Source of the DNA: Clostridia bacterium
Lineage (GTDB): Bacteria > Bacillota > Clostridia > UMGS1883 > UMGS1540
Direction: 5' to 3'
Assembly (NCBI GenBank): GCA_045533905.1
Contig: JAZSIR010000022.1
Coordinates: forward strand, 1 to 64,000
Length of the DNA stretch: 64,000 nucleotides
The notes under the pieces are model-generated. The model searched no databases and was not told the origin of the DNA. It saw only the letters and a program-made list of their open reading frames with translations. Below are positions 1 to 64,000 of this stretch, piece by piece. Position 1 is the stretch's first letter; every line of letters starts with the position of its first letter. Position numbers and translations under genes: made by a program.

Positions 1-138
1 TTTTTACAACAATGAAAGAATACAACTTAAAACAAAACTGACACCGCTTGAAAAACGATGTCAGTATGTTGCTTAAAATTTAATATTGTTTACCATAGGG
101 TGCTTTTTTGTGTTGTCTGCACAAATTGGTGCAGTTCA
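1..138 (+). mobile_element. Right end of an IS3-family (IS150-like) insertion sequence: transposase C-terminus plus right inverted repeat
   Basis: Frame 2..76 reads FYNNERIQLKTKLTPLEKRCQYVA*, the typical YNxxRI..L..TP tail of IS3 OrfB. The sequence ends in TGTCTGCACAAATTGGTGCAGTTCA at 138 (reverse complement starts TGAACTGCACC), like IS3-family ends. Confidence 0.8.
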
Positions 139-182
139 AAATGCAAGTGCTTTTTTCTTTATGAAGGCGCATAGGGTAATCG

Positions 183-1229
183 TTACAACGCCACGTTCTT
201 ATTATCGTATTTCAACTGGAACAGCTCAAATTGACTATAATCATCGCTGAACTCTATTTTGATAAGTGCAGGAATATCTTTGCATTCCCCTGCATCAAAA
301 TTCGTTTTCAGTACATACCGAAGTCCTGTTTTGTCAATCTCCCATTGAGATACATCTTGCGAAACTTGTGTGTTTGAATTGGTGACTGTTTTTTTAATCA
401 CCTGTTCCCCACAAGCTATAATTTGCTTATCTGTCAAAGTAGTCTGCCCTACTGTTTTCCCATTATCTCTGTCAATAGCGTCTTGCATATTGTCACGCAA
501 GAAATTTTTCAATTGGCTTACACTCATTCCATACTGTCCTGTGAGGCCAGCCAGAATTTCATTCTCCGAACGGCTATAGTCAGAGTTTAAGATGGCCATA
601 ATTTCTTTGTACATTTTATAGTCTTTGTCTGAAATGGCATATTCCCTACTTATTTTGTAACCGGTTTCATAACTGGTTTCAATGGTTTTGCTTAATATTA
701 GGGTTCCATTGTCCATATCCTCTGGTTTTTCCGATGTCTTTACCACATCCTTTACCAGTTCTTGAATCAAATAATCGCTTAAAGCAGGAATAAATTCCCG
801 ACCTTCTTTTTCATATATCGCCTGGCACTGAATAACGGGTTGTTGAAAGGAGTTCGAAAACCCGCCATATGCGCCGCGCACTACCACCGTTTTTCCCATC
901 AGTTTTATATAAGACTCATCCGGGAAAAGATTTAAAGCCGCATGCCATATACCACCATGTCCCTCTAATTCAGCATATGTAAAAGGGTCTGTGTATATAT
1001 TCTTTACAATACCCTCGCACCATATCTTCTTCCCACCCAAACCATTGTCTTTTGCGGGTGAATTATAGGTAGTAAATTCCGCCTTTTCATACCCCTTTAT
1101 AAAATCAACCTGCAACACATCCAGTTCTTCTGTCCCTACCGGATTCTCCGAGATGTTAGGGGCTTGCGTTGCTTTACATCCTACTAACAAAAGGGATAAA
1201 ATCATAACTGTTAAAACTGCTTTTTTCAT
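183..1229 (-). CDS. Hypothetical lipoprotein
   Basis: 348-aa ORF with signal peptide and lipobox LLVGC; GGAGG-type RBS upstream; AT-rich codon use. Confidence 0.75.
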   Translation of the reverse strand: MKKAVLTVMILSLLLVGCKATQAPNISENPVGTEELDVLQVDFIKGYEKAEFTTYNSPAKDNGLGGKKIWCEGIVKNIYTDPFTYAELEGHGGIWHAALNLFPDESYIKLMGKTVVVRGAYGGFSNSFQQPVIQCQAIYEKEGREFIPALSDYLIQELVKDVVKTSEKPEDMDNGTLILSKTIETSYETGYKISREYAISDKDYKMYKEIMAILNSDYSRSENEILAGLTGQYGMSVSQLKNFLRDNMQDAIDRDNGKTVGQTTLTDKQIIACGEQVIKKTVTNSNTQVSQDVSQWEIDKTGLRYVLKTNFDAGECKDIPALIKIEFSDDYSQFELFQLKYDNKNVAL

Positions 1230-1241
1230 TTTCGGTTCCTC

Positions 1242-1958
1242 CTATGCATCTTGTTTCTTGTTCTCCTCACAAGGCTCGCTGTCTCCCCTAACCTCTCCGT
1301 GCATACTTGGGGCGCCTTTTGTCCCTCCTTTCCACAATGAAACCGCATTAATTTCTTTTATATTTTTATTAATGACTGTAATGTATCCAATCAAAAAAGT
1401 TGCAAAGCACAATAGCACCAACGCAGTAACCCAACACCAAGAATACCATTGACCATGTTCTACCACTTTAAAATAGCCAATTGAAACAAGCGGTAATCCT
1501 ATATACAAGGCCATCGAGAAATAATAGTTCCAATGATTCGATTTTAGCAGAAAGGAACGATGTGCCTCTTCGTCCGCATAATGCTCCCAAAACATTGGAC
1601 ATTTTGTAACATCCTGTAATTCTTCAGACTTCACAAACATTGCATTCAGTTTTGTCTCAACCAAAGAAATATACGCACCTATTTTAACTTGCCTATATAC
1701 ATAATCAAGCCATAAAATCCCAGAAAACATGCTGAAGCACGGAATGATTACATAGAAAAGAAGAGACATAAATGTCGGCTTCGTTTGAACATTTGATGAA
1801 ATAAGTGTTGCTCCCGCTGTGAATAACGACGCCAACAATGTAAAAGTCGTCGATATTACTTTAAATTGTTTTGCAATTGTCTCTCGCAATTCCGCACGCA
1901 ACGCGGAATACTCCGCTAGTGCCACCTCTATAAAAACTCTCATTTTTTCGTCGTTCAT
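1242..1958 (-). CDS. Hypothetical 4-TM membrane protein
   Basis: Start placed at MNDEK after a GAGGAG RBS. An N-terminal helix (EYSALRAELRE) is followed by two pairs of hydrophobic segments. Confidence 0.7.
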   Translation of the reverse strand: MNDEKMRVFIEVALAEYSALRAELRETIAKQFKVISTTFTLLASLFTAGATLISSNVQTKPTFMSLLFYVIIPCFSMFSGILWLDYVYRQVKIGAYISLVETKLNAMFVKSEELQDVTKCPMFWEHYADEEAHRSFLLKSNHWNYYFSMALYIGLPLVSIGYFKVVEHGQWYSWCWVTALVLLCFATFLIGYITVINKNIKEINAVSLWKGGTKGAPSMHGEVRGDSEPCEENKKQDA

Positions 1959-2036
1959 GTTACCACTCCTCACATCATTCTTCTTCCTAGTCCAGTATAA
2001 CATGATTTGCATAAAAAGACAAGCTGTAAATGTACC

Positions 2037-2063
2037 AAAAAAGGGGGGACTCGCCCCCTTTTT
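2037..2063 (-). terminator. Intrinsic terminator-like hairpin downstream of the WG-repeat gene
   Basis: AAAAAAGGGGGG-ACTCG-CCCCTTTTT inverted repeat with A/T tails. Confidence 0.55.
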
Positions 2064-2072
2064 CTACTTTCA

Positions 2073-3533
2073 TCATAGAGATTCCAGATAATGGATCAAG
2101 CAATACCCGTCGATGTATTCTTTTTCCAAGCATCCATAGGCCTTACAGTATGAAGAAGAAGTCTTCGGTTTATGTGTATAACAATACTCCCCGCTTGTAA
2201 TTGTCGTATAGCAGTCCTTCTCCTTGCAGAAAGCCCAATCCCAACCATCAACACCCTCAAATGATCTTCCTATCTCTTCGCCCTTTTTATTAATAATTGT
2301 ATATTTTTTGTCAGTGGTACCGACACGTGCATATCCATCTGCCGTAAACTCAGATACTTCTGTATACAAATAGTTAATGACCAGATTTCCCTTTTTATCT
2401 ATGTATCCGTACCTATCCCCCAAGCAAACACTCGCAAGTCCTTCCGAAAAGCTTCCTGCACGATCAAATTGAGGTGTAATTACATACTTCCCTTTTTTGT
2501 CGATATATCCCCATTTTTCGCCCTGTTTAACAGCCGCCAACCCTTCTGCAAAGGGCGCCGCATCTTCGAATTGTGCAGGAATTACAAACTCCCCCTGCTT
2601 GTTAATGTATCCCTCTGCTTCGTTTATTCTTACTAGCGCCAAACCATCTATGAAGGAATAGGCAAAATCAAATTGCGGATTAATTATATAGTCACCCTGT
2701 GCATTAATATATCCCCACTTATCTCCGGTTTTTACTGCTGCTAGTCCTTCATTAAAGGGATCGGCATCATCAAAACGCAAGGAAATTACTTGATTTCCTT
2801 TTTTATCGATATAGCCATACCTTTCATTGGCACTTACTACCGCCCTTCCTTCAAAGAAAAAGCTGGCCGTATCAAACTGTGGATTGACTACATATTCCCC
2901 TTTTGTGTCAATATATCCTTTTTTTCCTCCGCTTTCTACCCATGCTAGTCCTTCATAAAACCTACTGGCCATATCATATTGTGGACGGATTACTATTTCT
3001 CCTTTTTTGTTAATATATCCAGTTTTTTTATTAACAGTAACCGCGGCAAGTCCCTCGAAAAAAGAAGTAGCCGATTCAAACTGTAGGTTAATTGCTTCAC
3101 CTTTTATATTACTATAACCCCATTTTCCGCCAACCTGCACAGAGGCTAGCCCATCACTAAAGCCTCTGCAATCATCAAATTGCGGCTGAATTGCAAATTC
3201 ACCCTCTTGGTTTATATATCCCCATTTATCGCCAACCTTGACGCTTACAAGTCCTTCAGAGAACATATGGGTTTCCTCTTTCTCCTTGTCCCGCCATACC
3301 TGTGTACCCACATACCAAAGTCCGCTGATACTTAAAAAAACAAACACGCTTATCAAAAGAGTTACAAGAATGGTTTTTTTCTTTGACCTTCCATCTTTCG
3401 CCTTTTCTTCTGCCAAATTTGCGTCTCCCTCTTCGTCTATTTTCTGTATATTCGTTCTTTCCTCCATCTCTTCTCCGGAAGAGTTTCCAAAGGTTTTTTC
3501 TTTGTTGTCCACGTTCTGCTTATCCTCTCTCAT
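2073..3533 (-). CDS. Membrane-anchored WG (KWG) repeat protein with C-terminal Cys/His motifs
   Basis: Many FSEGLAxV...KWGYIxxxGxxxIxPQFD repeats after one TM helix; start placed at MREDK after a GAGGAGG RBS. Confidence 0.88.
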   Translation of the reverse strand: MREDKQNVDNKEKTFGNSSGEEMEERTNIQKIDEEGDANLAEEKAKDGRSKKKTILVTLLISVFVFLSISGLWYVGTQVWRDKEKEETHMFSEGLVSVKVGDKWGYINQEGEFAIQPQFDDCRGFSDGLASVQVGGKWGYSNIKGEAINLQFESATSFFEGLAAVTVNKKTGYINKKGEIVIRPQYDMASRFYEGLAWVESGGKKGYIDTKGEYVVNPQFDTASFFFEGRAVVSANERYGYIDKKGNQVISLRFDDADPFNEGLAAVKTGDKWGYINAQGDYIINPQFDFAYSFIDGLALVRINEAEGYINKQGEFVIPAQFEDAAPFAEGLAAVKQGEKWGYIDKKGKYVITPQFDRAGSFSEGLASVCLGDRYGYIDKKGNLVINYLYTEVSEFTADGYARVGTTDKKYTIINKKGEEIGRSFEGVDGWDWAFCKEKDCYTTITSGEYCYTHKPKTSSSYCKAYGCLEKEYIDGYCLIHYLESL

Positions 3534-3631
3534 ACAACGCGCCTCCTCTTTTGTGGTTATTTTTATGTTATAAATTATAACATATCTGCACACAATTTGT
3601 CAAGCTATAATTTAAGTGAGGTGTTGTTTTT

Positions 3632-3817
3632 ATGAATGAGAAATTAGTCATAAAGAAGAACTTAAAGGGCGAAGACGGGTATAAAACCTTTTCCGTGCGC
3701 CTTCGGGACGAAACGGTTGCAAGGCTCAATGCCCTCTCCGAAGAAACAAACCGCTCCCGCAATGAACTTATCAACCTTTTGCTCGATTATGCTATAGACA
3801 ACAGCGAAGTTTTATAA
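3632..3817 (+). CDS. Ribbon-helix-helix (CopG-like) DNA-binding protein
   Basis: 61 aa, KTFSVRL...L..LS..TNRSRNELINLLLDYA pattern; GAGGTG RBS. Confidence 0.8.
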   Translation: MNEKLVIKKNLKGEDGYKTFSVRLRDETVARLNALSEETNRSRNELINLLLDYAIDNSEVL

Positions 3818-3851
3818 GAAAAGGGCACAGCCGAAAGGCTGTGCCCTTTTC
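3818..3851. terminator. Bidirectional intrinsic terminator
   Basis: GAAAAGGGCACAGCC-GAAA-GGCTGTGCCCTTTTC perfect hairpin between convergent genes. Confidence 0.85.
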
Positions 3852-4841
3852 TTATAGTGCAATTTTATCAATCTCTGCGAGTTCTTCCGCAGAAAACGCG
3901 GTGTTTTCGATCATTTTTATATTTTCGAGTATCTGCTCGGGGCGAGAAGCGCCAACGAGAACGCTTGTGACCTCTTCCTTTTGATACAGCCACGAAAGCG
4001 CCATTTGCGCAAGGGTTTGCCCGCGGCGCGCGGCAATCTCCGAAAGCGCGCGGATTTTCTCGAGCATCTCTTCCGTGAGTGTGCTTTCTTTGAGGAAGCG
4101 CCCGTCGGTACGGATGCGGCTATCCTTCGGGATGCCCGAAAGGTAGCGGTCTGTAAGAAGGCCCTGTGCTAAGGGACTGAAAATAATCATCCCTTTTTTC
4201 TTCTCGCGCGCGGCAGCCAAAATGCCGTTTTCCTCCACGGTGCGGTTGAAAATCGAATAGCGGTTCTGGTTTATAATGAACGGACAATGGAGCGATTCCA
4301 AAATTTCTGCCGCTTTTTTCATGTTCTCGCCGTCGTAATTTGAAAGGCCTGCATAAAGCGCCTTGCCGCTTTTTACGATTTGAGAAAGTGCACCCATCGT
4401 TTCCTCGAGGGGCGTATCCGGATCCATTCTGTGGTGGTAAAAAATATCCACATAGTCGAGCCCCATACGCATAAGACTCTGGTCAAGGCTTGCCACAAGA
4501 TACTTACGGCTGCCCCATTCGCCATACGGGCCCGGCCACATATAATAGCCGGCCTTCGTGCTTATGACCATCTCGTCGCGATACGGCTGCAAGTCCTTTT
4601 TGAGAATGCGCCCGAAATTCCGCTCGGCACTGCCGGCCTCGGGGCCGTAATTATTCGCAAGGTCAAAATGCGTGATGCCATGGTCAAACGCCGCACGGCA
4701 CATTTTTCGCATATTTTCAAAGTTTCCCGTGTCACCGAAATTATGCCAAAGACCAAGCGACACGGCAGGCAGTTTCAAACCGCTTTCCCCGCACTTTCTG
4801 TACGGCTGTTTTTCGTATCGTGTCTCGCTTGCATGGTACAT
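3852..4841 (-). CDS. Aldo/keto reductase, L-glyceraldehyde-3-phosphate reductase (YghZ/MgrA) type
   Basis: SLGLWHNFG, THFDLANNYGP, ISTKAGY.MWPGPYGEWGSRKYL and DIFYHHR.D motifs. Confidence 0.92.
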   Translation of the reverse strand: MYHASETRYEKQPYRKCGESGLKLPAVSLGLWHNFGDTGNFENMRKMCRAAFDHGITHFDLANNYGPEAGSAERNFGRILKKDLQPYRDEMVISTKAGYYMWPGPYGEWGSRKYLVASLDQSLMRMGLDYVDIFYHHRMDPDTPLEETMGALSQIVKSGKALYAGLSNYDGENMKKAAEILESLHCPFIINQNRYSIFNRTVEENGILAAAREKKKGMIIFSPLAQGLLTDRYLSGIPKDSRIRTDGRFLKESTLTEEMLEKIRALSEIAARRGQTLAQMALSWLYQKEEVTSVLVGASRPEQILENIKMIENTAFSAEELAEIDKIAL

Positions 4842-4905
4842 CTTGTCCCGCCCTCTTTTCTTTTAGGATAGGTCTATTGTACCACGTCTTAAGAAAATAG
4901 TCAAA

Positions 4906-6162
4906 TCAGAGCGCCGCGCCTTCTTCCTTCTTCTGTTCTTTATGCCCTGCAGTAATGACAAACTGCAAAGAGAGAAGGATGCCTGCCATAATCAGTGCGC
5001 CGAGGAGGAATCCGCCCCGATACGTGCCGAAGCGGTCATACACCCAGTTGATAGCCGGCGCCCCAAGTGCATACCCTGCGGTGTTGACGGACACGAAAAT
5101 GCCGAGAATTTTATTAAAGGATTTCTGCCCGAAAAGGTCGCCCGCGTAAATCGGAAGCATAATCGTTTCAAGGGGAATCGACAAGGAAGAGAAGATGCCA
5201 TAAACCATCGCCAGCACTCTGCCTGCGGGAGAATTCGTTAAAAATGCGAGCATCAGCATAACGGCGCTTCCCGTGGCGGTGCAAATGCCTATCGTGGTAC
5301 GAAGGCCGAGTTTATCATATAAATATCCCGTAAGAAACTTAAAGCCTGCAAGAGAGAGTGCGTGAATGCTTAAAACGGTGCCGATATAGGCAAGCGAAAG
5401 ACCTGTATCTTTCATGTGTGCCGCGGACACGCCGTTTACGCCCTGAATCACAAACCCTGTGAGGAAAATACAAGCGGCGGCGCCGTAGAAATACGGTCTT
5501 TTCACCGCTTCCGAAAAAGCGATGCCGTCCCAGTCTCTGCCGCGGGATTTCTTTTTATGTGCCGCACTGCCTTCGCCCTTCTTATCTTTGAAGAAGATAA
5601 GAAGCAAAATAAAAACAGCAAAAAGGACCACCGCCGCGAGGCGGTACGCATTTCGAAAGCCTTCGGCGCCCGATTCGATAACGGGGGTTAAAACCTGAAT
5701 GGCAATTGCGCCGCCAACGCCGTTTGCCGCAAGCACCGCACCCATAATCGTGCCTTTTTTCTCGCGGCACCATGTATTTATAACCGAACCGACCATCGTG
5801 GTCGTTGTCCACGAAAGACCGAGCCCGAGGAGAATGCCGCCCACATAAAAGACATACACCGTTTCGCCGAAAGAGTAGGCAAGCTGCGAGGCGATAAGGC
5901 ATAAAACACCTGTCAAAATAAGCTTTTTCGCCCCAAAGCGCCCTATGAGCGTCCCGAAGAAAATATTGATGACGGCGGTCGTAATAAACCGGAGGCTATC
6001 TCCTAGGGAAAGTGCACTTCTTGTTATGCCGAGCGCCTCCGTCACCGGTACCACAAACAGACTCTTCGGTGAGGAGCAAAAGCCGAGGCACACCATAACC
6101 ATTAAAAACGAGAGCGCCACAATCACCCATGTGTACCCTCTCTTTTCTTTTTGTTCTTCCAT
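4906..6162 (-). CDS. MFS transporter
   Basis: About 12 hydrophobic segments; GxLxxRFG and GYLYDKLG MFS loop motifs. Confidence 0.88.
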   Translation of the reverse strand: MEEQKEKRGYTWVIVALSFLMVMVCLGFCSSPKSLFVVPVTEALGITRSALSLGDSLRFITTAVINIFFGTLIGRFGAKKLILTGVLCLIASQLAYSFGETVYVFYVGGILLGLGLSWTTTTMVGSVINTWCREKKGTIMGAVLAANGVGGAIAIQVLTPVIESGAEGFRNAYRLAAVVLFAVFILLLIFFKDKKGEGSAAHKKKSRGRDWDGIAFSEAVKRPYFYGAAACIFLTGFVIQGVNGVSAAHMKDTGLSLAYIGTVLSIHALSLAGFKFLTGYLYDKLGLRTTIGICTATGSAVMLMLAFLTNSPAGRVLAMVYGIFSSLSIPLETIMLPIYAGDLFGQKSFNKILGIFVSVNTAGYALGAPAINWVYDRFGTYRGGFLLGALIMAGILLSLQFVITAGHKEQKKEEGAAL

Positions 6163-6311
6163 ATGTATCCCTCCCATCGTTTTCGTCTTTATTATACTGC
6201 CGCGCTCGCCTTTGTAAATGGAAATTAGGGAACGATATGGATTTTTCCGAACTCTTTTTATGGACTTTTTTATTTTTATATGCTAAAATATAAAGAAATA
6301 GAGGTGATTGT

Positions 6312-7073
6312 TTGTTTGAGAATATAGAAAATTTAGAAATCCTTTCTTCTTTGCATCGGGTGAGCCGCGCGCGAAACAGAATTATAAACCGCGCCACAAA
6401 TTCGTTTATTATCCGCACAAGCGGAAAGGTGCTGTATACGTTCCCCGATAAAAGCTTCACCGCAGAAAGCGGCGAAATGATGTTTTTGCCAAAAGGCGTA
6501 TCCTACGAATACGAAACGCTCTCCGAAAGCCCGAGCACCTATACTGCCATACATTTTGAAGGCGCAATAGAGGATGCGGCGCCCGCCGTTTTTTCGCTTC
6601 GGAATTTTTACGGGTTCGAGTTTATGAGCCGCCATTTTCCCGATGCGTGGCATATCGGCACGGCGGCAGATAAATACAACTGCCTTTCTCTTTTTTATGC
6701 GCTCCTTTCGCATCTTTCGGCAGCGGAGCATACAAGCTATGCAGAAAACAAAAAATGGGATAGAATTTTGCCTGCCGTGCAGTTTTTAAAAGAGCATCTT
6801 TACGACTGTACTTTAAAAACCGAAAAGCTTTCGCGCCTTTCGGGTGTATCGGATACGTATTTTCGAAAAATATTTATTTCGCAGTTCGGGACCACGCCGC
6901 AAAAGTATATCGCCGCCAAACGACTTCTCCGCGCGCGGTCCATTCTTGAAAGCGGCGACTTTACCACCGTTTCGGAGGTGGCAAAAAGCGTAGGATACGA
7001 GGATCCGCTATATTTTTCAAAGGCTTTCAAAAAGCAATACGGACTTTTGCCGAGTGATTTTCTTTCAAAATAA
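6312..7073 (+). CDS. AraC-family transcriptional regulator
   Basis: C-terminal double HTH (YFRKIF..FGTTP..Y; VSEVAKSVGYEDPLYFSKAFKK). Confidence 0.93.
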   Translation: MFENIENLEILSSLHRVSRARNRIINRATNSFIIRTSGKVLYTFPDKSFTAESGEMMFLPKGVSYEYETLSESPSTYTAIHFEGAIEDAAPAVFSLRNFYGFEFMSRHFPDAWHIGTAADKYNCLSLFYALLSHLSAAEHTSYAENKKWDRILPAVQFLKEHLYDCTLKTEKLSRLSGVSDTYFRKIFISQFGTTPQKYIAAKRLLRARSILESGDFTTVSEVAKSVGYEDPLYFSKAFKKQYGLLPSDFLSK

Positions 7074-7107
7074 AAAAAGGACTCTTTCGAGTCCTTTTTT
7101 TATTTTG

Positions 7108-8343
7108 CTATCTTTGGGAAAGGATTGTCTCCTCATACCGGAGGATTTCGGGCATATAGCTTTCCGGCACATTTTCACGGCGGAGATATTCTGCCCATAC
7201 ATCGCCAATCGGCGCTGTTTTGAGGTCTTCCATAAGTGCCATGCGCTCGGCACCGCGGTTTTCGTCCTGCATCCGGCGAAGCTCGGCGTGCGGCTCGAGA
7301 AGCGCTGAAAGAAGCGCCTTCTGTACGCTGCGCATGCCTGTTGTCCATGCCGCGATACGGTTAATGGAGGCATCGAAATAGTCGGTGGCGATAAAGACGC
7401 GGTCCACAGCATCGTTTCGCACAATCTCCTTGGCAATTTCGCGCGTTTCGTCATCAAAAAGGACTACGTGGTCGCTATCCCAGCGGACGGCTCTTGTAAC
7501 GTGCAAGGCAATCTTTTCGCTGAAAAGAAGCATAGCCGGAATTTTATCGGCGACAGACTCGGTCGGATGATAGTGGCCGTTATCCATAAGCGGTGTGATG
7601 CCGCGTGTATTTACATAGTTCATGCAGAATTCCGCGCTGCCCACGGTGTACGATTCCATCCCGATGCCGAACACCTTCGATTCGAGGCATACGAACACCT
7701 TTGTCTTGTCATAGGGAATGGAAAGGATTTCGTCGAGCGACTTCTGAAATCTTGCGCGGGGGCCGAGGCGGTCGGAGGGAATATCCTTATAACCGTCTGG
7801 AATCCAGATGTTCATAACGCACGGCTCGCCCGTCTCATTTGCAAAATGCTCGGAAATTTCAAGGCAACGTTTACCGTGCTCCACCCAGAATTTTCTGACT
7901 TCCTCGTCCGGCGAGGAAAGGGTGAGATTATCGCGCACCATCGGATGCGAGAAGAAGGTGGGGTTAAAATCAATGCCCATGCCGCGTTCCTTGGCAAATG
8001 CAAGCCACGGCGCAAACTGCGCGGGTGTGAGGGCATCGCGGTCTACGAACGTACCGTTTTGAATCGCATAGCACGCATGCAGATTCAGCTTCTTTTTGCC
8101 CGGTACGAGCGAAAGAACCTTGTCAATATCCGCCATAAGCTCTTCGGGCGTTCTGGCTCTTCCCGGGTAGTTGCCCGTGGTCTGGATGCCGCCGGAAAGG
8201 GCTTCCGCATTGTCAAAGCCGGTTACGTCATCCCCCTGCCAGCAGTGCATCGCGACAGGGATGCGGCGCAGGGTTTCGATTGCAGCCTCAGTATCTACGC
8301 CGAGGGCGCGGTACATTTCTCTTGCTTCTTCATATCTTTTCAT
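7108..8343 (-). CDS. rhaA: L-rhamnose isomerase
   Basis: MHCWQGDDV, GNYPGRAR, ESKVFGIGMESYTVGS, GHYHPTE, VRWDSDHVV and DYFDASINRIAAW motifs. Confidence 0.97.
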   Translation of the reverse strand: MKRYEEAREMYRALGVDTEAAIETLRRIPVAMHCWQGDDVTGFDNAEALSGGIQTTGNYPGRARTPEELMADIDKVLSLVPGKKKLNLHACYAIQNGTFVDRDALTPAQFAPWLAFAKERGMGIDFNPTFFSHPMVRDNLTLSSPDEEVRKFWVEHGKRCLEISEHFANETGEPCVMNIWIPDGYKDIPSDRLGPRARFQKSLDEILSIPYDKTKVFVCLESKVFGIGMESYTVGSAEFCMNYVNTRGITPLMDNGHYHPTESVADKIPAMLLFSEKIALHVTRAVRWDSDHVVLFDDETREIAKEIVRNDAVDRVFIATDYFDASINRIAAWTTGMRSVQKALLSALLEPHAELRRMQDENRGAERMALMEDLKTAPIGDVWAEYLRRENVPESYMPEILRYEETILSQR

Positions 8344-9713
8344 TTTGTTACCTCCTGTGTTCCGAAAGAATCTGCTACCATTTTGCGAAGCTCGGAAAGC
8401 GTATAGCCACCTTTTGCATAAAACTGCGAAAGGATATTGCCGATGGCCGTAGCTTCCACGGGCCCGGTGAAAACGCGTTTGCCGGTGTACTCGGCCGTCA
8501 GGCGGCTTAAGTACGCGTCACGGCTGCCGCCGCCGACAATGCGGATATCGCCCGTTTCTTCGCCCGTGATATTGCCAATCTCGCAAAATGCATCGCGATA
8601 GGATTTTGCGAGAGAATGGTACACGCTGTTAATAACCTCGCCAAGCGGCATATCGGGCTTTCCGAGATAGCCGCGGATGGCTTCAATCATATTTTCGGGC
8701 GCGACAAATTCCGAAGCATTTACATCAATGTATTCGTATTTGCCCGACTCCATCGCCGCGTACATCATTTCGTCATACGTCATCGTTTTATGTAAGTTTT
8801 TGCGGATGTTCTGCAAAAGCCACATCCCCATATAGTTCTTGAGGAAACGGAAGCGGTAGTCAATGCCGCCTTCATTCGTGAAGTTTGCCCCTCTTGCCGC
8901 ATCGGTTACAATCGGCGCCAGCCGCTCTGTGCCGATAAGGCTCCAGGTGCCCGAGGAGATGTATATATCCCCGTCGGAAAGCGGGCAGGCCGCTACGGCC
9001 GAAGCCGTATCGTGACTCGGGCAGAAAAGCACCTTCGCAGAAAAGCCTACTTTTTCTGCAACCGCATCCGTAAAATCGCCTACCGGCGCACCGGGCGGCA
9101 GAATCTCGCCCAAAAGTGCGGGAGAAAAGCCGATTACTTCCGCGATTTTTTCGTCCACCTTGCGGGTTTCGGCATTCAAAATGCTTGTGGTGGTGCAATT
9201 GGTATATTCATTTTTCATTTCGCCCGTAAGGCGGTAGGAAAGATATGCGGGAATCATCAGAAGGTATTTGGCCCTGTCGAGTCTCCCCGCCTTTTTATCG
9301 GCATACAGCTGATAGATGGTGTTAATGTGCATTTTCTGAATGCCGCACCGTGCATACACTTCCGCAAAGGGAAGAAGCGAGTCGAGCTCCGCCATTGCGC
9401 GCTCGCCGCGGCTGTCTCGATAGCTGTAGGCCGGCAGGATTTCCTTCTTGTCGGCATCGAGAAGCACATAGTCGACACCCCACGTATCAATGGCCACCGT
9501 TTCGGGAATTTTCCCGAGTGCCGCGCATTTCTTCATCCCCTCTAAAACCTCGGAGAAAAGTGCCTCGACATCCCAGGTAAGTGCGCCGTCCTTTTCCTTG
9601 ATTTCGTTTTCAAAGCGGTGCACTTCTTCAATATGTATTTTTCCGTTCTCCATATGTCCTAAAATATGGCGACCGGAAGAAGCCCCGATATCAATCGCGA
9701 GTGCATACTGCAT
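8340..9713 (-). CDS. rhaB: Rhamnulokinase
   Basis: AIDIGASSGR, IDTWGVDY, SHDTASAV, ISSGTWSLIG and NFTNEGG motifs; overlaps the rhaA start. Confidence 0.95.
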   Translation of the reverse strand: MQYALAIDIGASSGRHILGHMENGKIHIEEVHRFENEIKEKDGALTWDVEALFSEVLEGMKKCAALGKIPETVAIDTWGVDYVLLDADKKEILPAYSYRDSRGERAMAELDSLLPFAEVYARCGIQKMHINTIYQLYADKKAGRLDRAKYLLMIPAYLSYRLTGEMKNEYTNCTTTSILNAETRKVDEKIAEVIGFSPALLGEILPPGAPVGDFTDAVAEKVGFSAKVLFCPSHDTASAVAACPLSDGDIYISSGTWSLIGTERLAPIVTDAARGANFTNEGGIDYRFRFLKNYMGMWLLQNIRKNLHKTMTYDEMMYAAMESGKYEYIDVNASEFVAPENMIEAIRGYLGKPDMPLGEVINSVYHSLAKSYRDAFCEIGNITGEETGDIRIVGGGSRDAYLSRLTAEYTGKRVFTGPVEATAIGNILSQFYAKGGYTLSELRKMVADSFGTQEVTK

Positions 9714-9883
9714 ACTATCACCTCATTTTAGAGTATAGCATAGAGAGCATAAAAAAGCAAGGGCCGTTTTTCATATTTTTCTCACTTTTTTCCATCAGTT
9801 TTTGGAATTTTCTTGACTTTTTGCCCCTATCTGCTATAATGAGAGTCAGATTTTGAAAAAACTTTGTCTTCCTGGGGGATAAA

Positions 9884-10738
9884 ATGGAAAATCTCTGGAT
9901 TTATTTCGTCATTCTGTATGCTTTTCTCCGTGCGGCGAGAGAGTCTATGAAAAAGATGGCCGCCTCCAAAACGCCCATCCTCGAAATTCTGTTTCTGTAT
10001 ACTTTTATTGGCTTTCTGCTGGCAATTCCGCATTGTGCAGAAGCCGTGGCGCTCCCGCCGCTCTTTATCGGCGCAGCATTTGTAAAGGCCTTTTTCTGCT
10101 ATATGGCGTGGCTTCTTTCTCTGTATGCCCTTCGCAAAATGCCCGTCAGCCTTTTCGGGATTCTTTCCCTTTCGGGCGTTCTTTTCAGTACGGTCTTTTC
10201 CGTGATTTTCTTTCACGAGGCTATCACACTTCCGAAGGTGGGCGGCCTTCTTCTTGTGCTTTTGGGGCTCTTCCTCGTAAACCGCGGCGAAGAGAAGGCG
10301 GACGGAAAATGCCCTCCCGCCGCCATTATTGCCGTATTTGTAAGCTGCTTTTTTAATTCCTCTTCCGCCGTCATCGACAAGGCGGTGCTCGTACATATCA
10401 CGCCCACGGCGCTGCAGTTTTGGTTTATGCTCTTTCTTGCGCTTATCGCCGCGGCGGGTCTCCTTTTGCGGAAAGAGAAGATTTCCTTTCGCCCTTTAAA
10501 AACAAATTTCTGGATTCCTCTGATGAGTCTCACGCTCGTCTATGGCGACCTTCTCTGGTTCACCGCGCAAAAAGACCCAAATAGTCAGCTTCTTTTAATT
10601 ACGCTTTTAAACCAGTCGTCCATTTTGTTTACGCTTCTCATCGGGCGCATCTTCTTTCGCGAAAAACGGATTTTATACAAACTTTTCTGCGCCGCGATTA
10701 TTGTGTTTGGTATTATATTGCCGCTTTTTGCCGCCTAA
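9884..10738 (+). CDS. EamA/DMT family transporter
   Basis: About 10 TM segments in two repeats, F.HE/FREK loops. Confidence 0.85.
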   Translation: MENLWIYFVILYAFLRAARESMKKMAASKTPILEILFLYTFIGFLLAIPHCAEAVALPPLFIGAAFVKAFFCYMAWLLSLYALRKMPVSLFGILSLSGVLFSTVFSVIFFHEAITLPKVGGLLLVLLGLFLVNRGEEKADGKCPPAAIIAVFVSCFFNSSSAVIDKAVLVHITPTALQFWFMLFLALIAAAGLLLRKEKISFRPLKTNFWIPLMSLTLVYGDLLWFTAQKDPNSQLLLITLLNQSSILFTLLIGRIFFREKRILYKLFCAAIIVFGIILPLFAA

Positions 10739-10921
10739 CGGGCGGCATTTTCTCTGTCTCCATACCCGTACGCACCATATCGGTTGCCGTTATGACGTCC
10801 AGATTTTTTCTGCCGCCCTTTATAATACTTGAGTTCATTTAGTATATCGAAAGGGAAAGGTCAACAGATAATGAAAGAAAGTTAGAAAAAACGTAAAATA
10901 GGACAAAGAGCGCATTTTCGA

Positions 10922-10950
10922 TTGACAGATAAAATTAAAAGTTATATAAT
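10922..10950 (+). promoter_or_regulatory. Consensus sigmaA promoter of the PHP gene
   Basis: TTGACA-N17-TATAAT followed by an AGGAGG RBS. Confidence 0.8.
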
Positions 10951-10976
10951 CAAGGTACAAAAAAGGAGGATTAGCT

Positions 10977-12008
10977 GTGAGAAAATATTTATTGCCCGAA
11001 ACGGGAAATTTCTATAAAGGAAATCTTCACACCCATACGAATGTATCCGACGGAACAATGAGCCCCGAGGATGTTAAGAAAATGTACAAGGATGCAGGCT
11101 ACAGCGTTGTGGCGTTTACGGATCACGACATTGTTGCACCTCAGAATCATCTTACGGATGAAAGCTTTCTTGCCATAACGGGCATGGAAAACTATATAAA
11201 TACTCCCATCATAAGAAGGAAAGACTGGGATTTTAACTTTATGCAGGCGTACCACCTCTGCTTTTTGGCGAAAGACCCTGATAATGTGGTTTGTCCTGCC
11301 TTTGCGGAGCAGTATGTTGAAAGAGCGCACAGCCTTGCCTATATGACGGAGGATATGAAAAAGTATGGCTATGACAGAGAGTACAGCCAAGCGTTTGTAA
11401 ATAAGATAATAAAGGAAGCCAACGAAGCAGGATTTCTGGTTACATACAATCATCCTGCCTGGTCCCTTCAGAACTATAAGGATTATGGCGAGCTTGAAGG
11501 CTTATGGGGCGTAGAGGTGTATAACACCGCAGGTGCAAGAGGATTTTTCCCCGATAACAATCAGGCGTTTGTTGATATGATTATGGAGGGTAAAAATGTA
11601 TTCCCTGTTGCTGCGGACGACTCCCACAGCTTAAATTCAGCTCTCGGCGGTCACGTATGGATAAAGGCGGAAAAGCTAGAGTACAAGACCATAATGGATG
11701 CTCTTGAAAAAGGCGACTTCTATGCTTCGACAGGTCCCGAAATAACGGAGCTTTATGTTGAAAACGAATGTCTCACGGTAAAAACCAAGGGTGCAGAGGC
11801 AATTTACCTTAATACAGAGTGTCGCCACGGCTCCATTGTCAAGGGAAAAGACGAGGTAGGATTCAATCTTAAGGATTATCTTACGGTGCTTCGTGCCGAT
11901 GACTGTCAGGATCCCTTCCGTCCCTTTGTAAGGGTGACGGTAAGAGGCAAGGACGGAGGAATGGCACAGACAAGAGCGTATTTCCTGGACGAAATCGGGT
12001 TACTTTAA
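10977..12008 (+). CDS. PHP-domain metallohydrolase (CehA/McbA-like)
   Basis: KGNLHTHT..SDG, AFTDHD, YNHP.WS and ADDSH metal-binding motifs. Confidence 0.88.
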   Translation: MRKYLLPETGNFYKGNLHTHTNVSDGTMSPEDVKKMYKDAGYSVVAFTDHDIVAPQNHLTDESFLAITGMENYINTPIIRRKDWDFNFMQAYHLCFLAKDPDNVVCPAFAEQYVERAHSLAYMTEDMKKYGYDREYSQAFVNKIIKEANEAGFLVTYNHPAWSLQNYKDYGELEGLWGVEVYNTAGARGFFPDNNQAFVDMIMEGKNVFPVAADDSHSLNSALGGHVWIKAEKLEYKTIMDALEKGDFYASTGPEITELYVENECLTVKTKGAEAIYLNTECRHGSIVKGKDEVGFNLKDYLTVLRADDCQDPFRPFVRVTVRGKDGGMAQTRAYFLDEIGLL

Positions 12009-12069
12009 TAATGAAAGGGTGTCGGATGTTTTTATCCACACCCTTTTTATGTACTTGAAGCAACAAAAA

Positions 12070-12171
12070 AAGACAGGTAAAGGCGTGTTTCTCAATTTGC
12101 CAATTCCTTTTCCTGCCTCGCAAAAGATACATTTGGAAATTTTCAACAGCCTTTTTTGTTATGATTTGCAT
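12070..12171 (-). pseudogene. Possible 5' remnant of a tyrosine recombinase gene
   Basis: An AAGGAG RBS precedes MQIITKKAVENFQMYLL...IEKH, which resembles clostridial integrase N-termini (IT...IE.F..YL...TIEKY); the similarity then ends. Confidence 0.3.
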
Positions 12172-12255
12172 GTTCCCACTCTCCTTCCCTATACATTTTA
12201 CCACCTTTTTATAAAATGTATAAGAAACACATGCCGTTTTTTCGCGGCACCTCGT

Positions 12256-12783
12256 TTATATCCCGTATGCTCCCGTTACAGGGTCTTTAAATACGGGCAA
12301 GTGCGGCGGAAAAAATGTGAATACCGCAAAAAGAAGGGAAAGCGTGAGAAAAACGGCAAAGGCAGCCTGCGGCGCACAGGTGGCAAGGTCGCCTTCTCTG
12401 AACCGTTTCGTCTCCCACCAAAAGGCGGCCGCCGCCGAAATAAAGAAAATAGAGATATTTACAAAATCGGGCAGTGTGCCGAAAAAGCCTGAAAGCGTAT
12501 AATACAGCACAGGGATAAGAAGGGTGCCGAGGAGCGTGCCGCAAAGCTTTATGCACCAAAAATCGGGGTTTTGGGGAAAGAGCGTACGGCTTTCCCGCGC
12601 GGCATAGAGAAACATCGGAAAAAAGAGAATCTTCATGTGTTCCCAAGTCGATTCGTTTACCGCCGAAAACCACGCTACAAAGGGATTTCCTCCCGTCCAT
12701 GCATACAAAAAGTGCAACAAAACGCCTAAAATGCTGACAAACAGAAAGCCTTGCAGCTGTTTTTTCAGAATTACTTTTTTCAT
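12256..12783 (-). CDS. Conserved membrane protein (DUF6512-like)
   Basis: LLHFLY.W, FSAVNESTWEHMK.LFFP and F.DP.TG.YG motifs. Confidence 0.8.
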   Translation of the reverse strand: MKKVILKKQLQGFLFVSILGVLLHFLYAWTGGNPFVAWFSAVNESTWEHMKILFFPMFLYAARESRTLFPQNPDFWCIKLCGTLLGTLLIPVLYYTLSGFFGTLPDFVNISIFFISAAAAFWWETKRFREGDLATCAPQAAFAVFLTLSLLFAVFTFFPPHLPVFKDPVTGAYGI

Positions 12784-12880
12784 ACTTTCCTCCATGCAGT
12801 TTTTGGAAGTATATGCCGCGCATGGAGAAAGGTTGCAAGTCCTCAGAAAAAGGGACTGCCAAAAGGCAGTCCCTTTTTTT

Positions 12881-14212
12881 CTACATATATTTATATTGCT
12901 TCCGCAGGACGAAAATAAAGATGCCTGACATTATGGCGGCAAGCGCTTCTGCAAGAGAGAGCGAAATCCAGATGCCATCCACGCCCCAGAAGAAGGGCAG
13001 CACAAGCGCCGTTACCACCTGAAAGACGAGCGTGCGAAGAGTAGAGAGCAGCGCAGAGACGGGGCCGTTATTGAGTGCCGTAAAAAACGAAGAACCGAAA
13101 ATCGCAAACCCCGAAAACAGAAACGAAGTAGCAAAAATACGAAGACCGCGCGTTGTAAGGGCGCAAAGCGCCGCGTCATACCCCGCAAAAACGGACGAAA
13201 AGGGCGCGGCGAAGATTTCCGCCGCGAGCACCATTAAAGCGGCCGCCGCGAAGGTGATGACCACGCTTTTCCGAAGAAGGCTTCGCAATTCGCACGTATT
13301 TTTGGCGCCGAATTGGTAGCCGATGACGGGGGATGTGCCGTTTGCATACCCGAAGGAAATACCGATAAAAACGAGCGTGATATACATCATAATCCCGTAG
13401 GCGGCGACGCCATCCTCCCCCGCATAACGAAGAAGCTGGGTGTTATACAAAATACTCACGAGGGACCCCGAAATGCCGTTTACAAATTCGGAAAGTCCGT
13501 TTAAAAGACCTTTTAAAAACGGCTTCGGTTCAAAGCGCGTTTTGCCAAGGTGCAGAAGACTTCCGTTTTTTCTGAAAAAGTACAAAAGCGGCACGCCTCC
13601 GCCTACGATTTGGCTTGCGGCGGTGGCAAGAGCGGCACCGAGAAGCCCCATATCAAAAAGCGCCACGAAAACGGCATCGAGAAGAATATTCGTAAACCCC
13701 GCCAAAAGCGTTACATAAAGGCCGAGCTTTGGCCGTTCCGCTGTGACGAAAAACATCTGAAACGCAAACTGCAAGTTCCAAAACGGCATGGAAAGCAGAA
13801 GAATTTTGCCGTACATATCCGCCATTTGCAGCATTTCACCTTCTGCCCCAAGGTGTGCCATGAGCGGTTTTAAAAGAAAGATGCCGAGCACCGTAAACAC
13901 CACGCCCAAAAAGAAGCAGATATAGACAAACAGCGAAAAGAGACGGTTTGCTTCCTCCTTTTTCCCTTCGCCCATCGTTTTCGCCACAAGGGCGCTGCCG
14001 CCCGTGCCGAACATATAGCCGAAGGTGGACAAAATAATTAAAATGGGGTATACAAAGTTTATCGCGGCAAGTGCCGTTTTGCCTGCGTAATTCGACACAA
14101 AAAGACCGTCCACTATGCCGTAGAGCGACGTAAAAATCATCATAATTACGGCAGGGAAAGTGAAGCGGAGAAGCTTTTTATATGTAAAATGGTCCGACAA
14201 ATGAATTTCCAT
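12881..14212 (-). CDS. MATE family efflux transporter
   Basis: FTSLYGIVDGLFVSN, NILLD.VF...G..GAALAT motifs; about 12 TMs. Confidence 0.94.
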   Translation of the reverse strand: MEIHLSDHFTYKKLLRFTFPAVIMMIFTSLYGIVDGLFVSNYAGKTALAAINFVYPILIILSTFGYMFGTGGSALVAKTMGEGKKEEANRLFSLFVYICFFLGVVFTVLGIFLLKPLMAHLGAEGEMLQMADMYGKILLLSMPFWNLQFAFQMFFVTAERPKLGLYVTLLAGFTNILLDAVFVALFDMGLLGAALATAASQIVGGGVPLLYFFRKNGSLLHLGKTRFEPKPFLKGLLNGLSEFVNGISGSLVSILYNTQLLRYAGEDGVAAYGIMMYITLVFIGISFGYANGTSPVIGYQFGAKNTCELRSLLRKSVVITFAAAALMVLAAEIFAAPFSSVFAGYDAALCALTTRGLRIFATSFLFSGFAIFGSSFFTALNNGPVSALLSTLRTLVFQVVTALVLPFFWGVDGIWISLSLAEALAAIMSGIFIFVLRKQYKYM

Positions 14213-14274
14213 TTTTGCCTCCTCTTAGGTTCTCCCCCGTATTGTATCATGCTTTTCTCCGTTTTGCAATGGGC

Positions 14275-14292
14275 GTTCATACTATGTTCATA
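14275..14292 (+). promoter_or_regulatory. Tandem OmpR-type binding repeat upstream of the response regulator
   Basis: GTTCATA-N4-GTTCATA (11-bp period) just upstream of TTGCAC...TATACT. Confidence 0.55.
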
Positions 14293-14356
14293 AAAAAATT
14301 GCACGTCCTTTCATTTTGTGGTATACTAAAGGTACTACTGCAGGAGGGATTTTCAG

Positions 14357-15049
14357 GTGGCAGCTTCTATTTTAGTTGTAGACGACGATATGAATATTTG
14401 CGAGCTTCTCCGGCTCTACCTCGAAAAAGAGGGATACCGCGTTCTCTCAGCCGGGGACGGCGAGGCGGCACTCGCCGTTTTTCAGAAGGAGCACCCCGAC
14501 CTTCTGGTGCTCGATTTAATGCTCCCGAAGCTGGATGGGATGGAGGTTTGCCGCGCCGTGCGGAAAATCTCTTCGGTGCCGATTATTATGCTTTCGGCGA
14601 AGGGCGAAACGCTCGATAAAGTCTTAGGCCTTGAAATGGGCGCGGATGACTATATCGCAAAACCGTTCGAGGCGAAAGAGCTTGTGGCGCGCGTGCGCGC
14701 CGTTCTCCGGCGCAGTATGGCGCAGACGGAAACGGCGGAAAAAGCGGTTGCCTACCCTTCGATCCGGATAAGCCTTACGACGTATGCGCTTACTTTGGGC
14801 GGACAGACGATTTCCGTGCCCCCGAAGGAGCTGGAGCTTTTATACCATCTCGCCTCCCACCCGAACCGCGTGTATACAAGGGAGCAGCTTCTCGAAGAGG
14901 TGTGGGGCTTTGACTATTTCGGCGATTCCCGCACGGTGGATGTGCACGTAAAACGTCTTCGCGAAAAGCTCGAAGGATTTGAGGACGGCTGGCAGCTGAA
15001 AACGGTGTGGGGCGTCGGATATAAATTTGAGGTGACGGCACTTGCATAA
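14357..15049 (+). CDS. OmpR/PhoB-family response regulator
   Basis: VVDDD, LDLMLP, GADDYIAKPF, RTVDVHVKRLREK and TVWGVGY motifs. Confidence 0.96.
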   Translation: MAASILVVDDDMNICELLRLYLEKEGYRVLSAGDGEAALAVFQKEHPDLLVLDLMLPKLDGMEVCRAVRKISSVPIIMLSAKGETLDKVLGLEMGADDYIAKPFEAKELVARVRAVLRRSMAQTETAEKAVAYPSIRISLTTYALTLGGQTISVPPKELELLYHLASHPNRVYTREQLLEEVWGFDYFGDSRTVDVHVKRLREKLEGFEDGWQLKTVWGVGYKFEVTALA

Positions 15050-16445
15050 AACAATTTTCGGGCGCATTTTAATTTCCACAATTTTAACTGTTACGTTTTG
15101 CATGGTTTCGCTTTCTGTGCTTCTCTTCACGCTGTTCGGAAACTATATGATCGGCGAACAAAAACGCACCTTGCGCGAGGAAGCTGTGCGTGTGTCGGCG
15201 CTGACAGCCTTCTTTCAGGATAATCCCGAGGCAGCCGTGGGCGCGTTCTACTATAAAACGCTTGAGGATATTTCCCTTCGCATAAACGGCGTTGTCTTCC
15301 TTGTAAACCCCGAAGGGAAAGTGATTGCCGCCTCCGAAAATGCGAACGTGCATCTTTCGGGAACTCTACCGAAGGCGCTTCTTACCCGTCTTTTCTCCGG
15401 CGAATATGCGCAGCTCGGGAATTTTAGCGGCCTTTTCCCCGATACGTATCTGCTCGTATCAAGCCCCATTTCCTATCACGGGCAGACACCTGCCGTAAGC
15501 TGCACCGCGGTGCCGATACCAAACATTCACCGCTACCGGAACGAAGTGTTTCGGCTTGTGCTTTGGTCGGTGCTTTCGGTAGCGCTTCTCACCTGTATCA
15601 TTTCGTATTTTATCTCTCGCCACATTTCAAAACCCTTAAAAGACATAAGCTTTGCGGCCAAAAGCATTGCACGCGGCGACTTCTCCGTGGAGGTGCCCGT
15701 GCGCGGTACGGGCGAGCTTGCGGCGCTTTCGGAAACATTTAATCAGATGACGTTTTCCCTCCAAAAGCTCGAAGAGATGCGCGACGGATTTATCGCCAGC
15801 GTTTCGCACGAGCTCCGCACACCGATGACGACCATTTCGGGCTTTATAGAGGGTATTTTGGACGGCACCGTGCCAAAGGAACGCGAGGCGGAATATCTTT
15901 CCATTGTGCTTTCGGAAACGAAGCGGCTTTCTCGCCTTGTAAATGAGCTTCTGCTCGTGGCGCGGATGGAAGGCGGGCTCGCCTTAAAGCGTACTCTCCT
16001 GGATATGAACGAAGCCGTACGCCGCGCGATCTTGCGGTTTGAGAAGGCCTTTTCCTCCAAAAACATAGAGGTGAACATCGAATTTGATGCGGAGACCTGC
16101 CCCGTAAATGCCGACAGAGATGCGATGGACCGCGTTCTTACAAACTTATTTGATAACGCCGTGAAATTCAACCGCGAAGGCGGCTATGTGCGCGTGCACG
16201 TATCCGGGGGTGAATCGCCCGCCGTGATGGTGGAAAATTCCGGTGCAGGCATTTCGGAAGAGGATCTTCGTATGATCTGGGATAAATTTTATAAGACGGA
16301 CGCAAGCCGGAGCCTTGACAAAACGGGCGTAGGCCTCGGGCTTTATCTTGTGAAAAACATTATTGCCGCGCACGGCGGTAAAATTACGGCCGAAAGCGTA
16401 GAAGGCGAATACACGCGTTTCGTGTTCACGCTGGGTAAAAAATAA
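15042..16445 (+). CDS. HAMP-domain sensor histidine kinase
   Basis: SHELRTPMT H-box, NLFDNAVK N-box, GVGLGL G2-box, two TMs. Confidence 0.96.
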   Translation: MHKTIFGRILISTILTVTFCMVSLSVLLFTLFGNYMIGEQKRTLREEAVRVSALTAFFQDNPEAAVGAFYYKTLEDISLRINGVVFLVNPEGKVIAASENANVHLSGTLPKALLTRLFSGEYAQLGNFSGLFPDTYLLVSSPISYHGQTPAVSCTAVPIPNIHRYRNEVFRLVLWSVLSVALLTCIISYFISRHISKPLKDISFAAKSIARGDFSVEVPVRGTGELAALSETFNQMTFSLQKLEEMRDGFIASVSHELRTPMTTISGFIEGILDGTVPKEREAEYLSIVLSETKRLSRLVNELLLVARMEGGLALKRTLLDMNEAVRRAILRFEKAFSSKNIEVNIEFDAETCPVNADRDAMDRVLTNLFDNAVKFNREGGYVRVHVSGGESPAVMVENSGAGISEEDLRMIWDKFYKTDASRSLDKTGVGLGLYLVKNIIAAHGGKITAESVEGEYTRFVFTLGKK

Positions 16446-16448
16446 ATT

Positions 16449-16491
16449 TTTACAGCGCGTTCACAGTTTTTTCATATTTTTACGATATACT
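16449..16491 (+). promoter_or_regulatory. Three 11-bp-spaced boxes and -10 element upstream of htrA
   Basis: TTTACA (16449), TTCACA (16460), TTCATA (16471), then TATACT (16486) with no good -35. Confidence 0.55.
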
Positions 16492-16534
16492 GAAACTATC
16501 CTCTTTGAAATACAAGGATAAGGAGTGAAATATT

Positions 16535-17743
16535 ATGCAGGAATTTCATCAGTTTGAATGGCACAGCCAAGAAAATACCGCGCGGGAAACGGTAGCCCAC
16601 GCCCCCGTGCCGGAGAAAAAGAGCCGCACGTGGCTCGTGGCGCTTTCGAGCGCCGTGGTAGGTGCGCTTGTTGCCTCGCTTGTTCTTCCTATAAGCGCAG
16701 GCTTTTTCGGGAAAAGAACCTTTTCCTTCCCCGAATCGACCGGGACACTGCTTCCGGTGGAGCAGGTGACCTATAACCCCGAAACGCGGCAAGAGCTTAC
16801 AAATGCCCAAATCGGCAAGATGGTAGGCCCCGCAGTCGTCGGCATTACCACGCTTGTGGAAACGCAGGGGTATTCGTTCTTCGGGTACAGCACCCCCTCG
16901 CAAAGCACAGGAAGCGGCAGCGGCATTATTTTTTCCGCTGACGGCTATATTGTTACCAATAACCATGTAATCGAAAATGCGAAAAGCATCAAGGTTATCC
17001 TCAATAACCGAAAAGAATTTGACGCGCGCGTAATCGGCAAGGATGCAAAGACAGATCTGGCCGTTCTCAAAATTGATGCGACAGATCTCCCCGTAGCCGT
17101 TTTCGGTGATTCGGCACTGCTTGAAGCGGGCGAGCGCTGTCTCGCTATCGGTAACCCCTTGGGGCAGGAGCTTGCAGGGTCCTTAACCCACGGCATCATC
17201 AGCGCCCTCGGGCGCACGCTCACGGTGGACGGCGTTACCTACACGCTGATCCAGACCGATGCCGCCATCAACCCCGGCAACAGCGGCGGTGCGCTCGTGA
17301 ATGCATACGGCGAGGTCATTGGCATTAACACCGTTAAGGTAAGCTCGGCACAGGTGGAAGGCCTTGGCTTTGCCATTCCCATTGACAATGCAAAGCCGAT
17401 TATCGAGGACCTTGTAAACCACGGCTATGTGAAGGGACGGCCGCAGATTGGCGTAACGCTCATTTATGTTACAGAGGAAGAGGCGCGGTATTATAATATC
17501 CCCTCGGCAGGGCTTTTTGTAAGCGATGTGTCAAATGGTAGCGGCGCGGCCGCAGCCGGCATCCGCAAGGGCGACGTAATTCTCAAATGTAACGGCGAGA
17601 AGGTCGGCTCTTCGGAGGAAATCAACGCCATCCGCGACAAATTCCGCGCGGGCGATTCGATTACGCTAACCGTAAACCGAGACGGCACCGTTTTAGACAT
17701 CAAGGTTACCTTACATGAAGAAAAACCCACCTTTGCACAGTAA
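16535..17743 (+). CDS. htrA: HtrA/DegP serine protease with PDZ domain
   Basis: GSGII, TNNHV, DLAVLKI, QTDAAINPGNSGG; C-terminal PDZ; N-terminal TM. Confidence 0.95.
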   Translation: MQEFHQFEWHSQENTARETVAHAPVPEKKSRTWLVALSSAVVGALVASLVLPISAGFFGKRTFSFPESTGTLLPVEQVTYNPETRQELTNAQIGKMVGPAVVGITTLVETQGYSFFGYSTPSQSTGSGSGIIFSADGYIVTNNHVIENAKSIKVILNNRKEFDARVIGKDAKTDLAVLKIDATDLPVAVFGDSALLEAGERCLAIGNPLGQELAGSLTHGIISALGRTLTVDGVTYTLIQTDAAINPGNSGGALVNAYGEVIGINTVKVSSAQVEGLGFAIPIDNAKPIIEDLVNHGYVKGRPQIGVTLIYVTEEEARYYNIPSAGLFVSDVSNGSGAAAAGIRKGDVILKCNGEKVGSSEEINAIRDKFRAGDSITLTVNRDGTVLDIKVTLHEEKPTFAQ

Positions 17744-17857
17744 GAAAAACGAAGAGAGGCTCCCCGCAGCCTCTCTTTTTGTATAAAAAACTTGCAAACT
17801 CCGGTGCAGTTTGTTATAATGTACATATACCACTTTTTGGAAAGGAAGGTTCTCACT

Positions 17858-18238
17858 ATGGATGAAAATAAAATGCCGGAAATTGCAAACGGCGTAAAAA
17901 TCTCGGATGATGTTGTACAGATTATTGCAGGCATTGCGGCAGGCGAAGTTGACGGCGTGCATTCGCTCGGCAATTCCCTGGCCGGCGGCATTGCGGAATT
18001 TCTCGGCGGCAAGAAAACCGTTTCGCGCGGCGTGAAGGTAGATATCCGCGAGACAGAGGTTTCTCTGGATGTGCACGTAGTGGTGCGCTACGGCGTTCGC
18101 ATTCCCGATGTTGCCTGGAATGTGCAGGAAAAGGTAAAGGATGCTGTGGAAACGATGACAGGCCTTACGGTTTCGAAGGTCAACATCCACATTGACGGCA
18201 TCAGTATGGACAAAGAAGAAGAGGCAGACGCCGAGTAA
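17858..18238 (+). CDS. Asp23/Gls24 family protein
   Basis: ISDDVV.IIAGIAA.EV.GV ... YG..IP.VA..VQ..VK..VE.MTGL.V..VNI motif. Confidence 0.92.
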
Positions 18239-18252
18239 AGGAGCACAAACAA

Positions 18253-18666
18253 ATGAAAAAGTTTCTGAAAGAATTCAAGGAATTTGCAATGCGCGGTAAT
18301 GTCATAGATCTTGCCGTCGGCGTTATCATCGGCGGTGCTTTCAAAGGAATCGTCGATTCTCTCGTAAACGATGTGGTTTCGCCCCTTATCGGCCTTGTGG
18401 CAAAAAAGGATTTCTCCACCCTTGTATTTACCATTTTAGGGGTGGAGGTGCACTACGGTGCCTTCATCACGGCCGTCATCAACTTTGTGATTATGGCCTT
18501 CGTCATTTTCCTTTTTGTAAAGCTTATGAACTCTCTTTCTGCTATCGGCAAAAAGGAAGAGGTTATCGTGGAAGCGGCAACCACCAAGATCTGCCCCTTC
18601 TGCAAGAGCGAAATTGCAATTGATGCTACGCGCTGCGCCCATTGCACATCTTCTCTGGAGGAATAA
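18253..18666 (+). CDS. mscL: Large-conductance mechanosensitive channel with C-terminal CxxC..CxxC
   Basis: [24 protein letters not shown] signature. Confidence 0.96.
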
Positions 18667-18669
18667 AAT

Positions 18670-20112
18670 ATGAAGCCTTTATTTACGTGTGACGAAGTCC
18701 GCACGGCAGAAGGTGCTTCCATCGCGGCCGGTATCCCCGGCCGCGTTCTTATGGAAAACGCTGCCTCGGCCGCCGCGCGCCTGTTGGAAAATGCATCCTC
18801 GGTATATATCTTTTGCGGCGCGGGCAACTGCGCGGGGGACGGCTTTGCCCTCTCGCGCCGCCTTTTTATCCGTGGCCGGAAAGTTACTGTTGTGCTTGTA
18901 GGCGATACTGCGCGCCTTCCGGAAGATGCAGCGGCAAACTTTGCCGCGGCCCGCGCGCTCGGCGTGCCTATGCTCGATTTTGACGAGGTGGCCGGCAGCC
19001 CGCTCCCGAAAGGAGCGCATATTGTCGATGCCATTTTGGGCATCGGCCTTTCCCGCGAGGTGGAAGGGAGATTCCGCGCGGCCATTTCCTATATAAACGA
19101 AAGCGGCGCACCCGTTTTGGCGCTGGATATTCCGAGCGGCATTGATGCCGATACCGGCCGCGTCTTCGGTTGCGCGGTGCGCGCTACGCACACGGTGACC
19201 TTTGGGCTGTGGAAGCTCGGCCTCTTCTCGCCGCTTTCGGCCGACTATGTGGGCGCGCTTTCCTTTGACGATGTTTCCATCCCCACGCCCGCCTCTTCGC
19301 GGCGCTTCCTTTTGGAAAAAGAAGATATTCTCCTGCCCCGTGCCGCGCGGGCGACACACAAAGGCACAAACGGGCACGCGGTCATCATAGGTGGCAGCCT
19401 CGGTATGGCCGGCGCGGCCGTGATGAGCGCGGAGGGCGCCCTTATGGGCGGCGCCGGGCTTGTGACAGTGATGGCAGAGGAAACCACGCTTCCCGTTCTC
19501 ACAAAGCGGCTGACGGATGCGATGTGCGCGCCGCTTTCCGCCTCGCTTCCCGAAAAAGCCAACGCCGTTTTGGTCGGCCCCGGTCTCGGAAGAGGTGAAG
19601 CAGGCAGAAAGGCGTTTATGACAGCGATAGAAGCGGCACGCGGCACGCTGATTCTTGACGCCGACGCTCTTTTCCACCTTGCAGAGGACCTCACCGTTTT
19701 GAAAAAGGCCAAATGCCCCGTAATTCTGACGCCGCATATGGGCGAGATGGCGCGCCTTTGCGGGCTTTCTGCCGCGGAAATTACGGAAAACCGCGTAGAA
19801 ATTGCGGAGCGTTTTGCGGCGGCGCACGACGTTACCCTCGTCCTAAAAGGTGCCTTTACCGTTGTGGCAAACCCCGCGGGACAGACATATATTAATATGA
19901 CAGGCAACGCGGGCATGGCAAAGGGAGGAAGCGGCGATGTGCTCGCCGGGCTCATCGCAGGGCTTTCCGCTTCCGGTGTGCCGGATGCGGCAAAAGCGGC
20001 CGTCTATCTCCATGGTATGGCAGGCGATATGGCCGCCGAAGCTTTAGGCGTGCGCTCGATGCGCGCCTCCTCTTTACTAAAATTTCTTCCCAAAGCAATA
20101 AAATGTATGTAA
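18670..20112 (+). CDS. nnr: Bifunctional NAD(P)H-hydrate epimerase/dehydratase
   Basis: LMENA, G.GN..GDG, DIPSG, HKG..G, GPGLG, DADAL, LTPH.GE and GGSGDVLAG motifs. Confidence 0.94.
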   Translation: MKPLFTCDEVRTAEGASIAAGIPGRVLMENAASAAARLLENASSVYIFCGAGNCAGDGFALSRRLFIRGRKVTVVLVGDTARLPEDAAANFAAARALGVPMLDFDEVAGSPLPKGAHIVDAILGIGLSREVEGRFRAAISYINESGAPVLALDIPSGIDADTGRVFGCAVRATHTVTFGLWKLGLFSPLSADYVGALSFDDVSIPTPASSRRFLLEKEDILLPRAARATHKGTNGHAVIIGGSLGMAGAAVMSAEGALMGGAGLVTVMAEETTLPVLTKRLTDAMCAPLSASLPEKANAVLVGPGLGRGEAGRKAFMTAIEAARGTLILDADALFHLAEDLTVLKKAKCPVILTPHMGEMARLCGLSAAEITENRVEIAERFAAAHDVTLVLKGAFTVVANPAGQTYINMTGNAGMAKGGSGDVLAGLIAGLSASGVPDAAKAAVYLHGMAGDMAAEALGVRSMRASSLLKFLPKAIKCM

Positions 20113-20236
20113 CGCCCTCTTTTTGTACAGAATAGTAGCGAAGGGAGCACCCCGGATGGCAGAAATTACATTTGACTTTGCCCTCGCCGCGCCGTATACT
20201 ATAAGTATACACAAAGGCGAAGGGAGGCTTGGTGCC

Positions 20237-20503
20237 GTGGGTGCGCACAAAAAAATATTAGTCAGCCTGCCCGAGGCATTCCTCGCGGAAACAGATGCTT
20301 TTCTGAAAGAGGAAGATATCTCAAGAAGCGAATTTATCCGCCGGGCAATGCAGTTCTATCTGAAGGAACGGCGACAGGAAAAACTGCGCCTTCTTCTGGA
20401 ACGAGGCTACCGTGAAATGGGCGAAATCAATCTGGAAATTGCCTGCGCCTGTTTCCACGCTGATACCGAAACTACGCTGAGGTATGAGGAGAATTTAGGG
20501 TGA
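20237..20503 (+). CDS. ndoAI: CopG/RHH antitoxin (EndoAI/MazE type)
   Basis: [27 protein letters not shown] motifs; GTG start after GGGAGG; overlaps the toxin start; TTGACT-N17-TATACT promoter upstream. Confidence 0.88.
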
Positions 20504-20850
20504 TTGTAAAAAGAGGCGATATTTATTACGCGGACTTAAGTCCCGTAATCGGTTCGGAGCAGGGCGGTGTCCGGCCCGTTCTGGTTGTGCAGAATGACGT
20601 CGGCAACCGCTACAGCCCCACCGTAATAGCCGCAGCAATTACAAGCCAGATAAACAAGGCGAAGATGCCTACACACATTGAAATTGACGCGCAGGACTAC
20701 GGTCTTGCCCGGGATTCCGTCGTGCTTCTCGAGCAGGTGCGGACGATTGACAAAAAACGACTGAAAGAAAAAATCGGACATCTCGATGCTTTTATGATGG
20801 ACCGTGTGAATACGGCGCTTGAAATCAGCTTTGGTCTGTCCGGAATGTAA
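20500..20850 (+). CDS. ndoA: MazF/PemK endoribonuclease toxin (EndoA)
   Basis: [35 protein letters not shown] signature. Confidence 0.97.
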
Positions 20851-20859
20851 GGAGAAAAA

Positions 20860-21633
20860 ATGACAACTATATTCGGATACACCCTCCGCTTCCTGCGGAC
20901 AAGGCAGAACGTTTCGCTTTCTGCGCTTTCTGAGGCCACCGGTCTTGGAGAGACAACGCTGGAAAATATTGAAAACGGTTACATACTGCCACCCGATGCA
21001 GTCGCAGAAAAGCTGGCCGCATACTTTGGCGTAACCGTTTCCTATATGACAGGGAGCGTGGAGGTCACAATGCCTACGAATGATGCAGAGGAGGCGGGCT
21101 CTCCGCAGCGGTATGTGCGCCTGCGCCCGATTCAGCTTACCAAAACGGTAGGCGGCGCAGAGCTTAGAAGTGCCACGGAGGCGGCGGATGTTATTTTACC
21201 ACTTCCGCAAAGCGACAGAAGCTCCTATGTGGCCGTGCAGGTGACCGATAACTCTATGCTGCGGTATCGCGCCGCGGCCGGCGATATTCTTGTGGTGCGG
21301 GAGGATACAGGGAAAATCCGCACGGGTGACCTCGTCCTTCTTTTATCGGAAGGCGGGCAAACGCTTCTGCGCCGCTATTTCCGCGAAGGTAATGATGTGC
21401 TTCTCCGCAGCGATGATGACGATTTGCTGCCGCCGCTCCGCCTTTCGGAATGTCGCGATACGTTTCGCCTCATCGGTGCGGTTATCCGGATTATTGTGGA
21501 GGTCGATGCCGCATTCCTGAAGCGGCGTTCGCAGAATCCGCCGCAAAATCCCGAGGAAATTCTGCCGCCGTTTGAAAGGCCGCTCGAGGGTGCGGGCAGT
21601 TGCGCCCCGCTTTCGCACGATTTCCGGTATTAG
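20860..21633 (+). CDS. XRE-family HTH regulator with S24/LexA-like C-terminal domain
   Basis: N-terminal HTH (LS..TG....LENIENG..P...KLAAYFGVTVSY); V.DNSM...GDILVV S24-like region. Confidence 0.82.
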   Translation: MTTIFGYTLRFLRTRQNVSLSALSEATGLGETTLENIENGYILPPDAVAEKLAAYFGVTVSYMTGSVEVTMPTNDAEEAGSPQRYVRLRPIQLTKTVGGAELRSATEAADVILPLPQSDRSSYVAVQVTDNSMLRYRAAAGDILVVREDTGKIRTGDLVLLLSEGGQTLLRRYFREGNDVLLRSDDDDLLPPLRLSECRDTFRLIGAVIRIIVEVDAAFLKRRSQNPPQNPEEILPPFERPLEGAGSCAPLSHDFRY

Positions 21634-21735
21634 AAAAACAAGAAGGCACTCCAGAAGGAGTGCCTCTTTTGCAGAATACGTAAGGGACTGTAAAAAAACT
21701 TTTGTTTTTTTACAGTCCCTTTTTGTGTTTCGGAA

Positions 21736-22851
21736 TTAGTTGATGATAGTGAGCTCTGTTTCCTTGTCGAAGAGGTGAATCTTGTTTGCATCGAGTGCAA
21801 CCGTGATATCCTGATCGATTTCTGCAGTAGAGCGGCGGTTTACACGAGCTACTGCCATAGTGCCTTCCACGAGGAGATACAGATATGTTTCAGCACCCAT
21901 CATTTCTGTGTTGTCAACACGGGCGGAAACAACGCTGTCAGCCATTGCGGAGATGTGCGCTTCGTCATCATAGATAGCTTCGGGACGGATACCTACAACA
22001 ACCGTCTTGCCGAAGTATTCTTCCTTGCCTGCAAGTGCCTTGGCCTTGCCTTCGGGAAGCTTGATCTTGGAATTACCGAAGGTGAGCGTTACAGTTTCGC
22101 CTTCTTTATTCAGAACTGCATCGAAGAAGTTCATCTGCGGGCTGCCGATGAAGCCTGCAACGAAGAGGTTTGCCGGTGTATCGTAGAGTTCCTGCGGGGT
22201 AGCTACCTGCTGAACGAAACCGTCCTTCATAACAACGATGCGGGTACCCATTGTCATAGCTTCTGTCTGGTCATGGGTTACGTAGATGAAGGTTGTAGCA
22301 AGACGTCTGTGCAGCTTGCCGATTTCGGAACGCATCTGTACACGAAGCTTTGCATCGAGGTTCGAAAGCGGTTCGTCCATAAGGAAGACCTTCGGCTCAC
22401 GAACGATAGCACGACCGAGCGCAACTCTCTGACGCTGACCACCGGACAAAGCTCTCGGCTTTCTGTCGAGAAGGTGTTCGATGTCAAGAATGCGGGCGGC
22501 TTCATGCACGCGGCGCTTGATTTCATCCTTCGGGGTCTTGCGGAGACGCAGACCGAATGCCATATTCTCAAATACCGACATATGCGGATAGAGAGCGTAG
22601 TTCTGGAAAACCATTGCGATGTCTCTGTCCTTCGGCATAACTTCGTTTACGAGTGTGTCGCCAATGTAAACTTCGCCTTCAGAGATTTCTTCGAGACCGG
22701 CAATCATACGGAGGGTAGTGGTTTTACCGCAACCGGAAGGACCAACCAGAATCAAAAACTCCTTATCAGCGATTTCGAGGTTTACATCACTTACAGCCGT
22801 AACACCGCCGGCATAGCGCTTGTAAACACCTTTGAGACTTAAACTTGCCAT
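21736..22851 (-). CDS. msmK: Stand-alone sugar ABC transporter ATPase (MsmK/MsmX/UgpC family)
   Basis: GPSGCGKTT Walker A, LSGGQRQR, DEPLSNLDAKLR, YVTHDQTEAMT, C-terminal TOBE region. Confidence 0.93.
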   Translation of the reverse strand: MASLSLKGVYKRYAGGVTAVSDVNLEIADKEFLILVGPSGCGKTTTLRMIAGLEEISEGEVYIGDTLVNEVMPKDRDIAMVFQNYALYPHMSVFENMAFGLRLRKTPKDEIKRRVHEAARILDIEHLLDRKPRALSGGQRQRVALGRAIVREPKVFLMDEPLSNLDAKLRVQMRSEIGKLHRRLATTFIYVTHDQTEAMTMGTRIVVMKDGFVQQVATPQELYDTPANLFVAGFIGSPQMNFFDAVLNKEGETVTLTFGNSKIKLPEGKAKALAGKEEYFGKTVVVGIRPEAIYDDEAHISAMADSVVSARVDNTEMMGAETYLYLLVEGTMAVARVNRRSTAEIDQDITVALDANKIHLFDKETELTIIN

Positions 22852-23007
22852 AATAGCACATTCCTTTCTTACTGTGAGGGCATATTTCACCCTTTACTTT
22901 TTATTCTGCAATTAGTATAGCACATTTATCCCGCGTTTGGAAGTGGTAAGTCCTACAAAAACCCCTTGTGTTTTTTGTAAAAATTGCATAATTCACGGCG
23001 AGAATTG

Positions 23008-23391
23008 TCAGTTTTGCGGCGGAAGCGCCTCGAGAAACCCATTAAGCTGCGGTGAAAGGATATCGCCGCCGAGAAGTTTTCCGTCCTTCCAGTAAAAATT
23101 GGCGTAGGTAGCTTCCGGGTGGTTTTGCACCGGGCAAGAAAGATGCCACACCGCCTGCCCGCCGAACGCGCGAAGCGGGAAGCCGTTTGCCGTCTGCTCC
23201 CGAAGGTAGGCTTCCCAGGCGCTGTCGGGCGCAGACGGCAAAATTATTTCCTCCTTTGTATACGCGCCCGCGCGGGCAAGCCCCATTGCCGAAAGAACCG
23301 CATCGCACCTTTGCTCCGCCGCATACGGCTTTGTAAAGGCGGCCAGAAAAAGCACGGCCGCCCAAAGTACAACCGGAAAGCCCTTGCGCAT
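23008..23391 (-). CDS. Small secreted protein (DUF4830-like)
   Basis: Signal peptide; EEI.LP....W..Y...Q...GF.L and LLGGDI.S....GF motifs. Confidence 0.65.
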   Translation of the reverse strand: MRKGFPVVLWAAVLFLAAFTKPYAAEQRCDAVLSAMGLARAGAYTKEEIILPSAPDSAWEAYLREQTANGFPLRAFGGQAVWHLSCPVQNHPEATYANFYWKDGKLLGGDILSPQLNGFLEALPPQN

Positions 23392-23579
23392 CCCGTCCCC
23401 TCCCAAAAAGATGTTTCTTATTTATATGCGAGCAGCACCGCCTCTATACCAATTTGCATTTTCTGGAAAAAATTGTAAATTTTTCTTGCTTTCGTTTCCA
23501 GTTTCTGGTATACTATGTAAAAGATGGAAAATATTTCCATCGAAATCTGCATAAATCAACAAATAAGGAGAGATACGAA

Positions 23580-24212
23580 TTGGAAGGAGAAACCAGAACG
23601 AAAACAAACACAGCCACCATTGCAGGATTTATTGAGGATGAGGCAGTTTTCAGCCACAGCGTGTACGGGGAGGGATTTTACACCTTTCACGTTTCGGTGC
23701 CGCGCCTTTCAGAGGCCAAGGACCTCGTGCCCGTTACCGTGTCGGAGCGGCTCTGCGACCCCGCCCTCCTGGTGCCCGGAGAAAGAGTGGAAATTTTAGG
23801 GCAGTTCCGCTCCTACAATAATTACAGCGATGAGGGCAACCGCCTGATGCTGACGCTTTTTGCCCGCGAGCTTCGCTTCCCCGAGGGCGAGAGCGAGGTG
23901 CCGCCGAATGAGATTGTGCTTGTAGGCTTTATCTGTAAGCCGCCGGTCTACCGCCACACGCCCTTCGGGCGGGAAATTGCGGATATGCTCATTGCCGTCA
24001 ACCGTTCTTACAACAAATCGGACTACATCCCCTGCATCGCCTGGGGACGGAACGCGCGCTTCTCGCGTACCCTCGCCGTAGGTGACAAGGTGCGGCTTTC
24101 GGGGCGCATCCAGTCGCGCGAGTACCGAAAGCGTCTTTCAGAGGAGGAATATACCACAAAAACAGCGTATGAAATTTCCGTGATCAAAATCGAAACAGCT
24201 GCCGAGGCGTAA
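23580..24212 (+). CDS. ssb: Single-stranded DNA-binding protein with two OB folds
   Basis: FSH..YGEGFY, GQFRSYN, YR.TPFGREIAD, SDYIPCIAWGRNA motifs; TTG start after AAGGAG. Confidence 0.9.
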   Translation: MEGETRTKTNTATIAGFIEDEAVFSHSVYGEGFYTFHVSVPRLSEAKDLVPVTVSERLCDPALLVPGERVEILGQFRSYNNYSDEGNRLMLTLFARELRFPEGESEVPPNEIVLVGFICKPPVYRHTPFGREIADMLIAVNRSYNKSDYIPCIAWGRNARFSRTLAVGDKVRLSGRIQSREYRKRLSEEEYTTKTAYEISVIKIETAAEA

Positions 24213-24277
24213 AAAAGGCTTGACTTTTTCCAAATTTTCTGTATAATGGAATAAAGAAAGAAAAGGAGGATTTTTCT

Positions 24278-24505
24278 ATGAAAGCTTTTGATGTTATGCT
24301 CGGTTCCATTGTAGACGTAAAGAATTTTGTAAATGTGGTCAACCGCTACGATTTTGAGATTGACCTTATTTCCGGCCGCTATGTGGTCGACGCCAAGTCC
24401 ATTATGGGCATCTTCAGCCTTGACCTCGGCAAGCCGATCCGTGTGGAAGTGCACACCGATGCACCCGAAGAAATTATGGCAGAGCTTAAACCCTTTATGG
24501 CATAG
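24278..24505 (+). CDS. HPr-family protein (Ser46-type motif kept, no active-site His)
   Basis: VDAKSIMGIFSLDL motif; the N-terminus lacks the GLHARP motif. Confidence 0.88.
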   Translation: MKAFDVMLGSIVDVKNFVNVVNRYDFEIDLISGRYVVDAKSIMGIFSLDLGKPIRVEVHTDAPEEIMAELKPFMA

Positions 24506-24746
24506 GGATATAAAAAGGGCAGCAGAGCACAAAAAGGAATAAAATCAAAGGGACTCTCCAAAATTGGAGAGTCCCTACTCGTTTGTACTTTCTTTTGTCA
24601 GCGCACCAGTCAATGGGGGCCCCGAAAAGCCTTGGCTTTTTGGGGAAGAGGAGAAGCAAGGAAGCTGAGCGGTGTTTTCGCCGAAGAGGCGAAACGTAGC
24701 GGGCGAACTTTGCTTCGACGAGTGGTCTGCGCCTTTTTTACATCCC
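24505..24746. mobile_element. MITE-like element with terminal inverted repeats, flanked by TA
   Basis: Left end GGGATATAAAAAGGGCAGCAGAGCAC; right end (reverse complement) GGGATGTAAAAAAGGCGCAGACCAC; TA on both sides; internal hairpins; related copies at about 34.0-34.3 kb and 47.5 kb. Confidence 0.7.
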
Positions 24747-25108
24747 TAAAGTTCTACGCGGACTTCTTTTGCAAGAAACTCGCTGTTGTCATCATCCGTG
24801 TCAGCGTTTTCTACAATCAGCACGTGCGCATCGCGGCTTGTGGCAATCGTGTGCCATACGCCTCGCTTGACATTATACGTTTTGTTTTTCTCCATCGGCA
24901 CTTCCTCTGCATTTTCGCCGACAAGAAGTGTAGCGCGGCCTTCGAGGAGTACGAACACCTCGTCCGTTTCCATATGGCGCTCCAGCTTATTGATTTTCTG
25001 CGGATCAAACCGTTCGGAATAATTGAGGTACGCAACGCGCCAACCCTCGAAGTATACAACCGGCTTATAGTCTACACCGGTGTAGTGCAGAATTTCAAGT
25101 CCTTCCAT
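24746..25108 (-). CDS. Cupin-fold protein (ureidoglycolate lyase-like)
   Basis: LERH..TDEVFVLL.G and YNVK.GVWH motifs. Confidence 0.75.
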   Translation of the reverse strand: MEGLEILHYTGVDYKPVVYFEGWRVAYLNYSERFDPQKINKLERHMETDEVFVLLEGRATLLVGENAEEVPMEKNKTYNVKRGVWHTIATSRDAHVLIVENADTDDDNSEFLAKEVRVEL

Positions 25109-25110
25109 TT

Positions 25111-25557
25111 TTATGCCTCCTCTTCTCCGTGATCGTGGTGGCAGCTGCCGCAGCACCCGTCACACTTCTTCGCGCCCGGAAATTCGATTCCGGTGCGCTT
25201 GCAGTAATCTTCAATCGCGGCGTGAATCGCTTCTTCCGCGAGCACCGAGCAATGGAGCTTTGCTGCCGGAAGCCCATCCAGCGCCTCCACAACGGCGCGG
25301 TTTGTAATCTCCAAGGCTTCCGTTACGGTTTTGCCTTTTACAAGTTCCGTGGCCATACTGCTCGTGGCAATTGCCGCGCCGCAGCCGAAGGTTTTGAACT
25401 TGATATCTTCAATAACTTCGTTTTCGTTTATCTTCATATACATTTTCATAATATCGCCGCATTTGGCGTTGCCCACCGTGCCAACGGCGTTAGCATCTTC
25501 AATTTCGCCCACGTTGCGGGGATTTTGGAAATGGTCCATTACTTTTTCGGAATACAT
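25111..25557 (-). CDS. iscU: Fe-S cluster scaffold IscU/NifU
   Basis: YSEKVMDHF.NPRNVG, CGDIM, FKTFGCG and KLHCSVLAE motifs. Confidence 0.96.
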   Translation of the reverse strand: MYSEKVMDHFQNPRNVGEIEDANAVGTVGNAKCGDIMKMYMKINENEVIEDIKFKTFGCGAAIATSSMATELVKGKTVTEALEITNRAVVEALDGLPAAKLHCSVLAEEAIHAAIEDYCKRTGIEFPGAKKCDGCCGSCHHDHGEEEA

Positions 25558-25558
25558 A

Positions 25559-26731
25559 TTAAAGCTCCTTTCCTTTTTGAACTTCTTCATAAAGCGGCGA
25601 CATCTGCCGCAGCTTTTCTACAATCGGCACAAGCGCTTCCAAAAATGCATCGACTTCCTCTTCCGTATTTTCTGCCGAAAGGGACACGCGAAGAGACCCG
25701 TGTGCAATCTCGTGCGGAAGGCCGATGGCGAGAAGCACGTGCGAGGGGTCAAGCGAGGCAGAAGCACACGCCGAGCCGCTCGATACGGCAAAGCCCGCGA
25801 GCGCGAGATGGAGTAGAAGCCCTTCGCCCTCTATAAAGCGGAACGAGAAGTTCGCGTTGCCGGGGGTGCGCATTTCTCTGTCGCCGTTCAAAATCGTATA
25901 CGGAATGGCACCGAGCACGCCATCGATCAGTTTTTCGCGAAGGCGGCGGATATATGCCATTTTTTCTTCTAAATTCGCCGTGGCATCCTCAATCGCCGTG
26001 GCAAGGCCCTGGATGTAGGCGGTGTTTTCCGTGCCGGCGCGCATACCGCGCTCCTGCCCGCCGCCGTGAATGAGCCGTTCAATCTTTACGCCTTTTTTGA
26101 TGTACAGTGCGCCAATGCCCTTCGGGCCGTGGAACTTGTGCGCGGAAAGGCTGAGCATATCCACCCCGAGTTCCTTTACATCCACGGGGATGGCGCCTAC
26201 GGCCTGCACCGCATCGGTGTGGAACAAAACGCCCTTTGCGTGGGCAATCTCAGAGAGCTCGCGAATCGGTTGAATCGTGCCGATTTCGTTATTGACATAC
26301 ATAATGGATACAATGGCCGTATCCTCGCAAATCGCCTCGGAAAGCGCTTCGGGCGAGACGAGCCCGCGGCTGTCTACGGGGAGATAGGTAACGCGGCAGC
26401 CCTGTTTCTCTAAAAACTTACAGGTATGCAGCACCGCGTGATGCTCAATGGCCGAGGTGACCACGTGCGTTTTGCCCGTTTTATAAATGGCACCGAGGAT
26501 GGCCCAGTTATCTGCCTCACTGCCGGAGGCCGTGAAGTAAATCTCGCCGCTGTCGGCTCCGAGGCAGGCGGCTACGCGCGCCCGCGCCTTCTCCATATCG
26601 CGGCGTGCATCTGCGCCCGCGGCATAAAATATGGAGGAAGGATTCCCGAAACAGTCTTCAAAATATGGAAGCATCGCCTGCCGCACACGGGGGCTTACCG
26701 CCGTGGTGGCCGCGTTGTCGAAATAAATCAT
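25559..26731 (-). CDS. iscS: Cysteine desulfurase IscS/NifS
   Basis: [29 protein letters not shown] and SSGSAC motifs. Confidence 0.96.
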
Positions 26732-26865
26732 GGTATCATCCCTTTCTAAAAGTATATTATACACCCATCCACACCCTTTTTTCAACCTTTTTTTGAAAAA
26801 GGAAGTAAAAAAATAGTGCGTTTTTTCGCCGGATATGCTACAATAAAAGAAAAGGAAGTGACAAA

Positions 26866-27747
26866 ATGCCGCTCTTTGCACCGGACTATTATAAAAACTT
26901 CATATGCAAAGCCGGAAAATGCCGCCACTCGTGCTGCATCGGCTGGGAAATTGAGATTGACGACGCTACGCTTTCGCGATATAAGAAGGAGACGGGCGCG
27001 CTGGGCGCGCGGCTTTCTGCGCACATCTCGGAAGAGGGCAACGCGCACTTTGTTAAAGGTACAAACGGCCGCTGTCCCTTTTTAAGCACAGAGAACCTTT
27101 GTGATATAATTCTCACGTTCGGAGAAGGCGCGCTTTGCGACATCTGCCGTGACCATCCGAGGTACCGGAATTTTCTCCCCACGCGCACAGAAATCGGCCT
27201 CGGCCTTGCCTGCGAGGAAGCGGCGCGGCTGATTCTCGAGGGCGAGGGCCGCTATGGAGAAATCTGCCTTTCGGGCGAAGAGATACCCCCGGAAGGCGAC
27301 GAAGCGCTCTTTTTCGCCCTTCGCGACGGGATTCTGGAGCTTTTATTCGATGAGACCTGTACGGCAAAAGAGGCGTTTGCCAGCATCCGCGCGGCGTATG
27401 GCATCGCAGAGGCGGACGCGGATTTTTATACACTCTACAAAAATATGCCGCATCTGTACCCGTCGTGGGAAGCGGTGCTCGAAGGGTTCTCGCATCCTTC
27501 CGCCTTTTTTCCCGATATGCCTGCAAGAAGGCTCTGCGCCTATTTTGTGCACCGGCATCTGGCGGGCGGCACGGGGGACGGAAGATGGCGGGCGCGCATT
27601 GCCTTCTGTCTCCACGCGGCCGAAAGCATCTGCCTCCTCTCGCCCGATGCGGGCGCGTTTCCGGAAACCGCGCGGCGGTATTCCGAAGAAATTGAGTATT
27701 CCGAAGAAAACGTCGAAACGCTTCTTTCGGCGCTCGATGCAGTATAA
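26866..27747 (+). CDS. FliB-family (flagellin lysine-N-methylase-like) protein
   Basis: PDYY..F.C....[16 protein letters not shown]...LC, C..HPR, EIEYS motifs. Confidence 0.85.
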
Positions 27748-27780
27748 CAAAACCTCCCGAAAAAAATCGGGAGGTTTTGT
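27748..27780. terminator. Bidirectional terminator
   Basis: CAAAACCTCCCGA-loop-TCGGGAGGTTTTG hairpin between convergent genes. Confidence 0.8.
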
Positions 27781-28343
27781 TATGCCGATTCCAGCGCATC
27801 TATTCCAAAGAAAAGAACAGACAGACGCTCCAGCAGTCTGTTTTTATTCCGCCGCACGGTGGAGGGGTCACAGGAAAGCATTTCTGCAATTTCCTCCTCG
27901 GAGCGGCCTTCCGTATATTTGAGGTGAAGAATTTCAAAATACGGGTCACCCGAAAGAGAAGTGACGGCGCGGTCAATCCGTTTGGCCGCAAGGCGGTTAC
28001 GCGTAAGCAGTGCCTCCACATCCGCACGGCGGTGCGGCATACCGAGCGCCGCGCCCGACGGCAGAAGGTGCACCACCTTGTTCTCCGTTTTCTCATATGC
28101 CATAACAGAAGGCGGCCCCTCCTCCGGGAGAAGCAAAAGTTCCTCCTCCAGGGAGGAAATCAAAATACCGAGCCCTTCTCTTGCATACAAAAGCCGCTCT
28201 ACCCTGTCGCGCACCTCGCGGGGCGCCGCATTTCTCGCTTTCTTTTCGCCGGCCTGCATCGCGCACAGGATGCCCCGGCTGATCATTTCCTGCAGTTCGT
28301 TCCGAAAGGTCATTCTTTTGTCGTTTGTTTCGCTTTGTCGCAT
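27780..28343 (-). CDS. Sigma-70 region-4-like HTH regulator (ArpU/RinA-like)
   Basis: C-terminal IL.LKY.EG.S.EEIAE.L.CD.STVRRNK.RL...L...FG pattern. Confidence 0.7.
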   Translation of the reverse strand: MRQSETNDKRMTFRNELQEMISRGILCAMQAGEKKARNAAPREVRDRVERLLYAREGLGILISSLEEELLLLPEEGPPSVMAYEKTENKVVHLLPSGAALGMPHRRADVEALLTRNRLAAKRIDRAVTSLSGDPYFEILHLKYTEGRSEEEIAEMLSCDPSTVRRNKNRLLERLSVLFFGIDALESA

Positions 28344-28354
28344 CGTGTGCCTCC

Positions 28355-28564
28355 TTATTTTTCGTTTTCTGTGTCTTCTGAAAACCGTGTGTACAACGAA
28401 TCAAAGATTGCATGGTACACCGTTCCCCTGGTTGTGTTCCGTTTTGCAAACTGAAGTGCCGAAAGCGTAAGCCGCCTTTGGCAGGACGCACACAGACAAA
28501 ATTCTGCGAGAGTGGACAGTCGCCTTTCGCTGTTGCAAAATACGCACTTTTCTTCTTGTGGCAT
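28355..28564 (-). CDS. Small CxxC...CxxC zinc-finger protein
   Basis: AAAGGAGG RBS, then MPQEEKCVFC...CLCASC; TTGACA...TATACT promoter upstream. Confidence 0.6.
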   Translation of the reverse strand: MPQEEKCVFCNSERRLSTLAEFCLCASCQRRLTLSALQFAKRNTTRGTVYHAIFDSLYTRFSEDTENEK

Positions 28565-28655
28565 GCCTCCTCCTTTCTGTTGCTTTTTAGCAACAAGGTA
28601 AGTATACACCAATTTTTTTCTTCTGTCAAGTCCTTTTTCAAAAAAGGGGCCCCCT

Positions 28656-28916
28656 TTATTCCGCCAGATAATCGTCTAAAATTTCAAAAAAGGTGGCGGG
28701 GGTAACCTGCAGGCGGCAGAGCTTTTGCATAAGCGCAACGGTTCCTTCGGCATCCGGCGAAAAATCCTTCACCGTCTTCGTTTCCCGCATATCGGAAATA
28801 CCGATGCCGCAAACCTCTGCTCCGAGCGCGGGCGAAGCGTGCAGCGGTGTGACAAAATAATGAAGGCGAAGATGCCCTTTTTCTGTTGTAATTTCAATAA
28901 CGGACTCCCAAAGCAT
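28656..28916 (-). CDS. Small conserved clostridial protein (DUF6514-like)
   Basis: GI.I...D.S......L..KL.R.QVTP..F.EILDD pattern; AAAGGAG RBS. Confidence 0.7.
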   Translation of the reverse strand: MLWESVIEITTEKGHLRLHYFVTPLHASPALGAEVCGIGISDMRETKTVKDFSPDAEGTVALMQKLCRLQVTPATFFEILDDYLAE

Positions 28917-29296
28917 TTGGCTCTCTCCTTTCAGCCTGCTCATTATATCCGCATTTTTCGGCGTTTGCAATATGCATTTTTGAACGCGCATCGCACATTG
29001 CGATTTCCAGAATATGGAAATTGTTTTTGTGCCGGCACCCCCTAAATCCCTGCCACTTTTGGCTGCTTTATTTACTTTTTAGAAATTTTTTACTGTATTC
29101 CTTCGCATATTTTTTTCATTTTTCTTGAAAATTCTATGATTTTTTTCGTGTTTTCTCTTTTATTTCTTGTACAAAACGCTGTATCTTTTTCTAAAAATAC
29201 GGAGTTTCTACCTTTTTAATGTGATTTTTTATTTATATTTCTTCCGGCAAAAAACAAAGGGGGCTTTTCACATTTTTTCGGGCAATGGCGATTTTC

Positions 29297-29325
29297 TTGA
29301 CAAGATATGGAAATGCATATATAAT
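29297..29325 (+). promoter_or_regulatory. sigmaA promoter of sstT
   Basis: TTGACA-N17-TATAAT. Confidence 0.8.
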
Positions 29326-29371
29326 AAATGTAGTTTTTTGGATTTGCCCCTTGCGGCAAAAAGGAGGATTT

Positions 29372-30595
29372 ATGAAGAACATTTTCGGTTTCTATACGAA
29401 ATCGCCCCTCATCCTGCGCATCGCCATCGGCCTTGTGATTGGTGTGTGTCTGGGGCTTTGGGTGCCGAGTGCCGGCTTTGTAACCGTATTCGGCTCCGTT
29501 TTCCTCGGCGCCTTAAAGGCCATTGCGCCGCTTCTCGTTTTCGTGCTTGTGGTCTCTTCCCTTGCAAGCGCAGGCGAAGGGCTCGGGCGGCGTTTCCGCT
29601 CGGTTATCTTCTTTTATATGCTTTCCACATTTCTCGCGGCTGTCTGTGCCGTTCTCTTCAGCTTTGCCTTCAAAGTAACCCTTCCGCTTGCTGCGGCGGC
29701 AGAAGGGGCGCCGCCCACAGGGCTTGGTGAAGTATTCCGCACGCTTCTTTCGAATATGGTTATGAACCCCGTGGAGGCACTCCTTTCAGCAAACTATGTG
29801 GGCGTTTTAACGTGGGCAGTCATTTTAGGCCTTGCCCTTCGCGCGGTTGCAAGTGCGCACACGAAGGAAGTACTTACGGATGTTGCAAACGCCGTAAGCC
29901 GCGCCGTGGGCTTTGTCATTCAGCTCGCGCCCTTTGGCATTATGGGGCTCGTGTATAGCTCCGTCAATGAATACGGCATTGAAATTTTCACGGATTACGG
30001 TATGGTTTTAGCCATTTTGGTCGGCTGTATGCTTATGGTGGCGCTCGTGGTGGACCCCTTAATCGTTGCCATCGCACTGCGCAGAAATCCGTATCCGCTT
30101 GTTTTCCGCTGCTTCCGTGAATCGGGTCTTACCGCCTTCTTCACAAGAAGCTCCGCCGCCAATATCCCCGTCAATATGTCTCTTTGCGAAAAGCTCGGCA
30201 TTGACCGCGACTATTACAGCGTATCTATCCCTCTCGGTGCCACCATCAATATGGACGGTGCCGCCATCACCATCACTGTAATGTCCCTCGCGGCGGCCTT
30301 CTCGCAGGGCATTGAGGTCAATATTTTCTTTGCCATTCTCTTAAGCTTTGTGGCCACGCTCGGCGCGTGCGGCGCCTCTGGTGTTGCAGGCGGCTCTCTC
30401 CTTTTAATCCCGATGGCCTGCTCCCTTCTCGGCGTAGGGCAGGATATTGCGATGCAGGTTGTGGCCGTTGGGTTTATCATCGGCGTTGTGCAGGATTCTC
30501 TGGAGACGGCTATCAACTCCTCCGGTGACGTTATTTTCTGCGCCACGGCAGAATTCCGCGAATGGCAGAAGGAAGGCAGGAAGCTTCCCTTCTGA
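29372..30595 (+). CDS. sstT: Serine/threonine transporter SstT
   Basis: ALKAIAP.LVF.LV, AFFTRSSAANIPVN, IPLGATINM.GAA, ACGASGVAGGSLLLIP motifs. Confidence 0.95.
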   Translation: MKNIFGFYTKSPLILRIAIGLVIGVCLGLWVPSAGFVTVFGSVFLGALKAIAPLLVFVLVVSSLASAGEGLGRRFRSVIFFYMLSTFLAAVCAVLFSFAFKVTLPLAAAAEGAPPTGLGEVFRTLLSNMVMNPVEALLSANYVGVLTWAVILGLALRAVASAHTKEVLTDVANAVSRAVGFVIQLAPFGIMGLVYSSVNEYGIEIFTDYGMVLAILVGCMLMVALVVDPLIVAIALRRNPYPLVFRCFRESGLTAFFTRSSAANIPVNMSLCEKLGIDRDYYSVSIPLGATINMDGAAITITVMSLAAAFSQGIEVNIFFAILLSFVATLGACGASGVAGGSLLLIPMACSLLGVGQDIAMQVVAVGFIIGVVQDSLETAINSSGDVIFCATAEFREWQKEGRKLPF

Positions 30596-30608
30596 AACTG
30601 CTGATTCC

Positions 30609-30642
30609 AAAGCCGCAGAGGGAAAGGCTTCTGCGGCTTTTT
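30609..30642 (+). terminator. Intrinsic terminator of sstT
   Basis: AAAGCCGCAGAG...TTCTGCGGCTTTTT hairpin with U-tract. Confidence 0.8.
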
Positions 30643-30656
30643 CTATGCGCTTATAT

Positions 30657-30697
30657 TTGACAAAAAATACAGAATATGCTATACTGAAAGAAAGGAG
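30657..30697 (+). promoter_or_regulatory. Near-consensus sigmaA promoter with extended -10, plus RBS, facing the sigG breakpoint
   Basis: TTGACA (30657)-N17-TATACT (30680) with TG at the extended position; AAAGGAG at 30691-30697. Confidence 0.75.
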
Positions 30698-30725
30698 TTT
30701 GTACCCTTTTCGTGCGGGTACATTC

Positions 30726-31211
30726 GTGCCAATGATTATAGGTGAAATTCGAAGATATCTTCGTGACAACAATGCCATACGCGTCAGCCGTTCACTTCGC
30801 GACACGGCGTACCGCGCCCTCGCCGTCCGGGAAAAGCTCTCCTCTGAAAAGGAGCCGACGGTGGAGGAAATCGCAAAGGAGCTCGGGCTTCCGAAGGAAG
30901 ATGTTGTCTTTGCGCTCGATGCGATACTGGATCCCGTTTCCCTCTTTGAACCCGTGTATCACGACGGCGGCGATGCGCTCTATGTGATGGATCAGGTGCG
31001 CGACACAAAAAGCACCGACGAAAACTGGGTAGAAACGCTCGCCCTCAAGGATGCGATGCGCCGTCTTTCGGAACGGGAAAAGCTGATTATAAACCTTCGC
31101 TTTTTTCAGGGGCGCACCCAGATGGAGGTGGCCGAGGAAATCGGCATTTCGCAGGCGCAGGTTTCGCGCCTTGAAAAAAGTGCACTTACCAGTATGCGCC
31201 GCCACATCTGA
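30726..31211 (+). CDS. sigG: 3' portion of sporulation sigma factor SigG (region 2.4 to region 4); 5' part absent
   Basis: VPMIIGEIRRYLRDNN.IRVSRSLRD.AY.AL ... DPVSLFEPVY.DGGD..YVMDQ ... RFFQG.TQMEVAEEIGISQAQVSRLEK. The upstream frame has no sigma similarity (no NLRLV, DDLFQVG or FSTYA). Confidence 0.9.
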   Translation: MPMIIGEIRRYLRDNNAIRVSRSLRDTAYRALAVREKLSSEKEPTVEEIAKELGLPKEDVVFALDAILDPVSLFEPVYHDGGDALYVMDQVRDTKSTDENWVETLALKDAMRRLSEREKLIINLRFFQGRTQMEVAEEIGISQAQVSRLEKSALTSMRRHI

Positions 31212-31269
31212 TGCGCATATTCCGAAAAGGGGCGCATATAGTACAAAGGAAGAAAGGAGTCGGATAAAA

Positions 31270-31629
31270 ATGCATACAAAGCTTTTTGCCGTACTTTTAG
31301 CACTTATACTCGTTTTACCCGCCGGCTGCGCAAAGCGGTACTCTTCGGAACATTCCGTACCCACAGCCACGCCGCGGCCGCATCGCGTTGACCTTGCAGG
31401 CAACCCCATCACGCAGGAATATACCGACGGCACGTTTCTCCGCGTGGAAGGCAACACGCTTTTTGCGGAGACTGACGGCAAAGAGAAGACTTTTATTCTG
31501 AGTGAACGCGCAGAAGGGGACCTTGCCGCTCTCGGCATCGCCGAAGGTACGCGTATGATCATAAACTATACCCTTCTGGAAAGCGGCGAGCTACAGGCAG
31601 ACAGCCTTGAGAAAATTTTAAGCGAATAG
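31270..31629 (+). CDS. Hypothetical lipoprotein
   Basis: AAAGGAG RBS; signal peptide with LPAGC lipobox. Confidence 0.75.
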   Translation: MHTKLFAVLLALILVLPAGCAKRYSSEHSVPTATPRPHRVDLAGNPITQEYTDGTFLRVEGNTLFAETDGKEKTFILSERAEGDLAALGIAEGTRMIINYTLLESGELQADSLEKILSE

Positions 31630-31643
31630 CCGCGGAGGACAAA

Positions 31644-33992
31644 ATGGATTCTTTGAAAACACTGGAATTTTATAAGATACGCGCCCTGCTCGCCGAAGAG
31701 GCCATCTCGCCCGCGGCGCGCGAGGCGCTTTTGTCGCTTTGCCCGAGTGACGATACGGAAACAGTCCGCCGCACGCTTTCGGAAACGAACGAGGCACGGG
31801 ATATGAGCGCAAAGCACGGCGCACCGCCCCTCTCGCCCGTACGCGAGATACACACTTCGATGAAGCGCTGCCGCGTGGGTGCTGTTTTATCCATCGGCGA
31901 AATGCTTCGCACCGCTTCCGTTTTATATGTGGCCGAGCGGCTTCTTGCCTATGCTGATATTGACGGGTTTTCGGATACATACCCCGCACTGCACGCCGAA
32001 ACAGCCCGCCTTACGCCGCTTTCTTCGCTCTCGCGCCGCCTTTCGGGCGCCTTCCTCGATGAAAACACTGTGGCGAGCGATGCAAGCCCTGCGCTTCTCG
32101 CCATCCGCCGCAAAATGGAAAGCACCACATCGAAAATTCGCGATATTTTAGATGAAATCATCCATAGCCCTGCGCACGCCAAGGCACTGCAGGAACAGCT
32201 GGTTACAATGCGCAGTGGTCGGTATGTTGTGCCTGTGAAGGCCGAGGCACGCGGCTCCGTGCCCGGTGTTGTGCACGACACGTCGCAATCAGGCTCCACG
32301 CTCTTTGTAGAGCCGATGCGCGTTGTGGAAGCGAACAACCTTCTCCACCGCCTTGCGGCCGAGGAAAAGGATGAAATCGGGCACATTCTCGCGGCTTTCT
32401 CCGCGGAAATTGCGGAGCACGCGGCGGAAATTACAGAAAATTACGATGCCATTATCCGCCTTGATTTTATGTTTGCAAAAGCGCGGTTTGCCGACCGGCT
32501 CGGGGCGACGTGCCCCACCGTGCGGACGGACGGCGTGGTGGATATCCGCCGCGGGCGGCATCCGCTTCTTGCGAAGGACAAGGTGGTGCCGATTGATATC
32601 TCCGTGGGCGATGCCTTTGACACACTCGTAATTACCGGCCCCAACACGGGCGGCAAAACGGTTTCCTTAAAAACCATTGGTCTCTTTGTTTTGATGGCCG
32701 CTTCGGGCCTGCACATTCCGGCGGCGGACGGGTCTTCCGTTTCTGTTTTCGACTATGTTTTTGCCGATATCGGGGACGAGCAAAGTATTGAGCAGTCGCT
32801 TTCCACCTTCTCTTCCCATCTTGTAACGATTATTGAAATTCTGCGGCTTTCCGGCCCGCGCACGCTCGCGCTTTTTGATGAGCTCGGCGCCGGAACCGAC
32901 CCCACGGAAGGGGCGGCGCTCGCGCGTGCAGTGCTTGATGCGATGCGCAAAAAAGGTGCGCGCACCGTGGCCACCACGCATTATAGTGAAATTAAGCTCT
33001 TCGCGCTTGAAACCGAGGGCGTGGAAAACGCGGCCTCGGCGTTTGATATTGAGACGCTTCGCCCCACGTACCGCCTTGAAATCGGCGCACTCGGGCAAAG
33101 TAACGCCTTTGCAATTGCCGCGCGGCTCGGGATGCCCGAAGGGATTATCGAAAACGCGCGCACGTTTGTGGACGCGGAAAGCACACGGTTTGACGATGTG
33201 ATACGGCGCCTCGAAGCACAGCGGCGCGCCCTTTCCGAGCAAAGCGAACAGGCGGAGGCCGACCGCATCCGCGCGAAAGAGATGAAAGAACGCCTATCAA
33301 AAGACGCCGAAAACACAGAGGCCAGACGGCAGAAGATTTTAGACGATGCAAGACGCGAAGCGCGCGCACTTCTGCAAAACGCCAAAGCGGAAATTGACAA
33401 GGAAATCAAAGCGGCACTGGCCGCCGAAAATAAAAAGGCCGCGCTTGAAAAAGCACGCCAGAAGGTGAAAAAGGGACTCGATACGGTTTCGGAAACGCTT
33501 TCAAAAGATGCCGTTCGTCCTGCAAAGGTGGCGATTTCCGCGGCAGAAATCCGCCCCGGCACACCCCTTTACCTCGACGCTATGGGCCAGCGCGGCACGG
33601 CGCTGCGCGCCCCCGATAAGGACGGAAATTTAGAGGTGCAGGTGGGCGTTATGAAAATCAAAACGCACATCTCCACCGTTTCGGCCGCCCCGCCTGAAAA
33701 GAAGAAGCCTTCGCACACGCCCACAGGGTATAAGCGTGGCGCGGTGGAAGGCCTGAAAACAGAGGTCGACCTTCGCGGTATGACGCTGGACGAAGCCGAA
33801 CTCGTTACCGAAAAATTCATTGACGATGCCGTTCTTTTGCATCTCGAAACGGTTACGGTGATCCACGGTAAAGGCACAGGCGTCCTGCGAAGCGGCATCC
33901 ACGCGCTTTTGAAGCGGAATCCTTCCGTAAAATCCTTCCGTCTCGGCAAATATGGCGAGGGCGAAGATGGGGTAACGATTGTAACACTGTAG
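31644..33992 (+). CDS. mutS2: MutS2 endonuclease/ribosome collision factor with Smr domain
   Basis: ITGPNTGGKT, DIGDEQSIEQSLSTFSSH, DELGAGTDP.EG, IHGKGTG motifs. Confidence 0.97.
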   Translation: MDSLKTLEFYKIRALLAEEAISPAAREALLSLCPSDDTETVRRTLSETNEARDMSAKHGAPPLSPVREIHTSMKRCRVGAVLSIGEMLRTASVLYVAERLLAYADIDGFSDTYPALHAETARLTPLSSLSRRLSGAFLDENTVASDASPALLAIRRKMESTTSKIRDILDEIIHSPAHAKALQEQLVTMRSGRYVVPVKAEARGSVPGVVHDTSQSGSTLFVEPMRVVEANNLLHRLAAEEKDEIGHILAAFSAEIAEHAAEITENYDAIIRLDFMFAKARFADRLGATCPTVRTDGVVDIRRGRHPLLAKDKVVPIDISVGDAFDTLVITGPNTGGKTVSLKTIGLFVLMAASGLHIPAADGSSVSVFDYVFADIGDEQSIEQSLSTFSSHLVTIIEILRLSGPRTLALFDELGAGTDPTEGAALARAVLDAMRKKGARTVATTHYSEIKLFALETEGVENAASAFDIETLRPTYRLEIGALGQSNAFAIAARLGMPEGIIENARTFVDAESTRFDDVIRRLEAQRRALSEQSEQAEADRIRAKEMKERLSKDAENTEARRQKILDDARREARALLQNAKAEIDKEIKAALAAENKKAALEKARQKVKKGLDTVSETLSKDAVRPAKVAISAAEIRPGTPLYLDAMGQRGTALRAPDKDGNLEVQVGVMKIKTHISTVSAAPPEKKKPSHTPTGYKRGAVEGLKTEVDLRGMTLDEAELVTEKFIDDAVLLHLETVTVIHGKGTGVLRSGIHALLKRNPSVKSFRLGKYGEGEDGVTIVTL

Positions 33993-33996
33993 GTGA

Positions 33997-34345
33997 GGAA
34001 TGTAAAAAAGGCGCCGAGCGCAAAAAGGCAAAGTTTTGATTTGCGTAGTTTGTGCACCGACAAAAGAAAATACAAACGGGTAGGGACACTCTTTTGAGTG
34101 TCCCTTTGTTTTGTGCCTTTTTGCTACGCGAAAACTTTGCCGCTCGGCGTACGGGTGTACGCCTTCGGGTTTCCCCGCGGCAAGCCGCGGGCAAAGTTTA
34201 CCGCGTTCTGCATCCTTTTTTCCTATTCCTGCAACCAAAAGCGCCGAGCGCAAAAAGGCAAGGGAAATATCTTACTTGGCTTATGCACTGACAAGAGGAA
34301 ATACAAACGGGAAGGGGCTCTCCAAATTGGAGAGCCCCTTCCCGT
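33997..34345. repeat. Two tandem copies of the MITE-like repeat; the first carries a nested hairpin insert
   Basis: GCGCCGAGCGCAAAAAGGCAA at 34011 and 34241, each followed by TGCAC(C/T)GACAA(A/G)AG(A/G)AAATACAAACGGG and a GC hairpin; homologous to 24505-24746 on the opposite strand. Confidence 0.75.
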
Positions 34346-34402
34346 TTCAGATTTTCTTTTAAAAGGAACAAACCAAGTTCCTATTTTTTGTGCGCCTTTT
34401 AT

Positions 34403-35662
34403 CTATTTTCTCGATGCAATCTTCTTTTCGATAAACACCCAAAGCCAATGGAGCACAAGGCCTACGGCAATTGCGACCACGAGGTCTTTTGCCACAGTGA
34501 GGACGAAGGTGAGCACCAAAATGGTGATATCGTGCACCTTCTTTTCGCGGCAGATGCCGACGAAAGCGCGCCATTCGCTCATGTTATACGCGACCACAAA
34601 CAAGATGGCGGCGATAACGGGCATCGGGATAAGGGATGCCAGCGGCATCGCTACGAGGAGCACCAAAAGAAGCACAAGGGCGTGCACCATGCCCGAAATG
34701 GGACTCTCGGCACCGTTTTTGATATTCGCCGCGGTACGGGCAATGGCGCCCGTTGCGGGAATACCGCCGAAAAGTGCCGACGCGATATTGCCTGCGCCCT
34801 GGGCGACAAGTTCCATGTTGGAATTATGTTTATCGCCTATCATGCCGTCCGCCACCACGCACGAGAGAAGCGACTCGACAGCCGCCAAAATCGCAATGGT
34901 GAAGGCATTCGGAAGCGCCGCGAGCACCATGTCCCAAGAAAATGCAGGAAGGGCAGGACGCGGAAATGCCGCCGAAACGGTATATAAATCGCCGATGGTG
35001 TTGACGTTGAGGTTTCCAAACGCTACAATTGCGGCGCACACAATAATCGCAATGAGCGACGGCGGCACCTTCGAAAGGGCACGCACACGCGGGAGATATA
35101 TAAGAAGCGCGAGGGCGAGCAGACCTATAAGAAGGGCAATCGGGTTAAACGTGCCGATAGAGGAAACTACCGCCTCTACCTTCTCCACCGTTTCAATGGG
35201 CGAAGAGGAAAACGTAAGCCCCAAAAAGTCCTTTATTTGCCCGATGGCAATCGTGACCGCGATACCGCCCGTAAAGCCTACCGTAATCGAGCGCGGAATA
35301 AAGCGGATGAGAGAGCCGAGCCGCAAAACGCCCATGAGGACGAGGATGATACCGGCAAGAATTGTGGCGATGGCAAGACCCGCAATGCCGTCCCGCGCGA
35401 CGATGCCTGCCACAATGGCCGCAAACGCCGCGGTGGGCCCTGCAATCTGCACACGGCTGCCGCCGAGCGCGGAAATCACAAACCCTGCAAAAATCGCGGT
35501 GTAAAGACCTTCTTCGGGACCGACGCCACTCGCGATGGCAAGCGCAATCGATAAAGGCAGCGCGATGATTGCGACGATGATGCCGGCAAGAACATCCTTC
35601 GTAAGCTTTGCCCCCGAATAGTCACGAAGCGAGGAGACAAGCTTTGGCTGTAATTTTTCCAT
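34403..35662 (-). CDS. SulP/SLC26 anion transporter (no C-terminal STAS)
   Basis: AGIIVAIIALPLSIALAIASG, GGSRVQIAGPT, AVESLLS.VVAD, GAIARTAANI motifs. Confidence 0.92.
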   Translation of the reverse strand: MEKLQPKLVSSLRDYSGAKLTKDVLAGIIVAIIALPLSIALAIASGVGPEEGLYTAIFAGFVISALGGSRVQIAGPTAAFAAIVAGIVARDGIAGLAIATILAGIILVLMGVLRLGSLIRFIPRSITVGFTGGIAVTIAIGQIKDFLGLTFSSSPIETVEKVEAVVSSIGTFNPIALLIGLLALALLIYLPRVRALSKVPPSLIAIIVCAAIVAFGNLNVNTIGDLYTVSAAFPRPALPAFSWDMVLAALPNAFTIAILAAVESLLSCVVADGMIGDKHNSNMELVAQGAGNIASALFGGIPATGAIARTAANIKNGAESPISGMVHALVLLLVLLVAMPLASLIPMPVIAAILFVVAYNMSEWRAFVGICREKKVHDITILVLTFVLTVAKDLVVAIAVGLVLHWLWVFIEKKIASRK

Positions 35663-35724
35663 GTGAATTCCTTCTTTCTCTATTGTACTCGAAAACACAC
35701 GGCCTTTTCGCCGTGTGTTTCATT

Positions 35725-36300
35725 TTATCTTTCGCGAAGGCGAAGAAGACGGACAATGACGGGACTAAGTACAATATTTGTGCCGATTTCGATGAGGAAA
35801 TTGATACCGCAAAGCCCGAAAATCATATAGCCTGCAACATTGGCGCCAAAGCCGAGGCTTTCCGCCCAGATTCTTAGCGTATCCATAAAAAATACGTAGC
35901 AGCCAAGTAAAAATACGCCTGTATTGACAATGGGGCAAACGAGCGCCGCAAGGACTGCCGCGATGGTGCGGTTTTTCTTCTGCAGGGCGGCAAACACGAG
36001 ACCTGCGACAAGCCCGCAAAGTGTGCCCTTTAAAAGCACCGTGACCACCGTGCCGAAAACGTCCACAGCCAAAAAGGCGGCCGCATCCCCCGTAAGGAGC
36101 ACGGAAATACCGAATACGAAGCCGAGCCATGCAGAAAGTGCCGCGCCGCAAGTGGCGGCACCGATAGCAATCGGCAAGAGTGCAAAGGTAAAGCGGAACA
36201 TGCCTGCCTTCCCCATCGAGGCGCTGATTACTTCGAGTATTACGACCATCGCCGTGAGTACTGCGCCGAGCACCATTGTTTTGGTTGACATTTTTTTCAT
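35725..36300 (-). CDS. ECF transporter S component (probably pantothenate, PanT-like)
   Basis: Six TM segments, LPIAIGA and P.VNTG.F motifs; directly downstream of coaX. Confidence 0.75.
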   Translation of the reverse strand: MKKMSTKTMVLGAVLTAMVVILEVISASMGKAGMFRFTFALLPIAIGAATCGAALSAWLGFVFGISVLLTGDAAAFLAVDVFGTVVTVLLKGTLCGLVAGLVFAALQKKNRTIAAVLAALVCPIVNTGVFLLGCYVFFMDTLRIWAESLGFGANVAGYMIFGLCGINFLIEIGTNIVLSPVIVRLLRLRER

Positions 36301-36365
36301 AAAAATCCTCCTTGCTGTCGTTCGCCAAAAGGCGATACAACGCATATTATAAACGCCAAAAGCGT

Positions 36366-37136
36366 TTATTTCCCTTGATTTTTTTGGTACAAAATGTGAA
36401 GACCTTTTAAAACGAGATTCGGGTCAAGCAAAATTTCGTGGCGGCAATGCGCACAAATCGCCTCGGAAAGCCCGCCCGTGGCAATTACCTGCATTTCCTC
36501 GCCCACTTCGGCGAAGAAACGGTCAATCATCCCGTCAATCATCGCGGCATTGCCGAACACAACACCGGAGCGCATGCAGTCCGCCGTGTTTTTGCCGATG
36601 ACGGAGCGCGGCGCCTCGAGACTTATCTGCGGGAGCTGTGCCGTGCCCGAGGAAAGCGCACGAAGACCCATATTGACACCGGGCGCAATGGAAACGCCCG
36701 AAAATGTGCCCAGTTTATCCACATACATAATTTTCGTGGCGGTGCCCATATCCACAACGAGGGAGGGACTGCCGTATATATGATGCGCCGCAACGCATGC
36801 GCATATAAGGTCTGCACCCACCGTGGCGGGATTATCGCAATGAATGCCGATGCCGGTTTTGATGCCGGGGCCGACCAGAATCGGCTCCACCCCGTACACA
36901 ATGCGCACGGCTTTTTTAATGATGGAATTTAAGGGCGGCACTACGGAAGAAATGATGGCGCCGCGGATTTCCTTCTTCTCCACCTCATGAAGAGAAAGAA
37001 TACTGCGGATTTTCGTGGCATACTCATCCTCCGTTTTGGAAGGGTTTGTCGCAATGCGCGCCACAAACGAAAGCTCCTCGCCCGAAAAACCGCCGAGAAC
37101 AATATTGGTATTACCGATATCAATCGCTAAAATCAT
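36366..37136 (-). CDS. coaX: Type III pantothenate kinase
   Basis: AIDIGNTN, ISSVVP, VGAD, VDMGTAT and ATGG motifs. Confidence 0.95.
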   Translation of the reverse strand: MILAIDIGNTNIVLGGFSGEELSFVARIATNPSKTEDEYATKIRSILSLHEVEKKEIRGAIISSVVPPLNSIIKKAVRIVYGVEPILVGPGIKTGIGIHCDNPATVGADLICACVAAHHIYGSPSLVVDMGTATKIMYVDKLGTFSGVSIAPGVNMGLRALSSGTAQLPQISLEAPRSVIGKNTADCMRSGVVFGNAAMIDGMIDRFFAEVGEEMQVIATGGLSEAICAHCRHEILLDPNLVLKGLHILYQKNQGK

Positions 37137-37266
37137 GGCCGTTCTCCTTTGTTTTTTCCGTTTTTCTGCATAATAGTATACCACACGCGGGCAGAATATG
37201 CAAGAAAAACAATATACAAAACGAAGATCCCGGAAACCGCTTCGTTTTAGCGAAAGGACGAAATAT

Positions 37267-38970
37267 ATGCAAAACAGACTCTCGGAAAGCAAAAGCCCCT
37301 ACCTTCTCGATCACGCGAGAAATCCCATCGACTGGTTCCCGTGGGGCACCGAAGCCTTTCTCCGCGCGATGGCGGAGGATAGACCGATTCTTTTGAGCGT
37401 TGGTTTTTCCGCGTGCCACTGGTGCCACGTGATGGCGCGCGAAAGCTTTGAGGATGAAGAAACCGCCGATATAATAAACCGCCATTTTATCCCCGTGAAG
37501 GTGGACCGCGAGGAGCGGCCCGACGTGGATAAACTCTATATGCACGCGTGCGAAATGCTGACGGGTGGCGGCGGCTGGCCGCTGCACGTATTTTTAACGC
37601 CCGCCGGCAAGCCCTTTTTCGCGGGCACCTATTTCCCGCCCGAGGATGCAGACGGGCATATGGGCTTTAAGACGCTTCTCCGGAATGCGGCGCGCGCATG
37701 GGAGGAAAACAAGGCGGCACTTGTGGACTCCGCCTCAAAAATCACCGATATCCTTTGCCGCGAGGAGGAAGGGATGTATAAGGAGACCATCTCCCGCGAT
37801 GCCGCAGACGAAGCGGCGGCCGCCCTTGCCGGCGCATTTGACACGGTGCACGGCGGCTTTGGCACGGCGCCCAAGTTCCCCTCGCCGCATACGGTCTTGT
37901 TTCTTCTCGCCTACGGGCGAAAATATGCAAACGCCGAAAGCCGGATGATGGCGGAAAAGACGCTCCAGAAAATCCGTGACGGCGGCCTTTGCGACCATGT
38001 GGGCGGCGGCTACTTCCGCTATTCGACCGACCGCGCGTGGCACGTGCCGCACTATGAAAAAATGCTTTCGGATAACGCGCTTTTGGCTATCGCCTTTCTG
38101 GAGGCTGGCGGGCACTTTGTGGCGTACGCTGAGGAAATACTCGCCTTTTTGGAAGAAACGCTTTCGGATGCGGGCGGCGGCTATTATGCGGCCGTGAGCG
38201 CGGAAAGCGAAGCGGGCGAGGGTGCTTTTTATCTCTGGGACGCAGAAGAGGTGCGCGAGGTGCTCGGCAAGGAGGGCAAAGCCTTCTGCCGTGCCTTTCA
38301 TATCACAGAGCGCTCTCTGCCGCGACGGGAGGATCCTTCGGGCGACTACCGTTCGCAGCTTTCGGCGCTGTATGCCGCGCGGCTTGCACGCCCGCACCCG
38401 TTTATTGACCGCAAAATCCTGACGGGCCCGAACGCCCTTGCCGCCGTGGCCTTTGCGCGGGCGGGCGAGGCTACGGGAGAGTCGGCCTACACCGAGCGCG
38501 CCAAGAAAATCCTTGCCATGATTGACCGCACGCTCCGAAAGGAGGACGGGCGCCTCCTTGCCCGCTTCTTCGATGGCGAGGCCGGTATTTTAGCCTTTTT
38601 GGAGGATTATGCCTACCTTCTCTGGGCGCGCCTTTCTCTTTATGAGGCGACAGGCGAGGAAGCCTACCTTACGGGCGCAAAGGAAACGTGGGGCGATATT
38701 GCGCGCCTTTTCCTTTCCGAGCGCGGCGGCGCCTTTCAAAACGGGCGGGATGCCGAGCAGATGATTGCACCGCTTCTCGAAGCGGACGATGGTGCCACCC
38801 CCGGCGCCAATGCCGTTTTAGCACTTTGCCTCCGAAAGCTGTATGCCATAACGGGCGACGTCGGCTACCGGACGGATATGGAAAAGATTTTCTTTGCCTT
38901 CGGCGGGCAGGTAAATACGTATCCTTCCGCGTTTTGCTTTCTTTTATACGCGAAGCTCCTGACGGAATAA
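37267..38970 (+). CDS. YyaL/DUF255 thioredoxin-domain protein
   Basis: [50 protein letters not shown] motifs. Confidence 0.92.
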
Positions 38971-38985
38971 AAATGCGAAAAAGGC

Positions 38986-39014
38986 TTGACAAATAGTTTC
39001 TTTCGGAGTATACT
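38986..39014 (+). promoter_or_regulatory. sigmaA promoter of the aro operon leader
   Basis: TTGACA-N17-TATACT. Confidence 0.85.
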
Positions 39015-39050
39015 GAGTATATAAACATTCTAGGAAAGGGTCTTTGCAAA

Positions 39051-39134
39051 ATGGTCGCTATGATTTTTGCAATTGCATATTTCTTTTACTTTTACTTTAC
39101 CAAGTTCGAAGTAAGGGATTTTTGTGTTGCATAA
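39051..39134 (+). CDS. Phe/Tyr-rich attenuator leader peptide (27 aa)
   Basis: MVAMIFAIAYFFYFYFTKFEVRDFCVA*; seven consecutive Tyr/Phe codons; AGGAAAGGG RBS upstream. Too short for the supplied ORF track. Confidence 0.82.
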   Translation: MVAMIFAIAYFFYFYFTKFEVRDFCVA

Positions 39135-39163
39135 AACTCGCGGGCCCCGAAAGCGGTACTTTC

Positions 39164-39203
39164 AAGGCTACACAGAATCCCCTCTGTGTAGCCTTTTATA
39201 TTT
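39164..39203 (+). terminator. Attenuator terminator ahead of aroF
   Basis: AAGGCTACACAGA-ATCCCC-TCTGTGTAGCCTT followed by a T-rich tail; its 5' arm can alternatively pair with 39114-39130. Confidence 0.85.
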
Positions 39204-39220
39204 AGATTGGAGGAAATACC

Positions 39221-40219
39221 ATGATTGCGGTACTTAAAAAGAATACTTCCGAGGAACAAATTCAGCATCTTACCCATTGGCTCGAGGAGCAGGGCGTTGA
39301 GGTGCACGCCTCTTTTGGTGTGGACTATACGGTGCTGGGCCTTGTGGGCGACACGTCCTCAATTGACATAGACCTTCTTGAAAGCCTTGCGATTGTGGAC
39401 ACGGTCAAGCGCGTGTCCGACCCCTTCAAGCAGTGCAACCGCAAGTTCCACCCCGAGGACACGGTGGTGGACGTTGGCGGCATTAAAATCGGCGGCGGGC
39501 ATTTTGCCATTATGGCCGGGCCGTGCTCGGTGGAATCGCGCGAGCAGATGATTACGGTGGCGCACGCCGTAAAGGCCGCCGGCGCCGGCATCCTTCGCGG
39601 CGGTGCTTTCAAGCCTCGCACCTCGCCGTACGACTTTCAGGGTCTTCGCGCGGATGGGATTGAATACCTTCTTGAAGCAAAGCGCGAAACCGGTATGCCC
39701 ATCGTAACGGAAATTATGAGCGCAAACCATCTGCCGCTTTTTGAAGAGGTGGACCTCATTCAGGTAGGTGCGCGCAATATGCAAAACTTTGACCTACTCA
39801 AAGAACTCGGCAAAACGAAAAAGCCGATTCTCCTAAAGCGCGGGCTTGCGAATACTTTGAAAGAATTTTTGATGAGTGCCGAATACATTTTAAGCGAGGG
39901 CAACGGGAACGTCATCCTTTGCGAGCGCGGCATTCGCACCTATGAAACGTACACGCGAAACACGATGGATATTTCCTCGATTCCGCTTCTCCATGAACTT
40001 TCGCATCTTCCTATCATTGCCGACCCGAGCCACGCAACAGGCAAGGCGCGGCTGGTAGAGCCGATGGCGATGGCCGCCGCCGCCGCAGGGGCGGACGGGC
40101 TTATGATTGAAGTGCACGGCGACCCCGCGCACGCGCTTTGTGATGGCGCGCAGTCCCTCACGCCGACGCAATTTGCGGGCGTGGCGAAAAAGATTCAGAA
40201 AATTCGTGAGATTTTGTAA
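39221..40219 (+). CDS. aroF: DAHP synthase (type I-beta, N-terminal regulatory domain)
   Basis: AGPCSVES, RGGAFKPRTSPY.FQG, GARNMQN, CERGIR, DPSHATG motifs. Confidence 0.96.
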   Translation: MIAVLKKNTSEEQIQHLTHWLEEQGVEVHASFGVDYTVLGLVGDTSSIDIDLLESLAIVDTVKRVSDPFKQCNRKFHPEDTVVDVGGIKIGGGHFAIMAGPCSVESREQMITVAHAVKAAGAGILRGGAFKPRTSPYDFQGLRADGIEYLLEAKRETGMPIVTEIMSANHLPLFEEVDLIQVGARNMQNFDLLKELGKTKKPILLKRGLANTLKEFLMSAEYILSEGNGNVILCERGIRTYETYTRNTMDISSIPLLHELSHLPIIADPSHATGKARLVEPMAMAAAAAGADGLMIEVHGDPAHALCDGAQSLTPTQFAGVAKKIQKIREIL

Positions 40220-40231
40220 GGAAGTGCTTTT

Positions 40232-41062
40232 ATGCAGGTTGGAATTTTAGGTCTCGGGCTTATCGGCGGCAGTGCGGCGCGCGCCTATAAAGAGGCAGGG
40301 CACACGGTTCTCGCTTTTGACCGCGACAAGGTGATTCTCGATTACGCCATTTTATGCGGCGCGGTGGATGCGCCCCTTCCGCCCGAGGACCTTTCGAAAG
40401 TAGATTTACTGCTTATTTGTCTCTACCCCAAAGCGGCGATAGAATACCTTCGCGAAAACGCCGCGCGCATCTCAAAAGATGCCGTAGTGATTGACTTTTG
40501 CGGCACAAAAAAAGGAATCTCGGAGGTAGGCTTTGCGCTTTCTAAAGAATACGGCTTTCTCTATGTGGGCGGCCACCCCATGGCAGGCACGCACCACAGC
40601 GGCTTTAAATATAGTAGAAGCGATATGTTCTCGGGCGCGCCCATGGTGATTGTGCCGCCCACTCGTGACGATATAGCGCTTCTTTCACGTGTGCAGAAGC
40701 TTTTATCGCCGCTTTCGTTCGGTTCCTTTACCGTAACGGATGCCGAAGAACACGACAAGAGGATTGCTTTCACCTCCCAGCTTGCGCACATTGTTTCAAA
40801 TGCGTATGTAAAATCGCCCGGTGCGGAAAACCACCGCGGTCTTTCCGCCGGAAGCTACCGCGATTTAACGCGCGTGGCGTGGCTCAATCCCGATATGTGG
40901 ACGGAATTGTTCCTCGAAAACCGCGAGGCGCTCCTTTCGGAGCTTGACGGGCTACTTAAAAATCTCACAGAATACCGCGACGCTTTAAGAGACGAGGACG
41001 GCGAGCGCCTATGGCAGCTACTCGAGGACGGACGCCGCCGAAAAGGAGAGATTGACGGATGA
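40232..41062 (+). CDS. tyrA: Prephenate dehydrogenase
   Basis: GLGLIGGS, GGHPMAG, EHD..IA.TSQL.H and RDLTRVA motifs. Confidence 0.93.
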   Translation: MQVGILGLGLIGGSAARAYKEAGHTVLAFDRDKVILDYAILCGAVDAPLPPEDLSKVDLLLICLYPKAAIEYLRENAARISKDAVVIDFCGTKKGISEVGFALSKEYGFLYVGGHPMAGTHHSGFKYSRSDMFSGAPMVIVPPTRDDIALLSRVQKLLSPLSFGSFTVTDAEEHDKRIAFTSQLAHIVSNAYVKSPGAENHRGLSAGSYRDLTRVAWLNPDMWTELFLENREALLSELDGLLKNLTEYRDALRDEDGERLWQLLEDGRRRKGEIDG

Positions 41063-42123
41063 AAAAAATACACGTTGCCGCCGCAAAATCCTATGATGTT
41101 ATCCTCCAAAGCGGCTGTCTTAAAAATATAGGTAAGCACCTTGCGCCTTTTGCCAAAAACGGCTACGCCGCCATTATCACGGACAGCGTGGTGGATGCGC
41201 TTTATGGCGAAACCCTTTCGCGCTCGCTTTCAGAAAGCGGCGTGAAAACTGTAAAATTTGTATTTCCAAACGGCGAAAAATCAAAAAATGCCGATACGTA
41301 CCTTCGCGCGCTTTCCTTCCTTTCTGAAAACCACGTAACGCGCGATGACCTCATCATCGCCCTCGGCGGCGGTGTGGTAGGTGACCTTGCAGGCTTTACG
41401 GCCGCGACATATTTACGCGGCATTGACTTTGTGCAGATTCCCACCACGCTCCTTGCGATGGTAGATTCCTCCGTCGGCGGCAAAACGGCGATAGATTTGC
41501 CCGAGGGCAAAAACCTCGTCGGCGCTTTTCATCAGCCGCGTGCCGTGTTCTGCGACCCCGAGGTACTCGATACACTTCCCGCCGATATTTTCAGAGACGG
41601 CTCGGCGGAAGTGATTAAATACGGCGTACTTGGCGATGCCGCGCTTTTTTACCACCTCACGGAAAAAGGCCTCGATTTCGACCGCGACTATGTACTGGAG
41701 CGCTGTATAGCGCTTAAAAGCCGCATCGTGGAAAGCGATGAATTTGACAAGGGCACCCGAGCGCTTTTAAACCTTGGGCACACCGTGGGGCATGCCATTG
41801 AAAAGGAAAGCAATTTCGCGCTTTCGCACGGCGTCGGCGTCGGCATCGGCATGGCGATGATTGCAAAAAGCGCCGCGGCAAACGGATTTTGCGAAAAAAC
41901 GGTTTTTGAAGAAATTTGCGCGGTTTTAGAAAAATTTGGTCTTCCTACATCGACCGAAATGGAAAAGGGGCGCATTCTTTCGGCCATGCTTTCCGATAAA
42001 AAACGCCGCGGCGATGCGATTACACTTGTTCTCCCCGAAAAAATCGGGAGTGCTGTGCTTTACGAGGCACCCATTTCGTCTCTTTCTGCCTTTCTTTTTG
42101 AAGGCGACAAGGAGGAAGTATGA
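41059..42123 (+). CDS. aroB: 3-dehydroquinate synthase
   Basis: GGGVVGDLAGF.AATYLRG, PTTLLAMVDSSVGGKT, LNLGHT.GHAIE motifs. Confidence 0.96.
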   Translation: MKKIHVAAAKSYDVILQSGCLKNIGKHLAPFAKNGYAAIITDSVVDALYGETLSRSLSESGVKTVKFVFPNGEKSKNADTYLRALSFLSENHVTRDDLIIALGGGVVGDLAGFTAATYLRGIDFVQIPTTLLAMVDSSVGGKTAIDLPEGKNLVGAFHQPRAVFCDPEVLDTLPADIFRDGSAEVIKYGVLGDAALFYHLTEKGLDFDRDYVLERCIALKSRIVESDEFDKGTRALLNLGHTVGHAIEKESNFALSHGVGVGIGMAMIAKSAAANGFCEKTVFEEICAVLEKFGLPTSTEMEKGRILSAMLSDKKRRGDAITLVLPEKIGSAVLYEAPISSLSAFLFEGDKEEV

Positions 42124-43388
42124 ATATTACCATCTCGCCGCGGCCCCTCCGTGGCAAAATCTCGGCGATTCCCTCAAAATCCGTAGCGCACCGCCTACTC
42201 ATCGCGGCGGCGCTGGCGAAAACGCCTGCAAAAATTTTGATACGTGACACAAACGAAGATATAGATGCCACGGCAAGGTGCCTTTTGGCGCTCGGCACGC
42301 GTGCAGAGAAGGCGGCAGATGGCTTTACGCTTACGCCCACCTCGTCGTACGCTTCCGAAATCGACTGTGGCGAAAGCGGCTCCACCCTTCGCTTCCTTCT
42401 CCCCGTTTTGGGGGCATACGGAAGGGCGGTTCGCCTTCAGCTTCATGGGCGGCTTGGGGCAAGACCCCTTTCCCCCCTTTGGGAAGAGCTCGAGCGCCAT
42501 GGAATGACGCTTCGAAAGGAAGATGAGAACACGCTTTTAGTCTTTGGAAAGCTCCAAAGCGGCGCGTATTCTCTTCCGGGGAACATTTCCTCGCAGTTTA
42601 TAAGCGGCCTTCTTTTTGCCTTGCCGCTACTCTCTGGGGACAGTACGCTTTCGATTACTTCCCCCATCGAATCCGAAGGCTACATAAAAATGACCGAGGA
42701 TGCCCTTAAAAAATGCGGCATTCGGTTTACTGCCCGAAATAATACCTATAAAATCCCCGGCGGGCAGGTGCCCGTGGTGGCGCAAAACGCGCCGCTCTCT
42801 GCTGAGGGGGACTGGTCAAACGCCGCGTTCTGGCTCTCGGCAGGTGCCTTTTCGGACGGCATTTCGGTAGACGGGCTCTCGCTTTCCTCTCTGCAAGGCG
42901 ACCGCGAAATTGTATCGATTTTATCGCGTTTTGGCGCGGAGGTACGCGAGGAAGAAACCGGTATTCTCGTAAAGCGCGGCACAATGACAGGCCTTTCGCT
43001 TTCTGCGCGGCAGATTCCCGACCTTGTGCCGATTCTCTCGGTTTTAGCGGCCGGCGCGCACGGCAAAACGAAAATCTCAGGTGCCGAGCGGCTGAAAATT
43101 AAGGAAAGTGACCGTCTTTTGGCGGTTTTTGAGATGCTTTCCGCACTTGGCGGCATTGTGGAAAGAACGGAAGACGGCCTTATCATCGAAGGCGGCGTGC
43201 CCCTTTTGGGCGGCACGGTGGATAGCTTTTCTGATCACCGCATTGCGATGAGCGCTGCCATTCTTTCGTCACTATGCCAAGGCCCCGTCACCATTTTGGG
43301 CGCGGAGGCCGTAAATAAATCGTATCCCGCCTTTTGGGAGGACTTTGCCGCCCTTGGCGGTCAGTTTGAAAGGAGCGAAATCCTTTGA
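42120..43388 (+). CDS. aroA: EPSP synthase
   Basis: SKS..HR, ESGSTLRF, SSQFISGLL, KESDR and DHRIAM motifs. Confidence 0.96.
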   Translation: MNITISPRPLRGKISAIPSKSVAHRLLIAAALAKTPAKILIRDTNEDIDATARCLLALGTRAEKAADGFTLTPTSSYASEIDCGESGSTLRFLLPVLGAYGRAVRLQLHGRLGARPLSPLWEELERHGMTLRKEDENTLLVFGKLQSGAYSLPGNISSQFISGLLFALPLLSGDSTLSITSPIESEGYIKMTEDALKKCGIRFTARNNTYKIPGGQVPVVAQNAPLSAEGDWSNAAFWLSAGAFSDGISVDGLSLSSLQGDREIVSILSRFGAEVREEETGILVKRGTMTGLSLSARQIPDLVPILSVLAAGAHGKTKISGAERLKIKESDRLLAVFEMLSALGGIVERTEDGLIIEGGVPLLGGTVDSFSDHRIAMSAAILSSLCQGPVTILGAEAVNKSYPAFWEDFAALGGQFERSEIL

Positions 43389-44491
43389 GCAGTACGTTTG
43401 GAAAAAATATTCATATTTCTCTGGCGGGCGAATCCCACGGCGAGGCTCTCGGCGTGATTATGGACGGATTTCCCGCAGGCTTTCGTGTGGATATGGAAGC
43501 GCTTTCTGCCTTTTTGGCGCGGCGCGCACCCGGGCAAAACCGATTTTCCACGCCACGGCGCGAGGCAGATGCCCCTAAATTTTTATCAGGTCTACTGGGG
43601 GGTGTAACCACGGGTGCACCGATTTTAGCCATTATTGAAAACACAAACCAAAAAAGCGCGGACTATGCGGCACTCGCAGATATTCCGCGTCCGGGGCATG
43701 CAGACTATACGGCGCATATAAAATACGGCGGCCACGCGGACGCGCGCGGCGGCGGGCATTTTTCCGGTCGCCTTACGGCACCCCTCGCGGTTGCCGGCGG
43801 CATTGCGCGGCAGATGCTTTCCGAAAAGGGCATTTTGGTTTTTGCACACATTCGCGCCATCGGCGGCGTATGGGGAGAGGCACCCGCGTATTCCCCAAGC
43901 GATATACCTGCCCTTTCGGCTGTCGCAGAGAAAGAGTTCCCTGCATTTGACGATGCCGCCGCACCTCGTATGGAGGCGGAAATGGATGCGGCACGCGAAG
44001 CGGGCGACTCTGTGGGCGGCATTATCGAGGTTTCTGTACTGGGACTTCCCGCGGGACTTGGTGCTCCGATGTTTGACCGCGTGGAAGGGCGTATTTCCGC
44101 GGCCGTTTGGGGCGTGCCGGCCGTTCGCGGCATTGAATTCGGGGAAGGCTTTGGCGCGGCGAATTTACGCGGCAGCGAGAATAACGACGCTTTCTATTAT
44201 GACGAGGACGGCGCAGTCCGCACCCGCACAAACCACGCCGGCGGGGTACTCGGCGGCATCTCAACGGGCGAGCCGCTCGTTTTCCGCGTAGGCATAAAGC
44301 CTACACCCTCGATTTTCAAAGAACAGGAAAGCATTTCTCTCTCTAAGAAAGAGGCGGCAACGCTTTCTACAAAGGGGCGGCATGACCCGTGTATCGTACC
44401 GCGTGCAGTGCCGGCTTTAGAAGCCGCAACGTCTCTTGCCGTACTCGATTTACTGTTTGACCACGATATGCTTTGGAAAAAGGAGCGATAA
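43385..44491 (+). CDS. aroC: Chorismate synthase
   Basis: GESHG, PRPGHAD, GGGHFSGR.TA, KPTPSI and GRHDPC motifs. Confidence 0.97.
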   Translation: MSSTFGKNIHISLAGESHGEALGVIMDGFPAGFRVDMEALSAFLARRAPGQNRFSTPRREADAPKFLSGLLGGVTTGAPILAIIENTNQKSADYAALADIPRPGHADYTAHIKYGGHADARGGGHFSGRLTAPLAVAGGIARQMLSEKGILVFAHIRAIGGVWGEAPAYSPSDIPALSAVAEKEFPAFDDAAAPRMEAEMDAAREAGDSVGGIIEVSVLGLPAGLGAPMFDRVEGRISAAVWGVPAVRGIEFGEGFGAANLRGSENNDAFYYDEDGAVRTRTNHAGGVLGGISTGEPLVFRVGIKPTPSIFKEQESISLSKKEAATLSTKGRHDPCIVPRAVPALEAATSLAVLDLLFDHDMLWKKER

Positions 44492-44494
44492 ACG

Positions 44495-45649
44495 ATGGAG
44501 AATCTCTTAAAAATATACCGCGATGAAATCAACCGCATCGATGATGAGATGGTACGTCTTTTCGGCGAGCGGATGGAGGTGGCAGGAAAGATTGCCGCCC
44601 ACAAAAAGGAAAACGGGCTTCCCGTTCTCGATGCACGCCGCGAGCGTGAGAAAATGGCAGATGTACAAAAGAAAGCCGATCCGCGCTTTGCTTCGTACAC
44701 CACCTCTCTCTACTCGCTTCTCTTTTCTATGAGCCGCGCGTGGCAGGAAAAGCTGCTCGCGCCCGAAAGTGCGCTTCATAAAACGGTTTCGGAAGCGATC
44801 GACGCGCACACAAACTGCGAATTTCCGCCGAGCGCGATGGTAGCTTGCCAGGGCGTGGACGGGGCATACTCCCAGATTGCCGCGGACCATATGTTCCAAA
44901 ATGCGAATATTTTATATTTTGATACGTTTGACAAGGTCTTCTCTGCAATTGACAAGGGGCTTTGCACGTACGGCGTTTTGCCGATTGAAAACAGCACGGC
45001 AGGCTCCGTAAACCGCGTGTATGACCTGATGCTCGAGCATAATTTCTACATTGTGAAAAGCACGCGCATTAAGGTGGACCATTGTCTTCTTACAAAAGAA
45101 GGCGTGGACATTTCGGAAATTCGCGAAATCTTCACGCACGAGCAGGCCATTCGCCAGTGTGGCGACTTTTTAGCCTCGCTCGGAAAAGATGTGAAAATAA
45201 CGCCGTGCGAAAATACGGCCATGGCGGCAAAGCTTGTGGCAGAGTCTACCCGCCGCGACGTGGCGGCGCTTTCCTCGTACCACTGTGCAAAGCTCTATGG
45301 GCTTTACTGCCACAAGAGCGCCGTGCAAAATACGGAAAACAACTACACGCGCTTTATCTGCATTTCCAAAAAGCTTGAAATTTATCCGGGTGCGGATAAA
45401 ACGAGTATTATGATGGTGCTTCCGCACGAGCCGGGTGCGCTTTACAAGGTGCTCGGACGTCTTTACACCATCGGTCTAAACCTCATAAAGCTCGAAAGCC
45501 GCCCTATGCCAAACCGTAATTTCGAGTTTATGTTCTACTTTGATTTAGAAACAAGTGTGTATTCTGAGGCGTTTGTGGAGCTTTTATGCGAGCTTGAGAA
45601 TTCGGGCGAAGAGTTCCGCTACCTCGGCAGCTACACGGAAACGGTGTAA
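44495..45649 (+). CDS. pheA: Bifunctional chorismate mutase/prephenate dehydratase
   Basis: N-terminal AroQ-type chorismate mutase; QG..GAYS, PIENSTAG, N.TRF and ESRP ACT motifs. Confidence 0.95.
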   Translation: MENLLKIYRDEINRIDDEMVRLFGERMEVAGKIAAHKKENGLPVLDARREREKMADVQKKADPRFASYTTSLYSLLFSMSRAWQEKLLAPESALHKTVSEAIDAHTNCEFPPSAMVACQGVDGAYSQIAADHMFQNANILYFDTFDKVFSAIDKGLCTYGVLPIENSTAGSVNRVYDLMLEHNFYIVKSTRIKVDHCLLTKEGVDISEIREIFTHEQAIRQCGDFLASLGKDVKITPCENTAMAAKLVAESTRRDVAALSSYHCAKLYGLYCHKSAVQNTENNYTRFICISKKLEIYPGADKTSIMMVLPHEPGALYKVLGRLYTIGLNLIKLESRPMPNRNFEFMFYFDLETSVYSEAFVELLCELENSGEEFRYLGSYTETV

Positions 45650-45652
45650 GTT

Positions 45653-46888
45653 ATGAAAAAATGCGGACTTTTGGGAGAAACCCTCTCCCACAGTTTTTCG
45701 CCCCGGTTGCACGCCCACTTCGGCACGTATTCTTACGAGCTTTTTGAAGTGGCGCCGTGCGCGCTCACGTCCTTTCTTATGACGCGTGATTTTGACGGAT
45801 TGAACGTAACGATTCCGTACAAAAAAGCGGTGCTTCCGCACCTTGACGAGCTTTCGCCCATCGCGGCGCGGCTTGGAAGCGTGAACACCATCCTTCGCCG
45901 CGAAGACGGCACGCTCTGGGGGCATAATACGGACTATTTCGGCTTTTCGTATATGCTTTCGAAAAGCGGCATTTCCGTGGAAGGGAAAAAGGCACTCGTA
46001 CTGGGAAGCGGCGGTGCATCTGCTACCGTGTGCGCGGTGCTTTCTGACGCGGGCGCGCGCGAGGTGTGCGTAATTTCAAGAAGCGGGGAAAACACATACG
46101 AAACGCTTTCCCGCCACTATGATGCGGAAATTATCGTAAACACCACACCCGTCGGTATGTACCCGCACGTGGGCGAGGCGCCCATCTCTCTCGCTCCTTT
46201 CAAAACCTGTGCGCTCGTTTTGGACATTATTTATAACCCTTCGAAAACGGCGCTACTTCTCGAAGCGGAAAGCCTCGGCATCCCGCACCTTGGGGGGCTT
46301 TCCATGCTCGTCGCGCAAGGGGCGGAAAGTGCAGGATATTTTGGCGGCGCGCCCATCTCCGATGCAGTTTTGGAAGAAACGATACGTAAGATAGAAAAAT
46401 CGCAGAAAAATCTCATTCTTATCGGGATGCCGGGGGCAGGCAAAACGACCATTGGCAAAAAACTTGCCGCGCGAATGGAGCGAAAATTTATAGATGCGGA
46501 TGATGCCGTGCGAGAGCGCGCAGGCATGTCTATCCCCGAAATTTTTGAAAAAGAAGGCGAAGCCGGTTTTCGAAAACGCGAGACCGAGGTTTTATCCGCA
46601 CTCGGGAAAGAGAGCGGCCTTGTAATTGCCACGGGCGGCGGGGCCGTTGTGCGCGAAGAAAACTATGCGCATCTCCACCAAAACGGCGTATTCGTTTATC
46701 TTCGCCGTGCGCTCGAAAACCTCCCGAAAAAAGGGAGGCCCCTATCGCTTTCGGGAAACCTCCCAAAAATGTATGCCGAGCGCGCGCCGCTGTATGCGCG
46801 CTTTGCCGATGCCGAGGTGGAAAATGAGGGGACACTTTCAGAAGTTATAGAAAGGGTGGTAAAAGCGTATGAAAATTCTTGTAATTAA
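45653..46888 (+). CDS. aroE: Fused shikimate dehydrogenase/shikimate kinase (AroE-AroK)
   Basis: HS.SP, NVTIPYK, NTD..G, GSGGA motifs, then GMPGAGKTT P-loop and ATGGG. Confidence 0.92.
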   Translation: MKKCGLLGETLSHSFSPRLHAHFGTYSYELFEVAPCALTSFLMTRDFDGLNVTIPYKKAVLPHLDELSPIAARLGSVNTILRREDGTLWGHNTDYFGFSYMLSKSGISVEGKKALVLGSGGASATVCAVLSDAGAREVCVISRSGENTYETLSRHYDAEIIVNTTPVGMYPHVGEAPISLAPFKTCALVLDIIYNPSKTALLLEAESLGIPHLGGLSMLVAQGAESAGYFGGAPISDAVLEETIRKIEKSQKNLILIGMPGAGKTTIGKKLAARMERKFIDADDAVRERAGMSIPEIFEKEGEAGFRKRETEVLSALGKESGLVIATGGGAVVREENYAHLHQNGVFVYLRRALENLPKKGRPLSLSGNLPKMYAERAPLYARFADAEVENEGTLSEVIERVVKAYENSCN

Positions 46889-47303
46889 CGGACCGAACCT
46901 GAATATGCTGGGCATTCGCGAGCCTGAAATCTACGGGCACGAAACGTACGCGGATCTTGTGCGCTATATTGAAGAAAGCGCGCGCGAGGCAGGCGCCGAA
47001 ATCGAAGTGTACCAGTCAAACTACGAAGGGGATATCGTTACAAAAATTCAGGAAGCACACGGCAAAATGGACGGCATTGTGATAAACCCTGCCGCCTACA
47101 CGCACACGAGCATGGCAATTTTGGATGCGCTTCGCGCCGTTTCCCTCCCCGCTGTGGAGGTGCATCTTTCCGACATTACAAACCGCGAAGCCTTTCGCCG
47201 CCTTTCCTATGCAGGTATGGGCTGTGTGAAAACATTTATGGGGCTCGGGTTTGCAGGGTACAGAGACGCGATTTTTTATCTGAAAGAAAACTACGGCAAA
47301 TAG
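46869..47303 (+). CDS. aroQ: Type II 3-dehydroquinate dehydratase
   Basis: INGPNLNMLG.REP.IYG, QSN.EG, INPAAYTHTS, EVHLS..RE.FR motifs. Confidence 0.96.
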   Translation: MKILVINGPNLNMLGIREPEIYGHETYADLVRYIEESAREAGAEIEVYQSNYEGDIVTKIQEAHGKMDGIVINPAAYTHTSMAILDALRAVSLPAVEVHLSDITNREAFRRLSYAGMGCVKTFMGLGFAGYRDAIFYLKENYGK

Positions 47304-47389
47304 AAAAATACGAAAAGCCTTTTCCGAGTGCGGAAAGGCTTTTTTCATGCTTATCTTTGCGAAAGCAAAATAAAACTCTGCCCAAAGTG

Positions 47390-47543
47390 CAGAATACCAC
47401 TTGCGAAGCAAATACCACCCGCGCCGCGCGCGGATATACCTGCGAAGCGATCAATGGACCGCGCACAGCGTCCTCTGCGCGGTGGTGTTTTGACATAGCA
47501 AAAAGGCTTCTCCTTTTTGCGGTCTGGACTTTTTTACATTCCC
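47390..47543. repeat. REP-like hairpin cluster ending in the MITE terminal repeat
   Basis: AATACCAC and TGCGAAGC are repeated; 47512-47543 (reverse complement GGGAATGTAAAAAAGTCCAGACCGCAAAAAGG) matches the ends at 24746 and 33997. Confidence 0.55.
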
Positions 47544-47555
47544 CTTGCAAAGAGA

Positions 47556-47591
47556 GAAAGCGACCGACACGTACTCGTGTCGGTCGCTTTT
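47556..47591 (-). terminator. Terminator of the surface-protein operon
   Basis: AAAGCGACCGACACG-TACT-CGTGTCGGTCGCTTT perfect hairpin. Confidence 0.8.
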
Positions 47592-47617
47592 GTATCTATA
47601 ATTTTCGGGTAGGAAAA

Positions 47618-49792
47618 TTATTTCGCGATAATGCTGTTTGCAATGCCAAGGATCTTAGCGAGCTGTGCACGTGTGATGGTGGCCTTCGGAGCCAGAGTGC
47701 CATCGCCCATGCCGTTTACGATGCCTGCCTTTGTAAGAGCTGTGATAGCTTCAACACACGCTGCATCGATGCTTGCTGCGTCTGTGTATTCGATTGCTTC
47801 TGCAGTTTCAGCGAGTTCTACGCCTGCAGCCTTGAGGGCATTGTAAAGAAGTGTGAATGCAACTTCGCGAGTTGTTGCAGCTTCTACATCAACCTTGTCG
47901 CCAAATACACCGAGGATGTTGGCTTCGGCAGCTGCTGCCATTTCAGCCTGTACCCAGTGATCCTTTGCAACGATATCGGTGGTAGCACCATCTTTAGCCT
48001 TGAGGCCTGCAATGCGAACTGCAAGTGCAACAACCTGAGCATTTGTGGTCTTTTCTTCCGGACCGAATGTTGTAGCGGTCATACCCTTGATAACGCCTGC
48101 TTTTGCAAGAGCGTCGATGCCGTCGTATGCCCAAGCGTAGGTTTCCTTGTTAACGTCGGTGAATGCTGCAGCACCGTTTTCGATAGCTTCGCCTGCCGGA
48201 TCGTTATCTTCCTTGGGTTCTTCCTTCGGCTCTTCTTCCTTCGGTTCTTCTTCCTTCTTATCATCGCTGAGGGAAGCACCACCAACGCTGCCGCCGCCGC
48301 TCGGGAGCTTAGCGATTGCATTTGTGAATGCAACTGTCTTTGTTGTGGAAATGTCAAGAGCGTCGGTTGCGGTGATCACAACTACAACGAACTTGCCTTC
48401 TGTTTCCTTCGGAACAGCAAAGCTGTTGTCGGAATCAAGAACTTCTTTGCCTTCTGCGCTGAATTCTTCTGCTGCAACGAATTCGTCAACAATGTACCAT
48501 GCATAGGCAATTGTCGGAACTGCAGTGTCGCCTTCAGCGTTGCTTACTGCAGATACGTTAGCTGCAGAAAGTGCGAAGGAGGCGCCTGCATACGGCTTCT
48601 TGGACGGAACGGTTTCTGCGATTGTGAGTGTCGGCGGTTCGCTTGTGATGGTGTAGCTGTCAGAAGCAACTTCTTCACTTGCTGCGAATGCTTCGCCGCC
48701 TACAGAGATTGTAACAATGGCCTTAACAACCACGGTCTTGTCAATGGCATCTGCGCCGAAGGTTGCAGTTTCGCCGACAACCGGATCTGCTGCGCCTTCA
48801 AGGAACCACTTGTATGCTACTGCATATTCTGCATTTGCATATGTCTTTTCAAAAGTAGCAACTGCCTTAGCTGCTGCAGCTGCGGAAACTTTGCCGCCTT
48901 CAACTGCTACTGCAGAGATAACCGGAGCATAGCCTTCTGCCGGGAGGATGTAGCCACAGTCAAATGCTTCGGAAAGAGCACCTTCAGCATCGATAGCGCG
49001 AACATCTGTCTTCGGGAGAACGGTGTAGGAAAGCTTCTTGCCAACCCAAGCATCGTCGCTGATTGCGAGTGTTTTGCCGGTAGCTACTGCGGCTTCGATG
49101 CCTTCTACATACCACTTAACTTCGGAAACATCGCCTGCTGTGGTATCAGCACCCGGTGTTCTTTCACCGTTGTCGAATGCGTAGTCAGCTTCAACGGTTT
49201 CGCCATCTGCAACTGTGCCGTCTACTGCAAAAGAGGAAGCTGTGGGAGCAACCGGCTTTGCCTTTACAACAACTGCATCAGCAGCGGTTTTGTCGGTAAT
49301 GGTCCAAGCTTCGCCACCGTTTACTGCGGTGTAAAGGGAAGTGGCGGTCATAGCACTGTCGCCTGCGGCGATTGCCTTGAAGGTGAGAGTGAAGAGAATG
49401 CCATCAGCCGGCATATCGATAGAGCCCTGGCCCTTCTTAATGCCGAGGATGCTGAGGTCGCCATTTTCGAGGAATGTGCACATATCGAGTGCAAATGCTC
49501 TGTCGAATGTGGTAACAGCATCTTCCGGATAGTCGCTTACAGCGTCGCCTTCAGCGTCTACGAGCTGTACAACTTCGTCGTCGTATGCAAGAACGAGGTC
49601 ATGCATAGCAACTGTTTCGGGGCCTTCTACCTTTACGTCTACAGTGAAGAGATTGTCTTCACCTTCTACATAGTAAACCGAGGCCGGATCCCAAACAAGT
49701 GTTAATGTGCCTTCGTTTGCCGCGGCTACTGCGAAAGACATCGACAGAAGCATCATAACGGCAAGCAAAACGGCAGAAATTTTCTTCATCAT
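47618..49792 (-). CDS. Secreted cohesin + Ig-like + triple SLH cell-wall anchoring protein
   Basis: Signal peptide; cohesin-like FTVDVKV...L.YDDEVVQLVD...GILFTLTFKAIAAG; Ig-like repeats with KW(Y/F) strands; acidic linker; SLH motifs FTDV...WAY..I..L...GVIKG and GIVNGMGDGT.AP...ITRAQ. Confidence 0.85.
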   Translation of the reverse strand: MMKKISAVLLAVMMLLSMSFAVAAANEGTLTLVWDPASVYYVEGEDNLFTVDVKVEGPETVAMHDLVLAYDDEVVQLVDAEGDAVSDYPEDAVTTFDRAFALDMCTFLENGDLSILGIKKGQGSIDMPADGILFTLTFKAIAAGDSAMTATSLYTAVNGGEAWTITDKTAADAVVVKAKPVAPTASSFAVDGTVADGETVEADYAFDNGERTPGADTTAGDVSEVKWYVEGIEAAVATGKTLAISDDAWVGKKLSYTVLPKTDVRAIDAEGALSEAFDCGYILPAEGYAPVISAVAVEGGKVSAAAAAKAVATFEKTYANAEYAVAYKWFLEGAADPVVGETATFGADAIDKTVVVKAIVTISVGGEAFAASEEVASDSYTITSEPPTLTIAETVPSKKPYAGASFALSAANVSAVSNAEGDTAVPTIAYAWYIVDEFVAAEEFSAEGKEVLDSDNSFAVPKETEGKFVVVVITATDALDISTTKTVAFTNAIAKLPSGGGSVGGASLSDDKKEEEPKEEEPKEEPKEDNDPAGEAIENGAAAFTDVNKETYAWAYDGIDALAKAGVIKGMTATTFGPEEKTTNAQVVALAVRIAGLKAKDGATTDIVAKDHWVQAEMAAAAEANILGVFGDKVDVEAATTREVAFTLLYNALKAAGVELAETAEAIEYTDAASIDAACVEAITALTKAGIVNGMGDGTLAPKATITRAQLAKILGIANSIIAK

Positions 49793-49844
49793 AATTTTGT
49801 TACCTCTTTCTTTGGATTTTACCGCGTGCCTTGCGGGGTATTAC

Positions 49845-51641
49845 TTAATAACCAAATCTCCATTCAGCATAGAGAGCGGAAGCGTCGAGACCGTTTACTT
49901 CGCCGCTGCCGTCAATGTCGGCTGCGATATTGTAAAGTTCAACGTTCTCTGTGGTTGCACGCCATGCAGCGTAGAGGGCGGAAGCGTCCATACCGTCAAC
50001 CTTGCCGTCAACGTAGATGTCACCGGCTACCATATTTACGGTGAAGCCTTCTGCGGTGATATCTTCTGCGCGTACCGAGTCAACAGCTGCAACTGCGCCG
50101 TCTGCTACTGTGAGCGTGAAGGTGAGCGTTACAAAGCCGGGACGTGCAACAACAACGGTGTGATCGCCGTCTGCAACAGCTTCTGCAGTAAAGACTGCGC
50201 CGTCAGCTGCAGCTTCTGCGCCGTCAACGGTTACAGTTGCATCCACAACAGCATCTACTGCAATCTTTGCGAGTGTGATAGCTACTTCGATACCCTTTAC
50301 ATTGATCTGGTTTACAGTCAGTGTGTAAGAAACAGTTTCTGTAGTATCTGCATCATCGCCGTATACGATAGTAGCAACTGCTTCGTAAGCTGTCTTCGGT
50401 TCTGCTGCATCGGAAGCGGCACGAGCGAGTTCTACAACGCCTGCTTCTACAGCAATTTCGTCAATCGTCCAGCTGATAACTGCATCAGAGCCTTCTACTG
50501 CGGCCGGAAGCGTAACGCTTGCCTTACCGAAGAGAGCCTGTGCATCATCCGGAGTGCCATCTTCCGGCCATGCCGGGTCAGCAGTTTCGAATTCGGAATC
50601 GCTGTATACGACTTCGGGAGCTACGAGAGCGTTCTTTGCAGCGGTGGTTTCAGCTGTGATTACAACATCTGCTGTAACAACTGCAAACTTCGGAGCTGCG
50701 ATAGAAACTACATATGTGTCAACGCCTGTCTTCGGAGCGGTGATACCTGTGATAGTAAGAACACCGTCAGAAATTGCATACTCGAAACCTTCTACTGCTT
50801 CGCCGCCCTTTGTGATGGAAACGCTTTCTGCACCGATGTTGGAAATCCATTCGTTAGCATCTTCAAGTGCGATGGCGATTGCTTCGTCGCCTACGAGAGC
50901 GAGGTCAGAAGCTGTACCCGGTGTCTTTGCGACAGCTGTGATACCTTCTTCAGATTCCCAACGGGCATCTTTAAAGAGCTTCTTGTCAGCTGCAGCTTTC
51001 AGAACAACCTTTGTTACAGTGCCTTCGCCGAGGTTTGCAATGGCGAGCTCGCCATCTGCAAAGGTTACGTCATCAAGGTCAACGGAAACTTCTTCGCCGT
51101 TTAAGGTTACGGTAACTGTGCCGACTCTTTCGAACCATGCATCAGCATCGCTGCCGGTTACGGAGAATACGAGGTCATCCCCAAATTCCCAGTTTTCGGT
51201 TACGAGTGCAAGTGTCGGAGCCTTTACGAGTGCTTCAACGCTTGTGTATGCAACAGCAGAAACGTTTTCACCGCCAACGAAGGCTGTGATGATGCCGCCG
51301 ATTGTTGCATCTGCACGCGGAACGAATGTGAACGAGAAAGCGCCTTCTGTTGCAGCCTTCTGGTCGATGTAGACAACGTCTTCGCCGAGGTCTTCATCCG
51401 TATATGCCGCAAGAGCCTCATCATCGTATGCCTGACCGCCACGAACAGCGAGGATGGTTACTTCTGCATCAGCATCCGAAATGGTGCCGGCGATGGTAAC
51501 TGTACCTTCTGCTTCGTTAACGGTAGCCGATGTGATTGCCACTTCAGTTGCAGTTTCTTCTGCAAATGCCACTGTGGGAATCATGCACAATGCGAGTACG
51601 ATCGCAAGGGCTTTCCGCAAGTTGTTTGTTCTTTTGAACAT
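49845..51641 (-). CDS. Secreted acidic multi-Ig protein with C-terminal X-module and dockerin
   Basis: Signal peptide; beta-rich repeats; G.HTVVVARPGF X-module-like strand; duplicated Ca-binding loops GDIYVDGKVDGMDASALYA and ADIDGSGEVNGLDASALYA. Confidence 0.85.
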   Translation of the reverse strand: MFKRTNNLRKALAIVLALCMIPTVAFAEETATEVAITSATVNEAEGTVTIAGTISDADAEVTILAVRGGQAYDDEALAAYTDEDLGEDVVYIDQKAATEGAFSFTFVPRADATIGGIITAFVGGENVSAVAYTSVEALVKAPTLALVTENWEFGDDLVFSVTGSDADAWFERVGTVTVTLNGEEVSVDLDDVTFADGELAIANLGEGTVTKVVLKAAADKKLFKDARWESEEGITAVAKTPGTASDLALVGDEAIAIALEDANEWISNIGAESVSITKGGEAVEGFEYAISDGVLTITGITAPKTGVDTYVVSIAAPKFAVVTADVVITAETTAAKNALVAPEVVYSDSEFETADPAWPEDGTPDDAQALFGKASVTLPAAVEGSDAVISWTIDEIAVEAGVVELARAASDAAEPKTAYEAVATIVYGDDADTTETVSYTLTVNQINVKGIEVAITLAKIAVDAVVDATVTVDGAEAAADGAVFTAEAVADGDHTVVVARPGFVTLTFTLTVADGAVAAVDSVRAEDITAEGFTVNMVAGDIYVDGKVDGMDASALYAAWRATTENVELYNIAADIDGSGEVNGLDASALYAEWRFGY

Positions 51642-51773
51642 TTTCCTACCCCTTCCTTTAATTGGAATGTTTTTACTTTGCGAATATGTACATTATTATG
51701 CAGACTTCGCAAGAGTGTGATAAAAAGCCACCCTCTTCTTGGGGAGAGTAGCCCTTTATAACTATACGCTCTT

Positions 51774-51802
51774 ATTATACAGGCTTCCCGTCAAAAATGC
51801 AA
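51774..51802 (-). promoter_or_regulatory. sigmaA promoter of the surface-protein operon
   Basis: Minus strand TTGCAT-N17-TATAAT, about 130 nt upstream of the ATG. Confidence 0.75.
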
Positions 51803-51912
51803 GTCTTTTTTGAAAGATTTTTTCGTTTTTGTACAATATGTATAAACCCGCACGGGACTTTTTGCGAAATCACGTGCGGGCCATCGTTTGATTTTTGGAA
51901 GATGTGCCGAAG

Positions 51913-53238
51913 TCAGTTTTCTTTTACGACCGAAAGGCGCCCAATGCCGTAGTAACCGAAGGCTTCTATATGCGCTTTTCCGATGCGTTCGCCGCTCACT
52001 AAAATCGGCACGGCGGGCGGGCAGCTGACGCCCTCCGCCGCCAAAATGCGCCCCTCACAGTCTTCTGTCTTTACCGTCTCGTGTGGGGAAAGGCGCGCGG
52101 CGCGCGGCGAGAGAACGCGTACACCTTCTGCCGCCCGCGGCGGCCTCTCTTCGACCGGCGTGCGGCGGGGAATCGCCGAGAGTACTTCCAGAAGGCGCGC
52201 AAGCCCCTCTTCGCCCGTTTCGGGCGTAACCATTAAAACGAGATAGTCTTTATCATAAAATTCGGGGATGCAGTTTTCCTCTTTCAGGATTGCGGCCAGC
52301 GCTTCTCCCGTATAGCCGTAGCTTTTGGGTGCGATTGTGATTTTCAGTTCTTCGCCCGAAAGCACATCGTAGCCTTTTCCCCGAAGGGCCGTCTTTGCTT
52401 TTTCCACCTGCGGCAAAAAGGCCGCGAGGCGCTCGCGGTAGCCGGCCGCGAGGTACGCATTTGTGCGGTCAATCGAGGCAAGTATCAAATAGGAAGGACT
52501 TGTGGAGCCGAAAAGCACCATCGCCTCCTTCGCATACGGCGAAAAACGCGCGCTGTGCCTTCCGGCAATGTGCAGATACGCGCTTCCCGTCAGCGCGGGA
52601 AGTGTTTTATGCGCCGAGTCGGCACACAGGTCGGCACCGAGGTCGATAGGGTGCGCGGATGTGGGCAGAAATTTCCGGTATGCGCCGTGCGCATTGTCAA
52701 CAAGGAGAAGCGTGCCGTGCGCGCGACACACCCGCGAAAGGCCTTCAATATCGAGAATCTGCCCGAGATAGTCGGGACTTGTGACATATACGGCCGTAAA
52801 CTTCTGCGCCGAAAGGGCTTTATCGAGCGCTTCGGCCGAAAGCGTGCAAGAAAGATAGCTTTCGCCCGCCGCGGGCAGCCACGTAACCGCAAAATCCAAA
52901 AGTGCGGCGGCACTTATAAATGCGCGATGCGCATTTCTTGCCGCGAGGATATGCGCCTGTTCTTCCGTTTGCATACAAACGAGTGCGAGCATTGCGCGGA
53001 TGGCGAGTGAGGCGCCTTCTGCGGAATAGAACGTGTCAGCCCCGAAAAGGGCGCCGGCATTTTCCTCGCTTTCGCGGATAATGCCTTCGGGCGCGTAGAG
53101 ACTGTCGGCCCCGTCGATTTCCGTAATGTCCGCCCCATACCCGTGCATACCCTTATGCCCCGGCATATGGAGACGGAGCGCGTTTTTCTCTATGTACTTT
53201 TCCACAAAGTCACAAACGGGGGTTTTCAAAATGCTCAC
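51913..53238 (-). CDS. Orn/Lys/Arg decarboxylase family PLP enzyme
   Basis: HMPGHKG, DITEI.G.D.L, VTSPDYLG, VDNAHGA, SAHKTLP and STSPSY motifs; the GTG start overlaps the scfB stop. Confidence 0.9.
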   Translation of the reverse strand: MSILKTPVCDFVEKYIEKNALRLHMPGHKGMHGYGADITEIDGADSLYAPEGIIRESEENAGALFGADTFYSAEGASLAIRAMLALVCMQTEEQAHILAARNAHRAFISAAALLDFAVTWLPAAGESYLSCTLSAEALDKALSAQKFTAVYVTSPDYLGQILDIEGLSRVCRAHGTLLLVDNAHGAYRKFLPTSAHPIDLGADLCADSAHKTLPALTGSAYLHIAGRHSARFSPYAKEAMVLFGSTSPSYLILASIDRTNAYLAAGYRERLAAFLPQVEKAKTALRGKGYDVLSGEELKITIAPKSYGYTGEALAAILKEENCIPEFYDKDYLVLMVTPETGEEGLARLLEVLSAIPRRTPVEERPPRAAEGVRVLSPRAARLSPHETVKTEDCEGRILAAEGVSCPPAVPILVSGERIGKAHIEAFGYYGIGRLSVVKEN

Positions 53239-54620
53239 TCCGCTTCGCTTCCAAGACTTCTTGCAGCCGCAACCATAATGGCACATTCCATACGCTTTTT
53301 GAAGAGCTTGCAGCCGTATTCATATACGCCGCGTATGTCGCCCGTGGCGTGGTAGGCGTTTGCGGCACAGCCGCCTGAGCAGTATAGCCGTGCCCAGCAC
53401 GATTTACATTCTTCTCTTGCATACACGTTGCAAGCGGCGAACTCGGCCTGTACGTCTTTTTTGGTGACGCCGTCCCAGATGTTGCCGAGAAGGTACTTTT
53501 CATCCCCCACAAACTGGTGGCAGGGGTAAAGGTCGCCCCACGGCGTGACGGCCATATATTCCGTGCCCGAGCCGCAACCCGATATGCGCTTATAGATGCA
53601 CGGGCCGCCGGAAAGGTCAATCATATAATGGTAGAAGGTGAAGGGCTTGCCTTCCTTATCGCGCGAAAGCATAAGCTCAGCAAGCTTTTCATACTGGTCA
53701 AAAAGTACGGGTAAGTCTTCTTCCGTAAGGGCGGCGCCGTCTTCGGGCGCGGTGACCACAGGCTCCATACTAAGCTCCGAAAAGCCAAGGTCGAGCATCG
53801 TTTTGATATCCTCTAAAAAGTCGGCATTTTCGTGTGTGAAGGTGCCGCGCATATAATAGTTTTTGCCGCCGCGGGCTTCTACCAGCTTTTGAAACTTCGG
53901 CACGATGCGGTCAAAGCTTCCGTTTCCTGCATAATCTACGCGGTAACGGTCGTGCACCTCGCGCCGCCCGTCAAGGCTTAAAACAACGTTGCTCATTTCG
54001 CGGTTTGCAAAGTCGATTACATCATCATCAATGAGAAGCCCATTTGTGGTGAGCGTGAAGCGGAAGTTTTTGCCCTTTTCTTTCTCGATGCTTCGGGCAT
54101 ACGCCACAAGCTGTTTCACCACGTCAAAATTCATAAGCGGCTCGCCGCCGAAAAAGTCTACTTCGAGATTTCTGCGCGTGCCTGAATTTTCGATGAGGAA
54201 ATCGAGGGCGCGTTTTCCGACTTCAAAGGACATAATGGCGCGTTCGCCCCGGTATTTTCCCTGGCTTGCAAAGCAGTAGGCGCAGTTTAAATTGCACGTG
54301 TGCGCCACGTGGAGGCATAAAGCCTTTACGACGCCCGCCGTCTTCTCTTTTAAAACGCCTGCTTTATCGGAAAACGTGTCGTGCGCAAAAAGCTGGCCTC
54401 TGTCCCGAAGGGTTTCGAGTTCTGCATAGCAGCCCGCCACCTCTTCGCGCGTGACGCCTTTTTCTGTATATCTTTCCGAAACGGTGGTGATGAGCGCCTC
54501 CTTTTCCGAGGATTCAAAGCCTTCGATAAGGTCATAGGCCACATCGTCCACAACGTGCACGCCGCCGGAGGCGACATCGAGCACTATGTTATATCCGCCA
54601 AGTTTATACTGGTGTATCAT
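53235..54620 (-). CDS. scfB: SCIFF radical SAM/SPASM maturase
   Basis: ALCLHVAHTCNLNCAYCFA, DFFGGEP, GPCIYKRISGCGSG, YPCHQF and C..CWARLYCSGGC motifs. Confidence 0.96.
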   Translation of the reverse strand: MIHQYKLGGYNIVLDVASGGVHVVDDVAYDLIEGFESSEKEALITTVSERYTEKGVTREEVAGCYAELETLRDRGQLFAHDTFSDKAGVLKEKTAGVVKALCLHVAHTCNLNCAYCFASQGKYRGERAIMSFEVGKRALDFLIENSGTRRNLEVDFFGGEPLMNFDVVKQLVAYARSIEKEKGKNFRFTLTTNGLLIDDDVIDFANREMSNVVLSLDGRREVHDRYRVDYAGNGSFDRIVPKFQKLVEARGGKNYYMRGTFTHENADFLEDIKTMLDLGFSELSMEPVVTAPEDGAALTEEDLPVLFDQYEKLAELMLSRDKEGKPFTFYHYMIDLSGGPCIYKRISGCGSGTEYMAVTPWGDLYPCHQFVGDEKYLLGNIWDGVTKKDVQAEFAACNVYAREECKSCWARLYCSGGCAANAYHATGDIRGVYEYGCKLFKKRMECAIMVAAARSLGSEAE

Positions 54621-54680
54621 TGTAGATTCCTCTCTTTATCGTAAACAAGAATGCCGCCCAAAAAGGACGGCATTTTGTAA

Positions 54681-54833
54681 TTACTTGCTTTCTTTCGTGT
54701 TTTCACACTGCTGGTTAGCAATGCCGCAGCTTGTTTTGCATGCAGACTGGCAAGAGGTCTGACATTCGCCGCAGCCGCCGTTTTTCGCGCTTTCACACAA
54801 AGAGCGTGTTTCAATTGTCTTAATATGTTCCAT
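54681..54833 (-). CDS. scfA: SCIFF six-cysteine ranthipeptide precursor
   Basis: GGCGECQTSCQSACKTSC..NQ.CE signature. Confidence 0.97.
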   Translation of the reverse strand: MEHIKTIETRSLCESAKNGGCGECQTSCQSACKTSCGIANQQCENTKESK

Positions 54834-54899
54834 TTTTCGACCCTCCATCTCTGTTTTCCCTAAGTATACCATACCTTTTTCCCAAAGTCAATACAAAAT

Positions 54900-55421
54900 C
54901 TATTTTTTAAGAAGCGGGGAAAGAGGCTTATAAAGAAGCATTGTAAGCGCCGTAATCACCACGGCCTTGATGGCGTTAAACGGCAGGATGGCGGCAAGAA
55001 GCGTCGGCACAATCTGCTCTTTCGGGATGCCGTAGAGCGGCAAGTTTATGAAGCGGTTTGCAAAAAGCGCGGCGAGAAGCATCACGATGCTACCGAGTAC
55101 GAGCGACCAAAAGGCGCCGCCCTTCGTGTGGAATCTCTTATACAAAAGCCCTGCACAAAGGACAAAGGGGCCGCTTATAAGAATGTTGGCCATTTCCCCC
55201 ACGCCGCCCGAAAACGACTGGAAAAGGTGGAGGGCGTTTTCGATGATAACAACCAAAAGACCGGCTACGGGCCCAATCGAAAACGCGGCAAAAAGTGCGG
55301 GGATATCGCAAAGGTTCATCCGCAGAAAGCTTGCCGAGGGAAGTACGGCAAACTCAAACTGCATTAAAATAAAGCCGATAGCACCTAAAATAGCAATGCG
55401 CAGTAAATTTTTTGTTTTCAT
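54900..55421 (-). CDS. ribU: ECF S component for riboflavin
   Basis: FL....DIPAL, GGVGE.AN, P..LPFN.IK motifs; lies downstream of an FMN riboswitch. Confidence 0.88.
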   Translation of the reverse strand: MKTKNLLRIAILGAIGFILMQFEFAVLPSASFLRMNLCDIPALFAAFSIGPVAGLLVVIIENALHLFQSFSGGVGEMANILISGPFVLCAGLLYKRFHTKGGAFWSLVLGSIVMLLAALFANRFINLPLYGIPKEQIVPTLLAAILPFNAIKAVVITALTMLLYKPLSPLLKK

Positions 55422-55479
55422 TCTTTGCCTCCTTAAAATGAAATGCCCCGACACACGTGTCGGGGCTTGCTTCTTTCTT

Positions 55480-55596
55480 TTTGCTCTTTATACCGGACTA
55501 TACCGTCGGCTTCGGAATTTCACCGAATCAGCCGTCTTATAAAAGACGGGTCGCGGGCTGTACCGCCGGTAGGGAATTGCACCCTGCCCCGAGCTA
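55480..55596 (-). ncRNA. FMN riboswitch (RFN element)
   Basis: Minus strand CGGGGCAGGGTGCAATTCCCTACCGGCGGTACAGCCCGCGA...GATTCGGTGAAATTCCGAAGCCGACGGTATAGTCCGG; terminator hairpin at about 55445-55468. Confidence 0.95.
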
Positions 55597-56616
55597 TTAA
55601 TATTTGCGTTTGGAAATACTTACGTTTTCGCGAAGAGCATCAATATTATCGAGCGCTTTGCCCGTACCGATGGCAACGCAGGAAATAGCATCCTCTGCGA
55701 TGCGCACGCTGATGCCCGTCTCCTTCTGGAGAAGAAGGTCAAGCCCGTGAATGAGCGAGCCGCCGCCCGTAAGTACGATACCTGCATTACTGATATCACC
55801 CACAAGCTCCGGCGGTGTTTTTTCCAAAACGGAGTGGACAGCATCCACAATTGCGGTGGCCGGTTCCTCAAGCGCCTCAAGCATTTCCGAGGAAGAAACC
55901 GTAGCGGTTTTCGGAAGGCCTGTTACAAGGCAACGCCCGCGGATTTCCATCGTTTCGTTTTCTTCGCGCGGGTACACACAGCCGATTTTGATTTTCATAT
56001 CTTCTGCCGTGCGGTCACCAATCGAAATGTTGTGCTTTTTACGGATGTAGCGAACGAGCGTTTCGTCAAAAGCGTCACCCGCGACCTTAATCGAGTTACT
56101 TACTACGATACCGCCAAGCGAGATAACCGCAACGTCACTCGTGCCGCCGCCGATATCGACGACCATACTGCCGTACGGCTTTGCAATATCAAGGCCTGCC
56201 CCGATTGCCGCGGCAATCGGTTCTTCGATGAGATGGACGCGTCTCGCGCCTGCCTGCATCGCCGCATCGATTACGGCGCGCTCCTCTACTTCTGTGACGC
56301 CGCTCGGCACACAGACGATGACATTGGGGCGGAAAAGGCGCTTGTTGCAAACCTTCTTAAGGAAATATTTCAGCATTTTTTCTGTGGTGTCATAATCGGA
56401 AATAACCCCGTCACGAAGGGGACGGATGGCTACGATGTTGCCCGGCGTGCGCCCGATCATACGCTGTGCCTCAAGCCCTACCTCCTGGACTTTGCCGGTG
56501 TTCTTGTCAATCGAAACAACCGAGGGCTCTTTGAGGACGATGCCGCGGCCGCGTACATAGACAAGTACGCTTGCGGTACCAAGGTCGATACCGATATCCT
56601 GTTTGTATCCAAACAT
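55597..56616 (-). CDS. mbl: MreB-like actin homologue
   Basis: IGIDLGTA, IRPLRDGVI, IEEP.AAAIGAG, VDIGGGT and TGGG motifs; no adjacent mreC/mreD. Confidence 0.9.
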   Translation of the reverse strand: MFGYKQDIGIDLGTASVLVYVRGRGIVLKEPSVVSIDKNTGKVQEVGLEAQRMIGRTPGNIVAIRPLRDGVISDYDTTEKMLKYFLKKVCNKRLFRPNVIVCVPSGVTEVEERAVIDAAMQAGARRVHLIEEPIAAAIGAGLDIAKPYGSMVVDIGGGTSDVAVISLGGIVVSNSIKVAGDAFDETLVRYIRKKHNISIGDRTAEDMKIKIGCVYPREENETMEIRGRCLVTGLPKTATVSSSEMLEALEEPATAIVDAVHSVLEKTPPELVGDISNAGIVLTGGGSLIHGLDLLLQKETGISVRIAEDAISCVAIGTGKALDNIDALRENVSISKRKY

Positions 56617-56731
56617 ATTAAAAACCTCCTGTGTGGATTTTCGTGCAATACCGTGCCACGCGGGCACGCTGTTTTTTTATTATACAGTTTTTTCTGAAAG
56701 AAAGCAAATTTTTTTGAAAAACTTTCGCCTT

Positions 56732-57361
56732 TTATATTTCCCTGTCTGCTGCATCCGTCAGAAAATGGCGGGTGTAGCGGCAAAAACCGGGGGCATAGCC
56801 GGGAATTTCCTTTTCCATCGCATCGAGCACCGCGGAAGGCTTCAGATTGCGGGTGCTGCCTGTGGCAAGGCGGAGAAAAAGGCTGTCGCCTTCTATTCTC
56901 GCTTCGAAAATATCCGGACGGATATCCGTAAGCTTTACGCCGCTTTTCGTGCGCTTTTCGATGCAGATTTCTTCTTTTTCCATAAAGGCGCGGAGTTCTT
57001 CTGCCGTCGGCAGCTTTTCGGGCGTGGCCGTATACACACCGCGCTCGATTTTTGCAAAATTGTTTCTCTCGCACAAGGTGACTTCCACAATGTCAATGCC
57101 CCCGGGCATTTTCGCGGAAAGTCTTTCTTTTATGTCGGGGCATTCCTCTGTCATCTCCACCTCAAAAAGCTCGCGCTCGCCCCATACGCCTACGCCGAGC
57201 GGCTGGGCAAAGGAAAGGCACGGGTGGGGATTGAAGCCTTCGGAAAATTTAAGGGGCAATTCGGCCCTTCGCATCGCGCGCTGAATAAGGCGCAAAAAGT
57301 CGAGATGCGAAACGAACTTTGCATCGCCCCGTTTTGCATAGCGAACAATATATTTATGCAT
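56732..57361 (-). CDS. Radical SAM-linked protein (TIGR03936/DUF2344 type)
   Basis: Y.K.G..KF.SHLD.LR..QRA.RRA.LP..FSEGFNPHP motif. Confidence 0.92.
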   Translation of the reverse strand: MHKYIVRYAKRGDAKFVSHLDFLRLIQRAMRRAELPLKFSEGFNPHPCLSFAQPLGVGVWGERELFEVEMTEECPDIKERLSAKMPGGIDIVEVTLCERNNFAKIERGVYTATPEKLPTAEELRAFMEKEEICIEKRTKSGVKLTDIRPDIFEARIEGDSLFLRLATGSTRNLKPSAVLDAMEKEIPGYAPGFCRYTRHFLTDAADREI

Positions 57362-59177
57362 GGCAGACACCTGCTTTCATCGAAGCGGCGCCACAGCCGC
57401 TGCATTTTTCGCGGCAGTTCGGCGTAACAACGCCCTCTGCGGCGCGCTCCCACTCGCGAAGGAGGAAGGATTTCGCCACACCAATATCGACGATATCCCA
57501 AGGAAGCGCCTCGTCCTCACCTCTCGCTCTTGTGTACATTTCCATCGAAATGCCACATTCCGAAAACGCTTTCTCCCAGCGTGCGAAATCAAAATGCTCG
57601 CTCCAGCCGTCAAACCGACAGCCAAGCTCTACCGCACGTTCGAGTACGCGCCCGAGCCGTCTGTCGCCACGGGCAAATACGCCCTCAAGTACGCTGAGCT
57701 TCGATTCGTGATAGTTTATCGTAAGGCGCTTGGAGCGCACGGTGCCGCAAAGAATTTCCTGCTTCTTCCGAAGCTCTTCCACGGTGTTTTGCGCCGCCCA
57801 CTGAAACGGCGTGTGCGGCTTTGGCACAAACGAAGATACGCTCGCCGTTACCTGCACGGGCTTTTCGCCCTTCTCCCGCGGGATTTCAAACGAGGTGTCC
57901 ACCACTTTTTTCGCAAGAAGCGGAATACCGGCCACATCCTCCTCTGTCTCATAGGGAAGGCCGATCATAAAATACAGCTTCAGATTCTTGTAGCCGCCGC
58001 CAAACGCGATGCGGGCAGATTCCAGCACATTTTCTTCCGTGAGGCCTTTATTGATTACATCGCGCATACGCTGCGTGCCGGCTTCGGGCGCGAAGGTAAG
58101 GCCGGTTTTGCGCACCTTCTGGATTCTCTGCATCAGCTCCATCGAGAAGTTGTCCACGCGGAGGGAAGGCAGCGCAAGGCTTATTTTTTTCGCCTCGGTC
58201 ATATCGAGAAGCTTCTCGGTAAAGGGCCCGAGGCACGTATAATCACTTGTGGAAAGCGAAAGGAGAGAAATTTCCTCATACCCCGTATATTCCAGAAGCT
58301 TTTTGGAAAGCTCGAGCAGTCTCTCTGGCGATTTTTCGCGCACAGGGCGGTAAATCATCCCGGCCTGGCAAAATCTGCAGCCGCGGATGCAGCCGCGGAA
58401 CATCTCAAGGGAAACACGGTCGTGCACCACTTCGCCGTAGGGCACAATCTGTGTTTCGGGGTAGAAGCACGCATCCATATCTTTTACAATGCGCTTTTTC
58501 ACTTTTTCGGGGGCTTTGTCGGAAAGGCGGCGAAAGCCTCCGAATTTCTCGCCGTCATAGGAAGGCTCATAAAACGCGGGCACATACACGCCTTCAATCC
58601 CTGCCACGGTTTCAAGGAACGCCGATTTCGGCGCGCCGCTATCCTTCCAAACGCTAAAGGCATCAAGGATTTCCATATTGACCTCTTCGCCCTCGCCGAG
58701 GATGAAAAAGTCGATAAAATCCGCCATCGGCTCGGGATTTAGCGCGCAGGAGCCGCCGGCACAGATAAACGGGAAGTTTTCCGTGCGGTCTTCTCTTCTG
58801 ATCGGGATGCGGGCAAGGCGCAGCATTGCAAGCACATTTGTGTAGGACATTTCATACTGCAGCGAAAAACCGAGCATATCAAAGACGGAAAGCGGGTCGC
58901 GGCTTTCAAGCGCAAAAAGCGGCATATCGTTTTTGGCCATTTCGTCCATCATATCGTCCCACGGCATAAAGGCGCGCTCGCACCACGTATCCTCGCGCGA
59001 ATTTTTCAGATGGTATAAAATCCGAAGGCCGAGGTGGCTCATCCCCACCTCGTAAAGGTCAGGAAAGCACATGGCAAAGCGGATTTTTACCTCCGCCGGA
59101 TTTTTATAAACAGCGCCGTATTCGCCGCCGATATAGCGCACCGGCTTCTGCACGGCGGTCAGCATTTTTTCAAACAT
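57354..59177 (-). CDS. B12-binding radical SAM protein (TIGR03960 type)
   Basis: VQKP.RYIGGE, FPDLYEVGMSHLG, RGCIRGCRFCQAG, TFAPEAG and PKPHTPFQW motifs. Confidence 0.94.
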   Translation of the reverse strand: MFEKMLTAVQKPVRYIGGEYGAVYKNPAEVKIRFAMCFPDLYEVGMSHLGLRILYHLKNSREDTWCERAFMPWDDMMDEMAKNDMPLFALESRDPLSVFDMLGFSLQYEMSYTNVLAMLRLARIPIRREDRTENFPFICAGGSCALNPEPMADFIDFFILGEGEEVNMEILDAFSVWKDSGAPKSAFLETVAGIEGVYVPAFYEPSYDGEKFGGFRRLSDKAPEKVKKRIVKDMDACFYPETQIVPYGEVVHDRVSLEMFRGCIRGCRFCQAGMIYRPVREKSPERLLELSKKLLEYTGYEEISLLSLSTSDYTCLGPFTEKLLDMTEAKKISLALPSLRVDNFSMELMQRIQKVRKTGLTFAPEAGTQRMRDVINKGLTEENVLESARIAFGGGYKNLKLYFMIGLPYETEEDVAGIPLLAKKVVDTSFEIPREKGEKPVQVTASVSSFVPKPHTPFQWAAQNTVEELRKKQEILCGTVRSKRLTINYHESKLSVLEGVFARGDRRLGRVLERAVELGCRFDGWSEHFDFARWEKAFSECGISMEMYTRARGEDEALPWDIVDIGVAKSFLLREWERAAEGVVTPNCREKCSGCGAASMKAGVCHA

Positions 59178-59190
59178 AAGTCGCCCTCGT

Positions 59191-60471
59191 TTACTGATAT
59201 TTATTGCGTCTTCTCATCTCCGCCATCTTGCGGCGGCGGCTTCTCGCGCGGGCACGCCGCAGGCGGCGGGCAAACACGATAAAGAAGAGAAGAATCAGGA
59301 TGCCCCATACCCAGACGGACGAGAAGATCCAACTGAAAAAGCGCGAGATAAGTCCCTGCTTTTCAATTTCTTCGTCTGCAAGAAGGTAGGCCTTGCCTAC
59401 GACGATATCGCCGTAGCGGTATTCAAGCTTACCGATAACATCGCCCACGTGCACGGGAGCCTCAAGGTCTGTTTTGATATATTCGAGCCGCTCCGCACCT
59501 TCCGCGGAAACGCCCGGCGGGAGGCAGATGGAAATATTCTCCGCCGTTCTGCCCGCTACCACCTTTGTGCCCTTTGCGCGCTGTACGGGAATATCCCATA
59601 CAAGCGTGCCGGCCGGCGCCAGAATCTGCGGTGCACATTCCTCGGCACCAAAGCGGAGAAGCGCGCGGCTGTCCACAAACGACATCGTCTGCCCCTCAAT
59701 GCTTTCTGCGCCCATAACAACGCTTATGTAGGTTGCTCCGTCCGTTTCCGCCGCGGCCACGAGGCAGCTCTTGGCTCTGTCGGTGTACCCCGTCTTTACC
59801 CCGATGGCATCGGCATAATAGTAGGGGCTCTGCGGGTTCAGAAGATGGTTCGTGGAATTGCAGTAGCGCACCTCTTCGTACTTATCCGTCGGTTCAAGGA
59901 TGTACTGGCGCGTCTCTATAATATCGCGGAAATGCGGAAGCGAGAGCGCGTGGCGGGTAAGAATTGCGAGGTCGTAGGCTGTGGTGTAATGATTATCGTC
60001 ATGCAGGCCATGTGTATTTACAAAATGCGTGTTCTTTGCGCCGAGCTCGGCGGCGCGGGTGTTCATCTTTTCCACAAACGCGTCAATATCGCCCGCGATA
60101 TGCTCGGCGATGACGTTTGCGGAATCGTTTGCGGAGCAGACAAGGAGCGTGTAGACCATATCCTTTAGGGTAAACGTCTCGCCCTCAAAAAGGCCTGCCT
60201 TACTGCTATCATAGCTTATGGAGTTTACGGCGTCAAAGCTGACCGTAACCATCTCGTCCATATTCCCGTTTTCAAGGGCCAGTATGGCCGTCATAATCTT
60301 TGTGGTGCTGGCGGGATATGCTTTTTGATGCGCATTTCTTTCATAGAGCACAATCCCTGTTTTCGCGTCGATTAAAATCGCCTCGGGCGCGGAGACCGAG
60401 GGCGCAGCCAGACCGACTTGCGCCAAAAGCGGAAGCAGCAACAGAAAAAGCGCTAAAAGCTTTCGTTTCAA
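59191..60471 (-). CDS. D-alanyl-D-alanine carboxypeptidase (peptidase S11)
   Basis: PASTTKIMT SxxK, SAND SxN, KTGYT motifs; C-terminal TM and basic tail. Confidence 0.94.
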   Translation of the reverse strand: MKRKLLALFLLLLPLLAQVGLAAPSVSAPEAILIDAKTGIVLYERNAHQKAYPASTTKIMTAILALENGNMDEMVTVSFDAVNSISYDSSKAGLFEGETFTLKDMVYTLLVCSANDSANVIAEHIAGDIDAFVEKMNTRAAELGAKNTHFVNTHGLHDDNHYTTAYDLAILTRHALSLPHFRDIIETRQYILEPTDKYEEVRYCNSTNHLLNPQSPYYYADAIGVKTGYTDRAKSCLVAAAETDGATYISVVMGAESIEGQTMSFVDSRALLRFGAEECAPQILAPAGTLVWDIPVQRAKGTKVVAGRTAENISICLPPGVSAEGAERLEYIKTDLEAPVHVGDVIGKLEYRYGDIVVGKAYLLADEEIEKQGLISRFFSWIFSSVWVWGILILLFFIVFARRLRRARARSRRRKMAEMRRRNKYQ

Positions 60472-60624
60472 AACAAATCCTCCTTCGTAACACCTTAAAA
60501 TAAAATATTTTAATTTAGGATTGAAATATACCGGATAATGTTATATAATATACCAAATAGAGGCTAAAAGCAAGGCTTTTTTGGAAAAAAGCGTGAAAAC
60601 AGGGCAGGAAAGGAGCCTTTTAGG

Positions 60625-61302
60625 GTGAAAATTTTAATTGTTGACGATGAAAAGCTTTTGGTAAAAGGCATAAAGTTCAATTTTGAGCAGGAAGGCTTTT
60701 TGGTGGAGGCTGCATATGACGGCGAGGAAGCATTAAAGCTTGCGCGCGACAAAAGCATCGACCTTATCATCCTGGATTTAATGCTCCCGAAGGTAGACGG
60801 GCTTTCCGTCTGCCAGAAAATCCGCGAGTTTTCCCGCGTGCCGATTATTATGCTCACGGCCAAAACCGAGGATATGGATAAAATTATGGGCCTTGAGTAC
60901 GGCGCGGATGACTATATGACAAAGCCGTTTAATATCTTAGAGCTGAAGGCGCGCGTAAAAGCCATTTTGCGCCGCGCACAAAAGAGCGACGGCAAGGCCG
61001 CAAAGGATGGCGGCAGAAGTGCCGCGCTTGACTATAACCTCAGAAAAGTACGTATTGGCGACAAGTGGGTAGAGCTTACGGCGAAGGAGTTTGATCTTAT
61101 CGACCTCCTCGTTTCAAACGCCGGCCGCGTCTATTCCCGCGAAAGCCTTCTCGATATTGTGTGGGGGTACGATTATCCCGGGGATATCCGCACGGTGGAC
61201 GTGCACGTGCGGCGTCTGCGCGAGAAAATCGAGCCGAACCCCGCCGAGCCGCAGTTTATTATCACCAAGTGGGGGGTAGGATACTATTTTAGAGAAAGCT
61301 AA
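60625..61302 (+). CDS. OmpR-family response regulator
   Basis: VDDE, LDLMLP, GADDYMTKPF, RTVDVHVRRLREKIE motifs. Confidence 0.96.
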   Translation: MKILIVDDEKLLVKGIKFNFEQEGFLVEAAYDGEEALKLARDKSIDLIILDLMLPKVDGLSVCQKIREFSRVPIIMLTAKTEDMDKIMGLEYGADDYMTKPFNILELKARVKAILRRAQKSDGKAAKDGGRSAALDYNLRKVRIGDKWVELTAKEFDLIDLLVSNAGRVYSRESLLDIVWGYDYPGDIRTVDVHVRRLREKIEPNPAEPQFIITKWGVGYYFRES

Positions 61303-61333
61303 ACACTTCTTTTTCGGCATTCGTCTCCGCCTT

Positions 61334-62713
61334 GTGGCCTCCTACTTTGCCGTAATTGCCCTCTCCCTTACCATTATGATCCTGTTCATTCTGGCATCGG
61401 TGCAGGGGTACAGCATCAAAAACCGCAGTGCGGAAATGCTGGAGGAAGCAAATATTCTGGCCGGTTTTTCGGCCGATTATGTGACGGGCCGTGCGGACAT
61501 TGCCGCGTTTGCGCCCTCCCTGTATATTGAAAACTATGATGCCCGCGTTTTGCTTCTCGACCGTGACGGGCGCATTTTGGCCGACACGGGCGACGCCGCA
61601 CAGCGCGGAAAAATCCTTGCGGCCCCGTGGCTTTTACGCGCGCTTTCGGGCGAGAATGTCACGCGTGAGGTAGAGGAGGGCGGCTTGCACTTTCTCGGTG
61701 CGGGCGTGCCCGTATACAGTGGCACCCGCGTGGTCGGCGCACTTTTACTGAAAGCCTCCACAGAGGATTTATACACCTATTTTGCGCATCTCCGCAGCCG
61801 CCTTATCGGCATTGCCGCGGTGGCGCTTCTCCTTCTGGTTGCGTTCGGTATGCTGATTTCTTCCGTTTTCACCGCGCCCATCTCGCGCCTTACGGTGCAG
61901 ATTAAAGAGATGAGCGAAACGGATGCGCGAAAGCTGACGGAGGAAGGCGGCACCACCGAAATCCGCGAGCTCGTTTCCGCGTTTAACCTTATGGTGGAGC
62001 GGATTGACGATATTGATAGTCGCCGGCAGGAATTCGTTTCGAATGCCTCGCACGAGCTCAAAACCCCGCTTTCGTCCATTAAGCTCATCTGCGACTCGCT
62101 GATCCAGAACCCCGATGCGGACCCCGCGATGGTGCGCGAGTTTTTATCCGATATGAACGGGCAGGTGGACAGACTCACCCGCATTGTCAACAAGCTTTTA
62201 AGCCTTACAAAGCTCGATGCAGACACGGATGAGGCGGAGATTTTCACCTTCTCCACCGTAAACCTCCAGGTGCTTGTGCAGGATGTGGTCCGTGCGCTTT
62301 CGCCCCTTGCAGAAAAGAAAAATATACAGATAGAAACCCACCTTCCCGACAGTATCTTCCACCGCGTGGATGCAGACAAGATGTGGGAGGCGGTTTACAA
62401 TATTCTCGATAACAGCATCAAATATACGCCCGAGGACGGGCGCGTGTATTTGGAAATGTACCGCGATGAAGAGAACGTTTTCATCACCATTGCCGACAGT
62501 GGCATCGGGCTTGCGGAAACGGAGTTTGCCAAGATTTTTGACCGCTTCTACCGCGTAGACAAGGCCCGCGCCAGAGAAACAGGCGGCACAGGCCTCGGCC
62601 TTTCCATTGCGCTCGGCGCGGTGGAGCTGCACGGCGGCTACATTGAAGTGGAAAGCCGTGAGGAGGAAGGCAGTCTTTTCCGCATTATCCTTCCCGTCTC
62701 GCACGATTTGTAA
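61334..62713 (+). CDS. HAMP sensor histidine kinase (true start probably further upstream)
   Basis: SHELKTPL, NILDNSIKYT, FYRVDKAR.R.TGGTGLGL motifs. Confidence 0.94.
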   Translation: MASYFAVIALSLTIMILFILASVQGYSIKNRSAEMLEEANILAGFSADYVTGRADIAAFAPSLYIENYDARVLLLDRDGRILADTGDAAQRGKILAAPWLLRALSGENVTREVEEGGLHFLGAGVPVYSGTRVVGALLLKASTEDLYTYFAHLRSRLIGIAAVALLLLVAFGMLISSVFTAPISRLTVQIKEMSETDARKLTEEGGTTEIRELVSAFNLMVERIDDIDSRRQEFVSNASHELKTPLSSIKLICDSLIQNPDADPAMVREFLSDMNGQVDRLTRIVNKLLSLTKLDADTDEAEIFTFSTVNLQVLVQDVVRALSPLAEKKNIQIETHLPDSIFHRVDADKMWEAVYNILDNSIKYTPEDGRVYLEMYRDEENVFITIADSGIGLAETEFAKIFDRFYRVDKARARETGGTGLGLSIALGAVELHGGYIEVESREEEGSLFRIILPVSHDL

Positions 62714-62725
62714 AGGAGAACGCAT

Positions 62726-63613
62726 ATGAAAAAACTTTTGCTTTTTATACTCGCGCTCTGCTTTCTCACCGGCTGTGCCTCCGGGCCACGCGGCCGTGTC
62801 AGTTTATACTTTGCCGCCGGCGGCGATGAAATCCGTGAAGAATCCCGCACGGTGACGCTCGAAGGGAGCGTTCTGGAAACGGCGATACGGGCGCTTCTGG
62901 AAGGGCCCAAAAAGCCCGGTATGACGCGGGTGATTCCGAAGGGTACAGAGCTTCTCGGCATTACGATGCGCGGCACCGTGGCGGAAATCAACCTTTCCGC
63001 ACCGTTTGATACGGGCACGGATGCGGACCGGCTTCTTGCCCGCTACACAGTAATTTATACGGCCTCGGCCGTGCGCGAGGTGGGTAAGGTCCTCTTGCTT
63101 GTGGACGGGAAACCGCTTTCAAGTCTCCAGACCGGCGAACGCCTCGGCGCACTTGGACGGGAGGATCTTGCGCTTTTCTCGCCCGAAAGCGGCACCGAAG
63201 CCCTTCTGACCTTGTATTTTACAGACGAGACGGCCTCCTTCCTTCTCCCCGAAGCACGGAAGGTTTCTCTTTCGGAGGGACATTCCGCGGCGGAAGCCGT
63301 GGTGACGGAGCTTGTGCGCGGTCCCTCTTCCTCGCATCTGGCACCTACGCTGCCGGAGGAGGTGCGTGTACTCTCGGCAGAAATCCGCGCCGGCGTCTGC
63401 TTTGTAAACCTCTCCCGCGCCTTTTGGGATGTGGCAGAGGAAGCGCCGAAGAAAACAGCGCTCTCGGTCTATTCCATTGTAAATTCTCTCACGGCGCTTC
63501 CCGAAATCAGCGAGGTACATTTCCTCATCGAAGGGAAAACGGCCGGAAAATTCGGACAGTTTGAATTCAGCCGCGGCTTTACGGAAAACAGCGCGTTATA
63601 CCCGCCGGCTTAA
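62726..63613 (+). CDS. GerMN-domain lipoprotein (two GerMN domains)
   Basis: LTGC lipobox; LYF...E.R, L..GP, VNLS..F and YSIVNSLT.LP.I..V.FLIEG motifs occur twice. Confidence 0.9.
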   Translation: MKKLLLFILALCFLTGCASGPRGRVSLYFAAGGDEIREESRTVTLEGSVLETAIRALLEGPKKPGMTRVIPKGTELLGITMRGTVAEINLSAPFDTGTDADRLLARYTVIYTASAVREVGKVLLLVDGKPLSSLQTGERLGALGREDLALFSPESGTEALLTLYFTDETASFLLPEARKVSLSEGHSAAEAVVTELVRGPSSSHLAPTLPEEVRVLSAEIRAGVCFVNLSRAFWDVAEEAPKKTALSVYSIVNSLTALPEISEVHFLIEGKTAGKFGQFEFSRGFTENSALYPPA

Positions 63614-63631
63614 AAAGAAAGGAACCATTGT

Positions 63632-64000
63632 ATGAATCGCACATTTGATGATCTTTGCACGGCCGCCCGCGCCGCATACTCCATAGAGGGCGAGCTCTAT
63701 CCGCGCTATAACGTAAAGCGCGGCCTCCGTAACGCCGATAATACGGGCGTACTCGTCGGTCTTACCAACATCGGCGATGCTCACGGCTATATCGTAAACG
63801 AAGGCGATAAGATTCCGGACAGGGGCATCCTCCGCTACCGCGGCATTGATGTTTTTGATATCGTCCGCGCCTGCCGCGAGGAGGACAGACACGGCTTTGA
63901 GGAAATTACATACCTTCTTCTCTTCGGCGTACTGCCGACAAAGGAGGAGCTTGCGCACTTCACGAGCTACCTCGGTGCGCACCGCACACTGCCCGAGGGC
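63632..64000 (+). CDS. gltA: Citrate synthase, 5' part (runs off the window)
   Basis: VKRGLRNADNTGVLVGLT.IG..HGY...G.LRYRG...FEEITYLLLFG.LP; AAAGGA RBS. Confidence 0.88.
   Translation, partial: MNRTFDDLCTAARAAYSIEGELYPRYNVKRGLRNADNTGVLVGLTNIGDAHGYIVNEGDKIPDRGILRYRGIDVFDIVRACREEDRHGFEEITYLLLFGVLPTKEELAHFTSYLGAHRTLPEG

Follow-up and report, generated by a model that had tools for sequence, protein, structure and literature searches.

What can a headless fragment of the gene for the forespore sigma factor SigG mean when its reading frame is uninterrupted and it lies among host genes? The window (the whole stretch of 64,000 nucleotides analyzed here, on contig C2 of a Clostridia genome, G000, of 1.57 Mb in 23 contigs, 95.5% complete) carries 162 stop-free codons, from VPMIIGE to RRHI and the stop, that match positions 91-254 of the SigG profile TIGR02850 with 287 bits. 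This agrees with an earlier note on the same DNA, which had described SigG-like codons beginning abruptly at VPMIIGE and had remarked that the N-terminal part and the spoIIGA-sigE pair are absent from the window. Both are found elsewhere in the genome, the former on contig C7 and the latter on C8. The two parts of the gene are:

30726-31211, forward strand: 3' part of sigG, codons about 95-255, regions 2.4-4
C7:26176-25890, reverse strand: 5' part of sigG, 97 codons, TIGR02850 positions 1-96

The 5' part reads from MAMHKVD to KFSTYAVPM, after which four foreign codons lead to the end of the open reading frame (ORF). Joining the two parts in silico yields an in-frame SigG of 255 amino acids, and the best profile score of the split gene is that of SigG. 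A genome-wide search of the 23 contigs found no intact sigG at the given completeness of 95.5%; a full-length copy was among the findings that the earlier note would have taken as refuting its model. The spoIIGA, sigE, sigK (on C13) and spoVT genes and one SASP gene are intact in G000, and a sigF-like gene is present with a score under the family cut-off.

The anatomy of the cut identifies it as the attL/attR pair of a serine integrase, with both sigG halves ending there; this identification is based on the inverted-repeat arms, a shifted TTTC motif, frozen codons in the coding arm and the in-frame join. The components of the sites are:

30707-30728, forward strand: P arm of attR (element-side half-site), 22 bp, consensus TTTC-R-Y-N7-C-R-Y-T-C-R-T-G
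C7:25868-25889: P' arm, adjoining the 5' half, which repeats the P arm in inverted orientation at 16/22 positions
30729-30730, forward strand: crossover dinucleotide CC, the first two bases of the Pro codon in YAVPM
C7:25891-25890, reverse strand: partner CC at the 5' half
30725-30735, forward strand: 11-bp core common to both halves, with exactly two copies in the genome, C2:30725 (forward) and C7:25895 (reverse)
30731-30752, forward strand: B' arm of attR, within the sigG coding sequence, with the TTTC motif 4 bp closer to the center than in the P arms

In 19 genomes, the P and P' arms are symmetric at 16.4 of the 22 positions on average, whereas the 22 bases that follow reach 5.9 of 22; the CC dinucleotide is the center of this symmetry, and its position is constant in the split genomes examined. 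The P arm is kept in all 12 split genomes of family f1, which includes G000, and at 11/11 3' junctions of a second family, f10. The two G000 sites score 33.5 and 25.7 and the next-best candidate 19.7, so that the genome scan, in which no comparable third att site was found, gave no sign of multi-gene scrambling in G000. Joining at CC produces an in-frame SigG of 255-262 amino acids in each of the 19 genomes with both complete halves (G021, where the contig ends inside an arm, was excluded). The synonymous sites of the coding arm do not vary among split genomes but do so among 31 intact genes, and the codons ATA, GGT and GAA that follow the cut are invariant in 10/10 split genomes of the f1 family, as would be expected of a recombinase-binding arm. 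The earlier note had considered the first codons atypical: their rarity is real (ATA accounts for 12% of the Ile codons of G000 and CGA for 5% of the Arg codons) and ATA is conserved, but the CGA and AGA codons are not. According to the passages of PMC3783163 that deal with the LI/A118 integrase, a 5-bp shift of a motif distinguishes attB from attP in that system; at the sigG site the shift is 4 bp.

The junction motifs listed in the earlier note are all present:

30700-30706 and 30716-30722: TGTACCC and GGGTACA, arms of a local hairpin
30709 and 30723: the repeat TTCGTGC
30750-30763: a 14-bp palindrome

The hairpin and the palindrome, however, are not the recombination site; both are at chance level, with 286 equivalent 7-bp inverted repeats and 196 equivalent palindromes in the genome. 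The hairpin fails a fixed-offset test in 11/11 relatives; the one relative in which the eye still recognizes it, with a displaced spacer, is G004, which is also the only one of the 11 to keep the palindrome. The pentamer AATGA (30731) can be rejected as the crossover, which is placed at the CC of the Pro codon. A metagenome scan with the f1-specific arm-plus-core pattern returned three matches, which we take to be chance occurrences because neither sigG nor a second arm follows. Four DNA sequencing runs, with pieces of about 150 bases at approximately 2x depth and many matches from other organisms, contained none across the junction.

The candidate enzyme is encoded on the same contig as the 5' half:

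C7:3304-1949, reverse strand: serine recombinase, 451 aa, 23 kb from the 5' half
C7:3432-3307, reverse strand: 42-aa ORF directly before the recombinase, candidate directionality factor

The earlier note had named a 5' half ending near FSTYA beside a recombinase as support for its model; the half does end there, in KFSTYAVPM, but the recombinase, 23 kb off, is beside neither half. The protein contains the PF00239 and PF13408 domains, with PF07508 over the cut-off, and the catalytic Ser10, the DRLSR motif and four cysteines (C270/273/291/307) are invariant. The gene is adjacent to neither half in any f1 genome and adjacent to one in G221, a member of the second family, and in many other genomes; the recombinase ORF of G221 even extends into the attR arm and stops within it. 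G000 has four more serine recombinases (three on C11 and one on C8) and five tyrosine recombinases, which were set aside, on sequence alone, as mobile-element types.

A small ORF of 39-62 codons precedes the enzyme in 11/11 f1 loci, 12/12 f10 loci, 43/71 other loci and 0/42 viral loci; the 42-aa product in G000 has no Pfam match at E 1e-10. A pattern following the SigF consensus, GYATA / GGnnAnAHTR (as given in part of PMC11599450), occurs upstream of the small ORF in 7/11 f1 loci compared to 4 of 1292 gene upstream windows, and in full form in 0/12 f10 loci and 1/71 other loci. The -10 box alone stands before 20 of 43 small ORFs compared to 35/1297 in the background. In f1 the SigF-type promoter motif keeps a constant spacing to the small ORF, and its -10 box recurs in other lineages; given that the pattern was initially adjusted by eye to these same sequences and that the genomes are kin and hence non-independent, the match is support rather than proof. 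By analogy with CD1234 of Clostridioides difficile, the 42-aa ORF may encode a directionality factor expressed in the forespore.

A different ORF of about 200 codons, with a start resembling MTRKQA, adjoins attP in phages and, where an element has no 42-aa ORF, attR (L209:7394-7999, L210:3481-4077, L290:2416-3030 and L291:18808-19464). It has no Pfam match and is a second candidate for a directionality factor.

Among 61 genomes, comprising G000 and 60 relatives, 12 have only halves, 47 have an intact sigG and 2 are without sigG. The halves-only genomes belong to family f1, where they make up 9/9 genomes of genus g1 and 3/3 of genus g3. Recombinase orthologues (70-92%) occur in exactly the 12 split genomes, with a single match, of 39%, in the other 49; none of the 47 relatives with intact sigG carries an orthologous recombinase. 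Eleven relatives show the same junctions as G000, and the breakpoint comparison that the earlier note had proposed places the cut at the same codon in all split relatives. In a class-wide sample, recombinase orthologues of 54-58% were detected in 12 of 14 genomes of f10, and a split sigG was therefore predicted in this family; 13 of the 14 genomes indeed have only halves (both in nine, one in four), and the single intact one, where no orthologue was found, is 65% complete. Across the best 80 recombinase loci in GTDB, a sigG half lies within 10 kb in 41 and an intact sigG in none.

Genomes selected for carrying the enzyme give a similar picture. All five in one set are split, and in a set of 50, drawn from 60 enzyme carriers by leaving out the 10 on the shortest contigs, 42 are split, six have one half, one has none and one, G454, is intact. 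Two further sets yielded 0/20 and 3/9 intact genes; the three intact cases have a distant recombinase homologue (46%) and an extra fragment bearing stops. In these genomes (G1043, G1058 and G1241; locus L320) the homologue is followed by a diverged, stop-bearing sigG/sigF-like 3' fragment, and the intact sigG is elsewhere. In two order samples, the prevalence is at least 26/401 and at least 10/401. One half was not found in G008 (the 5' half), G221, G298, G273 and G418. Carriers in culture or with closed genomes exist (loci L159 and L178).

The f1 recombinases form one clade (support 1.0), as do the joined SigG sequences of f1 (0.976), with the f10 clade separate; these topologies indicate several invasions, each followed by vertical inheritance. 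In g1, the median dN/dS, from unsaturated pairs only, is 0.068 for the 5' half, 0.039 for the 3' half and 0.061 for the recombinase, compared to 0.023-0.037 for intact-gene controls, so that the value of the 5' half is slightly raised. Purifying selection acts on both halves and on the enzyme, and the 0.04-0.07 obtained for the fragments answers the earlier call for such an estimate. All f1 genomes are fragmented assemblies; the same cut is seen also in 13 f10 assemblies and in closed chromosomes. Misassembly, which the earlier note had kept in play, is very unlikely because the identical junction recurs in 12 independent assemblies. Each refutation test of the earlier note that could be run speaks for its rearrangement model.

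The position of the 5' half differs between the two families. In f1 it has moved from the usual spot behind sigE (in G000, C7:26176-26260 and C8:20453-22065) and has, by eye, a forespore-type promoter motif of its own; in f10 it is still behind sigE.

Viral contigs that carry the same recombinase family point to the origin of the site. In 19 of 43, a symmetric joined site, defined by at least 17/24 matching arm positions, lies behind the gene, and L210 has a further joined attP site. A first viral scan with a joined-attP pattern had given 0 matches; the pattern was too narrow, as attP sites were later found behind phage recombinases. In locus L206, an arm and the core are followed by the sigG 5' half (attL, a prophage end), and in L209, which also encodes terminase and portal proteins, the same arm and core are followed by a second arm (a joined attP). 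The two have the P arm and 94% of the recombinase gene in common and diverge at the core; they are integrated and excised forms of one phage type; a second such set consists of L232-233 and the L231 group. Together with the joined state of G454, discussed below, these forms indicate that this enzyme family recombines the sigG site. Large gut viral contigs (L217-L243, up to 192 kb) combine the recombinase with a joined attP, and these phages use sigG as an integration site, given that two of the contigs end in the sigG 3' half. Gut phages use exactly the site that is cut in G000, where no phage genes were seen around the sites or the enzyme.

The surroundings of both sites in G000 consist of host genes. 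The features next to attR in the window are:

29372-30595, forward strand: sstT (NF010151, 568 bits), host gene on the element side of attR
30610-30643, after sstT: terminator-like hairpin, seen in the sequence and missed by the hairpin scan
30657-30685, forward strand: SigA-type promoter TTGACA-17-TATACT, 11/12 consensus with an extended -10, reading into the 3' half
31270-33992, forward strand: host genes following the 3' half, namely an ORF of 119 codons that matches no known family and mutS2

As long as sigG is split, the SigA-type promoter probably drives the 119-codon ORF and mutS2; a similar one was recognized by eye before attR in most g1 genomes and in 0/3 g3 genomes. The mutS2 gene follows the 3' half in 6/8 other g1 genomes, the remaining two contigs ending earlier. 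Before the 3' half there are 30.7 kb of host genes, and beyond the P' arm on C7 lie nusA, rimP, infB, nusG, rplK/A/J/L (all but nusA recognized from their translations), the recombinase and then the end of a 16S rRNA gene. In either orientation, the rearrangement would displace at least 56 kb of the host chromosome in G000. The relative placement of C2 and C7 in G000 was sought through overlaps, pairing of IS target sites, a MITE-like repeat, GC skew and gene strand, and no link emerged; C2 is without strand bias, and no contig pairs with its left end.

Geometry could be read in 17 other genomes in which both halves lie on one contig, a criterion that favors short elements. In 13 the halves are direct, spaced 0.44, 2.5, 2.5, 3.4, four times about 6.4, 6.8, 14.7, 18.8 and 105 kb and 1.03 Mb, and in four they are inverted, at 26, 50, 450 and 757 kb, so that both of the arrangements envisaged in the earlier note, inversion and excision with reintegration, are represented. 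Inversion is seen in four of the six genomes in which over 20 kb separate the halves. The intervening segments contain essential genes, such as ftsZ, murD, murE, gltX and infC. In the inverted G448, the 26 kb hold mraZ-murD-ftsW-ftsZ; in the inverted G1093 (50 kb), the recombinase is 860 kb away, and this genome resembles G000 in that the enzyme is far from both sites; the inverted segments of G872 (757 kb) and G1296 (450 kb) span a GC-skew switch, with both halves on leading strands. Inversion is not required, given that the two direct cases G822 (105 kb with ftsZ, murE, infC and rsmH) and G447 (1.03 Mb, with a skew consistent with one replichore) also span essential DNA. At the other extreme, the halves in G986 (L314:4907-5343) are only about 436 bp apart, too short for a recombinase, and the enzyme is encoded on a separate contig, so that this is a minimal split that has persisted with no cargo.

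One genome, G454, is in the joined state: it has an intact sigG, the enzyme and the small ORF, and a host contig of 158 kb carries a joined attP. Its flanks are purA-sigG-nrdR and attP-fusA-pfkB-pyk, and those of its relative G1296 (SigG 97% identical) are purA-5' half, P' arm-fusA-pfkB-pyk and P arm, 3' half-nrdR, so that from gene order the two genomes look like two states of one switch. The fourth flank differs, the left attP side of G454 matching the P arm of G1296 at 11/22 positions. G454, a single genome, may be a fixed revertant rather than a transient state. A joined attP was found in 0/61 relatives with a pattern that would have caught 10/10 f1 sites, and in none of the four other genomes scanned together with G454.

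The reading that we favor is that an integrase kept by the host rejoins sigG in the forespore by inverting the large segment between the halves and then inverts it back, to which we assign a probability of about 0.5; that a programmed, reversible rearrangement of one geometry or the other takes place in the forespore seems quite probable. In the proposed sequence of events, SigF would turn on the 42-aa ORF and the recombinase in the forespore, and recombination of attL with attR would yield an intact sigG and a chromosomal attP. With the decay of the directionality factor, the default attB x attP reaction of the integrase would split sigG again, a reset that would explain why growing cells are always found split. 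Short direct elements would need the reset as well, because a single cycle without it would remove them from the germ line. If this scheme is correct, SigG would be delayed until chromosome translocation brings in the farther half, because both sites must be inside the forespore. A bolder and more tentative generalization is that whole Clostridia lineages domesticated a sigG-targeting phage integrase as a germ-line switch, with the forespore at each round of sporulation inverting, or excising and restoring, tens to hundreds of kilobases of essential chromosome before resetting it, which would amount to a DNA-level checkpoint for SigG.

The same enzyme and timing could also operate on halves that are direct in G000, in which case the forespore chromosome would resolve into two circles that re-integrate before or at outgrowth; the attP circle would comprise no less than 56 kb of host DNA, including nusA, infB and an rRNA operon. 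Direct orientation would be the starting geometry after phage insertion and, as shown by the same-contig counts and by G822 and G447 in particular, is common; we nevertheless regard this version as doubtful, considering the predominance of inversion at spacings above 20 kb, the kinship of the joined G454 with the inverted G1296 and the likely lethality to the spore of losing an essential circle. It is quite unlikely that the rearrangement is real but stochastic and low-level, a form of phase variation in which only the minority of cells with an intact sigG completes sporulation. A genome assembled wholly in the joined state (G454) and the weakness of the full SigF pattern outside f1 would fit this possibility, as would the expression of the C. 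difficile skin recombinase in vegetative cells mentioned in part of PMC5025042. The SigF-type promoter motif at a fixed distance in f1, the -10 box elsewhere and the missing joined attP in all 61 relatives argue against it.

Models in which the DNA is never rejoined, the halves acting as separate proteins or being joined at the RNA level through the complementary arms, appear highly improbable. The strong SigA-type promoter before the 3' half, an in-frame ATG at 30732 and the complementarity itself are compatible with such models, but the ATG lacks a ribosome-binding site, the promoter is absent in g3, the arms match phage attP, and a recombinase with intact catalytic residues is kept in 12/12 genomes; furthermore, the cut falls inside what we take, from sigma-70 structure, to be region 2. 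Equally hard to sustain, and strongly disfavored, is the view that the split gene is a dead prophage relic in a non-sporulating lineage or an assembly error. The fragmentation of all f1 assemblies and the five genomes that seem to miss one half could be cited for it, but the junction is the same in 12 f1 and 13 f10 assemblies and in closed chromosomes, dN/dS is near that of intact controls, the att codons are frozen and genes of the SigG regulon are present.

The favored scheme belongs with the known rearrangements of sporulation genes and departs from them in several respects. Skin elements split sigK in B. subtilis (recombinase SpoIVCA/Skr), in C. difficile (CD1231 with the directionality factor CD1234) and in 12 further species, according to portions of PMC6957869, PMC5025042 and bioRxiv 10.1101/2022.02.25.481979; the last of these, in the portion consulted, counts split sigK in 15 species, with the recombinase always at the element edge. 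As described there, a skin element is 2.6-48 kb of dispensable DNA that is excised once, in a cell that dies. The sigG case shares with skin an attL/attR pair that divides a sporulation sigma gene, an enzyme of the large serine recombinase type with Ser10, phage origin and a small partner gene under a putative compartment-specific sporulation promoter, here a SigF-type motif in contrast to the SigE type in skin. In contrast to skin, the target is sigG, which acts in the forespore and thus the germ line, and not sigK, which is intact in G000; the enzyme is 23 kb from attL rather than at the edge; the intervening DNA is at least 56 kb of essential host chromosome rather than compact and dispensable; and inverted geometry occurs and the event has to be undone. 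Given this skin-like working and the lack of the features that define skin, the sigG split is best regarded as a variant of the serine-integrase sporulation rearrangements.

Other serine-integrase elements whose excision rebuilds a sporulation gene include SPbeta/spsM, phi3T/kamA and those in gin/gerE, spoVFB and spoVR (PMC6957869, PMC5595907, in part), almost all of them in mother-cell genes according to the former; the passages available from these two papers describe neither a sigG case nor an inversion. As in the SPbeta/spsM group, active phages and degenerate elements share the type of site. Large serine integrases of the LI/A118 family use attP and attB together with a directionality factor (parts of PMC3783163 and PMC12286644), and the sigG system resembles those of phages in its attP of about 46 bp, symmetric arms, non-palindromic central dinucleotide and the inward position of the distal motif in attB. 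A germ-line, reversible rearrangement of host chromosome would be unlike the one-way excisions described in mother cells.

Reversible inversion alters coding sequences also in phase-variable invertons, some of which are intragenic; these are short, stochastic segments between two like inverted repeats, whereas the sigG sites are attL and attR, separated by tens to hundreds of kilobases, and the trigger is probably developmental. In the literature searched, including the portions available from PMC3789822, PMC13626063, PMC10111431 and PMC7438776, no description of a split sigG was found, although supplements and tables of earlier surveys could list sigG.

When selection maintains a split forespore sigma factor throughout whole genera, the rearrangement has to be reversible and to take place in a heritable cell; if this is true, the system offers a new answer to the question of how SigG is held back until late forespore development. 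It also predicts that genome annotation wrongly scores these gut bacteria as lacking sigG, and supplies an integrase family with a conserved attB and candidate directionality factors.

Several minor observations concern the neighborhood. In 7/8 other g1 genomes, a response regulator gene stands directly and divergently before attR, along with a sensor gene and htrA if the contig is long enough; in G000 and G004 this place is taken by sstT (window 14357-30600), which suggests a local rearrangement beside attR. In all three g3 genomes (L049, L050 and L058), a gene resembling ftsK/spoIIIE, judging from its translation, ends 15-46 bases before attR. The window also contains an ORF with only a sigma region-4-like end (27780-28343, reverse strand) and a gene of the PemK/MazF family (20500-20850, forward strand). 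Positions 1-140 of the window and 16 other contig ends of G000 carry an element that, from its ends, we take to be IS3-like, inserted in the loops of terminator hairpins, the arms of which pair six couples of contig ends (C5-C7, C6-C23, C8-C12, C9-C19, C10-C13 and C16-C14). Finally, a dispersed repeat of about 290 bp with terminal hairpins has copies on at least nine contigs, among them window positions 34090-34229 and 47512-47546 and C7:1641-1960, the last starting right after the stop codon of the recombinase.
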